Assembly (NCBI GenBank): GCA_963825265.1
Contig: CAWGSI010000005.1
Coordinates: forward strand, 347,556 to 411,555
Length of the DNA: 64,000 nucleotides
Origin: an uncultured Alphaproteobacteria bacterium
GTDB taxonomy: Bacteria; Pseudomonadota; Alphaproteobacteria; Rhizobiales; Xanthobacteraceae
Direction: 5' to 3'
Below are positions 1-64,000 of the stretch, one piece after another (within the stretch, counting starts at the first letter, position 1; the number at the start of each line of letters is the position of its first letter). The position numbers and the translations under genes were made by a program. Under the pieces are notes generated by a model. It made no database searches. It worked only from the letters and a program-made list of their open reading frames with translations, and was not told where the DNA came from.

Positions 1-2
1 CG

Positions 3-941
3 GGCAAGCAGAACGGTCCGGGCGCCGGCGCCGCCAAGCGGCTTGCCGCCGCGCTCACCGCGCTCGCGCAGGCAAGTCCGCAGCTGCGCGGCAAGGCCGA
101 GGCCGCGTTCATCCAGCCGCTGAAAACCGTCTTGGCGAGCCTTCATGCGTCGTTGCAGGCGGAGCCGGTGACGCTGAAGTCGCTGCCGCCCGATCTCATG
201 CAAGAATGGATGTCCCCGGACGGCCGCGCGCGCGTCGAGGTCGCGGCCAGGGGCAGCCCCAACGACAACGTGGAGTTGCGCCAGTTTGCGCACGCCGTGC
301 TCGCGGTCGAGCCGAACGCGGTTGAAGGGCCGATCTCGATCCTGGACGCCGGCGACACGATCGTGCGCGCCTTCATCCAGGCCGGGCTCTGGGCGATGCT
401 GTCGATCGCCATCCTGTTGTGGCTCGTGCTGCGCCGAATCGGCGATGTCCTGCTGACGCTCGTTCCGCTGATGTTGGCGGGCGTGGTGACGCTGGAAATC
501 TGCGTTTTGATAGGCCTGCCGCTCAATTTCGCCAATATCATCGCGCTGCCGTTGCTGCTCGGCGTCGGCGTCGCCTTCAAGATTTATTACATCATGGCTT
601 GGCGCGAGGGGCAGACGAACCTTTTGCAGACCAGCCTCACGCGCGCCGTGTTCTTCAGCGCGCTCACCACCGCCACCGCGTTCGGCAGCCTGTGGTTTTC
701 CAGCCACCCTGGAACCGCCAGCATGGGCAAATTGTTAGCGCTATCGCTGATGTGCACGCTGGCCGCCGCAGTCTTGTTCCAGCCCGTGCTCATGGGTAAG
801 CCGCGCGACGAGACACCAGGGAACGGCGAATCGAGCGGCGGTGCGCTAAACATCGACAAACCGAACAAAGGCAAACAGCGCAACACCAAGCGACGCACCG
901 GCAAGCAGCGCAACGCTGCACCGGTTGCCAAGTCTAGATAA
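3..941 (+). CDS. hpnN: Hopanoid transporter HpnN (MMPL/RND family), C-terminal part; 5' end lies outside the window
   Basis: Frame is open from nt 3. Multiple TM helices with MMPL-type motifs ([54 protein letters not shown]). Adjacent to shc/hpnCDE. Confidence 0.9.
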
Positions 942-991
942 GGGGAGGCTCGCGACCGTACTCATGCGCGAGTGGCAATGAACAAGGAGAG

Positions 992-1228
992 ATGACGATG
1001 ATCCGCAAACTGATACTGGCGCTCGTTTTGGCTGTTGCCGCCGCGGCGACAACGGCGCGGGCGGGCGGTACGCCTCAGGAACAGGCGGCATGCCGCCCGG
1101 ATGTACGCCGGTTCTGTCATACGATCCCGCCGGGATCGGGCGATGGCGCTTTTCTTGCTTGTCTTCAGGAACACCGTGCCAAGCTTCGCCGCGCCTGCCG
1201 CGCGGTGCTGGAAAGCCATGGCCAGTAA
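992..1228 (+). CDS. Small secreted cysteine-rich repeat protein (Cys_rich_FGFR/GLG1-like pattern)
   Basis: RBS aggag upstream; signal peptide ending ARA; pattern C-RPDVRRF-C...A-CLQEHRAKLRRA-C (4 Cys). Confidence 0.7.
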   Translation: MTMIRKLILALVLAVAAAATTARAGGTPQEQAACRPDVRRFCHTIPPGSGDGAFLACLQEHRAKLRRACRAVLESHGQ

Positions 1229-1404
1229 CGGCAACCGCGCATGACGCCTGCAATAGGTTCAGGAATTGCGATTTTGTTGGGCAACCGTGCGCATGTCCTT
1301 CATGCTATCGAATCACGAATGTGTTCATTTGATTCCGTGAAAAGAACACATTGGCGAAACATGTACGCAGCGTGCTTCCACCTCGGCGAATTGGGTGCTG
1401 CACT

Positions 1405-2001
1405 ATGAAGCTCAGATTGTTGATCGCCATCGTTGCCTGTCTGATGGCCGGGTTTGCCTATGGCGATCCGCCGGGCGTCGCCGAACCCACCGCCGCCGGC
1501 TTGTGGGCGCAAGTCGACGAGCACGGCCGGGTCGGCGGCTGGTTCCTCATATTCGAGGAAAATGGTGCTTACCAAGGGGCCATTGCCAAGATGTTCCTGC
1601 ATCCGGGCGAGGATCCAAATCCGGTCTGCACCCATTGCACGGGCGATCAGAAGAACGCGCCCTCGCTCGGCCTCGTCATCATCAAGAACATGCAGCGCAA
1701 CGGTTTCGTCTATCAAAAAGGCTCCATCCTCGATCCGCGTGACGGCCAGGTCTATCAAGCCAAATTGACGCTGAGCCCCGACGGCCAATCGCTGACGTTG
1801 CGCGGCTATTTCGGCATCGAACTGTTGGGCAAGGATCAGGTGTGGAAACGGCTTCCCAACGACGCGCTGACAAAAGATGAGGTGCCGCCGAACCTCATGC
1901 CGTATTGGCTCGCGCTGCAAAAAACGTCCGGCGGTATGATGACGAAAGACGGCGGGCCGCCCTACACCGGAAGCACCAAGCCTCTGCAACTGCGCCGGTA
2001 G
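1405..2001 (+). CDS. DUF2147-family secreted protein
   Basis: Signal peptide MKLRLLIAIVACLMAGFAYG; family-like motifs AGLWAQVDE, CTHCTGDQKNAPSLGLVII, GSILDPRDGQVY, LTLRGYFGIELLGKDQVWKR. Start set at the ATG at 1405. Confidence 0.8.
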   Translation: MKLRLLIAIVACLMAGFAYGDPPGVAEPTAAGLWAQVDEHGRVGGWFLIFEENGAYQGAIAKMFLHPGEDPNPVCTHCTGDQKNAPSLGLVIIKNMQRNGFVYQKGSILDPRDGQVYQAKLTLSPDGQSLTLRGYFGIELLGKDQVWKRLPNDALTKDEVPPNLMPYWLALQKTSGGMMTKDGGPPYTGSTKPLQLRR

Positions 2002-2020
2002 TTGCAAGCGTCCGGCTGCC

Positions 2021-3994
2021 TCACATGCCGAAATTGACGGCGCGCCCCTGCGTCACGTTCCGGTAGCGCGCCAGCGCCCAGAGCGGAAAAAATTTGGCGT
2101 AGCCGTGGTAGCGCAGATAGAACACGCGCGGGAAACCGGTTGCGGTGTAGCGCTCTTCCGTCCATAGCCCGTCGGACGCTTGCGCGCGCAGGAGATAGTC
2201 GATACCGCGCTCAACCGCCGGCGAGCCGGCTGCGCCCGCCGCCATCAGGCCGATCAACGCCCACGCGGTCTGCGAGGCGGTGCTGGGCGCCTGCTCGTAG
2301 CCGCCGTAGTCCAGTTTGTAGCTGCTGCCGTCCTCGCCCCAGCCGCCGTCTGCGTTCTGAATGGAGACGAGCCAATCGGCCGCCTTGCGCATCGCCGGAT
2401 CGGCGGGATCGAGGCCGAGCACGTTGAGCGCACATAGCACCGACCAAGTGCCGTAGATGTAGTTCATGCCCCAGCGGCCGTACCAACTGCCGTCGGCAAG
2501 CTGGGTGCGGCGCAAATAGTCGAGCGCGCGGCGCTGCACTGGGCTCGTGTCCGCGCGCTCGCCGAACTGCGCCAGCATCGACACGCAGCGCGCTGTGACA
2601 TCCTCAGTCGGCGGATCGAGCAGCGCGCCATGGTCGGCGAACGGGATATTGTTGAGGTAGTAGAACTCGTTGTCGGCATCGAAGGCGCCCCAGGCGCCGT
2701 TCTCGCTCTGCATGCCGACGATCCATTCGCGCGCGCGTTCGAGCGCGCCGCGATAGTCCTGACGGCCAGACGCTTTCTGCACGCGATCCATGGCCATGGC
2801 GACGACGGCGGTATCGTCGACGTCGGGATAATGCGGATTGGCATATTGGAACGCCCAGCCGCCGGGCCGTAAGTTCGGCCGCCGCGCGGTCCAGTCGCCG
2901 CGCACGTCGAGAATTTGCATCGGCACCAGCCAGTCGAGACCCTGCTTGACCTGCGCGGCCGCGCGCTCGCCGCCGGCTTCGAGCAGCGCGTGGCAGACAA
3001 GGCCGGTGTCCCAGATCGGCGAGACGCAAGGCTGGCAATAGGTTTCGGTCTCGTGCACGACTAGAAGCTTCTCCACCGACCTGCGCGCGATGGCGCGCTG
3101 CGGATGGCTTTCCGGAAACCCAAGCACGTCGAACATCATCACGCTGTTCGCCATGGCCGGAAAGATCGCGCCCAAGCCGTCCTCGCCGTTGAGGCGTTCG
3201 CCGACCCAGGCGACGGCACGGTCGATCGCGCGTTGACGCGAGGATAGCCGCCGCAACAACAGCGGCTCGAGCACGCGCAACACGTTGTCGACGCCGCGGA
3301 AGAACCAGAACCACGATGCTTTCTGCTGCGGCGCCTTCGGTGCCGGGCCGAGGTCGGCCGGCGACCCAAGGAAAAGCTCGTCAATCCGCACGCCTTTCGC
3401 GTTGCGCGCAACCGGCCGCTTCGCCATCAGAACGAGGAGCGGCACGATGACGGTGCGGCTCCAATAGGAAATCTTGTCGAGATGAAACGGAAACCACTTC
3501 GGCAACAGCATGATCTCGACCGGCATCATCGGAACGGCGCGCCACGGAATGAATCCGAACAGAGCGAGCATGATGCGCGTAAACACGTTCGCCCGTTCGG
3601 CGCCGCCGCGTGCGCGCAGCGCCTCGCGCGCGCGGCGCATGTGGTCGGCATTGACCGGGTCGCCGATCATCTTGAGCGCAAAATAGGCTTTCACGGTCGC
3701 GCTGGCGTCGAGATCGCCGTCGCGGAACAACGGCCAGCCGCCGTGCGCGCCCTGGATGCGGCGCAGATAAACGGCGATTTTCGCTTCGAGCGCGGCATCG
3801 AGCGGCTCGCCAAGATAGTGCCGCAGCAGCACGTATTCGGCCGGAATGGTGGCGTCGGCCTCAAGCTCGAACACCCAATGCCCGTCCGGCCGCTGGCGCG
3901 CGAGCAGGGCATCGGTCGCAGAAGCGATCGTGCGCTCAAGCGCTGGATGCGTCTGCGCTTTGCCGTCGGCCGGATGGTTCAAGGTGTCGGACAT
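2021..3994 (-). CDS. shc: Squalene-hopene cyclase
   Basis: Catalytic DVDDTA motif, QW repeats (QRPDGHW, QSENGAW, QLADGSW, QNADGGW), TGFPRVFYLRYHGY C-terminus. Confidence 0.97.
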   Translation of the reverse strand: MSDTLNHPADGKAQTHPALERTIASATDALLARQRPDGHWVFELEADATIPAEYVLLRHYLGEPLDAALEAKIAVYLRRIQGAHGGWPLFRDGDLDASATVKAYFALKMIGDPVNADHMRRAREALRARGGAERANVFTRIMLALFGFIPWRAVPMMPVEIMLLPKWFPFHLDKISYWSRTVIVPLLVLMAKRPVARNAKGVRIDELFLGSPADLGPAPKAPQQKASWFWFFRGVDNVLRVLEPLLLRRLSSRQRAIDRAVAWVGERLNGEDGLGAIFPAMANSVMMFDVLGFPESHPQRAIARRSVEKLLVVHETETYCQPCVSPIWDTGLVCHALLEAGGERAAAQVKQGLDWLVPMQILDVRGDWTARRPNLRPGGWAFQYANPHYPDVDDTAVVAMAMDRVQKASGRQDYRGALERAREWIVGMQSENGAWGAFDADNEFYYLNNIPFADHGALLDPPTEDVTARCVSMLAQFGERADTSPVQRRALDYLRRTQLADGSWYGRWGMNYIYGTWSVLCALNVLGLDPADPAMRKAADWLVSIQNADGGWGEDGSSYKLDYGGYEQAPSTASQTAWALIGLMAAGAAGSPAVERGIDYLLRAQASDGLWTEERYTATGFPRVFYLRYHGYAKFFPLWALARYRNVTQGRAVNFGM

Positions 3995-4005
3995 CGCGCC
4001 TATCG

Positions 4006-5253
4006 TCAGTTCATCGTTGCGATCAAGTTTGCCGCCCGGTTGCCGGACCGTATCGCGCCCTCGATGGTCGCCGGCAAGCCGGTCGCAGTCCAATCGCCGG
4101 CGAGCAGAAGATTACTCCAACGTGTGTGCGGCTCCGGGCGCTTGACGTCCTCGCGCGGCAATGCGGCGAAAGTGGCCCTCCGTTCCCGCACGATTTGCCA
4201 CGCGGGCAGGGGGCCCGCAATGCCCGCGACCTCGGCGACTTCCCGCCAGATCAGGGCGGCGAGTTCCTCGCGCGGCGTGTCGAGCAGCCGGTCGGCGCTG
4301 CTGATGGTGACGGAAAGACGGTCGGGAAAGGCAAACAGCCATTCGGCGGTGCCGTTGACGATGCCGGTCATGGGCGCGAGCGCCGCGGGCGGCGTGAGGC
4401 GGAAATGCGCGTTCACGATGGCGCGAAATTCGTCCGGCGCCGCCAAATCGGGAACGAGTGATGCGGCAACCACCGGCGGCACCGCGAGAACAGCGGCATC
4501 GCCCGGCCGCAGCGGCACCGTGAGATCGCCGAATTCGAGCCCGCTCACGCGGTCCGCGTCGAATGTCAACGCCCGCAGCCGCTCGCCGAACAGGACTTTG
4601 CCGCCATTCGCCGCGATGAACCGCAGCGCCGGCTCGACGAAGGCCGCCGACAATCCGTCGCGCGCAAACAGCGGCCGGTAGCTGCGCCCGCCCGCGGCCA
4701 GCGTTTCGCGGATCACCGCCGCGGCGAGGCTGGCGGAACTCGCCGGCGGTTCGGTGTTGAGCGCCGCCAGCAGCAACGGCCCGAGCAGCCGGTCGTACAG
4801 GGAGCCTTTGCAGTCGAGCACCTCGCCGATGGTCGCGCCGGGCGCCGCGCGCAGCAGGCGCAGAACGGCCAGATAATCGCGCGCGCGCGTTCCCGGCACG
4901 CGGCGGTTCGAAGCGAATATCCACCAGGGGATGCGGCCGTCATTGGCGCGCAATGTCCAGCGCTCATGGGTCGCGAGATCGACAAAAGGAAAGCGCGCGT
5001 CCGGCGGCCCGGCGAGACGGTCGCGGGCGCCGATCGTTTCAAGATAGCCGAGCGCCGCCCGGTTGCCGGACAACAGGAGATGGTTGCCGTTATCGATCGT
5101 GATCCCAAGCACCGGGTCGAGGTAGGAGCGGCAGCGCCCGCCCGCCTGATTGGTCGCCTCATGGACGGTCGCGCGCACGCCTTGCCCGCAAAGCCGCACG
5201 GCGGTGGCGAGGCCGGCGAGACCTGCGCCGATGATGTGGACCGAGCGTGTCAT
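4006..5253 (-). CDS. hpnE: Hydroxysqualene dehydroxylase HpnE (FAD-dependent)
   Basis: GAGLAGL Rossmann motif, GGRCRSY, DNGNHLLLSGN, LAGDWTATGLPATIEGAIRSG. TAATG overlap with hpnD. Confidence 0.93.
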   Translation of the reverse strand: MTRSVHIIGAGLAGLATAVRLCGQGVRATVHEATNQAGGRCRSYLDPVLGITIDNGNHLLLSGNRAALGYLETIGARDRLAGPPDARFPFVDLATHERWTLRANDGRIPWWIFASNRRVPGTRARDYLAVLRLLRAAPGATIGEVLDCKGSLYDRLLGPLLLAALNTEPPASSASLAAAVIRETLAAGGRSYRPLFARDGLSAAFVEPALRFIAANGGKVLFGERLRALTFDADRVSGLEFGDLTVPLRPGDAAVLAVPPVVAASLVPDLAAPDEFRAIVNAHFRLTPPAALAPMTGIVNGTAEWLFAFPDRLSVTISSADRLLDTPREELAALIWREVAEVAGIAGPLPAWQIVRERRATFAALPREDVKRPEPHTRWSNLLLAGDWTATGLPATIEGAIRSGNRAANLIATMN

Positions 5254-6092
5254 TACAAAATCGCGTAGCGCAGCAATATCCAGACGAATTGCCGGCGGCG
5301 CAGCCGCACCGGCCTGCGCGGCGGCAGCCAGCCGCGGGCGAGCATCTGGTCGTACATCATGCGATAGGCCGTCGCCATAATGCGCGGCGTGCGCACCGTC
5401 CGGCGCGGGCTGCGCGCCATGATGGCCTCGGCCTCCGCGAAGTGCCGGCCGGCCACCGCGGCAACCGTCGCGCAAGCCTGGCCGATCGTCGGACTGGCCA
5501 GCACGGCCGCGGGCTCGCCCATGGCGATGCCGGCGCCGGCCAGCGCCTCGCGCGGCAGATAGAGGCGGCCGATGGCGGCGTCCTCGTCGAGGTCGCGCAA
5601 AATATTCGTCATTTGCAGCGCGCGCCCGAGATGATGCGCGAGCGCCAGCCCATCCTTCTTCTCCATGCCGAACACACAAACACTCAGCCGGCCCACCGCG
5701 CTGGCGACGCGGTCGCAATAGAGGTCGAACGTGGCGAAATCCGGTGCGCGGATGTCGGCAACGACGTCCATCTCCATGCCGTCGATGACGGCGAGGAAAT
5801 CTTCGCGTTGCAGATTGAAGTTGCGCGCGGCGCGCGCAAGCGCGCTTAAGCGCGGCGGCGGTGTGCTTGTGTAGAGCGCGCCAATGTCGGCGCGCCACTT
5901 CTGCAATTGTTCGAGACGCGCGTCGCGCGGACCGGCTTCGTCGGCGATGTCATCGACCTTGCGGCAGAACGAATAGATTTCGAACATCGCTTCGCGCTGC
6001 GCTTTCGGCATAATGCGCATGGCGAGATAGAATGAGCTGCCGGACGCACGCTGTTCGGCCGCCACGGTCGGTTCATCGGTCACAACCGTCAC
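5253..6092 (-). CDS. hpnD: Presqualene diphosphate synthase HpnD
   Basis: SGSSFYLAM, FCRKVDDIAD, YCDRVASAVG, LQMTNILRDLDEDA motifs; position within hpnCDE. Confidence 0.93.
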   Translation of the reverse strand: MTVVTDEPTVAAEQRASGSSFYLAMRIMPKAQREAMFEIYSFCRKVDDIADEAGPRDARLEQLQKWRADIGALYTSTPPPRLSALARAARNFNLQREDFLAVIDGMEMDVVADIRAPDFATFDLYCDRVASAVGRLSVCVFGMEKKDGLALAHHLGRALQMTNILRDLDEDAAIGRLYLPREALAGAGIAMGEPAAVLASPTIGQACATVAAVAGRHFAEAEAIMARSPRRTVRTPRIMATAYRMMYDQMLARGWLPPRRPVRLRRRQFVWILLRYAIL

Positions 6093-6961
6093 GGCCGCGC
6101 CACCGAAACGTGACGCTGACGGCCGGCGCGCCGCATGAGGCCCTTGAGCACGGCGAGCAGGCTGATGCCCGCGACGCCAAGCTTGCCGAGATGCACGCGC
6201 TCGCTCAACGGATCGCGCTGCGTGAGGATGCCGGCGATCCGTTGCGCCAGCGTCTGGATGACCGAAAGCTCGAGTGCGAGCCGCCAGTCCTCGACCATGC
6301 TTGGCAACGCGTCGCCCTCGTGCAGCAGGACCGCGGTGCGTTGCGCCAGCCCGGCGAGACAGCGCCGCAAATCGGGCGAGGCTTTGGCGGCGCTAAGCGC
6401 CTCGACGCCGAGGCCGCACGCGGCGAGCGCATCGAGCGGGATATAGACCCGGTCGAGATTGCGGTAGTCCGCCGCGCAATCCTGGATGTGATTGATGACC
6501 TGCAGCGCCGCGCAGGTGGCGTCGGACGCGGGCCAGGTGGCGCGGCTTTCCCCGTGCACGTCGAGCACGAAACGCCCGACCGGCATCGCGGAATAGGCGC
6601 AGTAACCCATGAGGTCGTCCCAGTCGCGGTAGCGCAGTTTGGTGGCGTCGAGCCGAAAGGCCTTGAGCAGATCCTGCGCATGCACAGGCGACATGGCGCG
6701 CTCGGCCAGCGCGCGGCGTAGCGCGACCGCCTGCGCGTTGCCATCTCCTGCGCCAAGCAAATCGGTTTCAAGACGGTCCAGCAGGCCGACCTTCTCCTGC
6801 GCCGATAGCGAGGGGTGGTCGGCGATGTCGTCGGCGGAGCGCACGAATTCGTAGAAAGCAAGAATCAGCGCGCGATGACGCGGCGCGATCAGCCACGACG
6901 CGACAGGAAAATTTTCGTCGCGATGGCCTTTGCCGGACCGGAATTCACTGGCATCCATCAT
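6089..6961 (-). CDS. hpnC: Hydroxysqualene synthase HpnC
   Basis: HRDENFPVAS, RSADDIADH, YCAYSAMPVGRFVL, LQVINHIQDC motifs; ATGA overlap with hpnB. Confidence 0.93.
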   Translation of the reverse strand: MMDASEFRSGKGHRDENFPVASWLIAPRHRALILAFYEFVRSADDIADHPSLSAQEKVGLLDRLETDLLGAGDGNAQAVALRRALAERAMSPVHAQDLLKAFRLDATKLRYRDWDDLMGYCAYSAMPVGRFVLDVHGESRATWPASDATCAALQVINHIQDCAADYRNLDRVYIPLDALAACGLGVEALSAAKASPDLRRCLAGLAQRTAVLLHEGDALPSMVEDWRLALELSVIQTLAQRIAGILTQRDPLSERVHLGKLGVAGISLLAVLKGLMRRAGRQRHVSVARP

Positions 6962-8103
6962 CGTACGCCGTTCACATTCGACTGCACGCGGCCTTTCCAG
7001 AGGCCGCCGCGTTTGCGGGCATATTGATAGGCGGAGTCGAGGGTAAAGGCCATGTAGGCAAACGCGATCGCCGGCAGAAAAGGTCCCCATAATGGCGACA
7101 ACCGGTAAAACCGCAGGATCGGCTGGAACGCGATTGCCATAATTGCCCAGGCGATGAGGCCGAGTATTTGTGCAAGGCCGTGGCCGAGCAGCGCCAGAAC
7201 GAGCGGAAGCAGATAGACGAGCGCCATGCCGGCTGTCGTTGCCGCGAGCAGCAGCGGCGAATAGCCAAGCTGCGCATAGGCCGAGCGCGCGACCATGCGC
7301 CGGATGTCCTGCACCGTCGCATAACCGCGGATGCTGCGTGCGCGTTGCGTCAAAGCGAGGCGGATTGGTCCCTGCGGCTTGAGGCTGCGCGCCAGCGCGC
7401 AATCGTCGATCAAGGCGCCGCGAATGGCCTCGATGCCGCCGGCCGCGACGAGCGCGTCGCGGCGCACCAGCATGCAGCCGCCGGCCGCCGCCGCGGCAGC
7501 GCGGTCTTTGCGGTTGACCCAGGCGAACGGGTAGAGCATCTGGAAGAAAAAGATGAAGGCCGGCACGAATGCGCGTTCGGCGAAGCTCTCGCAGCGCAAT
7601 TTGACCATCAGCGAATTAAGCACCAGTCCGTCGGCTTGCGCTTTTGACACCAGGCGCGTGAGCACGTCGCGGTCGTAGACGATGTCGGCGTCGGTGAAGA
7701 GCAGATAGGCCGGCTCAGCGTGCAGCGCGCGTTCGACGCCTTGCTGCATCGCCCACAATTTGCCGGTCCAGCCGGCCGGCAGCGCGGCGCCGGGCAGGAC
7801 GGTCAGTTTGTTCGGCGCGCCCGCCGCGGCGCGCCGCGCCACGTCCGCCGTGCCGTCGGTGCTTTGATCGTCCACCAGGATGACGGAAAACGCGCCGGGA
7901 TAATCCTGCGACAGCAGCGAGGCGACGGTCTGCCCCACGCTTTCGGCTTCGTCGCGCGCCGGGATGACGATCATGACCGAAGGCCATGTTTCGGGCGCCG
8001 GCCCGCCGTCCTCTCGCCCCCCCGCCACCCAAAAGCCGCCGCGCCCTGCAATCAGGTAAATCCAAACCGCGAGCGCGGCAGCGGCTAAGAGGTTCACCGC
8101 CAT
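6958..8103 (-). CDS. hpnB: Hopanoid glycosyltransferase HpnB (GT2)
   Basis: VIPARDE, VDDQSTDGT, WTGKLWAM, LLFTDADI, GALIDDCALA, RRMVARSAYAQL; directly upstream of hpnC. Confidence 0.88.
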   Translation of the reverse strand: MAVNLLAAAALAVWIYLIAGRGGFWVAGGREDGGPAPETWPSVMIVIPARDEAESVGQTVASLLSQDYPGAFSVILVDDQSTDGTADVARRAAAGAPNKLTVLPGAALPAGWTGKLWAMQQGVERALHAEPAYLLFTDADIVYDRDVLTRLVSKAQADGLVLNSLMVKLRCESFAERAFVPAFIFFFQMLYPFAWVNRKDRAAAAAAGGCMLVRRDALVAAGGIEAIRGALIDDCALARSLKPQGPIRLALTQRARSIRGYATVQDIRRMVARSAYAQLGYSPLLLAATTAGMALVYLLPLVLALLGHGLAQILGLIAWAIMAIAFQPILRFYRLSPLWGPFLPAIAFAYMAFTLDSAYQYARKRGGLWKGRVQSNVNGVR

Positions 8104-8301
8104 TGGACCGGAATATTCCTCGGATTGGACCACCCGGCGCTCCAGTCGAAGGAGACAGTGCGGGTTGCAAATAATCATGGCGGGTCCGGCGAGATTTTCC
8201 AAGGGCCGCGCGCGTCATCTCGGCCTATCGTAAATCAAGCCCGGACATAGCGATGAATCCGCGCTATTGAAGCGCTGATCTATCAGCGGCAGGAGCTGGC
8301 G

Positions 8302-9183
8302 ATGGCGGGCGTTGTCGGATTGATCGGGATCGGATTGATGGGCACAGCGCTGGCACGCCGCCTGCTCGACGCCGGATATCGTGTCGTCGGCTTCGACATC
8401 GCCCCGGCGCGGCGCGATGCACTCCTCGCCATGGGCGGCGAGCCGGCCGAATCCGTGGCGGAAGTCGCGGCTCGCTGCCGGCGCTATCTGATCGCCGTGA
8501 TGACGGTGGCCCAAGTCGAACAGGTGGTCGAAGGCAAAGGCGGGCTCATCGAGACCGGCGAGCCAAAGCATTCGCGCGTCGCCATGTGCACCGCGACCTG
8601 CGAGCCCGACCGCATCGAAGCGCTCGCCGCCCGCGCGGCCGCGCGTAACTTCACCTTTCTCGACACGCCGGTCTCCGGCACCAGTGGGCAGGTGCTGCAG
8701 GGCGACGGTTATGGACTGATTGCCGGCGACAAAGCCGCCGCCGCGGCCGCCGACGATATTCTGGGCGTGATCTATCCGCGCCGCCAGTACATCGGGCCGG
8801 CGGGAACCGCGACCAAGACCAAGCTTGCGATCAATCACATCCTGGGGCTCAACCGTGTGGCGCTCGCCGAGGGCCTGGTGTTTGCCGAACGGCTCGGCCT
8901 TGGCCTGCACGGCTTTCTTGAGGTAGCGCGCAAGTCGGCCGCCTATTCGCAGATCATGGACGTCAAGGGCGACAAGATGGTGACCGGCGACTTCTCGCCG
9001 GTTAGCAAGGTCAATCAGCACCACAAGGACTTCAACACGATCCTGAGCGAGGCGCGCAAGCGCGGCCAGCAATTGCCCTTCGCCTCGCTGCTGGTCGAAG
9101 TGCTCGAAGCCTGCGAGCGGCACGGCGACGCTGAGCGCGATAACGCGATTACCATCGAGGAGATCCGCCGCCGCAAGGCGTAG
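8302..9183 (+). CDS. NAD(P)-dependent beta-hydroxyacid dehydrogenase (3-hydroxyisobutyrate/6PGD family)
   Basis: GLIGIGLMG Rossmann motif, FLDTPVSG, catalytic Lys region ATKTKLAINHILG; RBS aggag. Confidence 0.85.
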   Translation: MAGVVGLIGIGLMGTALARRLLDAGYRVVGFDIAPARRDALLAMGGEPAESVAEVAARCRRYLIAVMTVAQVEQVVEGKGGLIETGEPKHSRVAMCTATCEPDRIEALAARAAARNFTFLDTPVSGTSGQVLQGDGYGLIAGDKAAAAAADDILGVIYPRRQYIGPAGTATKTKLAINHILGLNRVALAEGLVFAERLGLGLHGFLEVARKSAAYSQIMDVKGDKMVTGDFSPVSKVNQHHKDFNTILSEARKRGQQLPFASLLVEVLEACERHGDAERDNAITIEEIRRRKA

Positions 9184-9197
9184 CGCGGAGGCTCTGC

Positions 9198-9521
9198 TCA
9201 GCGCCCCTGATAGGCCGGCGTGCGCACGACCAGGCCGTCGAGCGCCTCCGTCACCTTGATCTGGCAGGCCAGCCGCGAGGTCGGTTTTACCTCGAAGGCG
9301 AAGTCGAGCATGTCCTCTTCCTCGCTCGACGGCGGGCCGACCGCCGGAAACCACTTCTCGTCCACGTGCACCAGGCAGGTCGCGCAGGTGCAGGAGCCGC
9401 CGCATTCGGCCACGATGCTGGTCACGTTATTGCGCTGCGCCGTCTCCATCACGGTCGAGCCGATTTCGGCCTCGACCGTGTGCACGGCGCCGTCATGTTC
9501 GATGTAAGTGATCTTCGGCAT
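9198..9521 (-). CDS. [2Fe-2S] ferredoxin, adrenodoxin/putidaredoxin type
   Basis: [12 protein letters not shown]...SRLACQI Cys pattern. Confidence 0.93.
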
Positions 9522-9527
9522 GAAAGA

Positions 9528-10601
<1,074 letters not shown>

Positions 10602-11507
10602 TCACGCCGACTGGCGCGCGATGCGAGTAGCGGGGACTGCGACGACGCGCAACAGCTCCGCCAGATTCTGTTCGGGTGTCTTGCCGGTGGTGGCGAGCAC
10701 GGCTTCCGCCTTGGCGTAAAGCGGTTCGCGGCTCTTGAGAATGGATACCAGATCCTCCATGGCGCGGGCATTGTTGGCCATCGGCCGCATGTCGCCTTGC
10801 GCCATCACCCGCTTCATATGTTCCTCCGGCTCGGCGCGCACCCAGACCGTGAAGCACGAGGCCAGCAGCAATTCAAGCGTGCCCGGTTCGGTGACGATGC
10901 TGCCGCTGGTGGCGATGACGAAATTAGTGTGCCGGCGCAACACGTCGTCGAGCGCCTCGCGCTCGGCCCGGCGGAAAGTTTCCTGGCCGAACATGTCGAA
11001 GATTTCGCTCAAATTGGCGCCGCTACGCCGCTCGATCTCGCGGTCGAGTTCAATGAAGGGTACGTCGAGACGTTCCGCCAGCAGGCGGCCGAGCGTGGAC
11101 TTGCCGCCGCCGCGCAGGCCGATCAGCGCGATTCGCCGGCGGTCCTCGGAAGGCGAGGAGAAATGCTCGGTAACGAGCTTGCGGGCTTCTAGCAGCCTTT
11201 CCGGCGGCAGCCGCTCGAGGAATTGCGTCAACAGCACCAGATCGAGCGGCGGCTCGGCGCCCTCGTGCACAAGCTGGGTGACCGGCAAGCCGATTGCGCG
11301 CGCGATCCGCCGCAGCAGCACGATCGAGATATTGCCGCGTCCGACTTCGAGTTGCGCCAGATAGCGTTCGGAAACTTTCGCATGCTGCGCCAAGGCCTTG
11401 CGCGTGATGCCGCGCTGATGTCGCAAGGTGCGCACGCGTCCGCCGAGCCGGTGCAAGTAGGCGTCGGCGGCGTGGCTTGTGGTTGGCTTGGCGCGGATTG
11501 GTTTCAT
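10602..11507 (-). CDS. boxR: BoxR/BzdR-family regulator (XRE HTH plus shikimate-kinase-like benzoyl-CoA sensor)
   Basis: HTH VSERYLAQLEVGRGNISI, P-loop GLRGGGKSTLG, RVMAQGDMRPM; divergent from boxC. Confidence 0.9.
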   Translation of the reverse strand: MKPIRAKPTTSHAADAYLHRLGGRVRTLRHQRGITRKALAQHAKVSERYLAQLEVGRGNISIVLLRRIARAIGLPVTQLVHEGAEPPLDLVLLTQFLERLPPERLLEARKLVTEHFSSPSEDRRRIALIGLRGGGKSTLGRLLAERLDVPFIELDREIERRSGANLSEIFDMFGQETFRRAEREALDDVLRRHTNFVIATSGSIVTEPGTLELLLASCFTVWVRAEPEEHMKRVMAQGDMRPMANNARAMEDLVSILKSREPLYAKAEAVLATTGKTPEQNLAELLRVVAVPATRIARQSA

Positions 11508-11522
11508 CTCTATCGGCTAACA

Positions 11523-11536
11523 TGCATTATAATGCG
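11523..11536. promoter_or_regulatory. Putative BoxR operator 1 (TGCA-N6-TGCA type) overlapping TATAAT on both strands
   Basis: TGCATTATAATGCG, 15 bp upstream of the boxR ATG. BzdR/BoxR are known to bind TGCA-containing palindromes. Confidence 0.6.
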
Positions 11537-11604
11537 AGGCAATAGGGAGCAGTTGTCCAGCTTTATTGGCCCTATTGTATGGCGCTCGCCGAAGTGCTAA
11601 TGAT

Positions 11605-11620
11605 ATGAAAAATAATGCAT
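11605..11620. promoter_or_regulatory. Putative BoxR operator 2
   Basis: ATGAAAAATAATGCAT has the same TGCA-N6-TGCA spacing with one mismatch; about 50 bp upstream of boxC. Confidence 0.45.
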
Positions 11621-11667
11621 ACAGGGAGAAGGCCACCGGGCGCTTTTTGTCCGGGGCCAGATTGTTC

Positions 11668-13323
11668 ATGCAAATCATCGATTTCCAGACCGATCCGTCG
11701 CGCTACCGCCATTGGCGCATCGAATGCGATGGCGACGTCGCCTATTTGATCATGGATGTCGATCAGGCGGGCGGGCTGTTCGACGGCTATGAGCTCAAGC
11801 TCAACTCCTACGATCTCGGCGTCGATATCGAACTCAACGACGCGGTGCAGCGGCTGCGCTTCGAGCATCCGGAGGTGCGCGCCGTCGTCATAAAGTCCGG
11901 CAAGGACAACGTATTCTGCGCCGGCGCCAATATCCGCATGCTGGGCAAGTCGACGCATGCGCAGAAGGTGAATTTTTGCAAATTCACCAATGAGACGCGA
12001 CTCGCCATCGAGGACGCGAGCGAGAATTCCAAGCAGAACTACATTTGCGCGATCAATGGCAATGCCGCGGGCGGCGGCTACGAGCTGGCACTCGCCGCCG
12101 ACCACATCATGCTGGTGGACGACCGCCGCTCAGCGGTGGCGCTGCCGGAGACGCCGCTGCTCGCCGTGCTGCCGGGCACCGGCGGGCTCACCCGCGTCAC
12201 AGACAAGCGCAAGGTGCGGCGCGACCGCGCCGATGTGTTCTGCTCGATTGAGGAGGGCATCCGCGGCGCCAAAGCCGTCGAGTGGCGGCTGGTCGATGAA
12301 GTCGTGCCCAATTCCAAGTGGAAAGACACGGTGGCCGCGCGTGCCCACGAAATCGCCGCGCGCTCCGACCGGCCTAAAGACGTCAAAGGCATCGCGCTGA
12401 CCCCGCTCGCGCGCAAGATCGAGGCCGACCGGGTGAGCTATTCGCATGTCGAGGTCGAGATCGACCGCGCGCGCGGGCTTGCCACCATCACTGTGCGCGG
12501 TCCCACGCAAGCGGTGCCGGCGACGGTCGAGGTCGCGCACGCGCTCGGCGACAAATTCTGGCCGCTCGCCGTCGCTCGCGATCTGGAAGACGCCGTGCTG
12601 CATCTGCGCGCCAACGAGCAATCGATCGGCGTCCTGCTGCTGCGCACCGAAGGCAACGCGCTGGCAGTGCTGGATTACGACGCATTTCTCAGCCAATACG
12701 ATAGTGACTGGTTGATGCGCGAAATCAGGCACTACCTCAAACGCACGCTCAAGCGCATCGATGTAACGCCGAGAAGCTTCATTGCGTTGATTGAACCCGG
12801 TTCCTGCTTTGCCGGCACTCTGGCCGAACTCGCTTTTGCCGCCGACCGGTCTTTCATGCTGGTCGGTGCGCGCGAAGGCGACAACCGTGAGCCTGCCGCA
12901 ATCGTCCTCGGCCATGTCAATTTTGGTCTCTATCCGATGGGCAATGGTTTGACGCGGTTGCAGACGCGTTTTCTCGGCGAGCCGGACACGCTGAAAACCG
13001 CGCAGAGCAAAATCGGCATTGCGTTGGAAGCCGAGGCGGCCGACGAACTTGGCCTTATCACCGCGGCTTACGAGAGTTTCGATTGGGACGACGAATTGCG
13101 AGTCATGCTGGAGGAGCGCGCGAGCTTCTCGCCCGACGCCATGACCGGCATGGAAGCCAATCTGCGTTTCGCCGGCCCGGAGACCATGGAGACCAAGATT
13201 TTCGGACGGCTGACCGCCTGGCAGAACTGGATATTCCAGCGGCCGAACGCGATCGGCGAGCAGGGCGCGCTGAAACTCTACGGCAGCGGCGTGTCGCCGA
13301 CCTTCAATAAGGAAAGGGTGTAA
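11668..13323 (+). CDS. boxC: 2,3-epoxybenzoyl-CoA dihydrolase BoxC
   Basis: IDFQTDPSRYRHW, LKLNSYDLGVDIELNDAVQRLRFEHPEV, FGRLTAWQNWIFQRPNA; two crotonase domains. Confidence 0.96.
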   Translation: MQIIDFQTDPSRYRHWRIECDGDVAYLIMDVDQAGGLFDGYELKLNSYDLGVDIELNDAVQRLRFEHPEVRAVVIKSGKDNVFCAGANIRMLGKSTHAQKVNFCKFTNETRLAIEDASENSKQNYICAINGNAAGGGYELALAADHIMLVDDRRSAVALPETPLLAVLPGTGGLTRVTDKRKVRRDRADVFCSIEEGIRGAKAVEWRLVDEVVPNSKWKDTVAARAHEIAARSDRPKDVKGIALTPLARKIEADRVSYSHVEVEIDRARGLATITVRGPTQAVPATVEVAHALGDKFWPLAVARDLEDAVLHLRANEQSIGVLLLRTEGNALAVLDYDAFLSQYDSDWLMREIRHYLKRTLKRIDVTPRSFIALIEPGSCFAGTLAELAFAADRSFMLVGAREGDNREPAAIVLGHVNFGLYPMGNGLTRLQTRFLGEPDTLKTAQSKIGIALEAEAADELGLITAAYESFDWDDELRVMLEERASFSPDAMTGMEANLRFAGPETMETKIFGRLTAWQNWIFQRPNAIGEQGALKLYGSGVSPTFNKERV

Positions 13324-13326
13324 CCC

Positions 13327-14781
13327 ATGAACATCAATATCGCCGCCGTCGACTACGACGGCTTGATTCCCAACAATGTCGGGCTCGGAGATGACCCGCG
13401 CGTCAAGCGCGCGCTGGAGAAGTGGCACCCCGGCTACATCAACTGGTGGAACGACATGGGGCCGGAAGGCTTCCAGGAATCGCTGGTCTATCTGCGCACG
13501 GCGATCAGCGTCGATCCCAAGGGCTGGGCCAAGTTCGATTACGTGCGTATGCCGGAATACCGCTGGGGCGTGCTGCTGGCGCCGCAGCACGAGGGCCGCA
13601 AGATTCCGTTCGGCATGCACAAAGGCGAGGACGCCTGGCAGGAAGTACCGGGCGAATACCGAGCCATGCTGCGGCGCCTCATCGTGATCCAGGGCGATAC
13701 CGAGCCGGCCTCGGTCGAACAGCAGCGCCATCTCGGCAAGACCGCGCCTTCGCTCTATGACCTGCGCAACCTGTTCCAGGTCAATGTCGAAGAGGGCCGC
13801 CATCTCTGGGCCATGGTCTATCTGCTGCAGAAATATTTTGGCACCGATGGCCGCGAGGAGGCGGAAGCTCTGCTGCAGCGACGTTCCGGCCATGCCGACA
13901 CGCCGCGTATGCTGGGCGCCTTCAACGAGAAAACGCCGGACTGGCTGTCGTTCTTCATGTTCACTTATTTCACCGACCGCGACGGCAAGATGCAGCTCGA
14001 GGCACTGGCGCAATCTGGCTTCGATCCGTTGTCGCGCACCTGCCGCTTCATGCTGACCGAGGAAGCCCATCACATGTTCGTGGGCGAGACCGGCGTCACC
14101 CGCATCGTGCAGCGCACGTGCGAGGCGATGAAGGCGGCGGGCATCAGCGATCCCAACGACATCGCGGCAGTGCGCAAGTTGGGGGTGATCGACCTGCCGA
14201 CTATCCAGAAAAAAGCCAACATGCATTTCTCGCTGACGCTCGATCTGTTCGGCAACGAGATTTCGACCAACGCCGCCAACGCCTACCATTCCGGCCTGAA
14301 AGGCCGCTACCGCGAGGACCGGCTCAAGGACGATCATCAGCTCCAGGGCGACACCTATCCGGTCCTGCGGCTGATCGACGGCAAGATCCAGAATGAGGAT
14401 TCCCCGGCGCTCTCCGCGCTCAACATGCGGCTGCGCGACGACTACGTGAACGACGCCAATGTCGGCGTCGGCCGCTGGAACAAGGTGATTTCCGAGATCG
14501 GGATTCCATTCGAGATCAAGCTGCCGCATGTCGCATTCCACCGCCACATCGGCGAGTTCGCCTCGATCAAGGCGGACGTCGCCGGCAATGTGCTGAGCGA
14601 GGCGGAATGGGAAAAGCGCCGCAATGAATTTCTGCCCTCGGACAGCGACCGCGAATTCATCGAAAGCTTGATGCAGCCGCAGTTCGAGCCGGCCAAGTTC
14701 GCCGGCTGGATCGCGCCGCCCAAGGTGGGCATCGACAACAAGCCGGGCGATTTCGAATATGTGAAGATCGCTGACGCTTAA
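13327..14781 (+). CDS. boxB: Benzoyl-CoA 2,3-epoxidase, diiron subunit BoxB
   Basis: QGDTEPASVEQQ, VNVEEGRHLWAM, DRDGKMQL, LTEEAHHM diiron ExxH motifs. Confidence 0.96.
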   Translation: MNINIAAVDYDGLIPNNVGLGDDPRVKRALEKWHPGYINWWNDMGPEGFQESLVYLRTAISVDPKGWAKFDYVRMPEYRWGVLLAPQHEGRKIPFGMHKGEDAWQEVPGEYRAMLRRLIVIQGDTEPASVEQQRHLGKTAPSLYDLRNLFQVNVEEGRHLWAMVYLLQKYFGTDGREEAEALLQRRSGHADTPRMLGAFNEKTPDWLSFFMFTYFTDRDGKMQLEALAQSGFDPLSRTCRFMLTEEAHHMFVGETGVTRIVQRTCEAMKAAGISDPNDIAAVRKLGVIDLPTIQKKANMHFSLTLDLFGNEISTNAANAYHSGLKGRYREDRLKDDHQLQGDTYPVLRLIDGKIQNEDSPALSALNMRLRDDYVNDANVGVGRWNKVISEIGIPFEIKLPHVAFHRHIGEFASIKADVAGNVLSEAEWEKRRNEFLPSDSDREFIESLMQPQFEPAKFAGWIAPPKVGIDNKPGDFEYVKIADA

Positions 14782-16370
14782 TCGACGCGCGGCGGTCGCA
14801 AATCGTCGTCGCGCAGCTTGAAGCGTTGGATTTTTCCGGTCGCGGTGTGCGGCAGGTCGCTGCGTAGTTCGATCCAGCGCGGATATTTCCAGGCCCCGGC
14901 GTGCTGCTTAACGTGCAGTTTCAACTTTTCCAGCAGGCTGTCGTCGGCGATGTAACCGTTCTTGAGCACGATGAAGGCTTTCGGCTTGATCAGCCCGTCG
15001 GTGTCCTCTTTGCCGATGACGGCGGCCTCCAGCACCGCCTCGTGCGAGATTAGCGCCGCTTCCACGTCGAACGGCGACACCCACTGCCCACTGACCTTGA
15101 ACATGTCATCGGTGCGGCCGCAGTAATAGTAATAGCCATCGGCGTCGCGCCGGTATTTGTCGCCGGTATAGGTCCAATCGCCTTGGAAGGTGCGGCGACT
15201 CTTGGCGCGCTGGTTCCAGTAACCTTCGCCGGCCGAAGGTCCGCGCACGACCAATTCGCCGATCTCATCCGCGCCCAGCTCGTGTCCAAACTCATCCACC
15301 AGCTTGACCTCATAACCCGGAACCGGCTTGCCGGTGGAACCGTAGCGGATGTCACCCGGCCGATTGCTGACGAATGTCTGCAGCATCTCGGTCGAGCCGA
15401 TGCCGTCGAGCACATCGACGCCGACCACCTCGCGCCAGCGTTCGCCGACATGCGACGGCAAGGCCTCGCCTGCCGAGATGCAAAGCCGCAGCCGGTCCGA
15501 GCCCGGTCCGATTTCCCTGTGCGCGAGCAGCGCCGCATAGAGCGAAGGCACACCGTAGAAAATGGTCGGGCGATGCTTACGCATGATGTCGAAGATCGCT
15601 TCCGGCGTCGGACGCTGCGGCCACAATATGGTGGTGGCGCCGACCGAAAGCGGAAACGACATGGCGTTACCCATGCCGTAGGCAAAGAACAGCTTGGCCG
15701 CCGAGAACATCACGTCGTCGGCACGAACTCCGATGACGCCCTGACCCATCAGCTTGGCCGTCGCCATCGGGCTGCTGTGCACGTGCTTGACGCCTTTGGG
15801 ATCGCCGGTCGAGCCTGAAGTGTAGAGCCAAAAGGCGACCTCGTCGGAGACCGTCGGTGCGGCGAATACGTCGGCCTTCTCGGCCACGAGCAGCTGCTCG
15901 AACAGATGCACAGCCTGTCGCGGGAACGCCGCCTTATCGACGGTCGTGCCGCCGACAAGAACGACGTCCTGCAGATACGGCGCAGCGTCGATAATCGGCG
16001 CCAACGTCCTGGCTAGCTCGGCGGCGGCGACGATCAGCGAGACGCGGCTGTCGCCGAGCATGTAGGCGTACTGTTCCGGCTTGAGCCAGGTATTGAGCGG
16101 AATGACGACGATGCCGGCGCGGATCGCGCCCCAGAACGCCACTGGATAATCGACGGTGTCGGGCAGCAGCAGCGCGATACGGCCTTCCTGCCGCAGTCCC
16201 AGCCGCTGAAGCGCGCGCGCGAATTGACAACTGAGCGACTGCAAATCGCCATAGCCGATTGATCTGTCGGGGTCGATGTAGGCGAGCTTACTGGCGAGGC
16301 CGCGCGCCACATTGGCGTCGATAAAATCACTGGCCGCGTTGTAAGGCCTGCGCGCACTGAAATCGTCCAC
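14778..16370 (-). CDS. Aromatic acid-CoA ligase of the benzoate-CoA ligase family (possibly 4-hydroxybenzoate-CoA ligase)
   Basis: YTSGSTGDPKG, AAKLFFAYGMGN, DGIGSTEM, TGDKY, GRTDDMFKVSG; GTG start 11 bp after the hcrB stop. Confidence 0.9.
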   Translation of the reverse strand: MDDFSARRPYNAASDFIDANVARGLASKLAYIDPDRSIGYGDLQSLSCQFARALQRLGLRQEGRIALLLPDTVDYPVAFWGAIRAGIVVIPLNTWLKPEQYAYMLGDSRVSLIVAAAELARTLAPIIDAAPYLQDVVLVGGTTVDKAAFPRQAVHLFEQLLVAEKADVFAAPTVSDEVAFWLYTSGSTGDPKGVKHVHSSPMATAKLMGQGVIGVRADDVMFSAAKLFFAYGMGNAMSFPLSVGATTILWPQRPTPEAIFDIMRKHRPTIFYGVPSLYAALLAHREIGPGSDRLRLCISAGEALPSHVGERWREVVGVDVLDGIGSTEMLQTFVSNRPGDIRYGSTGKPVPGYEVKLVDEFGHELGADEIGELVVRGPSAGEGYWNQRAKSRRTFQGDWTYTGDKYRRDADGYYYYCGRTDDMFKVSGQWVSPFDVEAALISHEAVLEAAVIGKEDTDGLIKPKAFIVLKNGYIADDSLLEKLKLHVKQHAGAWKYPRWIELRSDLPHTATGKIQRFKLRDDDLRPPRVD

Positions 16371-16381
16371 GCCGGCCCCCG

Positions 16382-17398
16382 TCAGCTCTCGAACAGGCGT
16401 GTCAGCAATCGCCGCGCCAGCACACCGGCCACGCGCCGGCGATAATGGCCGGGCGTGAAAGTGGTCTTCATCGGCATGATCTGGTCGCGCACCAGCGCGT
16501 CGAGGCCCTTGAACACGCGCGCATCGAGCTTGCCGCCGGTGAGTTCCGCGGTGCCCTCAAGCAGCACCGGGCGCGGATTGGTGCCCGTGAAGGCCACGCG
16601 CAGATCGGCGAGCGTGTCGCCTTCGCGCTTGAGCGCCACCGCGACGCCGGCGACCGGATATTCGATCGACTTGCGGATGCGGATCTTGTCGTAGGCCGAG
16701 CGCAGGCCCGGCGTATTTTTCGCACGCACGGCGGTGACGATTTCGCCTGGCCGCAGCGACAGAAAATATTTGCCGTCGCCTTGCGTGTCGGTGACTGGCA
16801 CGTCCTGGCGGGCAAAACCGATGTAAAGCTTGTTGAGCGGGATGGTGCGCTTGCCCGCAGGGCCTGCGATATCCACGTCGGCGCCAAGCGTGAGCAATGC
16901 GGGCGCGAGATCGCCGGAAAATGTCGCGAAGCACACGCCGCGGCTTTTCGGCGCCACATGGCAGACGGTGCCGGTGGTTTTCAGACAATGGTTATTGGCG
17001 TCGCGCCACCATTCGCTCTGATTGTAGAAGATGCAGCGGGTGTCGAGGCAGAGATTGCCGCCGACCGTGCCCATGTTGCGCTGGGTCGGGCCGGCGATGT
17101 GGGCGGCGGCCTGCGCCAGCACCGGGTAATACTTGACGATAGCCGGATGCTCGGCCAGTTCGCTCAAGCGCACCGAGGCGCCGATCTCGACGGATGTGTC
17201 GTCGGCTTTGATCGCGTGCAATTCCCGCACGCGGTTCATGTCGATTAACACTTTCGGCGCCACGATGCCGCGGCGGATGTTGACGACCAGATCGGTGCCG
17301 CCGCCGAATGGAGCGCTCCCCGGATGCGCGGCGCGCGCGGCCAGCGCCTCATCGAGCGTTGTCGGATTGAGTACGCGGAAGTCGGGCAGGGCGTCCAT
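16382..17398 (-). CDS. hcrB: 4-hydroxybenzoyl-CoA reductase beta subunit (FAD, extra [4Fe-4S])
   Basis: XDH FAD subunit (GGGTDL) with the insertion C-x15-C-x7-C-x9-C (RCIFYNQSEWWRDANNHCLKTTGTVCHVAPKSRGVC) typical of HcrB/HbaD. Confidence 0.88.
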   Translation of the reverse strand: MDALPDFRVLNPTTLDEALAARAAHPGSAPFGGGTDLVVNIRRGIVAPKVLIDMNRVRELHAIKADDTSVEIGASVRLSELAEHPAIVKYYPVLAQAAAHIAGPTQRNMGTVGGNLCLDTRCIFYNQSEWWRDANNHCLKTTGTVCHVAPKSRGVCFATFSGDLAPALLTLGADVDIAGPAGKRTIPLNKLYIGFARQDVPVTDTQGDGKYFLSLRPGEIVTAVRAKNTPGLRSAYDKIRIRKSIEYPVAGVAVALKREGDTLADLRVAFTGTNPRPVLLEGTAELTGGKLDARVFKGLDALVRDQIMPMKTTFTPGHYRRRVAGVLARRLLTRLFES

Positions 17399-17419
17399 CA
17401 GACCGCTCCGCCCCAAACC

Positions 17420-17487
17420 CGTTCATTCCCGCGGAAGCGGGAATCCAGTTCTTTGGCCCTGGGTCCCCGCTTTCGCGGGGGCGAACG
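17420..17487. repeat. REP-like palindromic element (alphaproteobacterial GTCATTCCCGCG.AAGCGGGAATCCAG type)
   Basis: cgttcattcccgcggaagcgggaatccag ... ctgggtccccgctttcgcgggggcgaacg are imperfect inverted arms, each with an internal hairpin; located between hcrA and hcrB. Confidence 0.75.
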
Positions 17488-17491
17488 GAGG

Positions 17492-19807
17492 TTATGCATT
17501 CTTCTTTTCCAAAGCGCGCCGGTGTTTCTCCAACGCCACGAACACCCGGTCGGGCGTCACCGGCAGATCGTTGAAGCGGATGCCGATGGCGTCGGCGATG
17601 GCGTTGGTCAACGCCGGCAGGAAGGCGGCGAGCGAGCCTTCGCCCGCTTCCTTGGCGCCGAACGGCCCGTGCGGATCGTTACTCTCGACGATGCCGACCT
17701 CGATCGGCGGGGAATCCTGGATGGTCGGCACGCGGTAATCGAGCATGTTGGCGGTGACCATGAGGCCGTCGTGATAGGCCGCTTCCTCACTCATGGCCTG
17801 GCCCATGCCCATCCACACCGAACCCTGCACCTGGCCCTCGACCGTCAGCCGGTTGAGCGCCTTGCCGCAGTCATGCGCGACCCAGACCTTGTCGACGGTG
17901 ACGACGCCGGTTTCTTCGTCGACCGACACTTCGACCACTTGCGCCGAGTAGGAATAACCCATGGTGCCGCCGATGGCGGCGCCGCGATATTTCTTGCCGC
18001 CGTGCGACTCCGGAATGGTCGAGTAGTTGCCAGTGACAGTGATGGTCCCTGAGTCCTTTAGCGCCTCGGTGACGACCTCGTCGAAGGTCGCGCCCTTGTC
18101 CTGCGCGCCGGCGCGATAAACTTCGCCCAGACATTCGATGTCCTCGGGCCGCGCCTCCAGCTTGCGCGCGGCGGCATTCGTGAGCACGCTTTTGAGATTG
18201 CGCGCGGCGTCGAGCGCGGCATTGCCGACCATGAAAGTGACGCGCGAGGAATAGGAGCCGTTGTCCTTCGGCACCACCTCGCTGTCGCCGGTGACGACGC
18301 GCACGCGCGAAAGATCGAGGCCGAGCACCTCGGCGACCGTCTGCGCCAGGATGGTGGTGGAGCCCTGGCCGATATCGGCGGCGCCAGAGAGCACCACGAT
18401 CGAGCCGTCGAAGTCGAGCTTGATCTTGACGGTGGCATGCGGCTCGCCGGTCCAGTTCACCGGCTTTGACGCGCCGGATATGTAGTGCGAGCAGGCCATA
18501 CCCAAGCCTTTGCCTTTAGCCAGCTTGCCCTTCCGCTGTTTCCAGCCGCTTTGTTTCTCGACCCAATCCATGCATTCAGGCAGGCCGTAGGAATTCACCA
18601 TCAAATCGTTGTCGGTGAAGGTCGGCGCGCTCAGTAGATTGGCGCGGCGCACGGCGAAGGGATCGAGCCCGAGCTCGGCCGCCATTTCATCGACCAAGCT
18701 TTCGAAGGCGAAGCGGATGTCGACCGTGCCGTGACCGCGGAAGGCGCCGCAGGGCGGCGTGTTGGTGAGCACGCGGCGGCCGACGTATTTGACGTTGTGC
18801 AGGTCGTAAATCGCATACAGCATCGAGCCAGCGTAGAGGATCGTTACCACGCCGTAGCCGGAATGCGCGCCGCCGCGCTGGTCGCAGTCGCATTCGACCG
18901 CGGTGATGCGGCCGTCCTTGCGCATGCCGATCTTGAGCTTGATATCGGTCTCGGGCCGCCCGCGATGGGTAATGAAGGTTTCCTCGCGCGTGGTCACAAG
19001 GCGCACCGTGCCGTTGCATTTGCGCGCCAATAGGGCGGCGATCAATTCAATGGCCAGTGTCTCGGTGCGGCAGCCGAAACCGCCGCCGACATGCGGCTTG
19101 ATCACGCGAATGCGCGACATTTCCATGCCGAGGATTTGCGACAGCATCAAATGCACGTAGTAGGGCACCTGGGTTGAGGCATGCACGGTCATGCGCTCGC
19201 GCACGGCGTCGTATTCGGCGACCGCGGCGTGCATTTCCATCTGGTTCTGGCAGACCTCGGCGCAGTTATAGCTGCCTTCGCGCACCAAATCGGCCTGCGT
19301 GAAGCCTTGCTCGATGCTGCCTAATTCGAACAGCACGTCGCGCTCGATATTGCCGGGCTTCTTCTCGTGCAGTTGCACGGCACCCGGCGCCAGCGCCGCC
19401 TTCGATGTGTAATAGCCGGGCAGTTCGCGCACCGTGAACTTGATGCGGCGCAGCGCCTCGCGCGCGCTGGCGTCATCGACCGCCGCCACGGCGGCCACCG
19501 GCTCGCCGCGATAACGCACTTTATCGCGCGCCAGCGGATATTCCGTGCGCGCGATCGGCAATACCCCGAAGCCTTTGTCGCAATCGGCGCCGGTGACGAT
19601 AGCGCGCACGCCGGGAACCTTCAGCGCGTCGGACACGTCGACTTCGACGATGTCGCCATGCGAATAAGGACTGCGGTAGATGCGGCCGGCGAGTTGGCCC
19701 GGCGCGACGATGTCGGCGGTGTATTTGGCGCGGCCGGAAACCTTCTCCGGCCCGTCGATCATCGGCACATAGCCGCCGATATTGTGCGTGGGGACGATCT
19801 TGTTCAC
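17492..19807 (-). CDS. hcrA: 4-hydroxybenzoyl-CoA reductase alpha subunit (molybdopterin-binding)
   Basis: [50 protein letters not shown]; GTGA overlap with hcrC. Confidence 0.88.
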
Positions 19808-20286
19808 GGCGCCACGCCTTGCGCGCCGAGCGCGGCAGCAAATTTCACCGCCTCGATGATTTTCACGTAGCCGGTGCAGCGGCAGATATTGCTGCCGAGC
19901 GCCGCGAGGATTTCTTCGTCGCTCGGGTTTGGATTTTTGCGCAGCAAGCCGGCCGAGGCCATAATGAAGCCGGGCGTGCAATAGCCGCATTGCGAGCCGA
20001 GCTTTTCGTGGAAGCCGCGCTGTACCGCGGACAATTGTCCGTCGTGGCCGAGCAACTCGATGGTGTCAACGCGCTTGCCGGCGACCGTCGCGGCCAATGT
20101 GAGGCAGGCGAGCGTGGGTTTATCGTCGATCAGCACGGTGCAGGCGCCGCATTCGCCGCCGTCGCAGCCGGTCTTGGTGCCGGTGAGGCCGATTTTTTCG
20201 CGCAGGAAATCGAGCAGCAGGATGTTGTCGGCGACCGCGTCGGCGCGGTCACGCCCGTTGAGCGTGAACTCAAGAAGCCGGATCAA
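19804..20286 (-). CDS. hcrC: 4-hydroxybenzoyl-CoA reductase gamma subunit (2x[2Fe-2S])
   Basis: [11 protein letters not shown] and QCGYCTPG...NICRCTGY; TTG start. Confidence 0.88.
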
Positions 20287-20423
20287 ATGTTTCTTCCCTG
20301 AACGGCGCGTGTTCGGCGATTCGCGCTTCGTCTGATTATGCTGTTACGACACACCAGCGCGCCAACCCCCTCCAGACCCATAATCGGGATTGGCTGGGAC
20401 GATTGGCCCCGCTCGGTCGGCAA

Positions 20424-20846
20424 TTAACCAAATCGGGCCATGACATCGCCCGGGATGGCGACGGCGTGGATCTTGTCGGGATGGCTCTTGTCGCGCGCCG
20501 CCCAAACCCGGCTTTCCGCCCCGTCCACCGCCAGCTCGCCGCCGATCGAAAGCCGGTGTTCGACGTCGAAGCTGGAGCGGCGAAACGCGGTCACCCGCGA
20601 GGCGATCTCCACCACGTCGCCGAATTTCACCGGAATCAGGAAATTGGCGCGCGCATCGACCAGCGGAATGCCGATAATGCCGAAGGTCTCCGCCAGTTCA
20701 TGCGCGGTCACGCCGAGCACGGCTTCAAACAGCATCCAGGTGCTGACGTCGAACATCTCGAAAAACCGGGCATTGAATACGATGCCGGCCGGGTCGCACT
20801 GGCCCCATTCGACGGTCAACTGTCTGCGGAAGGTGAATGACGCCAC
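20424..20846 (-). CDS. Hotdog-fold acyl-CoA thioesterase (4-hydroxybenzoyl-CoA thioesterase-like)
   Basis: WGQCDPAGIVFNARF motif, PLVDARANFLIPVKFGD. Start is GTG 20846 or TTG 20858. Confidence 0.82.
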   Translation of the reverse strand: MASFTFRRQLTVEWGQCDPAGIVFNARFFEMFDVSTWMLFEAVLGVTAHELAETFGIIGIPLVDARANFLIPVKFGDVVEIASRVTAFRRSSFDVEHRLSIGGELAVDGAESRVWAARDKSHPDKIHAVAIPGDVMARFG

Positions 20847-20872
20847 GCGCTGCCCCAAAGCCCGATATTACA

Positions 20873-21538
20873 TTATTTCGTCTTCGCCACTTGGCGCTCG
20901 CGCGGCACCGGCCATTCCGTGACGTCCTGCGATTTCAATTCGACGCGCGTCATGGGGCGGCGTCTGGCCAAAACGCTTTTCGGCGCCAAGGCCAGATGCG
21001 GCGAGTCGTCAATTGCCTCCATCAGCCAATCGAGATCGTCGGCCGTGATCAGCCAGCGCGCCGGCGCGTAGCGCGCGAGCGAGAACGGCTTGGAATAGGC
21101 CACCATCGATTTTTTGCCGCCATTGAGATTGTATTCGTGCGCGTAGCTCATCGCGAGCTCGCGCACGTTGCGATAGATCGGGTCGCGCCAGCGCAGCACG
21201 GCGTGGTTGGTCTTGCTCATGGCGCCCCATAGGCCGCGCTCCTTGAACAGCGTCACGATATGATCCTGGTCGCTCGGCAGCGCGCGGATGTCCATCAGCC
21301 AGGCCGGCTTGCCGTGATAGATCAGCGCCGCGACCGCGAGCACCGCGGCTTCGGCGCAATGGGCAGTGCGCAGCTTGAGCGTGCGACGCGGCGACATGCA
21401 GGTTTCGCCCTTGAGTTCGAAATTGGGCGGCAGCTTTTCGATGAAGGTCTGAATCTTCTGCGGTGTGTCGAGGCGCGCGAGCGCCCGGTGTTCGGCGGGC
21501 GTCAGCAGGGCGCGCAAGCGATTGCGGTAAGTGGCCAT
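20873..21538 (-). CDS. Conserved hypothetical protein, possibly transglutaminase-like Cys hydrolase
   Basis: 221-aa ORF with coding-like composition; SPRRTL..TAHCAEAA, DQDHIVTLF, WGAMSKTN pattern (Cys...His...). Confidence 0.6.
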   Translation of the reverse strand: MATYRNRLRALLTPAEHRALARLDTPQKIQTFIEKLPPNFELKGETCMSPRRTLKLRTAHCAEAAVLAVAALIYHGKPAWLMDIRALPSDQDHIVTLFKERGLWGAMSKTNHAVLRWRDPIYRNVRELAMSYAHEYNLNGGKKSMVAYSKPFSLARYAPARWLITADDLDWLMEAIDDSPHLALAPKSVLARRRPMTRVELKSQDVTEWPVPRERQVAKTK

Positions 21539-21813
21539 GGGCGCGGCACTTTATCCGGGCAATGCGGGCGGCGGAGGGGCACGGGAGCGCGGTTCCACAG
21601 CTAAGTTGCGGTGCCACGAGTGGAAATTTCGACGGTTGGAACGGGACGATGCCGGCAGGACCGGCGTTCTCCGCAAAGCTATTGCAGAAGGAAATTGTTG
21701 TATCCGGCGGGCCTAAAAACAGGAAATATCTTCTTATTTTCCAAGGCTTATTGCAGTTGCGCAGAATAAGTTTCTATTTAAGGGCTCGTGACGGTCCCGC
21801 GGGAGCCCCGGCC

Positions 21814-21942
21814 TTGAGCGATTTTCCCCAAGAACAGCGGCCTGATCTGGTGCGGATAACGCCAGAAGATTGGCTCCTCGCCTTCGGGACAGCCCTGCTC
21901 GCGCTGTTCTTCCTCGGCATTCTGCCGCGCATGTTCTGGTGA
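21814..21942 (+). CDS. 42-aa single-pass membrane small protein heading the cysJI operon
   Basis: TTG start 8 nt after GGGAG; MSDFPQEQRPDLVRITPEDWLLAFGTALLALFFLGILPRMFW; ends 12 bp before cysJ. Confidence 0.55.
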   Translation: MSDFPQEQRPDLVRITPEDWLLAFGTALLALFFLGILPRMFW

Positions 21943-21954
21943 GGCTCGGAGCGC

Positions 21955-23703
21955 ATGTCGTCCAGCTTCGCCACCATCCCGAAGACCGCGCCCTTCGCCG
22001 AGGAAGAAATCGACCTGCTCAACCGCGTGGTCGGTCCGGCCAACGCGCTGCAGCGCGCCTGGCTCGCCGGCTTCCTCGCCGGTGTCGAGTCGGTCACCGG
22101 GCAGCCGCAGCCTTCGGCGCCGGCCAAGGCCGCCGAGCCGATCACCATCGTCTATGCCAGCAAGTCCGGCAATTGCGAGAAGCTCGCCAACGATCTGGCC
22201 AAGGCCGCGCGCAAGAACGGCCTCAAGCCGAATTTGATCGACATGGCGGATCTCGATCTCGCCGACCTCACCGCAGCCAAGCGCCTGGTGTTCATCGCGG
22301 CCACGTGGGGCGAGGGCGATCCGCCGGCGCGCGCCGTGCGCGCCTATGGCGAATTGATGGGCGGGGGCGCCCCGCGCCTCGACGGCGTCGAGTTCGGCGT
22401 GCTGGCGCTCGGCGACACGGCCTATGCGGAATTCTGCGCCATCGGCAAGAAGATCGACGAACGGCTTGCTGCGCTTGGCGGCAAACGCGTGGTCGAGCGC
22501 GTCGACTGCGATCTCGATTTTGCCGAGCCGTCGTCGAAATGGATCGGCGACGCGCTGAAGGTCCTCACCCCGCCCGATGCCAACCGCGGGCGCGTCATCG
22601 AAGTCGATTTCGGCAAGCCAGCGGCTGCGCCCAACACCGACATTGTCGAGGCGGAGATTTCCGAGCACGTCAACCTGAATTCCTCGCGCTCGAACAAGGA
22701 AACCATCCATCTCGCGCTGACCTTCGACGGCGCGGCGCCGGCCTATGAACCGGGCGACTCGCTCGATCTCTACGCCGAGAATGATCCGGCCTATGTCGAC
22801 GAGCTGCTGAAGCTCGCGGGATTGGCGGGCGACGACAAATTACGCGCCGAACTCATCAAATCGCGCGACGTGACCACGTTGTCGCTCAAGACCGTAGAAA
22901 CCTATGCAACGCAGACCGGCCATCAATACGTCAAGGCGCTGCTGGCGGACGGGCAGGCGAAGGAATGGATCGTCGGCCGTCAGTTCATCGATCTGGTCGC
23001 CATGTTCCCGATCGCGTTGACCGCCGATCATTTGCGCGCGGTGACGCGTCCTTTGGCGCCGCGCGCCTATTCGATTGCCTCGTCGCGCCGTGAAGTCGGC
23101 GACGAAGCGCATCTGCTGATCTCGGCGGTGCGCTACGACAGCCACGGCCGCGCCCGCAAGGGAGTCGCCTCCAATTACGCCGCCGAGCGGCTCAAGCGCG
23201 GCGGCCGCGTGCGCGTCAAGCTCAAACCCAACAAGCATTTCGCGTTGCCCGTCGCCGACAAGGATATCATCATGGTCGGCCCCGGTACCGGCGTCGCCCC
23301 GTTCCGCGCCTTCGTGCAGGAGCGCCGCGCCACCAAGGCCGCCGGGAGAAGCTGGCTGTTCTTCGGCGACCGCCAGTTCACGCATGATTTTCTCTACCAG
23401 CTCGACTGGCAGGATGCGCTCAAGGACGGATCGCTCACCCGCATGGATGTCGCCTTCTCGCGCGATACGCCCGAGAAGATCTACGTGCAGCACAAGATAT
23501 GGGACAAGCGCCGCGATTTGATCGAATGGCTCGACGGCGGCGCCAGCTTCTACGTCTGCGGCGACGCCAAAAACATGGCGAAAGACGTGCGCGCCGCGCT
23601 GGTGCGTGCTTACGCCGACGTGAAAGGGCTGGCCCCCGAGGCCGCCGAGCAGGCCGTCGCGAGCCTGGAGCGCGACAAGCGCTATCTGACGGATACATAC
23701 TAA
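21955..23703 (+). CDS. cysJ: Sulfite reductase flavoprotein CysJ-like (flavodoxin + FAD + NADPH domains)
   Basis: YASKSGN, ATWGEGDPP, LALGDTAY, RAYSIASS, MVGPGTGVAPFRAF, YVCGDAKNMAKDV, RYLTDTY. Confidence 0.9.
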   Translation: MSSSFATIPKTAPFAEEEIDLLNRVVGPANALQRAWLAGFLAGVESVTGQPQPSAPAKAAEPITIVYASKSGNCEKLANDLAKAARKNGLKPNLIDMADLDLADLTAAKRLVFIAATWGEGDPPARAVRAYGELMGGGAPRLDGVEFGVLALGDTAYAEFCAIGKKIDERLAALGGKRVVERVDCDLDFAEPSSKWIGDALKVLTPPDANRGRVIEVDFGKPAAAPNTDIVEAEISEHVNLNSSRSNKETIHLALTFDGAAPAYEPGDSLDLYAENDPAYVDELLKLAGLAGDDKLRAELIKSRDVTTLSLKTVETYATQTGHQYVKALLADGQAKEWIVGRQFIDLVAMFPIALTADHLRAVTRPLAPRAYSIASSRREVGDEAHLLISAVRYDSHGRARKGVASNYAAERLKRGGRVRVKLKPNKHFALPVADKDIIMVGPGTGVAPFRAFVQERRATKAAGRSWLFFGDRQFTHDFLYQLDWQDALKDGSLTRMDVAFSRDTPEKIYVQHKIWDKRRDLIEWLDGGASFYVCGDAKNMAKDVRAALVRAYADVKGLAPEAAEQAVASLERDKRYLTDTY

Positions 23704-23727
23704 TGGGCGGCGCGGCGCGCTATTTCA

Positions 23728-23754
23728 CTCTCCCCGCTGCGCGGGGCGAGGGGA
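23728..23754. repeat. Short CTCTCCCCGC..GCGGGG.GAGGG-type hairpin repeat
   Basis: ctctccccgctgcgcggggcgagggga lies immediately before the AAGGAGG RBS of cysI; resembles a common alphaproteobacterial intergenic repeat. Confidence 0.4.
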
Positions 23755-23764
23755 AGGAGGCATC

Positions 23765-25480
23765 ATGACCGACGAAGTCTCGCGCAACGAGCGCATCAAA
23801 GAGGCGAGCGATTACCTGCGCGGCACGCTCACCGAAGGCTTAGCCGAGGAAATCACCGGCGCGATCGTCGAGGACGACCAGCAACTGGTGAAATTCCACG
23901 GCATATATCTGCAGGACGACCGGGATCTCCGCCCCGAGCGCACGCGCAAGAAGATGGAGAAGGCCTTCGCCTTCATGATCCGCGTGCGCATTCCGGGCGG
24001 CGTGCTGTCGCCGCAGCAATGGCTCGCGCTCGACCAGGTGGCGCGCGACTACGGCAACCACACCATGCGGTTGACCACACGGCAAACCGTGCAGTTGCAC
24101 GGCGTGATCAAGTCCAATCTCAAAGCGACGTTGAAGAAAATCGACGCGGCGCTGCTCAACTCGATCGCCGCTTGCGGCGACGTCAACCGCAACGTCATGT
24201 GCGGCGCCAATCTCGAGCAAAGCGCGGCGCATGTGGCGGCGCTCGATCTGACGCGCGCAATCTCCGACCACCTCACGCCGCAGACGCCGGCCTACCGCGA
24301 GATCTGGCTCGACGGCGAAAAGATCGCCGGCGGCGAAGATGAGGTGGTCGAGCCGATCTACGGCAAGACTTACCTGCCGCGCAAATTCAAGATCGTGGTG
24401 GCGGTGCCCCCGTCGAACGACGTCGACATCTTCGCGCATGATCTCGGCTACATCGCCATCCTCGACGATAAAGGCGGCGTGGCGGGCTGGAACGTAACGG
24501 TCGGCGGCGGCATGGGCATGACCCATGGCGAGGAGGACACCTATCCGCGCACCGCCGAAGTGATGGGACTTTGCAAGACCGAAGATGCGGTGAAGATCGC
24601 GGAAGCGGTGGTCACGGTGCAACGCGACTGGGGCGACCGGGCAAACCGCAAGCACGCGCGGCTGAAATACACCATCGAGGACCGCGGGCTCGACGCTTTT
24701 CGCGCCGAGGTCGAGAAGCGCGCCGGCGTGACGCTTGAGGCGGCGAGGCCGTTCACTTTCACCTCGACCGGCGACCGCTACGGCTGGAGCGACGGCGCCG
24801 AGGGGTGCAGCCATCTCACGCTGTTCGTGCAGAACGGGCGCTTGCTCGATAACGCCAATGCGAAGCAAATTTCGGCTTTGCGGCAGATCGCGCAGAAGCA
24901 CGACGGCAATTTCCGCATCACGCCCAATCAGAACCTGATCGTCGCCAATATCCCGAAGGAACGGCAGTCGGAAATTCACTGGCTCGCCAAGGAAGCCGGA
25001 CTGCTGGCGCCCTGGTCGGGCCTGCGCCGCAATTCCATGGCCTGCGTCGCGCTGCCGACGTGTGGGCTCGCGCTGGCCGAAAGCGAACGCTACATGCCCG
25101 ACCTGCTCGGTGTGCTCGACGAGCGGCTTAGTGTGCATGGGCTCGCCGCCGACGACATCGCCATCCGCATGACCGGCTGCCCGAACGGCTGCGCGCGGCC
25201 TTATCTCGCCGAGATCGGCTTGGTCGGCAAAGGACCGGGACGATACAACTTATATCTCGGTGCGGCCTTCGACGGCTCGCGGCTCAACAAGCTCTATGGC
25301 GAGGATTTCGATCACGTCGGCATCGTCGCCGCGCTCGACCCGATCTTTGCCGCCTATGCCGCCGGCCGGCAGAAGGGCGAGCGCTTCGGCGATTTCACCA
25401 TCCGCGCCGGCTTCGTCGCGGCAACCGGCAACGGCCGCGACTTCCACGCCAATGTGGGCAACCGGGCAGGACGCCGGTGA
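23765..25480 (+). CDS. cysI: Assimilatory sulfite reductase hemoprotein CysI
   Basis: NERIKEASDYLRGT, KFHGIYLQDDRD, ACGDVNRN, YLPRKFKI, CVALPTCGLALAESERY, MTGCPNGCARP siroheme/[4Fe-4S] ligands. Confidence 0.95.
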   Translation: MTDEVSRNERIKEASDYLRGTLTEGLAEEITGAIVEDDQQLVKFHGIYLQDDRDLRPERTRKKMEKAFAFMIRVRIPGGVLSPQQWLALDQVARDYGNHTMRLTTRQTVQLHGVIKSNLKATLKKIDAALLNSIAACGDVNRNVMCGANLEQSAAHVAALDLTRAISDHLTPQTPAYREIWLDGEKIAGGEDEVVEPIYGKTYLPRKFKIVVAVPPSNDVDIFAHDLGYIAILDDKGGVAGWNVTVGGGMGMTHGEEDTYPRTAEVMGLCKTEDAVKIAEAVVTVQRDWGDRANRKHARLKYTIEDRGLDAFRAEVEKRAGVTLEAARPFTFTSTGDRYGWSDGAEGCSHLTLFVQNGRLLDNANAKQISALRQIAQKHDGNFRITPNQNLIVANIPKERQSEIHWLAKEAGLLAPWSGLRRNSMACVALPTCGLALAESERYMPDLLGVLDERLSVHGLAADDIAIRMTGCPNGCARPYLAEIGLVGKGPGRYNLYLGAAFDGSRLNKLYGEDFDHVGIVAALDPIFAAYAAGRQKGERFGDFTIRAGFVAATGNGRDFHANVGNRAGRR

Positions 25481-25606
25481 GCGCTGTGCGGCGGCCCGGC
25501 GAAGCATTGCTCAGTTTTTCGACCGACTTTGCTGCTTTGCGAGGCAAATGCCTCGACAAAGTTCCCCTGTTGATAATTAATCCAAGAATATCAGCGGCTT
25601 CTGAGC

Positions 25607-25622
25607 TGGCACACTCCTTGCT
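25607..25622 (+). promoter_or_regulatory. sigma54 (-24/-12) promoter of the FNT-nirA operon
   Basis: TGGCACACTCCTTGCT with exact GG-N10-GC spacing. A TGC-N11-GCA site at 25530-25546 could be an NtrC-type enhancer. Confidence 0.8.
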
Positions 25623-25705
25623 GCCTTGCAGCATAGAAGGAGCAGCGGCCGGCCGGATTGTGCTGCAGAGCGATCTCGGCGACCGCCATAACAGGGAGTC
25701 GAGAT

Positions 25706-26536
25706 ATGGATTACGTGAAGCCAGCGGACGTCGCGAGCGCCATGGTGGAAACCGGGCGCCGCAAATTGGATTTAGCGCCAGTCGATCTCGTCATCCGCGG
25801 CGCGCTCGCCGGAAGCATTCTGGCGGCGGCCACCAGCCTCGCCATCACCGGCGCGGTGCAGACCGGGCAGCCGCTGGTCGGCGCGCTTATCTTTCCGGTC
25901 GGCTTGATCCTCATCGTCTTGCTCGGGCTCGATCTGGTCACCGGCGCTTTCGGCCTGGTGCCGCTGCCCTGGATGGAGCGCGACGCCAGCACGCCGCACA
26001 TGCTCGCGAATTTCGGCTGGATATTCCTCGGCAACATGATCGGCAGCGTCGTCTATGGCGGCCTGCTGGCGATTGCGCTGACCAATTTCGGCACCGCCGC
26101 GCCGGCCGGCGTCGCCGCCAAGATCATCGCCATCGCGCAAGCCAAGACCACCGGCTACGAGGCCATCGGTCTTGCCGGCATGATCACAGTCTTCGTCAAG
26201 GCAATTTTGTGCAACTGGATGGTCTGCCTCGCCATCGTCGCGGCCATGACCACCAATTCGACCATCGGCAAGATCGCCTGCGCCTATATGCCGGTGTTCA
26301 TCTTTTTCGCCCAAGGCTTCGAGCACACGGTGGTGAACATGTTCATCATCCCGACCGGCATGATGATGGGCGCCAAGATCACGGTCGCGCAATGGTGGCT
26401 GTGGAACCAGATCCCGGTCACGCTCGGCAATCTGGTCGGCGGCTTCATCTTCACCGGGCTTGCGATCTACATCACGCACAAGCCGCGCAAGCTCTCGCCG
26501 CCGCTGGCGATGACGACGCAGGTGCCGGCGGAATGA
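25706..26536 (+). CDS. Formate/nitrite transporter (FNT) family channel, NirC/cyanate-channel-like
   Basis: FPVGLILIVLLGLDLVTG, GNMIGS, KAILCNWMVCLA, FEHTVVNMF, VTLGNLVGG. Confidence 0.9.
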   Translation: MDYVKPADVASAMVETGRRKLDLAPVDLVIRGALAGSILAAATSLAITGAVQTGQPLVGALIFPVGLILIVLLGLDLVTGAFGLVPLPWMERDASTPHMLANFGWIFLGNMIGSVVYGGLLAIALTNFGTAAPAGVAAKIIAIAQAKTTGYEAIGLAGMITVFVKAILCNWMVCLAIVAAMTTNSTIGKIACAYMPVFIFFAQGFEHTVVNMFIIPTGMMMGAKITVAQWWLWNQIPVTLGNLVGGFIFTGLAIYITHKPRKLSPPLAMTTQVPAE

Positions 26537-28368
26537 CGACGCAAGCCGGCAGCGATCTCAAGCTGGCTGGCGCAACGGCAACCGGCGACTTCGAGCCCGA
26601 ACAGAAACGCTATCTGGAGGGCTTCGCCGCCGGTTTGCAGATCGCCAAGACGGCGAAAGGGTTCGCCGGCTCGGCCGGAAGCCTGCCGGGGGCGGTTGCC
26701 GCCCCCGCGCCGGAGCCGGTCGGCCCCGACGCCGCCGCGTTCAAGGCGCAAGACCGCGTGCTCAAGGCCGGCGGCAAGCTGTCGGACCCCGAGAAATTCA
26801 AGCGCGAGCAGCATCCGTTCGACACTTACGAGCGGCTCAAGGCGCACGCCGCCAAGAACGAATATCCCAAACCGCCCGACAATTTCCGCTGGCGCTTCTT
26901 TGGCCTGTTCTATGTGGCGCCGAACCAGAACTCCTACATGTGCCGGCTGCGCATGCCGAACGGCATTCTCAAAGCCGCGCAGTTCGCGGGCGTTGCCGAT
27001 CTCGCCGAGCGCTATGGCGGCGGCTATGCGCACGTGACGACGCGCGCCAATCTGCAGGTGCGCGAGATCGAGGCGAAGAACGCCGTCAATATGATCGAGG
27101 CGGTGCTCGACCTCGGCCTGTGCTCGCGCGGCTCCGGCGCCGACAATATTCGCAACGTCACCGGCGGGCCTACCGCCGGCATCGACCCGCAGGAATTGAT
27201 CGACACACGTCCCTATACGCGCGAGTGGCACTTCCACATTCTCAATGACCGCTCGCTCTACGGTCTGCCGCGCAAGTTCAACGTCGGCTTCGACGGCGGC
27301 GGCATTATCCCGGTGCTGGAGGATACCAACGACATCGGCTTCCAGGCGGTGCAGGTGAAGGACGGCTTCGGGCTCGAAGCGGACGTTTGGTTCCGGCTCT
27401 GCCTGGGCGGGCTCACCGGGCACCGCAGTTTCGCCGGCGATACCGGCGTGCTGGTCAAGCCCGCCGACGCCACGCTCGTTGCCGACGCGGTGGTGCGCGT
27501 GTTCATCGATCACGGCGACCGCACCGACCGCACCAAGGCACGGCTCAAATATGTCCTCGACAAATTCGGCGTTGAAAAATTCCTCGGCCTGATGGAGGAG
27601 AAGCTCGGCCGCAAGCTCGACCGCGCCGTGCCGGGCGCGATTGAGCCCAGACCGCCGTTCTCGCGCACCGCGCATCTCGGCATTCACCCGCAGAGGCAGG
27701 AAGGCCTCAACTGGATCGGCGTCGTGGTGCCGGTCGGCCGCCTGACGGTCGCGCAGATGAAGGGCCTCGCCGGTATCGCGCGCGATTTGGGCGACGGCGA
27801 TATCAGGCTCACCGTGTGGCAGAATTTGCTGATCTCCGGCGTGCTGTCGCGCAAGCTCGATGAGGCGCAAGCGCGGATCGAAGGGCTCGGTTTGGCGATC
27901 GAAACCAACGCGATCCGCGCCGGGCTCGTTGCCTGCACCGGCAACACGGGCTGCAAATTCGCCGCTTCCGACACCAAGCGGCACGCCGAAGAGATTGCCG
28001 CATGGTGCGAGACGAGGCTGGCGCTCGACACGCCGGTCAATATCCATCTCACCGGCTGCCATCATTCCTGCGCGCAGCATTTTGTCAGTGAGATTGGGTT
28101 GCTCGCCTGCAAGGTCGAGGTCGGCGAGGATGCCGATCCGGTCGAGGGCTACCACGTGCTGATCGGCGGCGGCTTCGGGCCTTACGCGGCGCTCGGCCGC
28201 GAGCTTTATCGCGACGTGAAGGCGCAGGATACGCCGAGAGCAATCGAGCGCGTGCTCAAGACTTACCTGATGCACCGCGAGTCGCCGAAGGAAAGCTTCA
28301 TCGACTTTGCGCGCCGGCATGAGATCGACGCGCTCAAATCGATGGTTGAACTGGAGGCGGTGGAATGA
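26533..28368 (+). CDS. nirA: NirA-family siroheme nitrite (or sulfite) reductase
   Basis: FRWRFFGLFYV, TTRANLQVR, GADNIRN, LPRKFNVGF, VACTGNTGCKFA, HLTGCHHSCAQH; ATGA overlap with the FNT gene, downstream of a sigma54 promoter. Confidence 0.85.
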   Translation: MTTQAGSDLKLAGATATGDFEPEQKRYLEGFAAGLQIAKTAKGFAGSAGSLPGAVAAPAPEPVGPDAAAFKAQDRVLKAGGKLSDPEKFKREQHPFDTYERLKAHAAKNEYPKPPDNFRWRFFGLFYVAPNQNSYMCRLRMPNGILKAAQFAGVADLAERYGGGYAHVTTRANLQVREIEAKNAVNMIEAVLDLGLCSRGSGADNIRNVTGGPTAGIDPQELIDTRPYTREWHFHILNDRSLYGLPRKFNVGFDGGGIIPVLEDTNDIGFQAVQVKDGFGLEADVWFRLCLGGLTGHRSFAGDTGVLVKPADATLVADAVVRVFIDHGDRTDRTKARLKYVLDKFGVEKFLGLMEEKLGRKLDRAVPGAIEPRPPFSRTAHLGIHPQRQEGLNWIGVVVPVGRLTVAQMKGLAGIARDLGDGDIRLTVWQNLLISGVLSRKLDEAQARIEGLGLAIETNAIRAGLVACTGNTGCKFAASDTKRHAEEIAAWCETRLALDTPVNIHLTGCHHSCAQHFVSEIGLLACKVEVGEDADPVEGYHVLIGGGFGPYAALGRELYRDVKAQDTPRAIERVLKTYLMHRESPKESFIDFARRHEIDALKSMVELEAVE

Positions 28369-29953
28369 GCATCACGCCGCGCATCCCCTCGCTGATCCCG
28401 GATTCGGCGCCGTTCACGCCGGAGCAGCGCACGTGGTTGAACGGCCTGTTCGCGGGCATGATCTCGCTCGAGGAGAGCGTGACGCCGCTGACGAACGCCG
28501 AGGCTGCCGCGCTCTTGCCCGGGGTCGTCGCGCCCGCGGAAGAAGACGACGGCGCGCCCTGGCACGACCCGGCGATGCCGCTCCCCGACCGCATGAAGCT
28601 CGCCGACGGCAAGCCGCTGCCGCGCCGCATGATGGCGGCGATGGCGCAGCAGGATTGCAGTCAGTGCGGTTATAACTGCAAGGACTACGCCGATGCGCTG
28701 TTCACCAAAAAGGAAGAGCGGCTGAACCTGTGCGTGCCGGGCGGCAAAGACACCGCCCGCATGTTGAAGAATCTCTATGCGGAGCTCGGCGCTGCGCCGC
28801 CGACGGCGAAGGCGGAGACGGTGCCCGCGCCGGTTTCCGCGCCGGGCCGCTCGCGCGACAATCCGGTCACCGCCACTTTCCTCTCGCGCCGTCGCCTCAA
28901 CAAAGAAGGCTCGCAAAAGGAAACCTGGCATATCGAATTCGATCTGGCCGAATGCGGGCTGGATTATGTGGTTGGCGACAGTTTCGGTGTTTACCCGGCC
29001 AACGAGCCCGCATTGGTCGAGGCGGTGATCGCCGCGCTTGACGCGCCGGCGGATTTTCCGATCGGCGGTAGAACTTTGCGCGAGGCGCTCACCGACGGCG
29101 TCTCGCTGTCGCCGGCGCCGGACATGCTGTTCCAGCTCATTTCGTACCTGACCGGCGGCGACCGCAAGAAAAAAGCCCTGGCTTTGGCCGCCGGGCAGGA
29201 CCCGGACGGCGATGCGGCGACGCTCGACGTGCTGGCGGCGCTGCAGAAATTTCCCGGTATCCGGCCCGATCCGGAAGCCTTCATCGAGGCGCTCGATACC
29301 TTGCAGCCGCGCGTCTATTCGATCTCCTCCTCGCTCAAGGCCAATCCCGGCCGCGTCTCGCTCACGGTCGACGCGGTGCGCTACCAAGTGGAAAAACGCA
29401 CAAGGCTCGGCGTTGCCTCGACTTTCCTGGCGGGCCGGGTTTCGCCGGGCGACAAGATCAGGGTCTATGTGCAGAAGGCGCAGCACTTCGCGCTGCCCGC
29501 CGATCCCGGCAAGCCGATCATCATGATCGGACCCGGCACGGGGCTGGCGCCGTTCCGCGCCTTTCTGCAGGAGCGCCAGGCGACCGACGCGCCCGGCCCC
29601 AATTGGCTTTATTTCGGCCACCAGCGCAGCGATTACGATTTCTTCTACGAAGACGAGCTCAAGGAAATGCGCTCGTCCGGCCTGCTGACGCGGCTGACGC
29701 TCGCCTGGTCGCGCGACGGCAAGGACAAGATCTACGTGCAGCACCGCATGCGCGACGACGGCCGCGACCTCTGGGAGTGGCTGAGCAAAGGCGCGCATCT
29801 CTATGTCTGCGGCGACGCGCTGCGCATGGCCAAGGACGTCGAACGCGCGCTGATCGACGTCGTGGCCGAGCATGGCAAGCGCTCCCGGAAGACGCCGCGC
29901 GCTACGTCGCCGAGTTGAAGAAGAACGACCGCTACCAGTCGGACGTGTATTAG
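28365..29953 (+). pseudogene. CysJ-like FAD/NAD(P)H reductase with an N-terminal [4Fe-4S] (RnfB-type FeS) domain; apparent 1-nt deletion near the C-terminus
   Basis: QQDCSQCGYNCKDYA...LCVPGG, RVYSISSS, GPGTGLAPFRAF, YVCGDALRMAKDV. The conserved tail PEDAARYVAELKKNDRYQSDVY is in another frame after the CCC at 29884-29886. May be a sequencing error. Confidence 0.85.
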
Positions 29954-30000
29954 CGCATGGCCCCGAAAAGTGGATACCGGTTTTCGGATAAGGCCCTGCG
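29954..30000 (+). repeat. 47-bp hairpin element, copy 1
   Basis: cgcatggccccgaaaagtggataccggttttcggataaggccctgcg directly after a TAG; matches three other copies. Confidence 0.85.
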
Positions 30001-30021
30001 CAACTAAAAAGGATCAAGGCC

Positions 30022-31488
30022 GTGGACATCATTCGCACCCCTTCCGAAACCCGTTCGGGCAAAATGGCGCCGCTGGCGCGGCTGCCGGTGTTTCTTGCGC
30101 TCGAGGGAAAACGCGCGGTCATTGCCGGCGGCAGCGCCGCGGCGGCCTGGAAGGCGGAGCTGCTGTCGGCCGCGGGCGCGCGGGTGGAGGTCTACGCCGA
30201 GACGCCGTCCGACGAGCTGTTGCAGATAGCCGGCGATCCGCCGCGCGGCCAAATCGTTGTGACCCGGCGCGCCTGGGCCGCGGCCGACTTGCGCGGCGCG
30301 GCGGTCGCCATCGGCGCCTTCGAGGATGACGAAAGCGCCGCCGCTTTCGCTGCCGCGGCGCGCGCGGCCGGCGTTCCGGTCAATGTGATCGATCGACCGG
30401 CTTTCTGCGATTTCGCCTTCGGCGCCATCGTGAACCGTTCTCCCTTGGTCATCGGCATTTCCACCGACGGCGCGGCGCCGGTGTTCGCACAAGCCATCAG
30501 GGCCAAGCTCGAAGCGCTGCTGCCGAAAGGCTTTGCCGATTGGGCGGCTGCCGCCGCACGCTGGCGCGCGGCGGTGAAGACGTCGGGCCTGCCGTTTTCC
30601 GGCCGGCGCAAGTTCTGGCAACTATTCACGGCGCACGCGGTCAAGAATCCCGACAGCGAACCGACGCAGACCGATTTCGACCGCTTCGTCGCCGAGGTGC
30701 AAGAGCTCGGCGCGGCAATCGGCAACGGCTCGGTTACTCTGGTCGGCGCCGGCCCCGGCGATGCCGAATTGCTGACGCTGCGCGCCGTGCGGGCTTTGCA
30801 ATCGGCCGATGTGATCCTGTTCGACGATCTGGTGTCGCGCGACGTGCTCGACTTCGCGCGCCGCGAGGCGCGCAAGATGCTGGTCGGCAAGACCGGCTTC
30901 GGGCCGTCGTGCAAGCAAGAAGACATCAACGCGCTGATGGTGAGCCTCGCCCGCCAGGGCAAGCGTGTGGTGCGGCTTAAAGGCGGCGACCCGCTGATTT
31001 TCGGTCGTGCGGCCGAGGAGATCGCGGCCTGCGAGGCGGCGTCGATCGCGGTCGACGTGGTGCCCGGCATCACAGCGGCGCAGGGCGCGGCGGCCAAGCT
31101 CGGCCTACCGCTGACCGACCGCAAGCACGCGCGCCGGCTGCAATACGTCACCGGGCACGTACACAACGGCGCGCTGCCGGCTGATCTCGATTGGCAGAGC
31201 CTCGCCGACCCGGCGACCACCACGGCGATCTACATGCCGATCCGCACGCTCACCGCGCTGGTCGAGAAAGCCACCGCCGAAGGCCTCGATCCGCGCACGC
31301 CCGCCTTGGCGATTGCGCGCGCCACGCGGCCCGACCAGGCGGTGGTTTCGGCTCCGATCGGCGAACTGCCGGCGCGGCTGGCGCAGGCCGATTTGCCCGG
31401 TCCGGTGCTGGTGATGCTGGGACGCGTGTTCGGCGACGATGCGGGCGCGCAATCGCGCATCACGCGCGCGGATCAGAAAGCCGGCTGA
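30022..31488 (+). CDS. cysG: Siroheme synthase CysG
   Basis: LPVFLALEGKRAVIAGG, VNVIDRPAFCDF, VGAGPGDAELLTLRA, VVRLKGGDPLIFGR, VVPGITAA. Confidence 0.95.
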   Translation: MDIIRTPSETRSGKMAPLARLPVFLALEGKRAVIAGGSAAAAWKAELLSAAGARVEVYAETPSDELLQIAGDPPRGQIVVTRRAWAAADLRGAAVAIGAFEDDESAAAFAAAARAAGVPVNVIDRPAFCDFAFGAIVNRSPLVIGISTDGAAPVFAQAIRAKLEALLPKGFADWAAAAARWRAAVKTSGLPFSGRRKFWQLFTAHAVKNPDSEPTQTDFDRFVAEVQELGAAIGNGSVTLVGAGPGDAELLTLRAVRALQSADVILFDDLVSRDVLDFARREARKMLVGKTGFGPSCKQEDINALMVSLARQGKRVVRLKGGDPLIFGRAAEEIAACEAASIAVDVVPGITAAQGAAAKLGLPLTDRKHARRLQYVTGHVHNGALPADLDWQSLADPATTTAIYMPIRTLTALVEKATAEGLDPRTPALAIARATRPDQAVVSAPIGELPARLAQADLPGPVLVMLGRVFGDDAGAQSRITRADQKAG

Positions 31489-31491
31489 AAC

Positions 31492-32247
31492 TCAACGCAT
31501 ATTGTAACGGATCGGCACCGAGATCGCGATCTGCGCACCGGCAATCTCCGGCGGCGGCGGCGGCAGCGGTGCGGCGCGCTCGACCATCGCCAGTGTCGCC
31601 GCGTCGAGCAGGCTCGAGCCCGAGCTGTGGACAATGCGTGCGCCATGCACGCCGCCACTGCGGTCGATGCTGAAGGCGAGCTGCGCCACGCCTTGCTCGC
31701 CGCGCGATTGCGCCTCCGCCGGATAGCGTTTGGCGCGCTCGAGCCGCGCGACCAATGCCGATTTCCAGTTCGGCACGGCATTCGGATTATGCGATGCGGC
31801 GCCCGGCGCGGGCGCCGCCGCGCGCTCGGCCTTGTGCTCGGCTGTACTCGGCGCGCTGTTCACGCTGGGGTGCTTTTGCTTCGCCTTCTTTTCGATCTTT
31901 TTTTCGAGCAGCTTCGGTGGCGGCACCATCTCCATTTCAGCCTGCGGCGCGGTTGGTATCTCGACCTTCTCGACCGGCTTTGGCGGCTCGGGCTCCGGCT
32001 CGGCCTCTTTGCTCAGCACGGTGTCTGGCGGCACTTCCGTCGGCGTGATCTCGGGCGCGACCGGCAGCGGCGCCAGTTCGATCATGATCACCGGCGCGTT
32101 CGCCACCGCATTGGAGTCGTCGCTCCAACGCGCCAGCAATGCCGCCGCGCCGGCAACATGGAAACCCAACGCCAACGCAAAGCAGGCGCCCCAGCGTACA
32201 GCGTCGGGCCAGCGGCGCGGGTCGGCGGCTTCACGCGTTGCGTTCAT
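31492..32247 (-). CDS. tonB: TonB energy transducer
   Basis: N-terminal TM with His (LGFHVAG), Pro/Glu/Lys-rich linker, C-terminal RYPAEAQSRGEQG...SSGSSLLDAATL domain. Confidence 0.9.
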   Translation of the reverse strand: MNATREAADPRRWPDAVRWGACFALALGFHVAGAAALLARWSDDSNAVANAPVIMIELAPLPVAPEITPTEVPPDTVLSKEAEPEPEPPKPVEKVEIPTAPQAEMEMVPPPKLLEKKIEKKAKQKHPSVNSAPSTAEHKAERAAAPAPGAASHNPNAVPNWKSALVARLERAKRYPAEAQSRGEQGVAQLAFSIDRSGGVHGARIVHSSGSSLLDAATLAMVERAAPLPPPPPEIAGAQIAISVPIRYNMR

Positions 32248-32672
32248 TGCTGCAGCTTGTCCGCTTCGAGGCCTACCAGCGCGACGTGCAAATAGCCGGC
32301 GCTGCGCAACTCGTTCATCAGGTTCATCAGCTCGCCATAGGACACGGATTTGTCGGCGCGTAGGAATAGGCGCTGTTGTTTATCGCCGGCGGTGGCTTGG
32401 TCGAGCGCGGTAGCGAGCGCCGCTCGGCTCACCGTATCGTTGTCGAGCGTCAGGCTTAAGTCCGACTTGAGCGTCAGGAACAACGGCTTGTCGGGACGCG
32501 CACTGCGCTCGGCATTGGCGGCCGGCAGATTGACCGAAATATCCACGGTCGCGAGCGGCGCCGCGATCATGAAAATGATCAGCAGCACCAAGATAACGTC
32601 GATGAACGGCGTGACATTGATCTCGTGGATCTCGCTCAACGTTTCGTCGCCGTGGTCGAGGCGCACGCTCAT
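32244..32672 (-). CDS. exbD: ExbD
   Basis: EINVTPFIDVILVLLIIFMIAAPL; FLRADKSVSYG. Confidence 0.95.
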   Translation of the reverse strand: MSVRLDHGDETLSEIHEINVTPFIDVILVLLIIFMIAAPLATVDISVNLPAANAERSARPDKPLFLTLKSDLSLTLDNDTVSRAALATALDQATAGDKQQRLFLRADKSVSYGELMNLMNELRSAGYLHVALVGLEADKLQQ

Positions 32673-32678
32673 GATTAA

Positions 32679-33593
<915 letters not shown>

Positions 33594-33870
33594 ATGTGTT
33601 GACCCTTTCGGCCTTGCGCCGATAACGCTCCCGGATTCAGTCTCATATAGCAGGTGCCGATGGCTGAATCAGGGCCGTTGCGGCTAGAGCTTATGACCCG
33701 GCATCACCAACTAAACGCATTCGGAAATCGGAGTTTCCATCGCTTGGGCCGCCGCGCTGGCGGACGGCGAGGGCGAACGAGGCCTGCGCGGGCGGCCGCT
33801 AACGAATTTGTCGGGCGCCGCCGCCGCACCGGAGCGGACTGACGATCTGCCTGACCCATCGCCATTGTTC

Positions 33871-36075
33871 TTACAGCTTCTTCGACAGCCCGACGAAATA
33901 GCCGCGCCGCGGCCCGTATTGCGGCGCGAACACGCCGATGCCGCTGCCGTCACGGACCAGATAGACCGTGTCGAACACATTGACGATCGCCAAGCGCGCG
34001 GTGAATTTTCCGAAATTCGGCGTGTCGAATTCGTGCGAAACGCCGAGATTGACCTGCGTATAGGCCGGCACGTGGTCGGTGTTGAAATCGCCGCTGCGCA
34101 ATCCGTAGCCATAGATCATGTCGGCGCTGTAGCGCGTGCCGTTCCACAGATAGGACACGCCGCCCGAGCCTGTCATGATCTGCTCATGATCGGTGTTGAC
34201 CCAGTGGCTCCCGATATAGGCAAGTTCGTCGGCGCCGAATAGATACTGGTTCGACACGATGTTGGTCGCGAGCTGACGCGCCCAGGCGAAGTTGCCATAG
34301 GCCTTGAAGTTGCCGTTGGTGTAGGTCGCCGAGAGCTCGACGCCGTAATTAACGGCCCTCTCGTAGTTGAAGGCGTTGAGCACCAGCCCGGGACCGAAGG
34401 TGCCGTCGTCGAGCAGGTCCTTGGCGATCTTGTAGTAGCCGTCGACGCCGACCTGCAGCCCGGGCGCCAGCATCTGCACAACTCCGGCGTCGAAATAGTG
34501 CGAGCGCTCCGGCCGCGCCGGGCTCTGCTGCGTGGTGTCGGGCGGCGTGAATGTCGGAACGAAGGCGGCGGCATTAACTGGGCCGGACAGCGCCTGCGGC
34601 GGCGGCGTGAAATAGCGCGCATAGCCGGCGTGCAAGGTTGTGCCGGCGAAGGGCTTGTAAACTGCGTTGATGCGTGGGCTAAGCTGGTTGGCATCGACGT
34701 ATTGCCACATCTGGTCGAAGCGCAAGCCGGCATTGATCGTCAGCTTGTCGGTGATGCGCCATTCGTCCTGCACATACATTCCGGCGATCCAGCCGAGCTT
34801 GGCGGTCTCATCGGTGATGGTGTAGGGGGAATCCATCGGGTCACCGGCGCCGTTAACCGGAAGCACGGTGGAGATATTGCTGACATGGGTCTGCTCGCCG
34901 CTGAAAGTGAAGCCGGCGCGCAAAGTGTGGGCATCGTTAAGTCGATAAGAACCGTCGCCCTGGATGCCGCTGGCGAAGCTGCTGCGATAGACGTCGGAAG
35001 CCTGCCCGTTGAACAAAATGTCGCCGACGGTATCGGGGACGAAATGCAACGTGCTGTAGCGCGAGAACGAGGCGATTTGGTAGTCAAAACCGATGGCGGA
35101 TTTCTGCAATGCGAGCACGGCAAAGTCGTTCTGTTCGGTCTGGTGTTCGTTGAGATTGGCCGAATCAAAAGACGAGACGCCGAACGCCGAACTCGCACAG
35201 TGCGTGCCGGTGCTGTCACACGCGAAGGATTGCCCGGGATTGTTCGGTATCTGATAGTAGTTCGACGTATTGCCGAAAATCGTGCTGACGCGTGTGTGCG
35301 GGTCGAGCACCGTGGAGGTGTAGCTGAAGAAATTGCCCTGCCAGGTGCGGTCATGGATCGCACTCGCGCTCGGCGTCGGGTTCTCGATGCCGAGATTGCT
35401 GGTGAAGCCGCGGCTGCTGAAAAAATATTCGGTGTTGCCGGCGCGTCCGGCGTAATCGAAAGTCGGCGTCAGGGTCTGGTAGCTGCCGCCGTAGATGCCG
35501 ACCTGCCCGCCGGGCACCAGCGCACTGCCGCTTTTGGTCTGGATGTCGACGACGCCGGCGGTGCGCAGGCCGTATTGCGCCGGTAGCGCGCCGGTGATCA
35601 CCGCCAGGCTACCGACGAATCCGGTGTCGAGGACGTGGCCGAATCCGGAAATGCCATCCGGCAGCGTGATGCCGTTGATGCGGTACTGTACATTGCCATG
35701 CTCGTTGCGCACGTGCAGGTCGCCGGCGGCGGCGCTGTCCTGGGACACCCCCGGCGCCTGCATCAGCACCTTCTCGATCGGCGTATCGGTGCCTTGCGGC
35801 ATGGCCTCGATCGCCGCGCGGTTCATATCGAAGGAACTGGCGCCGAAGCGCGGCGACAGGTTGTCGCGCGCGACGTCGAACTGCGTGTTCTGGCTGGCGA
35901 GATCGTTTTTCGGCTGCACGGTCGGGGCCGCGGCCGGACGCGGCGGTGCAGGCCGTTGCGATTCGACGACGATTTCCGGTAGCACTTCTTGCGCCGGCGC
36001 CGTGCCCGCCAGCGCGCCCAGTACCATAAATGGCGAAACCGCCCGCAACAGGGCCTGACCAAATCTCAACGGCAT
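33871..36075 (-). CDS. TonB-dependent outer-membrane receptor, probably zinc-uptake (Zur box upstream)
   Basis: Signal peptide, TonB-box-like LPEIVVES, plug domain (APGVSQD..HVRNEHGNVQYRING), beta-barrel strands; gagagg RBS before the ATG at 36075. Confidence 0.9.
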   Translation of the reverse strand: MPLRFGQALLRAVSPFMVLGALAGTAPAQEVLPEIVVESQRPAPPRPAAAPTVQPKNDLASQNTQFDVARDNLSPRFGASSFDMNRAAIEAMPQGTDTPIEKVLMQAPGVSQDSAAAGDLHVRNEHGNVQYRINGITLPDGISGFGHVLDTGFVGSLAVITGALPAQYGLRTAGVVDIQTKSGSALVPGGQVGIYGGSYQTLTPTFDYAGRAGNTEYFFSSRGFTSNLGIENPTPSASAIHDRTWQGNFFSYTSTVLDPHTRVSTIFGNTSNYYQIPNNPGQSFACDSTGTHCASSAFGVSSFDSANLNEHQTEQNDFAVLALQKSAIGFDYQIASFSRYSTLHFVPDTVGDILFNGQASDVYRSSFASGIQGDGSYRLNDAHTLRAGFTFSGEQTHVSNISTVLPVNGAGDPMDSPYTITDETAKLGWIAGMYVQDEWRITDKLTINAGLRFDQMWQYVDANQLSPRINAVYKPFAGTTLHAGYARYFTPPPQALSGPVNAAAFVPTFTPPDTTQQSPARPERSHYFDAGVVQMLAPGLQVGVDGYYKIAKDLLDDGTFGPGLVLNAFNYERAVNYGVELSATYTNGNFKAYGNFAWARQLATNIVSNQYLFGADELAYIGSHWVNTDHEQIMTGSGGVSYLWNGTRYSADMIYGYGLRSGDFNTDHVPAYTQVNLGVSHEFDTPNFGKFTARLAIVNVFDTVYLVRDGSGIGVFAPQYGPRRGYFVGLSKKL

Positions 36076-36113
36076 TGGGCCTCTCAAACGCAAATCTGTG
36101 GCGTCGCCTGCAG

Positions 36114-36132
36114 AATGTTATACTATAACATT
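36114..36132. promoter_or_regulatory. Zur box (perfect 9-1-9 palindrome)
   Basis: AATGTTATA-C-TATAACATT matches the proteobacterial Zur consensus; lies between the divergent TBDR and DUF1993 genes. Confidence 0.85.
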
Positions 36133-36231
36133 ACATTCTACGGCCGAAGTCAAACGCCGATTGAACCGGCAGGGCTTTGCATGCATCGTCCGCGCCCCGG
36201 CCAATGCCGGCATCCTCAAGGACCCGTCCCC

Positions 36232-36759
36232 ATGCCATTTTCGATGTCTCAAGCGTCCCTGCCGGTCTTCGAGATCGGTCTCAATGCGCTTTCGGGCGTG
36301 CTCGACAAGGCCGCGGCTTTCGCGGCGGCAAAGAAGGTCGACGCGGCGGTGCTGCTCGGCTACCGGCTGGCGCCCGACATGTTCGCGCTCGCCCGCCAGG
36401 TGCAGACCGCCTGCGACCAAGCCAAGAACGGCGCGGCGCGTCTTGCCGGCACCGAGGCGCCGAAATTCGAGGACAACGAAACGAGCCTCGATCAACTCAA
36501 GGCGCGCATCGCCAAGACCGTGGCATTTCTCAAGACGCTCGATCGCAAGGCGATCGACGCCTCGGCCGACCGCGAGATCACCTTTCCGCTCGGGCCCAAC
36601 AAAGGCCAGATGATGGGCGGCGACTACCTCAATCATTTCGTATTGCCGAATTTCTATTTCCACCTCACCTCCGCCTACGCCATCGTGCGGCATTGCGGGG
36701 TGGAAGTGGGTAAGCGCGACTTCCTGGGCGCCATTCCGATCAAACGGACCCCCGCGTAA
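36232..36759 (+). CDS. DUF1993-family protein (DinB/YfiT-like helical fold)
   Basis: RLAPDMFALARQVQTACD, GAARLAG, DNETSLDQLKARIAKT, LPNFYFHLTSAYAIVRH. Confidence 0.85.
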   Translation: MPFSMSQASLPVFEIGLNALSGVLDKAAAFAAAKKVDAAVLLGYRLAPDMFALARQVQTACDQAKNGAARLAGTEAPKFEDNETSLDQLKARIAKTVAFLKTLDRKAIDASADREITFPLGPNKGQMMGGDYLNHFVLPNFYFHLTSAYAIVRHCGVEVGKRDFLGAIPIKRTPA

Positions 36760-36760
36760 T

Positions 36761-36794
36761 AAAAAACCGCCGCGCCGGTTCCCCGGCGCGGCGG
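36761..36794 (-). terminator. Intrinsic terminator between convergent genes
   Basis: 12-bp stem ccgccgcgccgg/ccggcgcggcgg, 4-nt loop, preceded by A6 (U-tract on the minus strand). Confidence 0.8.
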
Positions 36795-36812
36795 CTTCGA
36801 TTTGCCTGAACG

Positions 36813-37818
36813 CTATTTGAGACGCTTGGCCGCTTCCTTCACCAGGCTCAGATCGGCGTATTTCGTGATGTCGATCTTCTTCTTCACAAAGCCAAGGTCG
36901 CGGGTGGTGTCGACGTTGCGCTGCAGCGCCTCGAGGTTCGGCACCAGGTTCGGATCGCGATAGGTGTCGGCCTTGGTGAACAGCCAGCCGAACCGCTCCG
37001 GCGGCGCCTTGGTGATCTTGGATGCGATCTGCGCCACCTCGGCGTGGTTCTTCGGGTCGAGATACCAGTGCGCGACCCGCAGTAGGTCCTCCATGAAATC
37101 GACCATGGCGGCGCGGTTCTTGTCGATGAACGGTTTGCGCGCGACAAACATGATCATCTGCGTCACGCCGAGCGCGTCGCGCTGGTAGAACAATATCTTC
37201 CCTTCCGCGCGCAGCTTGGGATTGAGCGCGAAGGGCAGCACGGCGGGAATGAGGTCGACCTTCTTCTCCAACAGCATGGTCGGCATCGCCGGCAGCGGGC
37301 CCTCCAGCATGGTGTAGTCGCGCTTGTCCTCGAGGCCGTGCTTGCGCAGCATGGCGCGCGTGGCGACGTCGACGGCGGAGCCGGCACCATTGGTGCCGAT
37401 CACCTTGCCTTTCAGGTCCTCAACCTTGTTGATGCCTGAAATCCTTGCGGACGTAGTACTCCTCGCTGAAATAGCCCGGCACGCCGTCCTGGAATTCATC
37501 GGAGATCACGCGCAGGTCGTCGAGCCCCGCGTTCTCGATGGCGATAGCGAGCGAGGAATAAGCGAGGCTGGCGACTTCCAGCTCGTTATTGGCAATCGCC
37601 GTGATGGTCTGCGGCGTGCCTTGGTAGTGGATCGATTCGAGCGTGTAGGACTTGCCCATGTGCGTGAGCAGGTCTTTCTTCTCCAGGATGATCGAGCCCC
37701 AATTGGCCAGCGGCGCGACCCACGACATTCGGATTTTCACCGGTTCCGCGCGCGCCGAAGCGGCGGCGAACAGTGCGAGCGCGCAGGCGCCGGCCAGCGC
37801 GAATTTCAGCAATCGCAT
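36813..37818 (-). pseudogene. ABC substrate-binding protein (NMT1/TauA/SsuA-like) split by an apparent 1-nt insertion
   Basis: ORF 37420-37818 (signal peptide + N-half) and ORF 36813-37499 (C-half) join as RKD-SGINKVEDLKGK if one A of the AAA at 37439-37441 is removed. Confidence 0.85.
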
Positions 37819-37952
37819 GGTATCCTCCCAGTTTCGCCGGGCTTGCGCTTCGGTTTGGCAAGCTTCACGCCGCGAACTTTAAAGATTGTCGGGTGTCCAA
37901 CCGATTTTGGCAAGCCTCCCGGTTGCGGCGTTTTACCCGCTATGCGGTACAG

Positions 37953-38786
37953 CTACGCCGTGGTCGGCTCGTTCGCTTCCTGGTGCCAGATCAACAGTCG
38001 GCGGCGGATCAGCGCCATGGCCTTGACCAGGCAATAGCCGACCACCGCGATCTCGACGATGCCGGCGAACACGCCGGTCGAATTGGCAAAGCGCGAGGCC
38101 GTCATCATGGCGCCACCCAGGCCATAGCCGCCCATCAGCATCTCGGCTACCACGGCCACGATCAACGAAAGGGGAAGCGCAACCTGAAGTCCGGTCATGA
38201 TCTGCGGGCTGGCCGCCGGCAACACGATCTGCGTCAGCAGTTCGCGGTTATTGGCGCCCATGTTGCGCGCCGACCAGATCAGCTCGCGCTCGACGCCCTG
38301 GATGGCAATGACGGTGGCGGCAATCACAGGGAAGATCGCGTCGATGACGATGATGGTGATCTTCGACACGTCGTAGACGCCGAGCCACAGGATCACCACC
38401 GGCAGGAAGGCGATTTTCGGCATCGGGAAGCCGACCGAAATGATCGGATCGAAGAACCAGTTGGCGATCGCGTTGCGCGACATCGCCATGCCGATGAGCA
38501 CGCCGAACACCGCGCAAATGGCGAAGGCGGTGAGCGCGCGGTAGAGCGTCAGCGCGGTATTGATGGCGAGATCGCCCGACCGGCCGTCGCTCCAGATGCG
38601 CTCGACAACCTCGCTGAAAGCCGGCAACTGGAAGTGCGTGAAGGTGCCGCTGCGCGCCAGAAATTCCCAGGCCGCCAATAGCAGCACGATCGAGAAGACG
38701 CGGGTCAAGCCCCGATACAGCGCGTAGACAAGGCGCGCCGCCTTCTCGGGCAGCCCGTCAGGCATTTTGCCCGGCGTGGTTTGCAT
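37953..38786 (-). CDS. ABC permease (SsuC/TauC type)
   Basis: PMPKIAFLP, EAA-like loop ELIWSARNMGAN; TAATG overlap with the upstream permease. Confidence 0.9.
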   Translation of the reverse strand: MQTTPGKMPDGLPEKAARLVYALYRGLTRVFSIVLLLAAWEFLARSGTFTHFQLPAFSEVVERIWSDGRSGDLAINTALTLYRALTAFAICAVFGVLIGMAMSRNAIANWFFDPIISVGFPMPKIAFLPVVILWLGVYDVSKITIIVIDAIFPVIAATVIAIQGVERELIWSARNMGANNRELLTQIVLPAASPQIMTGLQVALPLSLIVAVVAEMLMGGYGLGGAMMTASRFANSTGVFAGIVEIAVVGYCLVKAMALIRRRLLIWHQEANEPTTA

Positions 38787-39541
38787 TACTCCCGCCATGC
38801 CAGCGTCCGTTTGGTGATGACGAGATAGACCCGGTCGGCGGCAAAGCCGAGGAAGGCGACGGTGAGCACCACCGCATACATCGCGTCATAGGAGCCGTTG
38901 GCGCCGAGATAGCCGATCAGATAGCCGAAGCCCTTCTGCGCGACGATCAATTCGGACGCCACCAGCAAGATGAAGGAGAGCGCCAGCGCGGTGCGGATGC
39001 CGTTGAGCAGTTCCGGCATGGCGCTCGGCAGCACGACGTCCCACAGCATGCGCAGTTTGCTCGCGCCCATGCTGCGCGCCGACCAGACCAGCACCTGTTC
39101 GCTCGAGCGCGCGCCGTTGAACGCGCCGATGGTGACCGGCAGCATGCAGCCGAGGAAGATCAGCAGGATCTTGGAGCTGTCGCCGTAGCCGAGCCAGATC
39201 ACGGTGACGGGGATCAGCGCCGATTTCGGCAGCGGATAGAACATCTCCACCAGCGGCGCGAGCAGCACGTTCACCGGCTTCGACCAGGCCATGACGATGC
39301 CGAGCGTGCCGCCGACGAGGACCGCGAGCGCCAGCCCTGCGCCGGCGCGGTAAAGCGAGGAAGCGCCGTTATTGACGAGATCGCCGTCCTTGATGAGTTC
39401 GATCCAGGCTTTGATGACGTCTGACAGCGGCGGCAGCGCGGTGGTCGATACCAATTCGAGGCGCGCCGCCAGTTCCCAGGCGATGGCGAGCAGCAGCAAC
39501 GGGAGGTAACGGATGAAATTTTTCCGGATCGAGGCCGTCAT
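38786..39541 (-). CDS. ABC permease (SsuC/TauC type)
   Basis: PLPKSALIP, LVWSARSMGAS, LPSAMPELLNGIR. Confidence 0.9.
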   Translation of the reverse strand: MTASIRKNFIRYLPLLLLAIAWELAARLELVSTTALPPLSDVIKAWIELIKDGDLVNNGASSLYRAGAGLALAVLVGGTLGIVMAWSKPVNVLLAPLVEMFYPLPKSALIPVTVIWLGYGDSSKILLIFLGCMLPVTIGAFNGARSSEQVLVWSARSMGASKLRMLWDVVLPSAMPELLNGIRTALALSFILLVASELIVAQKGFGYLIGYLGANGSYDAMYAVVLTVAFLGFAADRVYLVITKRTLAWRE

Positions 39542-40332
39542 GGCGCGCGCTTTCCCTGCGCCTTGATGGCTTCTTCCTTCACCAGGTTCCAGATTTCGTC
39601 CACTTTCTCGACGAACGGCTTGGCCTTGTGGATGTTGGGGTCGTTCTTGTCGAACTTGGTGTCGACGATGGTCTTGATGCGGCCGGGCCGCGCCGACATC
39701 ACCGCCACCCGGTCGGCGAGATAGACCGCCTCCTGCACGTCGTGGGTGACGAAAATCACGGTCTTGGGGGTGGCCTGCCAGATGCGCAGCAATTCGCTCT
39801 GCATCAGGCCGCGGGTCTGCGCGTCGAGCGCGCCGAACGGCTCGTCCATCAGCAGGATTTTCGGGTCGAACGCCAGCGTGCGCGCGATGGCGCAGCGCTG
39901 CCGCATGCCGCCGGAGAGCTGCGAGGGGTAGCTGTCCTCGAAACCGTGCAGGCCGACCAGCTCGATGAAATCGAGCGCGCGCTTTTCGCGCTCGTCCTTC
40001 GGCATGCCCTGCCGCTCCAGCCCGTAAAGGATGTTGCCGCGCACGGTTTTCCACGGAAATAGCGCGAAGTGCTGGAACACGATGCCGCGGTCGGGGCCGG
40101 GGCCGACGACCGCGTTGCCGTCGATCGCAATGGTGCCGGTCTCGACCGGCATAAAGCCGCCGATCAGGTAGAGCAGCGTCGACTTGCCGCAGCCGGACGG
40201 CCCGAGCAGGGCGACGAATTCGCGGTTGGCTACCGCAAGCGACACTTGGTCGAGCGCCAGCACCTCGCGGCCGCGCGCCGGGCGATAGAGGTGGCTGACA
40301 CCGTCGACGACAATCTGCGCTGAACCGGCCAT
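39538..40332 (-). CDS. ABC ATPase (SsuB/TauB type)
   Basis: GPSGCGKST, LSGGMRQR, LLMDEPFGALD, FVTHD. Confidence 0.95.
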   Translation of the reverse strand: MAGSAQIVVDGVSHLYRPARGREVLALDQVSLAVANREFVALLGPSGCGKSTLLYLIGGFMPVETGTIAIDGNAVVGPGPDRGIVFQHFALFPWKTVRGNILYGLERQGMPKDEREKRALDFIELVGLHGFEDSYPSQLSGGMRQRCAIARTLAFDPKILLMDEPFGALDAQTRGLMQSELLRIWQATPKTVIFVTHDVQEAVYLADRVAVMSARPGRIKTIVDTKFDKNDPNIHKAKPFVEKVDEIWNLVKEEAIKAQGKRAP

Positions 40333-40452
40333 AACGGCATGAAGCGTCCCTAACCGCCGCCGTCTGTCAAGCGCCGTCGGCGCTGTTTCGGGACCTTGCG
40401 CTGTCCTATAATGTGGGACATCCAACCATCCCCATTCTCAGAGGAAACCGCA

Positions 40453-41244
40453 GTGGCCAATAAGCTTAAAGAAGCGCGCGCCGAACTCGCGCTTGCCAAC
40501 CGGATCGCCGCCAACGAAGGCGTGGTCGACACGTTCGGGCACGTCAGCATGCGCCATCCCGACGACCCAAACCGCTATTTCCTGTCGCGCTCGAGTGCGC
40601 CCGACATGGTGACGGCGGAAGGCTTGATCGAATACGACCTCGACTCCCGCCCGGTTCGCGATCCCGGCGTGCCGCAATATTCCGAGCGGGTTATTCACGG
40701 CGAGATCTATAAGGCCCGGCCGGATGTGATGTCGGTGTGCCATCATCATTCCGCGTCCTTCATGCCGCTGATCGCCGTCGGCGCCGACTATTTTCCGATT
40801 TTTCACTTGGGCTCGGTCGGCGGTATCAAGCCTCCATACTGGGATCAGCATGACGAGTTCGGCGACACCAATATGCTGGTGGTCAAACCGGAGGAGGGCG
40901 CCTCGCTCGCCCGCGCGCTCGGCGGCCATCAAATGGTGCTGATGCGTCGGCACGGCGCCACGGTCGTCGGCGCCAATGTTCGGGTGTGCGTGTACCGGGC
41001 TGTCCAAACCTGCCGCAATGCCGAGCACCTGGTGCGCGCCATGGCAATCGGCGGGACCATCGCATCGCTTTCGCCGGGCGAAACGGAGCGCTGTGGCGAT
41101 ATCGTCGGCAAGACAACCGGGGTCACGCGCTCTTGGGATTCGTGGGCGTTGCGGATTGCCAAGGCCGGCGGCCTGCCGGCGCCGGCCAAGAAATCCACGG
41201 CCTCGGCAAAGCCGCGCCGGGCGCGTAAAATGCGGCGGCGCTGA
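40453..41244 (+). CDS. Class II aldolase/adducin-fold protein, resembling aromatic-ring decarboxylases of this fold
   Basis: DTFGHVSMR, SERVIHGEIYKARPDV, HHHS, LMRRHG metal ligands; GTG start after gagga. Confidence 0.85.
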   Translation: MANKLKEARAELALANRIAANEGVVDTFGHVSMRHPDDPNRYFLSRSSAPDMVTAEGLIEYDLDSRPVRDPGVPQYSERVIHGEIYKARPDVMSVCHHHSASFMPLIAVGADYFPIFHLGSVGGIKPPYWDQHDEFGDTNMLVVKPEEGASLARALGGHQMVLMRRHGATVVGANVRVCVYRAVQTCRNAEHLVRAMAIGGTIASLSPGETERCGDIVGKTTGVTRSWDSWALRIAKAGGLPAPAKKSTASAKPRRARKMRRR

Positions 41245-41259
41245 GAAATTAGCCTTTCC

Positions 41260-41295
41260 CCGTGGGCCGCACTCGGTGTTGAATGTGGCCCACGG
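41260..41295. terminator. Intergenic hairpin
   Basis: ccgtgggccgca ... tgtggcccacgg 12-bp stem between the aldolase-fold gene and the SBP gene; no clear U-tract. Confidence 0.4.
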
Positions 41296-41337
41296 ATGAC
41301 GTCCAACGATAGAAACTGACTAGAGGGAGGAAATCGA

Positions 41338-42309
41338 ATGAATAGCTTCAAGACGGTGGCCGCTGCGCTCGGGCTCGTCGTGCCGTTGGCGCTCGCGGGT
41401 ACCCCGGCATCCGCCGAGGACACGCTCAAGCTGGTGATCGGCCAGATCAACAATTGGGAAAATCAGGCGCCGACGCTCGGCCAGGACGCTGGCATCTTCA
41501 AGAAACACGGGCTGGTGCTGGAGAATACCGGCACGCAGGGCGCCGGCGAGACCATCCAGGCGGTGATCTCGGGTTCGGCCGATATCGGCGCCGGCGTCGG
41601 TGCGGCGGGCGCCATGCGCGCATTTGCCAAGGGCGCACCGATCCGCATATTGGCGCCGGCCTTTACCGGCACGGGCGACCTGTTCTGGTACGTCAAGACC
41701 GACTCCAAGATCCACAGCCTGAAAAATTCAACGCCCGAGACCACCATCGCCTATTCGACCAATGGATCGAGCTCGAACAATATCGTCGTCGCCTTCATCA
41801 ACGAGCTCGGGGCCAAGGCTCGGCCGACCGCCACCGGCGGACCGGCCGCCACGCTGACTGCGGTGATGTCCGGTCAGGTCGATATCGGTTGGGCGGCGCC
41901 CCCGTTTGGCCTGCAGGAAATCAAGGACGGCAAGATCCGCATCATCGCGCACGGCAGCGACGTGCCCTCGCTGCGCGGGCAGACCGTGCGTGTTCTGATC
42001 GTCAATGCGAATGCGCTCAAGACCAAGCACGACGCGATCATGCGTTTCATGGACGCCTATCGTGAGGCTGTGGACTGGATGTATTCCGATCCCAAGGCGG
42101 TCGAGATGTATTCCGCCAAAATCCACCGGCCCATCGAAATGCTTAAGGAGTCGATGGCCAAGTTCCAGCCGAAGGAGGCGTTGCAGACCGATCACTTCGC
42201 CGATCTCGACGGCTCCATCCGCGACGCGGTCAAGCTCAAATTCCTCGAGAAGCCGCTGACCAAGGAGCAGATCGCGGAGCTGTTGCAGATTCCGCCGCGC
42301 AAGAAATAG
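41338..42309 (+). CDS. ABC substrate-binding protein (NMT1/TauA-like)
   Basis: Signal peptide ending ASA, GAGETIQAVISGSADIG, AVMSGQVDIGW; RBS ggagg. Confidence 0.88.
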   Translation: MNSFKTVAAALGLVVPLALAGTPASAEDTLKLVIGQINNWENQAPTLGQDAGIFKKHGLVLENTGTQGAGETIQAVISGSADIGAGVGAAGAMRAFAKGAPIRILAPAFTGTGDLFWYVKTDSKIHSLKNSTPETTIAYSTNGSSSNNIVVAFINELGAKARPTATGGPAATLTAVMSGQVDIGWAAPPFGLQEIKDGKIRIIAHGSDVPSLRGQTVRVLIVNANALKTKHDAIMRFMDAYREAVDWMYSDPKAVEMYSAKIHRPIEMLKESMAKFQPKEALQTDHFADLDGSIRDAVKLKFLEKPLTKEQIAELLQIPPRKK

Positions 42310-42334
42310 TCGCGGCGACGCGCAATAACGCAAA

Positions 42335-42365
42335 CGGGCCGCTGCATGACAGCGGCCCGCTTTTT
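42335..42365 (+). terminator. Rho-independent terminator
   Basis: cgggccgctg-catga-cagcggcccg followed by cTTTTT. Confidence 0.8.
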
Positions 42366-42387
42366 CGCGGTCGATAATTGCCGACGG

Positions 42388-42723
42388 CTACATCTTCTTC
42401 ATTTCTTTCTTCATCGGCTTGGCCATCTTCTTCTTGCCGTGCTTCTTGTGATGCTTCATGGCCTTCTTGGCCGGGCAAGCGCCTTGCGAGACTACCGAGG
42501 CGCCGTCCTTTTCCGCAAAGCATGCGTTCGCGTAGGTGAACTTCATGCCGCCTTTGGCGCCGCACACCGGCTTCTGGATTTCCCAGCACGGGCCGGGTTG
42601 CGGTGGGGGCGCCATCATCTTCTTTTTGGACTTGGCATCGCTCGCTCCGCCCGAGCCGATCAAGAGAGCGGCGGCCGTAGCGGCAATAAACGCAGCGTAA
42701 CCGATATTCTTCAGTTTCATCAT
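42388..42723 (-). CDS. Secreted atypical Kazal-domain protein with Lys/Met/His-rich tail
   Basis: Signal peptide; CWEIQKPVCGAKGGMKFTYANACFAEKDGASVVSQGAC fits the Kazal C-x7-C(PVCG)-x-TY-x-N-x-C...G-x-C pattern. Confidence 0.75.
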   Translation of the reverse strand: MMKLKNIGYAAFIAATAAALLIGSGGASDAKSKKKMMAPPPQPGPCWEIQKPVCGAKGGMKFTYANACFAEKDGASVVSQGACPAKKAMKHHKKHGKKKMAKPMKKEMKKM

Positions 42724-42836
42724 TTCCTCCCGACGTTATTGGCGCGCCATACTAGGAGGGAAATTACCGCGATTACAAGAAATTTGCGCCGTTGCGGCGC
42801 ACCCAAACCTGAACACGCGTTCATGTCGCCGGCCGC

Positions 42837-43739
42837 TCAGTGGCGGTCCTTGGCGGCGGCGCTGATGGCCTCGAGCATGGCGGCGCGGCCGGACTTGAGC
42901 GCGGCACGCACTTTGCCATCTTTGCCGAGCGCGCCCATCTCGCGCTGACGTTTGACGGTGGAATCGACCATCAATGGATCGAGGCCGAGTTCGCGCAAGG
43001 TTGCCGCCAACTCTTCCATCTCCGCGGCGCGACGCTCGCCGTGGCTCGCCATGCGCTCGAGGTTGTATTCGGCGATCTTCACCCAATCGAGCGAAGGATA
43101 ATTGTTTTTCATCGACGCGGTCACTTCCTCCAGCACGCCGGCGCGGCTGGCTGCGAGGAAGCACTCGGCCGTGAGCGCCTCGATACCCTTAATCATCACG
43201 CTGCGGATCATCTTGATGGCGGCGGCCTGGCCGGTTGCGGCGCCGACCACGCTCAGCTTCATCTCCAACTCGTCGAGCAGCGGCGATATAGCCTGCGCAT
43301 GCGGCCCCGAGATCAAAAGCGGCGTCCTGTGGCGCAGCGGATGGATCGGCGCGATCACCGCCACGTCCACGTAGCGGGCGCGCTCGCCCAGAAGCTTGGC
43401 GGTCTCCTGCTTGCGGCCGGGCGAGACCGAATTGATGTCGAGATAATAGGGCGCACCCTTGAGGTGCGGTTCGACCGAGCGCGCGGCATCCAGGCTCGAC
43501 GCCGCGGTGACCGCCGAAACGATCATGTCGGTCTCGGCCACCGCGTCGGCCGCCGAATTCGCCAGCCGCACGCCGATGGCTTCGCCGGCGGCCTTAAGGC
43601 GCGCGCCTTCGGCTTGGGGAAACAGGATGTCCCAGGCGGCGATGCGCTCGATGCCGGCCTCGCGCAGGCCTGAGGCGATCGCCTGTCCGGCCTCGCCGAA
43701 ACCGATGAAGGAAATCCGTGGGGTATTGCGTCGAGTCAT
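42837..43739 (-). CDS. NAD(P)-dependent oxidoreductase, 6PGD/HIBADH family with DUF1932-like C-terminus
   Basis: FIGFGEAG, YLDINSVSPGRK, IKMIRSVMIKG, HGERRAAEM. Confidence 0.85.
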   Translation of the reverse strand: MTRRNTPRISFIGFGEAGQAIASGLREAGIERIAAWDILFPQAEGARLKAAGEAIGVRLANSAADAVAETDMIVSAVTAASSLDAARSVEPHLKGAPYYLDINSVSPGRKQETAKLLGERARYVDVAVIAPIHPLRHRTPLLISGPHAQAISPLLDELEMKLSVVGAATGQAAAIKMIRSVMIKGIEALTAECFLAASRAGVLEEVTASMKNNYPSLDWVKIAEYNLERMASHGERRAAEMEELAATLRELGLDPLMVDSTVKRQREMGALGKDGKVRAALKSGRAAMLEAISAAAKDRH

Positions 43740-43751
43740 GACATATCCATT

Positions 43752-44519
43752 TTAGATCGTTTTCACCGGCGCGTCCTGCCGCGTCGTTTGGAAGCTCACC
43801 GCCATCAGCCATTGTCCGTCGCGCTTGACGAAAACGCGCGAAACGCGTGCGGCCTTGCCGTGGAACGGCTGGTGCTCGCAAGCCATCACGATGGCGTCCT
43901 TAAAGCCGAACAGCCGCGCCGAAACCAGCGGGGCAGGAGCCGAATTGGCATTGGCGCGCCGCTGCTCCTCGATCACCGCCTGGCGATCGGTCTTGCTGTG
44001 GCGGCGGGCCGCGCCGACCACCATGAATTCGTCGGCCACGTGCTGCGCCCAAGTTTCGGGCTCGTGATGCATCACCGCGACTTCCAGCCGTTGCCAGGAA
44101 GCAAGACAATCGCGCTCGTCGGCATTGCGCGGCGTATAGGGCAGCGAGTGGCACGGATTGTCCCATTCCTTTTTCCCGGGGCCATGCGGGGCGGGCGGCA
44201 AACTCTGCGAGACCTCGTGATAAGCGATGAGGCGCCAGCCGGCGGGGCGTTTGACCCAGATGCGCAGCACAAAATGCTTATCGCGCTCGACCGCGATGGT
44301 GGCCACCTCGCCGTGATCGTGGCGCACCGGCGTGAGGCCAGCCTCGTCGGCGAGCAGCGGTTTGGGCAGGGCGCTCAGCGTCTCCGCTTTGTCGAGAATG
44401 CGGCCGTTGAAGTCCACCCAACTGAAATCGTCATCGAGAACCGCCGCGACTCTGTCGGCATCGCCCTTCGCCAGCGCCGCGATCAGGGCGCGGTCGGCGC
44501 CAAGCACGTGTTCGTTCAT
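43752..44519 (-). CDS. Tandem NTF2/SnoaL-like (DUF4440-type) domain protein
   Basis: Two roughly 110-aa repeats (ALAKGDADRVAAVLDDDFSWVD...IWVKRPAGWRLIAYH and AVMHHEPETWAQHVADEFMVV...VFVKRDGQWLMAVSF). Confidence 0.75.
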   Translation of the reverse strand: MNEHVLGADRALIAALAKGDADRVAAVLDDDFSWVDFNGRILDKAETLSALPKPLLADEAGLTPVRHDHGEVATIAVERDKHFVLRIWVKRPAGWRLIAYHEVSQSLPPAPHGPGKKEWDNPCHSLPYTPRNADERDCLASWQRLEVAVMHHEPETWAQHVADEFMVVGAARRHSKTDRQAVIEEQRRANANSAPAPLVSARLFGFKDAIVMACEHQPFHGKAARVSRVFVKRDGQWLMAVSFQTTRQDAPVKTI

Positions 44520-44526
44520 GGAGCGG

Positions 44527-45495
44527 TCACGAGTCCGCCACGCCCGGCACCGGCGGGGTGCCGTGGGTATGGAAAGACTTGATGGTCTGCAATCCCCAGG
44601 CCTGGCCCTTCTTGCGTTCGGCCTCGGACCAGGTGATCGGCTTCCAGTCCGGCGCCAGCACCAGACGGGCGCCGGCGCAGGCGACCTCGACGCGATTGCC
44701 GCCCGGCTCGTAGACGTAAAGGAAGAACGTCTGCTGGATGGCGTGCTTGTGCGGGCCGGTCTCGATGAAGACGCCGTTCTCCAGGAAAATATCGGCGGCG
44801 CGCAGAATGTCCTCGCGCGCATCGAGCGCGTAGGTGACGTGGTGAAAGCGTCCCTTGGTGCCGGTGTGATCGCGGGTGTATGCGAAGTCGTAGGACTTGT
44901 TGGTGGCGGTCATCCACATGCCGGCCTCGGAGCCGTCGTCCATCACGATCTGCTCGGTCAGCATGAAGCCGAGATAGTTCTCAAAGAATTCGCGATTGGC
45001 CTTGATGTCGACCGCCAGCCCGTTGAAATGATCGATGCGCCGCACGTTGACGCCGCGCGCTGGAAACGCTTGCGCTTGATTTTTCAACGCGGGCTTGAGG
45101 CCGGGCGGCGCCACGTACCATTCGGTGTCGTAGTAAAGCTCGATCACGTGGCCGTCCGGATCCTTGCAGACGAAGGTCTTGCCCTGGCCGAGGTCGCCGT
45201 CGCTCCAGCCGACGTCGAAGCCGGAGCCTTTAAGCGCCGCCGCGCGCCGCTCCAGCGCCTGCGGGCTTCGCGTGCGGAAGGCCGCGTGTCCCATGCCTGA
45301 GGTTTTCGACGCGGTCAGCTTGAGCGAATAGCGCTCGTAGTCGTCCCAGCCGCGCAGATAAACGCTATCGCCCTTCTCGCCGCTCTGGGTCATGCCCATC
45401 ACGTCGATGAAGAATTTGCGGCTTGCCTCGAATTTCGGGGTCAGGATTTCGACATGGCCGAGATGGGCGATGTCGCGAATGGGTTCCGGCGTCAT
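44527..45495 (-). CDS. Catechol 2,3-dioxygenase (type I extradiol, VOC fold)
   Basis: IAHLGHVE, VYLRGWDDYE, RIDHFN, GRFHHVTY, GPHKHAIQQTFFLYVYEPGGNRVE (His/His/Glu Fe ligands). Confidence 0.92.
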   Translation of the reverse strand: MTPEPIRDIAHLGHVEILTPKFEASRKFFIDVMGMTQSGEKGDSVYLRGWDDYERYSLKLTASKTSGMGHAAFRTRSPQALERRAAALKGSGFDVGWSDGDLGQGKTFVCKDPDGHVIELYYDTEWYVAPPGLKPALKNQAQAFPARGVNVRRIDHFNGLAVDIKANREFFENYLGFMLTEQIVMDDGSEAGMWMTATNKSYDFAYTRDHTGTKGRFHHVTYALDAREDILRAADIFLENGVFIETGPHKHAIQQTFFLYVYEPGGNRVEVACAGARLVLAPDWKPITWSEAERKKGQAWGLQTIKSFHTHGTPPVPGVADS

Positions 45496-45520
45496 GGTGC
45501 CTTGCTGGTATGGGTGGAGG

Positions 45521-46204
45521 TCAATTCTGCCGGACGGCGCGTGAGAACGCCAGAACCAGATTGTTCGCCGGCATGGGCGTAACCTCGGCGGCCGTCAGGC
45601 CGGCGTCCTGCGCGAGCGCGTTGATATCGGCCACGTCGCGCAGGCCCCATGCGGGATTTTCCGCGCGCAGGCTTTGATCGAAGGCCGCATTGCTCGGCGT
45701 GGTATGCGCCCCGTCCCGCACAAACGGGCCGTAGACGAACAGCCGGCCGCCGTCGCTCACGAAACGGCTGGCGCCGGCGATCAGGTTTTGCGCCACCGCC
45801 CAGGGCGAAATGTGCAGCACGTTGATGCAGAGCATGGCGGTGAGCATTGCGCGGGCTTGGCCATCCGCCGTCCATGACCATGCCGGATCGGCGAGGTCGA
45901 TGCGCTGCGGTGCGCGCAAGTTTGCCAGCCCCGCGTGGCGCCGCCAGGCCTCGATGCTGGCAAGATGCGACGGGTAGATATCGCTCGGCCACCAGGTCAG
46001 CCGCGGCGTGCGGCCGGCGAAGGCCGTAACGTGCTGCCCGGTGCCGCTGCCAAGCTCCAGCACGTCGCCGGTCCGCCCGCCCAGGTAGCCCGTCATCGCC
46101 GACCAGATGGCGTCATGGTTGCGGTGGAAAGCCGGACCGTTCAGCCGTCCGTCGGAAGCGCCCGGTGCTCCGGATTTCCCGAAATCGACGACGAATTCCG
46201 CCAT
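45521..46204 (-). CDS. DUF938-family SAM-dependent methyltransferase
   Basis: PAFHRNHDAI, VLELGSGTGQH, WWPSD, NVLHISPW, YGPF, SNAAFDQSLR, MPANN. Confidence 0.88.
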   Translation of the reverse strand: MAEFVVDFGKSGAPGASDGRLNGPAFHRNHDAIWSAMTGYLGGRTGDVLELGSGTGQHVTAFAGRTPRLTWWPSDIYPSHLASIEAWRRHAGLANLRAPQRIDLADPAWSWTADGQARAMLTAMLCINVLHISPWAVAQNLIAGASRFVSDGGRLFVYGPFVRDGAHTTPSNAAFDQSLRAENPAWGLRDVADINALAQDAGLTAAEVTPMPANNLVLAFSRAVRQN

Positions 46205-46425
46205 GACTGATATCGGCCCTGGGTCAATTGCGCGGTGCAATTAACCGTTGCCCGCCGGTGCGGTCAAACGCCGGTTATCGACGCCTGCTATGGGATTACG
46301 CAGGCCGCCTTCGTTGTTTTTATCTGTACGATGGGGCAATATCGCGCCTTCAGCGGGCAAACCCGCGATCCGTTCGACGGCGTGGGGCTTCGGACAGGCT
46401 TTAAAAAGAATCTGGGAGGATTCCT

Positions 46426-47445
46426 ATGCGCAAACTTTATTCGACATTGGCGGTGCTCGCGGCCGCCGCGCTGGCGCTGCCGGGCGCGGCCAGCGCGCAA
46501 GCCGACAAACTCGTCGTCGGCATGCCGACCACGCCACCCAACGTCGTGCACATGCCGGTGGTCGTGGCCAAAGAGCTCGGGCTCTACAAGAAGTATGGCG
46601 TGGATGTCGATTTCGTCGCGCTCGACGGCGGCGTCAAAGTCTATCGCGCCATGCTGTCCGGCAACATCGACGTCGCCATGGCGCCGGCCGCGCTCACCGC
46701 GGTCGGCATTGCCAAGGGCTCGAAGGTCAAGGCCATTCTTGCCAGCACCGACAAGTTCGAGGCATCCATGGTCGTGCGCGACAACGTCAAGACCATGGCC
46801 GATCTCAAGGGCAAGCGCATCGGCATTCAGCAGCCCGGCGGCTTCGCCGACATCCTGAGCAAGAACGTGCTGCGCGCGGCCAAGATCGATCCGAAGGACG
46901 TGCACTTCGTCACCATCGCCACCGAAGACGTGCCGGCGCTGGTCGCCGATCAGGTCGACACCGCCATCCTGCATGTCGAGCAGGAAATGCTGGCCAAGGA
47001 AAAGGTGCCGAGCCTGCACGCGATCGCGCGCATGTGGGACCTGCAGCCGCACACGGTCTATAACTTCCTCGACGTGACCGAAAAGACCATCCAGGAAAAG
47101 CCGAAGGCGCTGGAAGCTTTCGTGAAGGCCAATATCGAAGCCACGCGCTTAATGTACACCGAGCGCGCCAAGGTGCTGCCGATCCTGGTCAAGCAAACCG
47201 GCTATCCGGAAAAGATCATCGCCGAGACCTACGACTTCCTGGTCAAGAACTGTATCTGGAACGCCAATACCGGGCTGTCGCCGGAACGCGTCAACTTCAC
47301 GTCCAAGCTGATGGAAAAGGTCGGCAACATCGAAGCCGGCAAGGCGCCGACCTACGAGCAAATCGTCGACAAGTCTTTCGCCGAGAAGGCGATCAAGGAA
47401 CTCGGCGAATGGAAAGGACCCGTTTGTCCTTCGGCTGCGTTCTGA
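46426..47445 (+). CDS. ABC substrate-binding protein (NMT1/THI5-like)
   Basis: Signal peptide ending ASA, DLKGKRIGI, ALVADQVDTA; RBS ggagg. Confidence 0.88.
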   Translation: MRKLYSTLAVLAAAALALPGAASAQADKLVVGMPTTPPNVVHMPVVVAKELGLYKKYGVDVDFVALDGGVKVYRAMLSGNIDVAMAPAALTAVGIAKGSKVKAILASTDKFEASMVVRDNVKTMADLKGKRIGIQQPGGFADILSKNVLRAAKIDPKDVHFVTIATEDVPALVADQVDTAILHVEQEMLAKEKVPSLHAIARMWDLQPHTVYNFLDVTEKTIQEKPKALEAFVKANIEATRLMYTERAKVLPILVKQTGYPEKIIAETYDFLVKNCIWNANTGLSPERVNFTSKLMEKVGNIEAGKAPTYEQIVDKSFAEKAIKELGEWKGPVCPSAAF

Positions 47446-47503
47446 GGGTAGGGACTGAGTAAATCGGGCGGCCGCGAGGGCCGAGTGCCCGGGAGCCAAT
47501 GCA

Positions 47504-48334
47504 ATGAGCGTTGCCAACGAGGTTCACGCCGTCCCGCTCGCGAGCGAACGGCAAGCGGCGCCGGCGGAAAAGAAGATGCCGTGGTGGGAGCGCAGGGCGC
47601 TGTTCCGCTACGGCTTCGTCGCGCTGGTGCTCATCGTCTGGCAGATCGTTGGGCCCACGATCAGTCCGATCTTCTTCACCTATCCGACCAAAATCGCGGT
47701 CGCCTTCTACACGCTTACCGCCTCGGGCGAACTGCCGTATTACCTGGGGCAAAGCCTGGAGGTCATGATCTACGGGCTGGGCATAGCCATCGTGGTCGGC
47801 ATTCCGCTCGCCATCCTGATGGCGCGCATCCGCTGGCTCGACTGGGCGCTCGACCTGCCGATCAACGCGCTCTACGCGACCCCGCTGGTCGCGGTGGTGC
47901 CGCTGCTGGTGCTGTGGTTCGGCATCTATCTCAAGGCCAAGATCATCGTGGTGTTCCTGTTCGCGGTGTTCCCGGTCCTGATCAATACCTATCAGGGCGT
48001 GCGCGAATGCGACAAAAACATGCTCGAGGTCGCGCGTTCATTCCGCTCGAACGAGTGGCGGGTCTGGCAGGACGTGCTGCTGCCGTTTGCCTTGCCTTAT
48101 ATTATCGCCGGCATTCGCCTCGCCATCGGTCGCGGGCTGATCGGCATGATCATCGCCGAGTTCTACACCACAATTTCCGGCCTCGGCTTCATGATCACGC
48201 GCTACGCCAATAATTTCGAGATGGACAAGACCTTCGTGCCGGTGATTGTGCTGATGTTTCTCGGTGTCTCGCTCACGTCCTTGTTGAAATGGTTCGGGCA
48301 ACGCATCGCGCCCTGGAGCAACGCCGCCCGCTGA
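47504..48334 (+). CDS. ABC permease (SsuC/TauC type)
   Basis: ALYATPLVAVVP, MLEVARSFRSN, LPFALPYIIAGIR. Confidence 0.9.
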   Translation: MSVANEVHAVPLASERQAAPAEKKMPWWERRALFRYGFVALVLIVWQIVGPTISPIFFTYPTKIAVAFYTLTASGELPYYLGQSLEVMIYGLGIAIVVGIPLAILMARIRWLDWALDLPINALYATPLVAVVPLLVLWFGIYLKAKIIVVFLFAVFPVLINTYQGVRECDKNMLEVARSFRSNEWRVWQDVLLPFALPYIIAGIRLAIGRGLIGMIIAEFYTTISGLGFMITRYANNFEMDKTFVPVIVLMFLGVSLTSLLKWFGQRIAPWSNAAR

Positions 48335-48409
48335 GCGGCGCCTTCCGGCGTATTGTTTTTGTCTTAGGCGCGCGCGACACTGGCCCGCCGGTCAGCGGGG
48401 CATTGCGTC

Positions 48410-49027
48410 ATGAGCGAACCTCCGATTTCACGCGGCTTTCGCGGGCGTAAGCCCGGCGCGCAAAGCGCGCGCGTGCCGCCGGGCCAGCATCTGGTTTCCG
48501 ATTTTCCGGTGCTCTCGGCCGGGCCGACGCCGGAAACCCAACTCAAGAGCTGGAGCTTTTCGCTCGATGACGGCGACCGCCCGGTCGGCGAATGGAATTG
48601 GGCCGAATTCAACGCACTGCCGCAGTCCGAAGTGACGGTCGACATCCATTGCGTGACTACCTGGTCGAAGCTCGACACGCATTGGCGCGGCGCTTCCATC
48701 GACACGCTGCTGGAGGCCGCAGGCTTGAGCGAGCCGCCGGCCGCCTTCGTGCTGGCGCATTGCGACGGCGGCTACACCACCAACGTGCCGGCCGAGGACT
48801 TGGTCGACGGCAAGGCTATGATCGCGACGCATTTCGGCGGCGAGCCGCTCGATCCCGAACATGGCGGCCCGGCGCGGCTCCTGGTGCCGCATCTTTATTT
48901 CTGGAAGAGCGCGAAATGGGTGCGCCGCCTGCAGTTCATCGACACCGAGCAGCCCGGCTTCTGGGAGGAGCTCGGCTACCACATTTACGGCGATCCCTGG
49001 CGCGAGCAGCGTTATGCCGGGGATTAA
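48410..49027 (+). CDS. Sulfite-oxidase-family molybdopterin oxidoreductase (MsrP/YedY-like core, no export signal)
   Basis: RVPPGQ...FPVLSAG, VDIHCVTTWSK (Mo-ligating Cys), HGGPARLLVPHLYFWKSAKWV, GFWEELGYH. Confidence 0.9.
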   Translation: MSEPPISRGFRGRKPGAQSARVPPGQHLVSDFPVLSAGPTPETQLKSWSFSLDDGDRPVGEWNWAEFNALPQSEVTVDIHCVTTWSKLDTHWRGASIDTLLEAAGLSEPPAAFVLAHCDGGYTTNVPAEDLVDGKAMIATHFGGEPLDPEHGGPARLLVPHLYFWKSAKWVRRLQFIDTEQPGFWEELGYHIYGDPWREQRYAGD

Positions 49028-49769
49028 GCCGGCGGCTCCGCTCCGGCTTGAATGGCTGACGGCGAGCGTGCGCGAGGTCATCGAGGAGACGCTGCGCGTG
49101 CGCAGTCTCGCGCTCGAAGTGCCGGATTGGCCGGGTCACCGCGCCGGCCAGCACGTCGATGTGCGGCTCACCGCGGAAGACGGCTACCAGGCGCAGCGCA
49201 GCTATTCGATCGCCTCGGCGCCGGGCGCGCCCTTGACGCTGACCGTGGAGCGCATCGGCGAGGGTGAGGTGTCGCCTTATCTCGCAGGGGAGGCGCGCGC
49301 CGGCGACAAATTCGAACTGCGCGGTCCGATCGGCGGCTATTTCGTCTGGACGCCGGCGCTCGGCGGCCCGCTGTTCCTGGTCGCCGGCGGCTCCGGCATC
49401 GTGCCGCTGATGGCCATGCTGCGCCAACGCGCGGCGGCCAAAAGCACGCTGCCGACAGCCTTGCTTTATTCCTCGCGCGGGTTTGCCGACATCATCTACC
49501 GTGCCGAGCTAGAGCGGCTGGCCGCAGAGGGCGGCGGCCTGCACGTTGTTCACACACTGACGCGTGAACGTCCCGCCGGCTGGAGCGGCTTTACGCGCCG
49601 CGTCGACCGCGCCATGCTCGAAAGCGTCGGCTTTGCGCCCGAGGCGCATCCGCGCATTTTCGTGTGTGGCCCGACACCGCTGGTGGAGGCCGCCGCGCGA
49701 GCCTTGCGCGACATCGGCCACGAGCCGCATTTGATCAAGACCGAACGTTTCGGACCGACGGGAATCTAG
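49014..49769 (+). CDS. FAD/NAD(P)H oxidoreductase (ferredoxin-reductase-like, no Fe-S domain)
   Basis: AGQHVDVRL, RSYSIAS, GEVSPYL, AGGSGIVPLMAM, FVCGPT; overlaps the upstream gene by 14 bp. Confidence 0.9.
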   Translation: MPGIKPAAPLRLEWLTASVREVIEETLRVRSLALEVPDWPGHRAGQHVDVRLTAEDGYQAQRSYSIASAPGAPLTLTVERIGEGEVSPYLAGEARAGDKFELRGPIGGYFVWTPALGGPLFLVAGGSGIVPLMAMLRQRAAAKSTLPTALLYSSRGFADIIYRAELERLAAEGGGLHVVHTLTRERPAGWSGFTRRVDRAMLESVGFAPEAHPRIFVCGPTPLVEAAARALRDIGHEPHLIKTERFGPTGI

Positions 49770-49779
49770 GAGATCGACC

Positions 49780-50046
49780 ATGGACAGCGCCCTCGATGGC
49801 AATGCGGCCGGCGGGCTTTTGCGCGAATTATTCGCGCGCGACATGACGGCGGCGGAAATCGTCTGCGGCGGTTGCGGCGCGGTCGCCGAAATCGGCGCGG
49901 TGCGGGCCTATGGCGGGCCGATGGGCGCGATCCTGCGCTGTACGCATTGTGACACCGTGGTGCTCCGCCTTACGCATACCCCGGCCGGGCTGTGGTTCGA
50001 CATGCGCGGCACGCAATGGCTTTTCGTCGCGGCGGTATCATCGTAG
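49780..50046 (+). CDS. DUF6510-like small protein with CxxC...CxxC
   Basis: LDGNAAGGLLRELFARDMT, CGGC, RCTHC; RBS aggag. Confidence 0.75.
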   Translation: MDSALDGNAAGGLLRELFARDMTAAEIVCGGCGAVAEIGAVRAYGGPMGAILRCTHCDTVVLRLTHTPAGLWFDMRGTQWLFVAAVSS

Positions 50047-50086
50047 TATCATATTGAGCGTCATAATGGGCAGCGAAGGAGTTGTC

Positions 50087-50605
50087 ATGATCCTCGGCAT
50101 GTCGCTTCACACTTTCACCCAGTTGCACGTCGTCATCAGCCTGATCGCGATCGCGAGCGGCGCGATCGTGCTGCTCGGTATGCTCGGCTCGTACCGGATG
50201 CCCGCCTTGACCGGGCTGTTCCTGTTGACGACGATATTGACCAGCGTCACCGGTTTTTTGTTTCCGATTAAAGGCTTTACGCCGGCTATCGGGGTCGGGA
50301 TCGTCTCGCTTGTCATTCTGGCAATCGCGCTGCTGGCGCACTATGGCAGGCATCTCGCCGGCGCTTGGCGCTGGATCTATGTGGTGAGCGCGGTGGCCGC
50401 GCTGTGGTTCAACGCTTTCGTATTGATCGTGCAGACTTTCGAGAAGATTTCGCTGCTCAACCCGCACGCGCCGCAGGTCGGACCGCCGTTTCCCGAGCCG
50501 CAAAATACCCAATTCGCCATTGCGCAAGGCGTGGTGTTGGTTTTGCTGGTCGTGCTCGGGCTTATCGCCGCGATCAAATTCCGTCCGGCGCAGCAAGCCG
50601 ACTAA
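50087..50605 (+). CDS. Hypothetical integral membrane protein (about 5 TM)
   Basis: RBS aagga; alternating hydrophobic segments from FTQLHVVISLIAIASG to the C-terminus. Confidence 0.7.
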   Translation: MILGMSLHTFTQLHVVISLIAIASGAIVLLGMLGSYRMPALTGLFLLTTILTSVTGFLFPIKGFTPAIGVGIVSLVILAIALLAHYGRHLAGAWRWIYVVSAVAALWFNAFVLIVQTFEKISLLNPHAPQVGPPFPEPQNTQFAIAQGVVLVLLVVLGLIAAIKFRPAQQAD

Positions 50606-50612
50606 CGCGGCC

Positions 50613-50894
50613 TTAGTGACGATGCGCGGGCGCTTCGTCCGGCGGCTGATTGACTTGCATCTCGAACAAGACGTCGGCGTTCGGGCAGAAGGGCGGGGCG
50701 AAGCTCACCGCCTGCGGAATGCTGTCGAGCCAGGCGCGGCAGGTCTCTTTGGACGGGCAGGCCGCGCAGCGATGCAGCGCGGTCGCGTAACTCAGGCTCC
50801 AGCGCGCTATCACGCCGCCGGCAGGCTCGATGCCGAGGCACTCCATCATGCGGCAAAGCTGGGTAGATTGACGTTTCCCTGCAACCGCGGGCAT
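50613..50894 (-). CDS. DUF6455-like Cys-rich small protein
   Basis: RMMECLGI, HRCAACPSKETCRAWL, FCPNADVL. Confidence 0.7.
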   Translation of the reverse strand: MPAVAGKRQSTQLCRMMECLGIEPAGGVIARWSLSYATALHRCAACPSKETCRAWLDSIPQAVSFAPPFCPNADVLFEMQVNQPPDEAPAHRH

Positions 50895-50964
50895 GGCGGT
50901 TCATCCTTTTTTCGTTCTTATTAGCCCGGCGCAGTCCTTTTATAGAATCTGCCGCGAATTTTCA

Positions 50965-50978
50965 TTGATCTTTGTCAA
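50965..50978 (-). promoter_or_regulatory. FNR/FixK box of the DUF6455-like gene
   Basis: TTGATCTTTGTCAA (TTGAT-N4-ATCAA, one mismatch). TATAAA on the minus strand at 50944-50939 places the box near -41. Confidence 0.65.
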
Positions 50979-51070
50979 TGCGGGGGATCGGCGGGGAAAA
51001 ATTCGCCGGGAGCTGGCAAAAAAAGCCGCCGTTGCCGGCGGCTTTGTTCGGATCGCGAGAAACCCGGCCG

Positions 51071-51232
51071 TTATTTCAGCTGGGTCGAGATGCTGGTGAA
51101 CTTGTCGTTGAGCTGGGTGCCCAGCGCATTGACCACGGCGATGATAGCAACCGAGATGCCGGCAGCGATCAGACCGTATTCAATAGCGGTAGCCCCCGAA
51201 TCGTTCTTCAAGAATGCAACGAACTTAGACAT
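51071..51232 (-). CDS. flp: Flp family type IVb pilin
   Basis: MSKFVAFLKNDSG|ATAIEYGLIAAGISVAII: prepilin cleavage Gly, Glu+5, Tyr+6. Confidence 0.93.
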   Translation of the reverse strand: MSKFVAFLKNDSGATAIEYGLIAAGISVAIIAVVNALGTQLNDKFTSISTQLK

Positions 51233-51279
51233 GTGAACGCTCCGCGTTATGGATGCGGGGGAACAATAGTTCCTCCGGT

Positions 51280-51294
51280 TTAAAGATACCTTCA
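51280..51294. promoter_or_regulatory. Possible CtrA site upstream of the pilin
   Basis: TTAA-agatacc-TTCA (TTAA-N7-TTAA with one mismatch), about 50 bp upstream of the pilin ATG. Confidence 0.4.
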
Positions 51295-51464
51295 ATGCGG
51301 CGGCTAAAAATTTAGCGGAAAATTCCGCGCCGTCAGGCCGGCAATTATTACAGGTTGTCCATCTTCGATTGTATCTTCCTCTTCCGATTGCAAAATTCGC
51401 GACCGGCGGCGCGTGCAATCAATCCTTTAAAATTTTAGTTTTAGTCGATTATTATCCACAATTC

Positions 51465-52157
51465 TCATACGTCTTCCGGCTTGTCGACGTAGCGCAGCCC
51501 GGCTTTCTCCAGCCCCTCGCGCATTTTGTACAGATCGAGGCTGAGCACGCCGGACTGCAACAGTTTGCGCTTGCCGTCCTCGTCGTCCATGCGCTTCTGT
51601 GCTTTGGCGGCGGTGTCGACCGCAAGCTTCTTCGGGATAATCACCACGCCGTCATCGTCGGCCACCACCACGTCGCCCGGCTCGACATTGACGCCCGCGC
51701 ACACGACCGGAACATTGACCGCGCCGAGCGTGGATTTCACCGTGCCTTTGGCCGAGACCGCCTTCGACCAGACCGGAAAGCCCATCTCCTTGAGCGGCTT
51801 CACGTCGCGGCAACCGGCATCGATCACCAGGCCGATCACCCCGCGCGCCACCAGCGCGGTCGCCAGTAATTCGCCGAACATGCCGTCGGTGTTGTCGGCG
51901 GTGCAGCCGACCACCAGCACGTCGCCTTTTTGGCACTGCTCGACCGCCACATGGATCATCCAGTTGTCGCCCGGCTGCGCCAGCACGGTGACCGCGGGCC
52001 CGGCGATCTGCGCGCCCGGCCAGATCGGCCGCAGGTAGGGCTTCATCAGCCCGGAGCGCCCGAGCGCCTCGTGCGCGGTGGCGACGCCGGCCGCGGCGAG
52101 CGTGCCGATGGCGTTGGGATCGGCGCGTTTGATGTTGCGGACGACGACGGGTTTCAT
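51465..52157 (-). CDS. ligK: 4-carboxy-4-hydroxy-2-oxoadipate aldolase / oxaloacetate decarboxylase (LigK/GalC/ProA)
   Basis: GVATAHEALGRSGLM, AGPAVTVLAQPGDNWMIHVAVEQCQKGD, GMFGELLAT, IDAGCRD. Confidence 0.9.
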   Translation of the reverse strand: MKPVVVRNIKRADPNAIGTLAAAGVATAHEALGRSGLMKPYLRPIWPGAQIAGPAVTVLAQPGDNWMIHVAVEQCQKGDVLVVGCTADNTDGMFGELLATALVARGVIGLVIDAGCRDVKPLKEMGFPVWSKAVSAKGTVKSTLGAVNVPVVCAGVNVEPGDVVVADDDGVVIIPKKLAVDTAAKAQKRMDDEDGKRKLLQSGVLSLDLYKMREGLEKAGLRYVDKPEDV

Positions 52158-52174
52158 TCTTGTTTCCTCCGAAT

Positions 52175-52909
52175 TCAGCCGAGCGTTTCTGCCACGCGCG
52201 GGAACACTGTCTGGTAGGCTTCGCCGTAAGTCATCGGCACGCCGGTATTGCGCGCGCCTTGGATGCCGCGATTGATCGCCACCCGCTCGTAATAGCCCCA
52301 CAAGTGCTTCTGCGCGGCGAGGATCTGGAAGGCCTTGTATTTTGTCTCCCATACCTCATCGATCTTCAGGATCAGATCGGGCTTGTAGTTGCACATCTCG
52401 GGCTGGTGCGGCTCGAACAGGAACACCGGCGGCGCCGAATATTTGTATTGCGCGCCCGGCTTGTGGCCCATGGCCTGCGCCACCACGCGCGTCTCCTGCG
52501 CGAAATGCGCGGCGTTGGGATGATCGAAATTATAGGGGTCCTCGAGCGCGTGGGTGAGCACGAAGGCCGGATTGGTTTCGCGGTAGATGTCGACCATGCG
52601 GTCGAAATGGGCCTCGGTGAGCTTGAGCGGGTAATCGCCGCAATCGAAGAACTCGATTTCGGCGCCGAGCAAGCTGGCTGCGCGCATCGCTTCGTCCTTG
52701 CGGCCGGCTTTGACCTTCTCAAGCGTCGCGCCCGGCTCCTTCCAGGCGAACTGGCTTTCGCCGCGTTCGCCGAACGACATGCAGACGATTTTGACCCGGT
52801 AACCGCGCTTGGCGTGCAGCGCGATGGCGCCGCCCGCGCGCCAGACGAAATCGCCCGGATGGGCGGTGATGACAAGTCCAGTTTTTTGTCCGGTCTTTGC
52901 TTCCGGCAT
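52175..52909 (-). CDS. galB: 4-oxalomesaconate hydratase GalB (PIG-L family)
   Basis: LVITAHPGDFVWRAGGAIALH, SFGERGES, DPYNFDHP, FEPHQPE. Confidence 0.88.
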   Translation of the reverse strand: MPEAKTGQKTGLVITAHPGDFVWRAGGAIALHAKRGYRVKIVCMSFGERGESQFAWKEPGATLEKVKAGRKDEAMRAASLLGAEIEFFDCGDYPLKLTEAHFDRMVDIYRETNPAFVLTHALEDPYNFDHPNAAHFAQETRVVAQAMGHKPGAQYKYSAPPVFLFEPHQPEMCNYKPDLILKIDEVWETKYKAFQILAAQKHLWGYYERVAINRGIQGARNTGVPMTYGEAYQTVFPRVAETLG

Positions 52910-53019
52910 GAGAACTCCCTTTTCCGTGCTGGCCGTTTAAACTAGCTAGTATGCCCGGCGGTCAAGTTGCCGGGCGGCCGGCCGCCCCAAATCATGCCGC
53001 GGTGCGATAGGCTTTCACC

Positions 53020-53889
53020 ATGAGCAACGTTCCTACCACCCTTCGCATCGCCATCGGCGACTATCCGCACACGCTGCCGCTCAAGCGCGGTGAGATCGTC
53101 TCGCCTTGGCTGAAACTCGATTTCGCCGAGGTCAAGCCGATGCACAAGGCGTTCAAGCCGATGGTGCGCGAGCACGCCTATGATGCGAGCGAGATGGCGC
53201 TGGTCACCTATCTACAGGCGAAAGCCTACGACAAGGGGCTCACGCTGCTGCCGGCCGCGATGCTGGCGCGTTTCCAGCACGGCTGCATGCTGTACAACGC
53301 CGAACGAGGCAAGCTCGATCCCGCCCGTCTGCCGGGCTGCCGCATTGGCGTGCGCGCCTATAGCCAGACGACCGGCGGCTGGCTGCGCGGCATTCTGCAA
53401 AACGACTACGCGGTCGATCTTTCGCGCGTGCAGTGGGTCACTTTCGAGGAAGGCCACGTCGCCGAGGCCGAGGAGCCCGCCGGTGTTATCCGCGCCGGCG
53501 CGGATCAGGACATGACCAAAATGCTGATCGACGGCGAACTCGATGCCGCGATTTACGGCGCCGACCTTCCCAAAGACCCGCGCCTGCGAAGCGTGATCCC
53601 GGATCCGCAGGCCGCGGCGCGCGCCTGGTACGGCCAGCACCGCCTGGTGCCGGTCAATCACATGGTGGTCGTGACCGACACGCTGGCACGCGCGAAACCG
53701 GACGCGATCGCCGAACTTTACCGGCTCCTGGAAGCCGGCAAGCGGGCGTCGGGTCTACCGGCTACAGGCGAAATCGATCTCTTGCCGTTCGGCAAGGAGG
53801 CCAACCGGCCTTGTCTTGAACTGCTGCTCTCTTACGCAGTTCAGCAGGCCTTGATTCCGCGGCGGCTCGCGTTCAACGAGCTTTGGTAG
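53020..53889 (+). CDS. 4,5-dihydroxyphthalate decarboxylase-like protein (periplasmic-binding-protein fold, no signal peptide)
   Basis: LRIAIGDYPHT, DASEMALVTYLQA, RIGVRAYSQTTGGWLRGILQ, VPVNHMVVV. Confidence 0.7.
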   Translation: MSNVPTTLRIAIGDYPHTLPLKRGEIVSPWLKLDFAEVKPMHKAFKPMVREHAYDASEMALVTYLQAKAYDKGLTLLPAAMLARFQHGCMLYNAERGKLDPARLPGCRIGVRAYSQTTGGWLRGILQNDYAVDLSRVQWVTFEEGHVAEAEEPAGVIRAGADQDMTKMLIDGELDAAIYGADLPKDPRLRSVIPDPQAAARAWYGQHRLVPVNHMVVVTDTLARAKPDAIAELYRLLEAGKRASGLPATGEIDLLPFGKEANRPCLELLLSYAVQQALIPRRLAFNELW

Positions 53890-53962
53890 GCGGAGTCGAG
53901 CCCTGGCGGGAATTGTGTACGATTGAGAGAATCTACGCCATTTTGCCCATTATTTAGTCGGC

Positions 53963-53985
53963 TGCCTAAGCCTGCAAATTAGGCA
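53963..53985. promoter_or_regulatory. Putative NtrC-type enhancer upstream of urtA
   Basis: Perfect 7-9-7 inverted repeat TGCCTAA/TTAGGCA containing AGCCT-N7-AGGCA; further TGCCC/GGGCA half-sites flank it. Confidence 0.5.
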
Positions 53986-54046
53986 ATCCACAGGGCACGC
54001 AGAAAACATCTACTCATTTCAACTGGTTATCGAGTAATTGCGGCTT

Positions 54047-54062
54047 TGGCACAAGCCTTGCG
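54047..54062 (+). promoter_or_regulatory. sigma54 promoter of the urt-ure operon
   Basis: TGGCACAAGCCTTGCG with exact -24/-12 spacing. Confidence 0.85.
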
Positions 54063-54128
54063 AACCCTGTCACGCGCGGAAATGTCGCCGGGAACAATCG
54101 CGCGCGTCAAACGCAGGGGACTTCGCTC

Positions 54129-55451
54129 ATGCTCAACTCAATTCAGGCGGTCGCGTCGCGACCGAATGCCCGCCGGTGGCTCTCCGCCGCCGCGGGATTG
54201 GCGTTTGCGGCCGTGGCAGCCATCCAGCCCGCCAAGGCCCAAGACACCATCAAGATCGGCATTCTCCACTCGCTCTCCGGCACCATGGCGATCAGCGAAA
54301 CGACGCTGAAAGACGTGATGCTGATGTTGATCGACGAGCAGAACAAGAAAGGCGGTCTGCTCGGCAAGAAGCTCGAAGCCGTGGTGGTCGACCCGGCCTC
54401 GAACTGGCCGCTGTTCGCCGAGAAGGCGCGCGAATTGATCTCCAAGGACAAGGTCGCCGTCGTGTTCGGCTGCTGGACCTCGGTGTCGCGCAAATCGGTG
54501 CTGCCGGTGTTCAAGGAATTGAACTCGATCCTCTTCTATCCCGTGCAGTACGAGGGCGAAGAGAGCGAGCGCAACGTGTTCTATACCGGCGCCGCGCCCA
54601 ACCAGCAGGCCATTCCCGCCGTGGAATACCTGATGGGCAAGGAAGGCGGCTCGGTGAAGCGCTGGGTGCTGGAAGGCACCGACTACGTCTATCCGCGCAC
54701 CACCAACAAGATCCTCGAAGCCTTCCTCAAAGCCAAGGGCGTGAAGGACGAGGACATCATGATCAACTACACGCCGTTCGGCTTCTCCGACTGGCAGACC
54801 GAGGTCTCCAAGATCAAGGCCTTCGGCTCGGCCGGCAAGAAGACCGCGGTGGTCTCCACCATCAACGGCGACGCCAACGTGCCGTTCTACAAGGAGCTCG
54901 GCAACCAGGGCATCAAGGCCACCGACATCCCGGTGGTGGCGTTCTCGGTCGGCGAAGAAGAACTCGCCGGTCTCGACACCAAGCCGCTGGTCGGCCATCT
55001 CGCCGCCTGGAACTACTTCGAGTCGATCAAGACCAAGGCGAACGCCGACTTCATCAAGGAATGGCATGAGTTCACCAAGAATCCGAAGCGCACCACCAAC
55101 GATCCGATGGAAGCGCACTACATCGGCTTCAACATGTGGGTGAAGGCGGTGGAGAAGGTGAAGTCGACCGACCCCGACAAGGTGATCGCCGCGCTACCCG
55201 GCGTCAAGGCGCCCAACCTGACCGGCGGGATTTCCACCATGCTGCCGAACCACCACATCACCAAGCCCGTCTATATCGGTGAAATCCGCGGCGACGGTCA
55301 GTTCGACGTGGTGTGGAAAACCAAGGGTCTGGTCCCTGGCGATGCCTGGTCCGACTTTCTGCCCGGCTCGAAGGACTTCATGTCTGACTGGGTGACCCTC
55401 AAGTGCGGCCACTACAACAAGGTCACCAAGAAGTGCAGCGGTTCGTCGTGA
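54129..55451 (+). CDS. urtA: Urea ABC transporter substrate-binding protein
   Basis: IKIGILHSLSGTMAISE, FGCWTSVSRKSVLPV, YPVQYEGEE. Confidence 0.96.
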   Translation: MLNSIQAVASRPNARRWLSAAAGLAFAAVAAIQPAKAQDTIKIGILHSLSGTMAISETTLKDVMLMLIDEQNKKGGLLGKKLEAVVVDPASNWPLFAEKARELISKDKVAVVFGCWTSVSRKSVLPVFKELNSILFYPVQYEGEESERNVFYTGAAPNQQAIPAVEYLMGKEGGSVKRWVLEGTDYVYPRTTNKILEAFLKAKGVKDEDIMINYTPFGFSDWQTEVSKIKAFGSAGKKTAVVSTINGDANVPFYKELGNQGIKATDIPVVAFSVGEEELAGLDTKPLVGHLAAWNYFESIKTKANADFIKEWHEFTKNPKRTTNDPMEAHYIGFNMWVKAVEKVKSTDPDKVIAALPGVKAPNLTGGISTMLPNHHITKPVYIGEIRGDGQFDVVWKTKGLVPGDAWSDFLPGSKDFMSDWVTLKCGHYNKVTKKCSGSS

Positions 55452-55496
55452 TCTCTTAGCAACCGCCAATCAACCGGAACCGATCATGGCTTCCAC

Positions 55497-55523
55497 GGAG
55501 GCGGCGGGCGTGCCGCCGCCTCC
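55497..55523 (+). other. 11-bp stem hairpin after urtA (probable mRNA-stabilising element)
   Basis: ggaggcggcgg-gcgtg-ccgccgcctcc, no U-tract, between the SBP gene and the permease gene. Confidence 0.55.
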
Positions 55524-55556
55524 CAACGAACAACACAGACGCCGGGAATAATTGCA

Positions 55557-57170
55557 ATGCGTAACTTCCGCGGTCGCATGGCGGCGCTTTTATGCGCCCT
55601 CGGGTTCGTCATCGCTTCCGCGGCGATGGCCCAGGCCGGTCCTTACGAGGACGCGCTGGCCGGATTTACCGAAGGCTCCCTGAGCGATACCGGCGATGCG
55701 ATCGACAAAATCGTCGCCGGCGGCGACCCGCGCGCCGCCAGCTTGCTCGCGGCGCTGGAAGATGCGCGGGTGATGTTCAGCGCGAAGGATAAGAAGGTCT
55801 ATATCAAGACCAAGGACGGCAAGCTCACGGATGCCGCCACCGGCACTGAGATTTCGACGCCGCCGCCGGACGATCTCGACACCGTCATCGTGAACAACCG
55901 GCTACGCAACTCGATCGACGCCGCCATCGGCGGCCTCACGTTGATGGCGCCCGATCCCAACAAGCGCTTCGATGCGGCCCAATCCGTATTCAAGTCGCGC
56001 GAATTGAGCGCGCTGCCCAACTTGGACAAGGCGCTGGCCAAGGAAACCGATCCGCGCGTGAAGAAGGCGCTGGCGGAAGCGCGCGCTGCCGTCATCCTCA
56101 CCGACGAAAAATCGAGCGCCGCCGATCAAATCGCCGCCATTAGGATAATCCGCGACCGCGGCGACCAGGATTCGCTCGGCCTGCTCGACAGTCTGCCGGC
56201 AGACGTGCAGCCCGCGGTACGCGCCGCCGTGGTCGCCGCCCGGGCGCAGATCGCCCGCAGGCTGTTGCTATGGAGCGCGGTGCAGAACACCTGGTATGGC
56301 CTCTCGCTCGGATCGGTGCTGCTGCTCGCGGCCATCGGCTTGGCCATTACCTTCGGCGTCATGGGCGTCATCAACATGGCGCACGGCGAGATGGTGATGC
56401 TCGGCGCCTATTGCACCTACGTGGTGCAGACCGTCATCCGAACCCATAATCCGGCGCTGTTCGACTATTCGCTCGCATTCGCGGTGCCGCTCGCCTTCCT
56501 GGTTTCCGGCGGCGCCGGCGTTATCGTTGAGCGGACCATCATCCGTTTTCTGTACGGCCGCCCGCTGGAAACGCTGCTCGCCACCTGGGGGCTGTCGCTG
56601 ATCCTGCAGCAGGTGGTGCGCACCATCTTCGGTCCGACCAACAAGGACGTGGGCAACCCGTCCTGGATGAGTGGCGCCTTCGATCTCGGCGGCATCACCA
56701 TCACCTATAACCGCATGTGGATCATCGTTTTTACCGCGATGGTGTTCGTAGCCTTGCTCGGAATGCTGCGTTTCACGCGGCTCGGCCTGGAGATGCGCGC
56801 GGTGACGCAGAACCGCGCCATGGCGGCGGCCATGGGCATCCGCACCGCGCGTATCGATGCGCTCACCTTCGGGCTCGGCTCCGGCATCGCCGGCATGGCC
56901 GGCGTCGCGCTCTCGCAGATCGACAATGTGTCGCCCAACCTCGGCCAGGGCTACATCATCGACAGCTTCCTGGTGGTGGTGTTCGGCGGCGTCGGCAATC
57001 TGTGGGGCACGCTGGTCGGCGCAATGACGCTGGGCATCGCCAACAAATTCCTCGAGCCTTTCGCCGGCGCCGTGCTCGGCAAGATCGCCATTCTGGTGCT
57101 GATCATTTTGTTCATCCAGAAGCGTCCGCGTGGCATGTTCGCGCTCAAGGGCAGGGCGGTCGAGACATGA
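55557..57170 (+). CDS. urtB: Urea ABC permease UrtB with periplasmic N-terminal domain
   Basis: GLAITFGVMGVINMAHGE, RPLETLLATWG, GQGYIIDSF. Confidence 0.95.
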   Translation: MRNFRGRMAALLCALGFVIASAAMAQAGPYEDALAGFTEGSLSDTGDAIDKIVAGGDPRAASLLAALEDARVMFSAKDKKVYIKTKDGKLTDAATGTEISTPPPDDLDTVIVNNRLRNSIDAAIGGLTLMAPDPNKRFDAAQSVFKSRELSALPNLDKALAKETDPRVKKALAEARAAVILTDEKSSAADQIAAIRIIRDRGDQDSLGLLDSLPADVQPAVRAAVVAARAQIARRLLLWSAVQNTWYGLSLGSVLLLAAIGLAITFGVMGVINMAHGEMVMLGAYCTYVVQTVIRTHNPALFDYSLAFAVPLAFLVSGGAGVIVERTIIRFLYGRPLETLLATWGLSLILQQVVRTIFGPTNKDVGNPSWMSGAFDLGGITITYNRMWIIVFTAMVFVALLGMLRFTRLGLEMRAVTQNRAMAAAMGIRTARIDALTFGLGSGIAGMAGVALSQIDNVSPNLGQGYIIDSFLVVVFGGVGNLWGTLVGAMTLGIANKFLEPFAGAVLGKIAILVLIILFIQKRPRGMFALKGRAVET

Positions 57171-58339
57171 AGGCGTTTCCGCTCATCCGCATTCTGGATC
57201 GCGGCGCCGTATTGTTCCTGGTGCTGCTCGGCGCCTTCGCGATCGCCATTCCGGTATTGAATTTGCTGGTGCCTTCCGGCTCTGCCCTGCATGTCTCGAC
57301 CTATCTGGTCGCGCTGTTCGGAAAGTATCTCTGTTATGCGCTGCTCGCGCTCTCCATCGACCTCATCTGGGGCTATGCCGGGATTTTGTCGCTCGGCCAT
57401 GGCGCCTTCTTCGCGCTCGGCGGCTATGCCATGGGCATGTATTTGATGCGCCAGATCGGCACCCGCGGCGTTTATGGCGACCCGGTCCTGCCCGACTTCA
57501 TGGTGTTCCTGAATTGGAAGGAACTGCCGGTCTACTGGTACGGCTTCCAGCATTTCGCCTACGCCGCGCTGATGATCCTGTTTGTGCCGGGACTGCTCGC
57601 TTTCGTGTTCGGCTGGTTCGCCTTCCGCTCCCGTGTCACCGGCGTCTATCTTTCGATCATCACGCAGGCGATGACCTTCGCGCTGCTGCTGGGATTTTTC
57701 CGCAACAATTTCGGGTTTGGCGGCAATAACGGGCTGACCGACTTCAAGGACATCCTCGGCTTCAACGTGCAGACCGAGACGACGCGCAACGCGCTCCTGG
57801 TCATCACCTGCATCGCGCTGGCGCTCGCCTTCCTGATCTGCCGGGCGCTGGTCACCTCGAAATTCGGCAAGGTGCTGGTGGCGATCCGCGACGCGGAAGC
57901 GCGCACGCGCTTCCTCGGCTATCGGGTGGAGGCCTACAAGCTGTTCGTATTCACGCTGTCGGCCTGCATGGCGGGCGTTGCCGGCGCGCTCTACGTGCCG
58001 CAGGTCGGCATCATCAATCCGAGCGAATTCGCGCCCGGCAACTCGATCGAAGCCGTGATTTGGGTCGCGGTCGGCGGCCGCGGCACGCTCACCGGCGCGG
58101 TGCTCGGCGCCTTCGTGGTCAACTACGCCAAGACCTATTTCACCTCGGGGTTGCTCGCGCCCTATTGGCTGTTCATGCTGGGCGGCCTGTTCATCGGCGT
58201 CACTTTGCTGATGCCGCGCGGCATCATCGGCACCTACAATAACTGGCGCAGCGGCCGCAACGAGATTTCGGCCGCGGCCAAGAGCGCCGCCAAAGAAGAC
58301 GGTGCGTTGCCGTCGGCATCGCCGCGTGCGGCGGAGTAG
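57167..58339 (+). CDS. urtC: Urea ABC permease UrtC
   Basis: WGYAGILSLGHG, RSRVTGVYLSIITQA, GGNNGLTDFK. Confidence 0.95.
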   Translation: MKAFPLIRILDRGAVLFLVLLGAFAIAIPVLNLLVPSGSALHVSTYLVALFGKYLCYALLALSIDLIWGYAGILSLGHGAFFALGGYAMGMYLMRQIGTRGVYGDPVLPDFMVFLNWKELPVYWYGFQHFAYAALMILFVPGLLAFVFGWFAFRSRVTGVYLSIITQAMTFALLLGFFRNNFGFGGNNGLTDFKDILGFNVQTETTRNALLVITCIALALAFLICRALVTSKFGKVLVAIRDAEARTRFLGYRVEAYKLFVFTLSACMAGVAGALYVPQVGIINPSEFAPGNSIEAVIWVAVGGRGTLTGAVLGAFVVNYAKTYFTSGLLAPYWLFMLGGLFIGVTLLMPRGIIGTYNNWRSGRNEISAAAKSAAKEDGALPSASPRAAE

Positions 58340-58344
58340 GACCC

Positions 58345-59139
58345 ATGATCGAATCCACGACCGCCACGCAGACCGACAAGAAGATCGAAAAGCAGACCAC
58401 CTCGGCGCTGCTCTACCTCGACGGCATTTCCGTTTCCTTCGACGGCTTCAAGGCGCTCAACGAGTTGTCCTTCATCATCGAGCCCGGCGAAATGCGCGCC
58501 ATCATCGGCCCGAACGGCGCCGGCAAGACCACCATGATGGACGTTGTCACCGGCAAGACGCGACCCGATTCCGGCGACGTGTTCTTCCAGGAAGGCACTT
58601 ACGATCTCTCCAAGCTCGACGAAACCGAAATCGCCGAGCTCGGCATCGGCCGCAAGTTCCAGAAGCCGACCGTGTTCGAGATGCATACGGTGGAAGACAA
58701 TCTGCTGCTGGCGCTCAAGAACGACCGCCGCGTGCGCGCGACACTGTTGTGGCAGTCGTCGCTGGCGCAGGAGGCGCGCATCGACGGCATCCTCGACACC
58801 ATCCGCCTGAAGCCACTGCGCTCGCGCGTCGCCGGCGGCCTGTCGCACGGGCAGAAGCAATGGCTGGAGATCGGCATGCTGCTGGCGCAGGAGCCGAAAC
58901 TGCTGCTGGTCGACGAACCGGTCGCCGGCATGACCGACGTCGAGACCATGCAGACCGCCGAACTGCTGAAAGAGATCAACAAGACCAAGACGGTCGTGGT
59001 GGTCGAGCACGACATGGCTTTCGTGCGCGAGCTCGGCGTCAAAGTGACCTGCCTGCACGAGGGTTCGGTGCTAGCGGAAGGCTCGATCGATCAGGTGTCG
59101 ACCAACGATCGCGTGGTCGAAGTGTATTTGGGGCGCTAG
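58345..59139 (+). CDS. urtD: Urea ABC ATPase UrtD
   Basis: GPNGAGKTT, GRKFQKP, LSHGQKQWLEIGM. Confidence 0.95.
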   Translation: MIESTTATQTDKKIEKQTTSALLYLDGISVSFDGFKALNELSFIIEPGEMRAIIGPNGAGKTTMMDVVTGKTRPDSGDVFFQEGTYDLSKLDETEIAELGIGRKFQKPTVFEMHTVEDNLLLALKNDRRVRATLLWQSSLAQEARIDGILDTIRLKPLRSRVAGGLSHGQKQWLEIGMLLAQEPKLLLVDEPVAGMTDVETMQTAELLKEINKTKTVVVVEHDMAFVRELGVKVTCLHEGSVLAEGSIDQVSTNDRVVEVYLGR

Positions 59140-59186
59140 CGCATGATCCCGCAAAGTGGGCACCGGTTTTCGGAAAAGATCGTGCG
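59140..59186 (+). repeat. 47-bp hairpin element, copy 2
   Basis: cgcatgatcccgcaaagtgggcaccggttttcggaaaagatcgtgcg, flanked by TAG and CTA, between urtD and urtE. Confidence 0.85.
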
Positions 59187-59202
59187 CTAAGGAAAAAAGT
59201 TG

Positions 59203-59898
59203 ATGCTCGAGGTCAATAACATCGAGTTGTATTACGGCGCGGCGCAGGCGCTGCGCGGCATTTCGCTCAAGGCCGAGACCGGGCAGGTGACTTGCGTGCT
59301 CGGGCGCAACGGCGTCGGCAAGACCAGCCTGTTGCGCGCCATCGTCGGCCAGCGGCCGGTGAGTTCCGGCTCGATCGTTTTCGAGGGCAAGGACATCACC
59401 AAACTGTCGACGGTCGAGCGCGCACGCCACGGCATCGCCATCGTGCCGCAGGGCCGCGAGATTTTCCCGCTGCTGACGGTGGAGGAAAACCTGGAGACCG
59501 GTTTTGCGCCGCTGTCGCGCGACAACCGCTCGGTGCCGGACGACGTGTTCTCGCTGTTCCCGGTGCTCAATTCCATGCTCGGCCGGCGCGGCGGCGACCT
59601 CTCCGGCGGCCAGCAGCAGCAGCTCGCGATCGGCCGCGCGCTGGTGATGCGGCCGCGCCTGTTGCTGCTCGACGAGCCGACCGAGGGCATCCAGCCCTCG
59701 ATCATCAAAGACATCGGCCGCGCCATCTCCTACCTGCGCGGCTTGAAGGAAATGGCGATCGTGCTGGTCGAGCAGTATCTCGACTTCGCGCAGGAACTGG
59801 GCGACCAACTGGTGGTCATGGACCGCGGATCGATCGTCTATTCCTGCGACCGCGCCGGCATGGACGAAACCGCGCTCAAACGGGCGCTGGCGATATGA
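59203..59898 (+). CDS. urtE: Urea ABC ATPase UrtE
   Basis: GRNGVGKT, VPQGREIFP, LSGGQQQQLAIGR, DEPTEGIQP. Confidence 0.95.
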   Translation: MLEVNNIELYYGAAQALRGISLKAETGQVTCVLGRNGVGKTSLLRAIVGQRPVSSGSIVFEGKDITKLSTVERARHGIAIVPQGREIFPLLTVEENLETGFAPLSRDNRSVPDDVFSLFPVLNSMLGRRGGDLSGGQQQQLAIGRALVMRPRLLLLDEPTEGIQPSIIKDIGRAISYLRGLKEMAIVLVEQYLDFAQELGDQLVVMDRGSIVYSCDRAGMDETALKRALAI

Positions 59899-59907
59899 TT
59901 TTCTCGG

Positions 59908-60000
59908 CGTCGTCCCCGCGATGGGGGCCCGGTACGCCGCAGCTCTCGTCTCAGGCGAGGCATTCGTGTCTACTGCATGCCCGCCTTTGCGGGCATGACG
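59908..60000. repeat. Degenerate REP-like palindromic element
   Basis: cgtcgtccccgcgatgggggcccggta ... tactgcatgcccgcctttgcgggcatgacg inverted arms; same family as 17420-17487. Confidence 0.6.
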
Positions 60001-60016
60001 GAAGAGGGTTTGGGCG

Positions 60017-60838
60017 GTGCTGACCACAACGACGAGCTCGGACGTCTTCGCCGCCAATCGTGCGACCGGGCACATCGCGTTGCGCGTGGCGGCGGCCGGC
60101 GGTGCCACGCGGCGTACGCATGTCCGCGAAGACGGCTCTTTGCGGGTTCGGTTTCCCAATGCCGCCGGCGAGGCGCTGGAAGCGGTCATGGTCAACACCG
60201 GCGGCGGCATGACCGGCGGCGACCGCTTCGGCATCGATTTGTCGTTGGGCGAGGGCGCCCGGCTGATCGCCGGCGGGGCGGCGGCTGAAAAAATCTACCG
60301 CTCGAACGGGCCGGACGCCACGATGGACGTCAAACTCGACATCGGCGCGGGTGCGCAACTTGCCTGGCTGCCGCAGGAGACCATTCTGTTCGACGGCGCG
60401 CGCCTGTCGCGCCGCATCGACGTCGAACTCGCCGAGGGCGCCTCGCTGCTGCTGGCGGAGGCGGTGGTGTTCGGCCGCGCCGCCATGGGCGAGGCGATGA
60501 GCGAGGGCTTGTTCGCCGACCGCTGGCGTGTGCGCCGCGCCGGCCGGCTCGTTTTCGCCGACAGCGCGCGGCTCGACGGCGACGTGGCGGCAAGGCTCGC
60601 CGCACCGGCATCGGCCGCCGGCGGCATTGCCATTGCCAGCGTCTTGGTGACGCCGGCCGGCGAGGGGACACTTGCCGCCGTGCGTGCCCTTGAATTTACC
60701 GGCGAGGCCGGCATCTCGGCCTGGAACGGTGTCGCCGTGGCGCGGCTTGTTGCGCGCGACGGCGCGCGCTTGCGCCACGATCTGATCGCGCTGCTGGCGG
60801 CGCTCGGCGCCAGCGTGCCGCGGCTTTGGCTCAACTGA
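60017..60838 (+). CDS. ureD: Urease accessory protein UreD
   Basis: [37 protein letters not shown]. Confidence 0.93.
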
Positions 60839-60845
60839 GGCGACG

Positions 60846-61148
60846 ATGAACCTGACGCCGCGCGAAAAGGACAAGCTGTTGATCGCCATGGCCGCCATGG
60901 TGGCGCGCCGCCGGCTCGAACGCGGCGTCAAGCTCAACCATCCGGAGGCGGTGGCGCTGATCAGCGATTTCATCCTGGAAGGCGCGCGCGACGGCAAAAG
61001 CGTCGCGCAGCTGATGGAAGCCGGCGCGCATGTGCTCACGCGCGCGCAGGTGATGGACGGCATCCCCGAGATGATCCACGACATCCAGGTCGAGGCGACG
61101 TTCCCCGACGGCACCAAGCTGGTCACGGTGCACAATCCGATCCGGTGA
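60846..61148 (+). CDS. ureA: Urease gamma subunit
   Basis: [12 protein letters not shown]...[17 protein letters not shown]. Confidence 0.98.
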
Positions 61149-61162
61149 AAGGACCTAACCCG

Positions 61163-61744
61163 ATGAAAAAGATTCCGCTCGCCGCTCTGCTCGTGCTCGG
61201 CGCAAGCCCGGCCTTCGCCCATGTCGGCGTCGGCTCGACGGCCTCGTTCGCGGCCGGCGTTGCGCACCCGCTGTCGGGTCTCGATCACATCGCGGTCATG
61301 GTGGCGGTCGGCCTGTGGGCCGCGCTCAAGGGCGGCCGCGCGTTATGGGTTTGGCCGGCGGCCTTCGTCGGCGTGATGCTCATCGGCGGCGCGCTCGGCA
61401 TGGCGCATGTGGCGATTCCGTTTGTTGAGCCGGGCATTCTCGCCTCGGTCGTCACGCTCGGCCTCTTGGTGGCGCTCGCGGTCGACCTGCCGGTCGCGGC
61501 CGGTGCGGCCGTCGTCGCCGTGTTCGCCCTGCTACACGGCCACGCGCATGGCAGCGAAGTCGCAGAGAACGTCGGCGGCATCGAATACATAGCGGGCTTT
61601 GCGCTCGCCACCGCCACGCTGCATGGCGTCGGCATCGGCTTTGCGCTCGCGATGCAGCGCGCGCGTTTGCGCTCGCTCATCCGCGTTGCCGGTGCGCTGT
61701 GCGTGGTGGTCGGCGCCGGGCTTTACGCCGGAGTGCTCGCATGA
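61163..61744 (+). CDS. ureJ: HupE/UreJ nickel-binding membrane protein
   Basis: [42 protein letters not shown]. Confidence 0.93.
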
Positions 61745-61784
61745 TCCCGAAAAGTGGGAACTGGTTTTCGGACAAGATCATGCG
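61738..61784 (+). repeat. 47-bp hairpin element, copy 3 (contains the ureJ stop codon)
   Basis: cgcatgatcccgaaaagtgggaactggttttcggacaagatcatgcg; ureJ ends GCA TGA inside it. Confidence 0.85.
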
Positions 61785-61799
61785 AAAAAGGAAAATGTG

Positions 61800-62105
61800 A
61801 TGATCCCCGGCGAAATGTTCATCAAGGACGGCGAGATCACGCTTAACGCCGGCCGCAAGACGGTGACGCTCAGCGTCGCCAACGCGGGCGACCGGCCGAT
61901 CCAGGTCGGCTCGCATTACCATTTCTTCGAGACCAATCCGGCGCTGAAATTCGACCGCAAAAAAGCGCGCGGCATGCGGCTCGACATCGCCGCCGGCACG
62001 GCGGTGCGCTTCGAGCCGGGACAGACGCGCGAGGTCACGCTGGTCGCACTCGCCGGCAAGCGCACGATCTACGGGTTCCGCCAGGACGTGATGGGGAAAT
62101 TGTGA
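61800..62105 (+). CDS. ureB: Urease beta subunit
   Basis: [33 protein letters not shown]. Confidence 0.98.
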
Positions 62106-62110
62106 TGCCG

Positions 62111-62157
62111 CGCATGACCCCGAAAGGCGGGCACCGGTTTTCGGACAAGGTCATGCG
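62111..62157 (+). repeat. 47-bp hairpin element, copy 4
   Basis: cgcatgaccccgaaaggcgggcaccggttttcggacaaggtcatgcg, 5 bp after the ureB stop. Confidence 0.85.
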
Positions 62158-62462
62158 TAATGAAAATGGACCCCTAAAAGCCATAACGGGCGGACCGTCG
62201 TCCACCCGTCACAAGCTCTCGGATCCATTTCCGGGCCGCGCGCGTGAGCGCGCAACACGGTACCCAGTTACTGAGAGCCAGGGCCGGCAAACATGGACCA
62301 CGAATACTGCAAGCAGCACCCACGTCCCATGCCCGCTCCGGTCATGGCGGCCATCCGTGTCCGGCGTGAGCCGAAGATGGGTGACCTGGAGGTAAGCCTA
62401 TCCAGACCGGCGGGTGAGGCAAGGGTGGAATTTTTGGATCTGTGAACTGCGGGGACAACGCG

Positions 62463-64000
<1,538 letters not shown>

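Follow-up and report, generated by a model that had tools for sequence, protein, structure and literature searches.

The stretch of DNA analysed here, a window of 64,000 nucleotides from an uncultured alphaproteobacterium of the Xanthobacteraceae, contains the co-oriented string cysJ-cysI-FNT-nirA-flavoprotein-cysG (Table 1). The stop codon of the FNT channel gene overlaps the NirA start (ATGA), and nirA is translationally coupled to the channel gene; the NirA start is the ATG at 26533 and not the GTG at 25477. An assimilatory nitrate reductase was not found in this genome (91% complete), where the best match was a formate dehydrogenase.

Table 1. Genes and N-terminal features of the cysJ-to-cysG string, in window coordinates.
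Feature	Position	Strand	Evidence
cysJ-type diflavin reductase, 582 aa	21955..23703	+	Pfam PF00258, PF00667, PF00175
CysJ domain order: two-helix module at the N-terminus, then the flavodoxin, FAD, and NAD(P) domains	21955..23703	+	
N-terminal module of CysJ: helix 1 (APFAEEEIDLLNRVV), turn, helix 2 (QRAWLAGFLAG; Q33 at nt 22051)	21991..22098	+	
cysI, NADPH-sulfite reductase hemoprotein, 571 aa	23765..25480	+	NF010029 810 bits, TIGR02041 791 bits, both above cut-off
FNT (formate/nitrite-family) channel	25703..26536	+	PF01226 211 bits
NirA-family sirohaem/[4Fe-4S] nitrite reductase, 611 aa	26533..28368	+	NF007126
NirA N-terminal helix, residues 22-43, with EQKRYLEGFAAG (Q24 at 26602)	26596..26661	+	AF2 model
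FeS-flavoprotein of 517 aa as read (NF004859, "sulfite reductase subunit alpha")	28365..29918	+	
Flavoprotein N-terminal helix, residues 19-33, with APFTPEQRTWLNGLFAG (Q21 at 28425)	28419..28463	+	AF2 model
RnfB-like Cys4 Fe-S motif (QQDCSQCGYNC...NLC) of flavoprotein	28653..28739	+	
cysG sirohaem synthase	30022..31488	+	NF007922 518 bits

Because its flavodoxin/FAD/NAD architecture and the adjoining CysI are as expected, the diflavin reductase of the window works like a CysJ, yet with 563 bits against a TIGR01931 cut-off of 668 it falls outside the curated equivalog. Its N-terminal module (37.3 bits with motif profile A1) precedes the flavodoxin domain, which begins at residue 65, and comprises two helices, as opposed to the single helix found on each of NirA and the flavoprotein.

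NirA is a member of the NF007126 family (967 bits, cut-off 523) whose match covers profile positions 3-591 from residue 16 onward and thus includes the N-terminal ~110 positions. It has two NIR_SIR repeats, with Cys ligands as in ferredoxin-dependent nitrite reductases. The catalytic body is like that of plant and cyanobacterial NirA (PDB 3B0G, 2AKJ; NF007125), with similarity to the plant ferredoxin-nitrite reductases from residue ~104 and to tobacco NiR from ~111 (252 bits). NirA can be aligned with CysI models and PDB chains only from its residue ~134-245, which corresponds to CysI residue 79 and beyond, and no counterpart of the N-terminal 80 residues of CysI was seen. In the AF2 model, the N-terminal helix is followed by a low-confidence linker up to residue ~66 and by the body from residue 67; pLDDT is below 50 for residues 1-57, so confidence is low for the helix region itself.

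The flavoprotein belongs to NF004859 (832 bits, cut-off 432; profile positions 6-519 matched) and contains PF00667 and PF00175, but Pfam profiles found no flavodoxin domain. The sequence-only reading that preceded this analysis had called it a second flavoprotein; it is not a diflavin enzyme, as an RnfB-like Cys4 Fe-S domain replaces the flavodoxin (TIGR01944 rnfB, 35 bits; PF04060, 19.8 bits and so under its cut-off of 23). The cysteines C98, C101, C105, and C123 are invariant. Also invariant, across 17 sequences, are A15, P16, F17, Q21, R22, W24, L25, G27, F29, and A30 in and around the N-terminal helix, which in the AF2 model leads into a low-confidence loose chain up to residue ~72. The gene carries a 1-base frameshift at ~29884/29885, near its 3' end, which costs the protein the conserved C-terminal ...GRYQxDVY and ~20 positions at the end of the profile; if the shift is read through, the frame closes at 29953.

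The sequence-only reading had claimed that CysJ, NirA, and this flavoprotein begin with the same helix, and all three peptides are indeed where it placed them: QRAWLAGFLAG at residues 33-43 of CysJ, PEQKRYLEGFAAG in NirA, and PEQRTWLNGLFAG in the flavoprotein, which share Q-x2-[W/Y]-L-x-G-[F/L]-x2-G near the N-terminus. Neither a pattern scan nor the motif profile found the motif in CysI. A 52-residue N-terminal peptide of E. coli CysJ is necessary and sufficient for octamer formation and also oligomerises SUMO, and combined substitution of Gln22, Tyr39, Phe40, and Gln47 breaks the SiRFP octamer (preprint 10.64898/2026.04.08.717228). The E. coli peptide that the sequence-only reading had cited agrees with an enterobacterial CysJ sequence (L093), with a numbering that fits these four residues, and Tyr39/Phe40 are the two residues that directly follow the invariant Gly, inside the shared motif. 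At these positions the window CysJ has GFL and the flavoprotein GLF (GFF or GYF in orthologues), both in agreement with the core Q-x2-W-[LV]-x-G-[YF]-[FL]-x-G. NirA deviates from this core by a Y instead of the W and has G-F-[A/S/T/V], in which the Tyr39 position is kept and the Phe40 position is small; its residues Q24, K25, Y27, L28, G30, F31, and G34 are invariant across 32 sequences.

In a six-frame scan of the genome (4.43 Mb, 8.87 M residues), the degenerate pattern matched 4 times, and 3 of these matches are the N-termini described here. Since this pattern had been built from the three peptides themselves, fairer tests were also run. HMMs of the flavoprotein only, CysJ only, NirA only, and flavoprotein plus CysJ were searched against 75,570 six-frame ORFs: With the single-family HMMs, CysJ and the flavoprotein reciprocally rank 2, while NirA was not retrieved by HMMs from the flavoprotein or CysJ copies (only 5.5 bits). 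Because the single-family HMMs missed NirA, we adopted ungapped profile-profile scoring over the N-terminal ~50-57 alignment columns with 2000 column shuffles per pair. NirA versus flavoprotein scored 20.0 bits (null mean 8.1, maximum 14.6), NirA versus CysJ 19.8 bits (shuffle maximum 13.9), and flavoprotein versus CysJ 28.8 bits (shuffle maximum 14.0); all three pairs align in the motif register, with scores well over the null. The NirA helix is by sequence a related but clearly diverged copy, the most divergent of the three, in which a Y stands for the W and the F/L of the reductases is exchanged for a small residue.

The helix of NirA and the flavoprotein spans ~20 residues (F-x3-Q-[KR]-x-[WY]-L-x-G-F-x2-G-L) and runs into a flexible Ala/Pro/Gly-rich linker. 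By our own reading of the sequences, conserved positions -4, 0, +3, +4, +7, +10, and +11 relative to the Q fall within an arc of ~100 degrees on a helical wheel, adjoining the G-x3-G pair. As judged from the profile alignments, the helix of NirA and the flavoprotein is homologous to helix 2 in the N-terminal peptide of E. coli CysJ (SiRFP). A "split hairpin" in which NirA would carry CysJ helix 1 and the flavoprotein helix 2 was rejected, as NirA scores only 8.0 bits against helix 1 (p about 0.01) compared to the 19.8 bits against helix 2; the lead-in of the flavoprotein (LIPxxAPF) scores 15.4 bits against helix 1.

Across 401 Pseudomonadota genomes, an NF007126 NirA and a full-length NF004859 flavoprotein co-occur in the same 17, and in every one of them nirA has the flavoprotein gene as its next gene downstream. 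The motif is conserved across NF007126 NirA proteins as the shared-helix claim would have it, being found on all 17 NF007126 members of these genomes and in a Planctomycetales genome, that is, on 18/18 NirA and equally on 18/18 flavoproteins. The helix is a hallmark of the NF007126 NirA family and no local oddity. Other NirA-like proteins in the 401 genomes lack the helix-bearing N-terminus, because their matches start only at profile position ~106-118. In the nitrate-assimilation cluster of the Planctomycetales genome, the pair is flanked by nitrate-transporter-like genes on one side and by a molybdopterin nitrate-reductase-like gene on the other. The helix varies hardly at all within a family and is specific to it (QKRYLEGF in NirA versus QRxWLNGFFAG in the flavoprotein). 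Variation was too small for covariation between the partner helices, and the only visible pattern is broken by one locus (L013).

Searched against 1.84 billion representative proteins, the motif profile gave 1058 matches, and the best 150 of these comprise 49 of NirA type, 97 of flavoprotein or short-CysJ type, 3 two-helix CysJ, and 1 tandem. A Rosetta-stone fusion was considered for protein P0181, which has a NirA-type and a flavoprotein-type helix in tandem; since none of its 77 relatives does (0/77), we take it for an isolated case that a deletion or misassembly may have produced. All internal motif matches in this library were frameshifted or over-extended metagenome ORFs, in which the NirA C-terminus had run into the flavoprotein N-terminus or upstream sequence had been read through. 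The only further matches in the 401 genomes were weak and partial (about 22-23 bits) and were judged to be chance upon inspection of three loci, two of which hold histidine kinases (TPEQRRYLEMA) and the third another protein (ADWLEGFAAGL).

Several known systems resemble the NirA pair in part. Like E. coli CysJ8-CysI4, it brings together a CysJ-family NADPH/FAD reductase and a neighbouring gene for a sirohaem/[4Fe-4S] hemoprotein, with a reductase that has the Q-x2-W-[LV]-x-G-[YF]-[FL]-x-G helix at its start and a flexible tether behind it. This helix-before-tether layout of the SiRFP peptide is seen in the window CysJ and in the AF2 models of NirA and the flavoprotein, both with a detached N-terminal helix and then a loose linker as described for E. 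coli SiRFP. Unlike in the E. coli enzyme, the hemoprotein here bears the helix too, flavodoxin/FMN is replaced in the reductase by an RnfB-like Fe-S domain, and the substrate is most likely nitrite. The N-terminal 80 residues of SiRHP bind the FNR domain of SiRFP in E. coli (PMC11195156), and NirA is without this docking region. It therefore seems reasonable, as the sequence-only reading had proposed, that the NirA pair follows an assembly logic different from CysJ8-CysI4. Octamer formation is not simply transferable to NirA and the flavoprotein either, because AF2 predicts one helix for each whereas E. coli CysJ has a helix-turn-helix with Gln22 in the first helix. Short-form CysJ proteins of beta- and gammaproteobacteria (L064-L066, L068) are like the flavoprotein in their single PF-x3-Q-[KR]-x-WL-x-G-[FY]-[FL]-x-G-L helix but keep the flavodoxin domain, and no second motif-bearing protein was found in their genomes.

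Plant and cyanobacterial ferredoxin-dependent nitrite reductases are described as monomers that receive electrons from free ferredoxin. Comparable bacterial matches lack the first ~105-117 profile positions, helix included, and differ in this from the NirA studied here. A characterised case is Bradyrhizobium NirA (bll4571, nasTS-nirA cluster), which the bacterium needs to grow on nitrate or nitrite and which was called putatively ferredoxin-dependent without a test of ferredoxin dependence (Cabrera et al. 2016, PMC4724949); that work does not discuss the flavoprotein gene that follows or the helix at the N-terminus. It belongs to the same NF007126 family, with the same helix and the same downstream flavoprotein (the NirA of locus L002 is 100% identical to that of B. 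daqingense and 91% to that of B. diazoefficiens), and a literature search for bll4570 returned one mention that was unrelated.

On balance, we favor with modest confidence that 26533-29918 encodes an assimilatory nitrite reductase that depends on NAD(P)H and has two subunits, tethered by a mixed bundle of the helices of NirA and the flavoprotein. With a CysJ-type self-assembly helix at the start of both, donor and acceptor probably sit in one complex. As donor, the NF004859 flavoprotein would take electrons from NAD(P)H onto the FAD of its FNR-type half and hand them on to the RnfB-like [4Fe-4S] domain, and the acceptor would be the ferredoxin-type NirA with its [4Fe-4S] cluster and sirohaem. 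The two helices would pack into a mixed helical bundle that holds reductase and hemoprotein at high local concentration on flexible tethers, so that the Fe-S domain could shuttle between the FAD and the ferredoxin-docking face of NirA. The hetero-assembly, its stoichiometry, and this electron path are what we infer. Points against this reading are the divergence of the NirA copy, the low pLDDT of its helix, the single helix where E. coli CysJ has two, the frameshift of the flavoprotein gene in this genome, the failed search for a nitrate reductase there, and the treatment of Bradyrhizobium NirA as ferredoxin-dependent. More tentatively, and with slightly more doubt than belief, the CysJ-type helix may be a portable hetero-assembly tag that was copied onto a ferredoxin-type nitrite reductase, giving a mixed-bundle core with tethered catalytic domains.

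The flavoprotein might instead form homo-oligomers in the manner of CysJ and NirA its own, and the two would meet only when the Fe-S domain docks transiently in the manner of a ferredoxin. That the E. coli CysJ peptide is a homo-oligomerisation tag speaks for such an arrangement, as do a helix that hardly varies within each family yet is specific to it and the failure of single-family HMMs to cross-detect NirA. We nevertheless regard it as unlikely, because the three helix families share an alignment register and because it leaves unexplained why a normally monomeric NirA carries the helix only beside the gene for a helix-bearing reductase (17/17 + 1). It is less probable still that no bundle forms and that the NirA helix binds a globular part of the flavoprotein (FNR or Fe-S domain) or another partner, or serves as an amphipathic anchor to the membrane or FNT. 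In E. coli it is indeed the hemoprotein N-terminus, and no bundle, that binds the SiRFP FNR domain (PMC11195156), but the NirA helix resembles the N-terminal helix of the reductases and not the CysI N-terminus; and while the coupling of nirA to the FNT gene in the window and the one aromatic plus hydrophobic face of the helix would suit an anchor, the Planctomycetales nirA is not preceded by an FNT gene, and for E. coli SiRFP, which shares the motif, a soluble octamer is described.

Cross-talk with the neighbouring CysJ, the other part of the architecture that the sequence-only reading had proposed, found no support as a general feature: A motif-bearing CysJ is present in only 6/17 genomes with the NirA pair and missing from 11/17. 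This also counts against a mixing of all three proteins, with the CysJ octamer serving NirA as well or the FeS-flavoprotein serving CysI. The common gene string and a flavoprotein helix that is closer to that of CysJ than to that of NirA would agree with such mixing, yet the window CysJ is of the two-helix form, NirA and the flavoprotein are single-helix, and the N-terminal docking region is still present in CysI (NF010029 match from residue 3), which makes such mixing the most improbable of these alternatives.

How and why SiRFP assembles has been an open question since the 1970s, and the sufficiency of the CysJ N-terminal peptide for the octamer was shown only in a 2026 preprint; our literature search found no paper that describes the pairing of helices on NirA and the flavoprotein. 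This pairing is a family property and not unique to the window. If the mixed-bundle reading is true, a hemoprotein bearing a related helix would provide a second and simpler natural test case for SiRFP assembly as well as a natural experiment on the reason for the SiR alpha8-beta4 complex, and the helix is a possible short natural tag for the tethering of redox partners. A correction of two annotations would follow: The gene beside the "ferredoxin-dependent NirA" of Bradyrhizobium and its relatives probably encodes a dedicated donor linked to NAD(P)H, for which "sulfite reductase subunit alpha" would be a misnomer. With the helix as a portable tag, an enzyme dependent on ferredoxin would have become a self-contained NAD(P)H enzyme, at least in Pseudomonadota and Planctomycetota.

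The helix-bearing genes stand in a single string from 21955 to 31488, all co-oriented on the + strand (see table); sulfite-reductase genes and a nitrite-reductase pair share this stretch with a single cysG.

Genes of the co-oriented string around the nitrite-reductase pair
Feature	Position	Strand	Remarks
cysJ	21955-23703	+	Flavodoxin, FAD, and NAD domains
cysI	23765-25480	+	
FNT channel gene	~25703-26536	+	Stop overlaps the NirA ATG as ATGA
NirA-family hemoprotein	26533-28368	+	NF007126 "NirA family protein", 967 bits (cut-off 523)
FeS-flavoprotein	28365-29918	+	NF004859 "sulfite reductase subunit alpha", 832 bits (cut-off 432); 4-nt overlap with NirA stop
cysG	30022-31488	+	

The closest relatives of this NirA carry the name Pseudolabrys. 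A longer, GTG-started nirA ORF from 25477 was rejected as an artefact of GC-rich sequence, its upstream frame being Arg/His-rich nonsense over the real FNT gene. CysJ stays under its equivalog cut-offs (TIGR01931, 563 versus 668 bits; NF008197, 458 versus 838 bits) despite a canonical domain layout and a neighbouring cysI. The flavoprotein carries an RnfB-like Cys4 motif where the flavodoxin domain is absent, with C98, C101, C105, and C123 invariant among 17 orthologues. Its gene is frameshifted at ~29884/29885 (TC-CCG, where relatives read TCA/TCT CCG), one base being lost after 29884: Frame 1 ends at 29918 in a short out-of-frame tail (...KRSRKTPRATSPS), and the +2 frame runs on to 29953 (...PEDAARYVAELKKNDRYQSDVY), matching the conserved C-terminus in 16/16 orthologues. 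Contigs of close relatives from three soil metagenome runs have one extra base after 29884; the frameshift is the loss of one base in this assembly or strain.

The sequence-only reading had placed one N-terminal peptide each on CysJ, NirA, and the flavoprotein, and all three lie exactly where it put them. A six-frame search of the genome (8.87 million residues) with a degenerate pattern of the motif (Q-x2-[W/Y]-L-x-G-[F/L]-x2-G) gave only 4 matches, 3 of these being the N-termini in question. As this pattern was derived from the same peptides, two fairer tests were used. With single-family HMMs against 75,570 ORFs, those of the flavoprotein and CysJ each ranked the other protein second (15-20 bits); with the flavoprotein HMM, NirA scored no more than 5.5 bits, and NirA's own HMM retrieved neither of the two. 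Profile-profile scoring of ~50-57 N-terminal alignment columns against 2000 column shuffles gave 20.0 bits for NirA and the flavoprotein (null mean 8.1, SD 1.4, maximum 14.6), 19.8 for NirA and CysJ (null maximum 13.9), and 28.8 for the flavoprotein and CysJ (null maximum 14.0), with the best alignment in the motif register for all three pairs. Because these scores exceed the null in register, the three helices are taken as related, with the NirA copy as the most diverged: It has Tyr in place of Trp and, two positions past the invariant Gly, one of Ala, Ser, Thr, or Val.

A 24-column motif profile scored the three proteins at 37-50 bits and the rest of the genome at ≤16 bits. Across 401 Pseudomonadota genomes it matched NirA, flavoprotein, and CysJ-type proteins, save for weak partial matches of ~22-23 bits (histidine kinases in two inspected loci and one unrelated protein). 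A 30-column profile found 1058 matches (E ≤0.001) among 1.84 billion representative proteins; the best 150, mostly short metagenome fragments, comprised 97 of flavoprotein/short-CysJ type, 49 of NirA type, 3 of two-helix CysJ type, and 1 tandem. Those internal matches in this set that were inspected proved to be frameshifted or over-extended ORFs. In the tandem protein (P0181; 483 aa, from a single Logan contig), a NirA-type helix (FTGTQKRFLEGLMTG) is followed after 25 residues by a flavoprotein-type helix (APFDQEQRAWLNGFLAG) and then by an FNR half lacking the Fe-S motif. The arrangement is absent from all 77 relatives of this protein and may reflect a deletion through which the flavoprotein gene was joined to the start of nirA. 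CysJ itself occurs with two N-terminal forms, a two-helix form (enterobacterial and alphaproteobacterial) and a one-helix form resembling the FeS-flavoprotein (PFNxDQKxWLAGFFSGL in loci L064-L066 and L068, compared with L088-L098). Helix 1 of the former resembles the one-helix lead-in LLPxxAPF (15.4 bits, null maximum 14.2), which suggests an internal helix duplication.

Conservation of the motif in NirA orthologues was borne out. NF007126 members occur in 17/401 genomes, drawn from at least 9 genera of Hyphomicrobiales and from one further alphaproteobacterial family; in each of the 17, the profile match begins at position 2-4 and D-F-x2-[E/D]-Q-K-[R/N]-Y-L-[E/G]-G-F-x2-G stands shortly past the start codon. 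All remaining NirA-like matches begin at profile position ~106-118 and therefore lack the helix N-terminus. Full-length NF004859 is confined to precisely these 17 genomes, where its gene immediately follows nirA in every case; the protein starts A-P-F-x3-Q-R-x-W-L-[N/S]-G-[F/Y/L]-F-A-[G/A]. The motif extends to the Planctomycetales chromosome CP043547, where NirA (NF007126, 915 bits; ...STEQKNYLQGF...) and the flavoprotein (NF004859, 710 bits; ...APFDQEQRAWLNGFFAG...) are flanked by nitrate-transporter-like ABC genes on one side and a molybdopterin nitrate-reductase-like gene on the other. These genes and one for a NirB-N-like FAD protein form a compact nitrate-assimilation cluster (1154-13296 of locus L099). 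Flavoprotein relatives named Polyangiaceae or Deltaproteobacteria also bear the helix.

In AF2 models, NirA (32 sequences, mean pLDDT 83.5) has a helix at 22-43 and a confident body from residue 67, with residues 1-57 at pLDDT <50; the flavoprotein (17 sequences, mean pLDDT 72.3) has a helix at 19-33 (pLDDT ~70), a loose linker, an Fe-S region at 73-143, and an FNR half from 168. By our own reading, conserved positions -4, 0, +3, +4, +7, +10, and +11 (motif Q = 0) fall within ~100 degrees of the helical wheel beside a G(+6)-x3-G(+10) pair, which has the look of a helix-helix packing face. In E. coli SiRFP (CysJ), an ultra-stable octamer requires residues 1-52, which also suffice to form it, and needs Gln22, Tyr39, Phe40, and Gln47 in combination (2026 Stroupe laboratory preprint, 10.64898/2026.04.08.717228); numbered by an enterobacterial CysJ (L093), Tyr39 and Phe40 directly follow the motif's invariant Gly. 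The E. coli hemoprotein docks on the SiRFP FNR domain via its own N-terminal 80 residues (PMC11195156), a segment without counterpart in NirA.

We lean towards reading NirA and the FeS-flavoprotein as one self-contained nitrite reductase, tethered and driven by NAD(P)H, in which the flavoprotein would stand in for free ferredoxin and FNR and the N-terminal helices of both proteins would hold the donor close to the acceptor. The chief support is strict co-occurrence: Ferredoxin-type NirA has the helix only where the next gene encodes a helix-bearing reductase. Separate homo-oligomers of NirA and flavoprotein, which seem unlikely, and attachment of the NirA helix to a globular domain or to some other partner, which is rather improbable, are as compatible with the data as a mixed bundle. 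Cross-talk with the neighbouring CysJ, which the sequence-only reading had thought possible, is very improbable and does not hold as a family feature, since 11/17 genomes carry only the NirA and flavoprotein copies of the motif. Our literature search found no paper on the NirA helix. Bradyrhizobium NirA, a member of the same family on which growth on nitrate or nitrite depends, is called putatively ferredoxin-dependent, with the downstream flavoprotein and the helix unmentioned (PMC4724949). One UniRef name for it begins "NAD(P)H-dependent nitrite reductase cata...", so the pairing is already present in annotation.

This genome (91% complete) yielded no assimilatory nitrate reductase, the best NasC-like match being a formate dehydrogenase (contig C14, 322960-324939). 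With the FNT gene joined to nirA, the simplest reading is that the organism assimilates nitrite directly.
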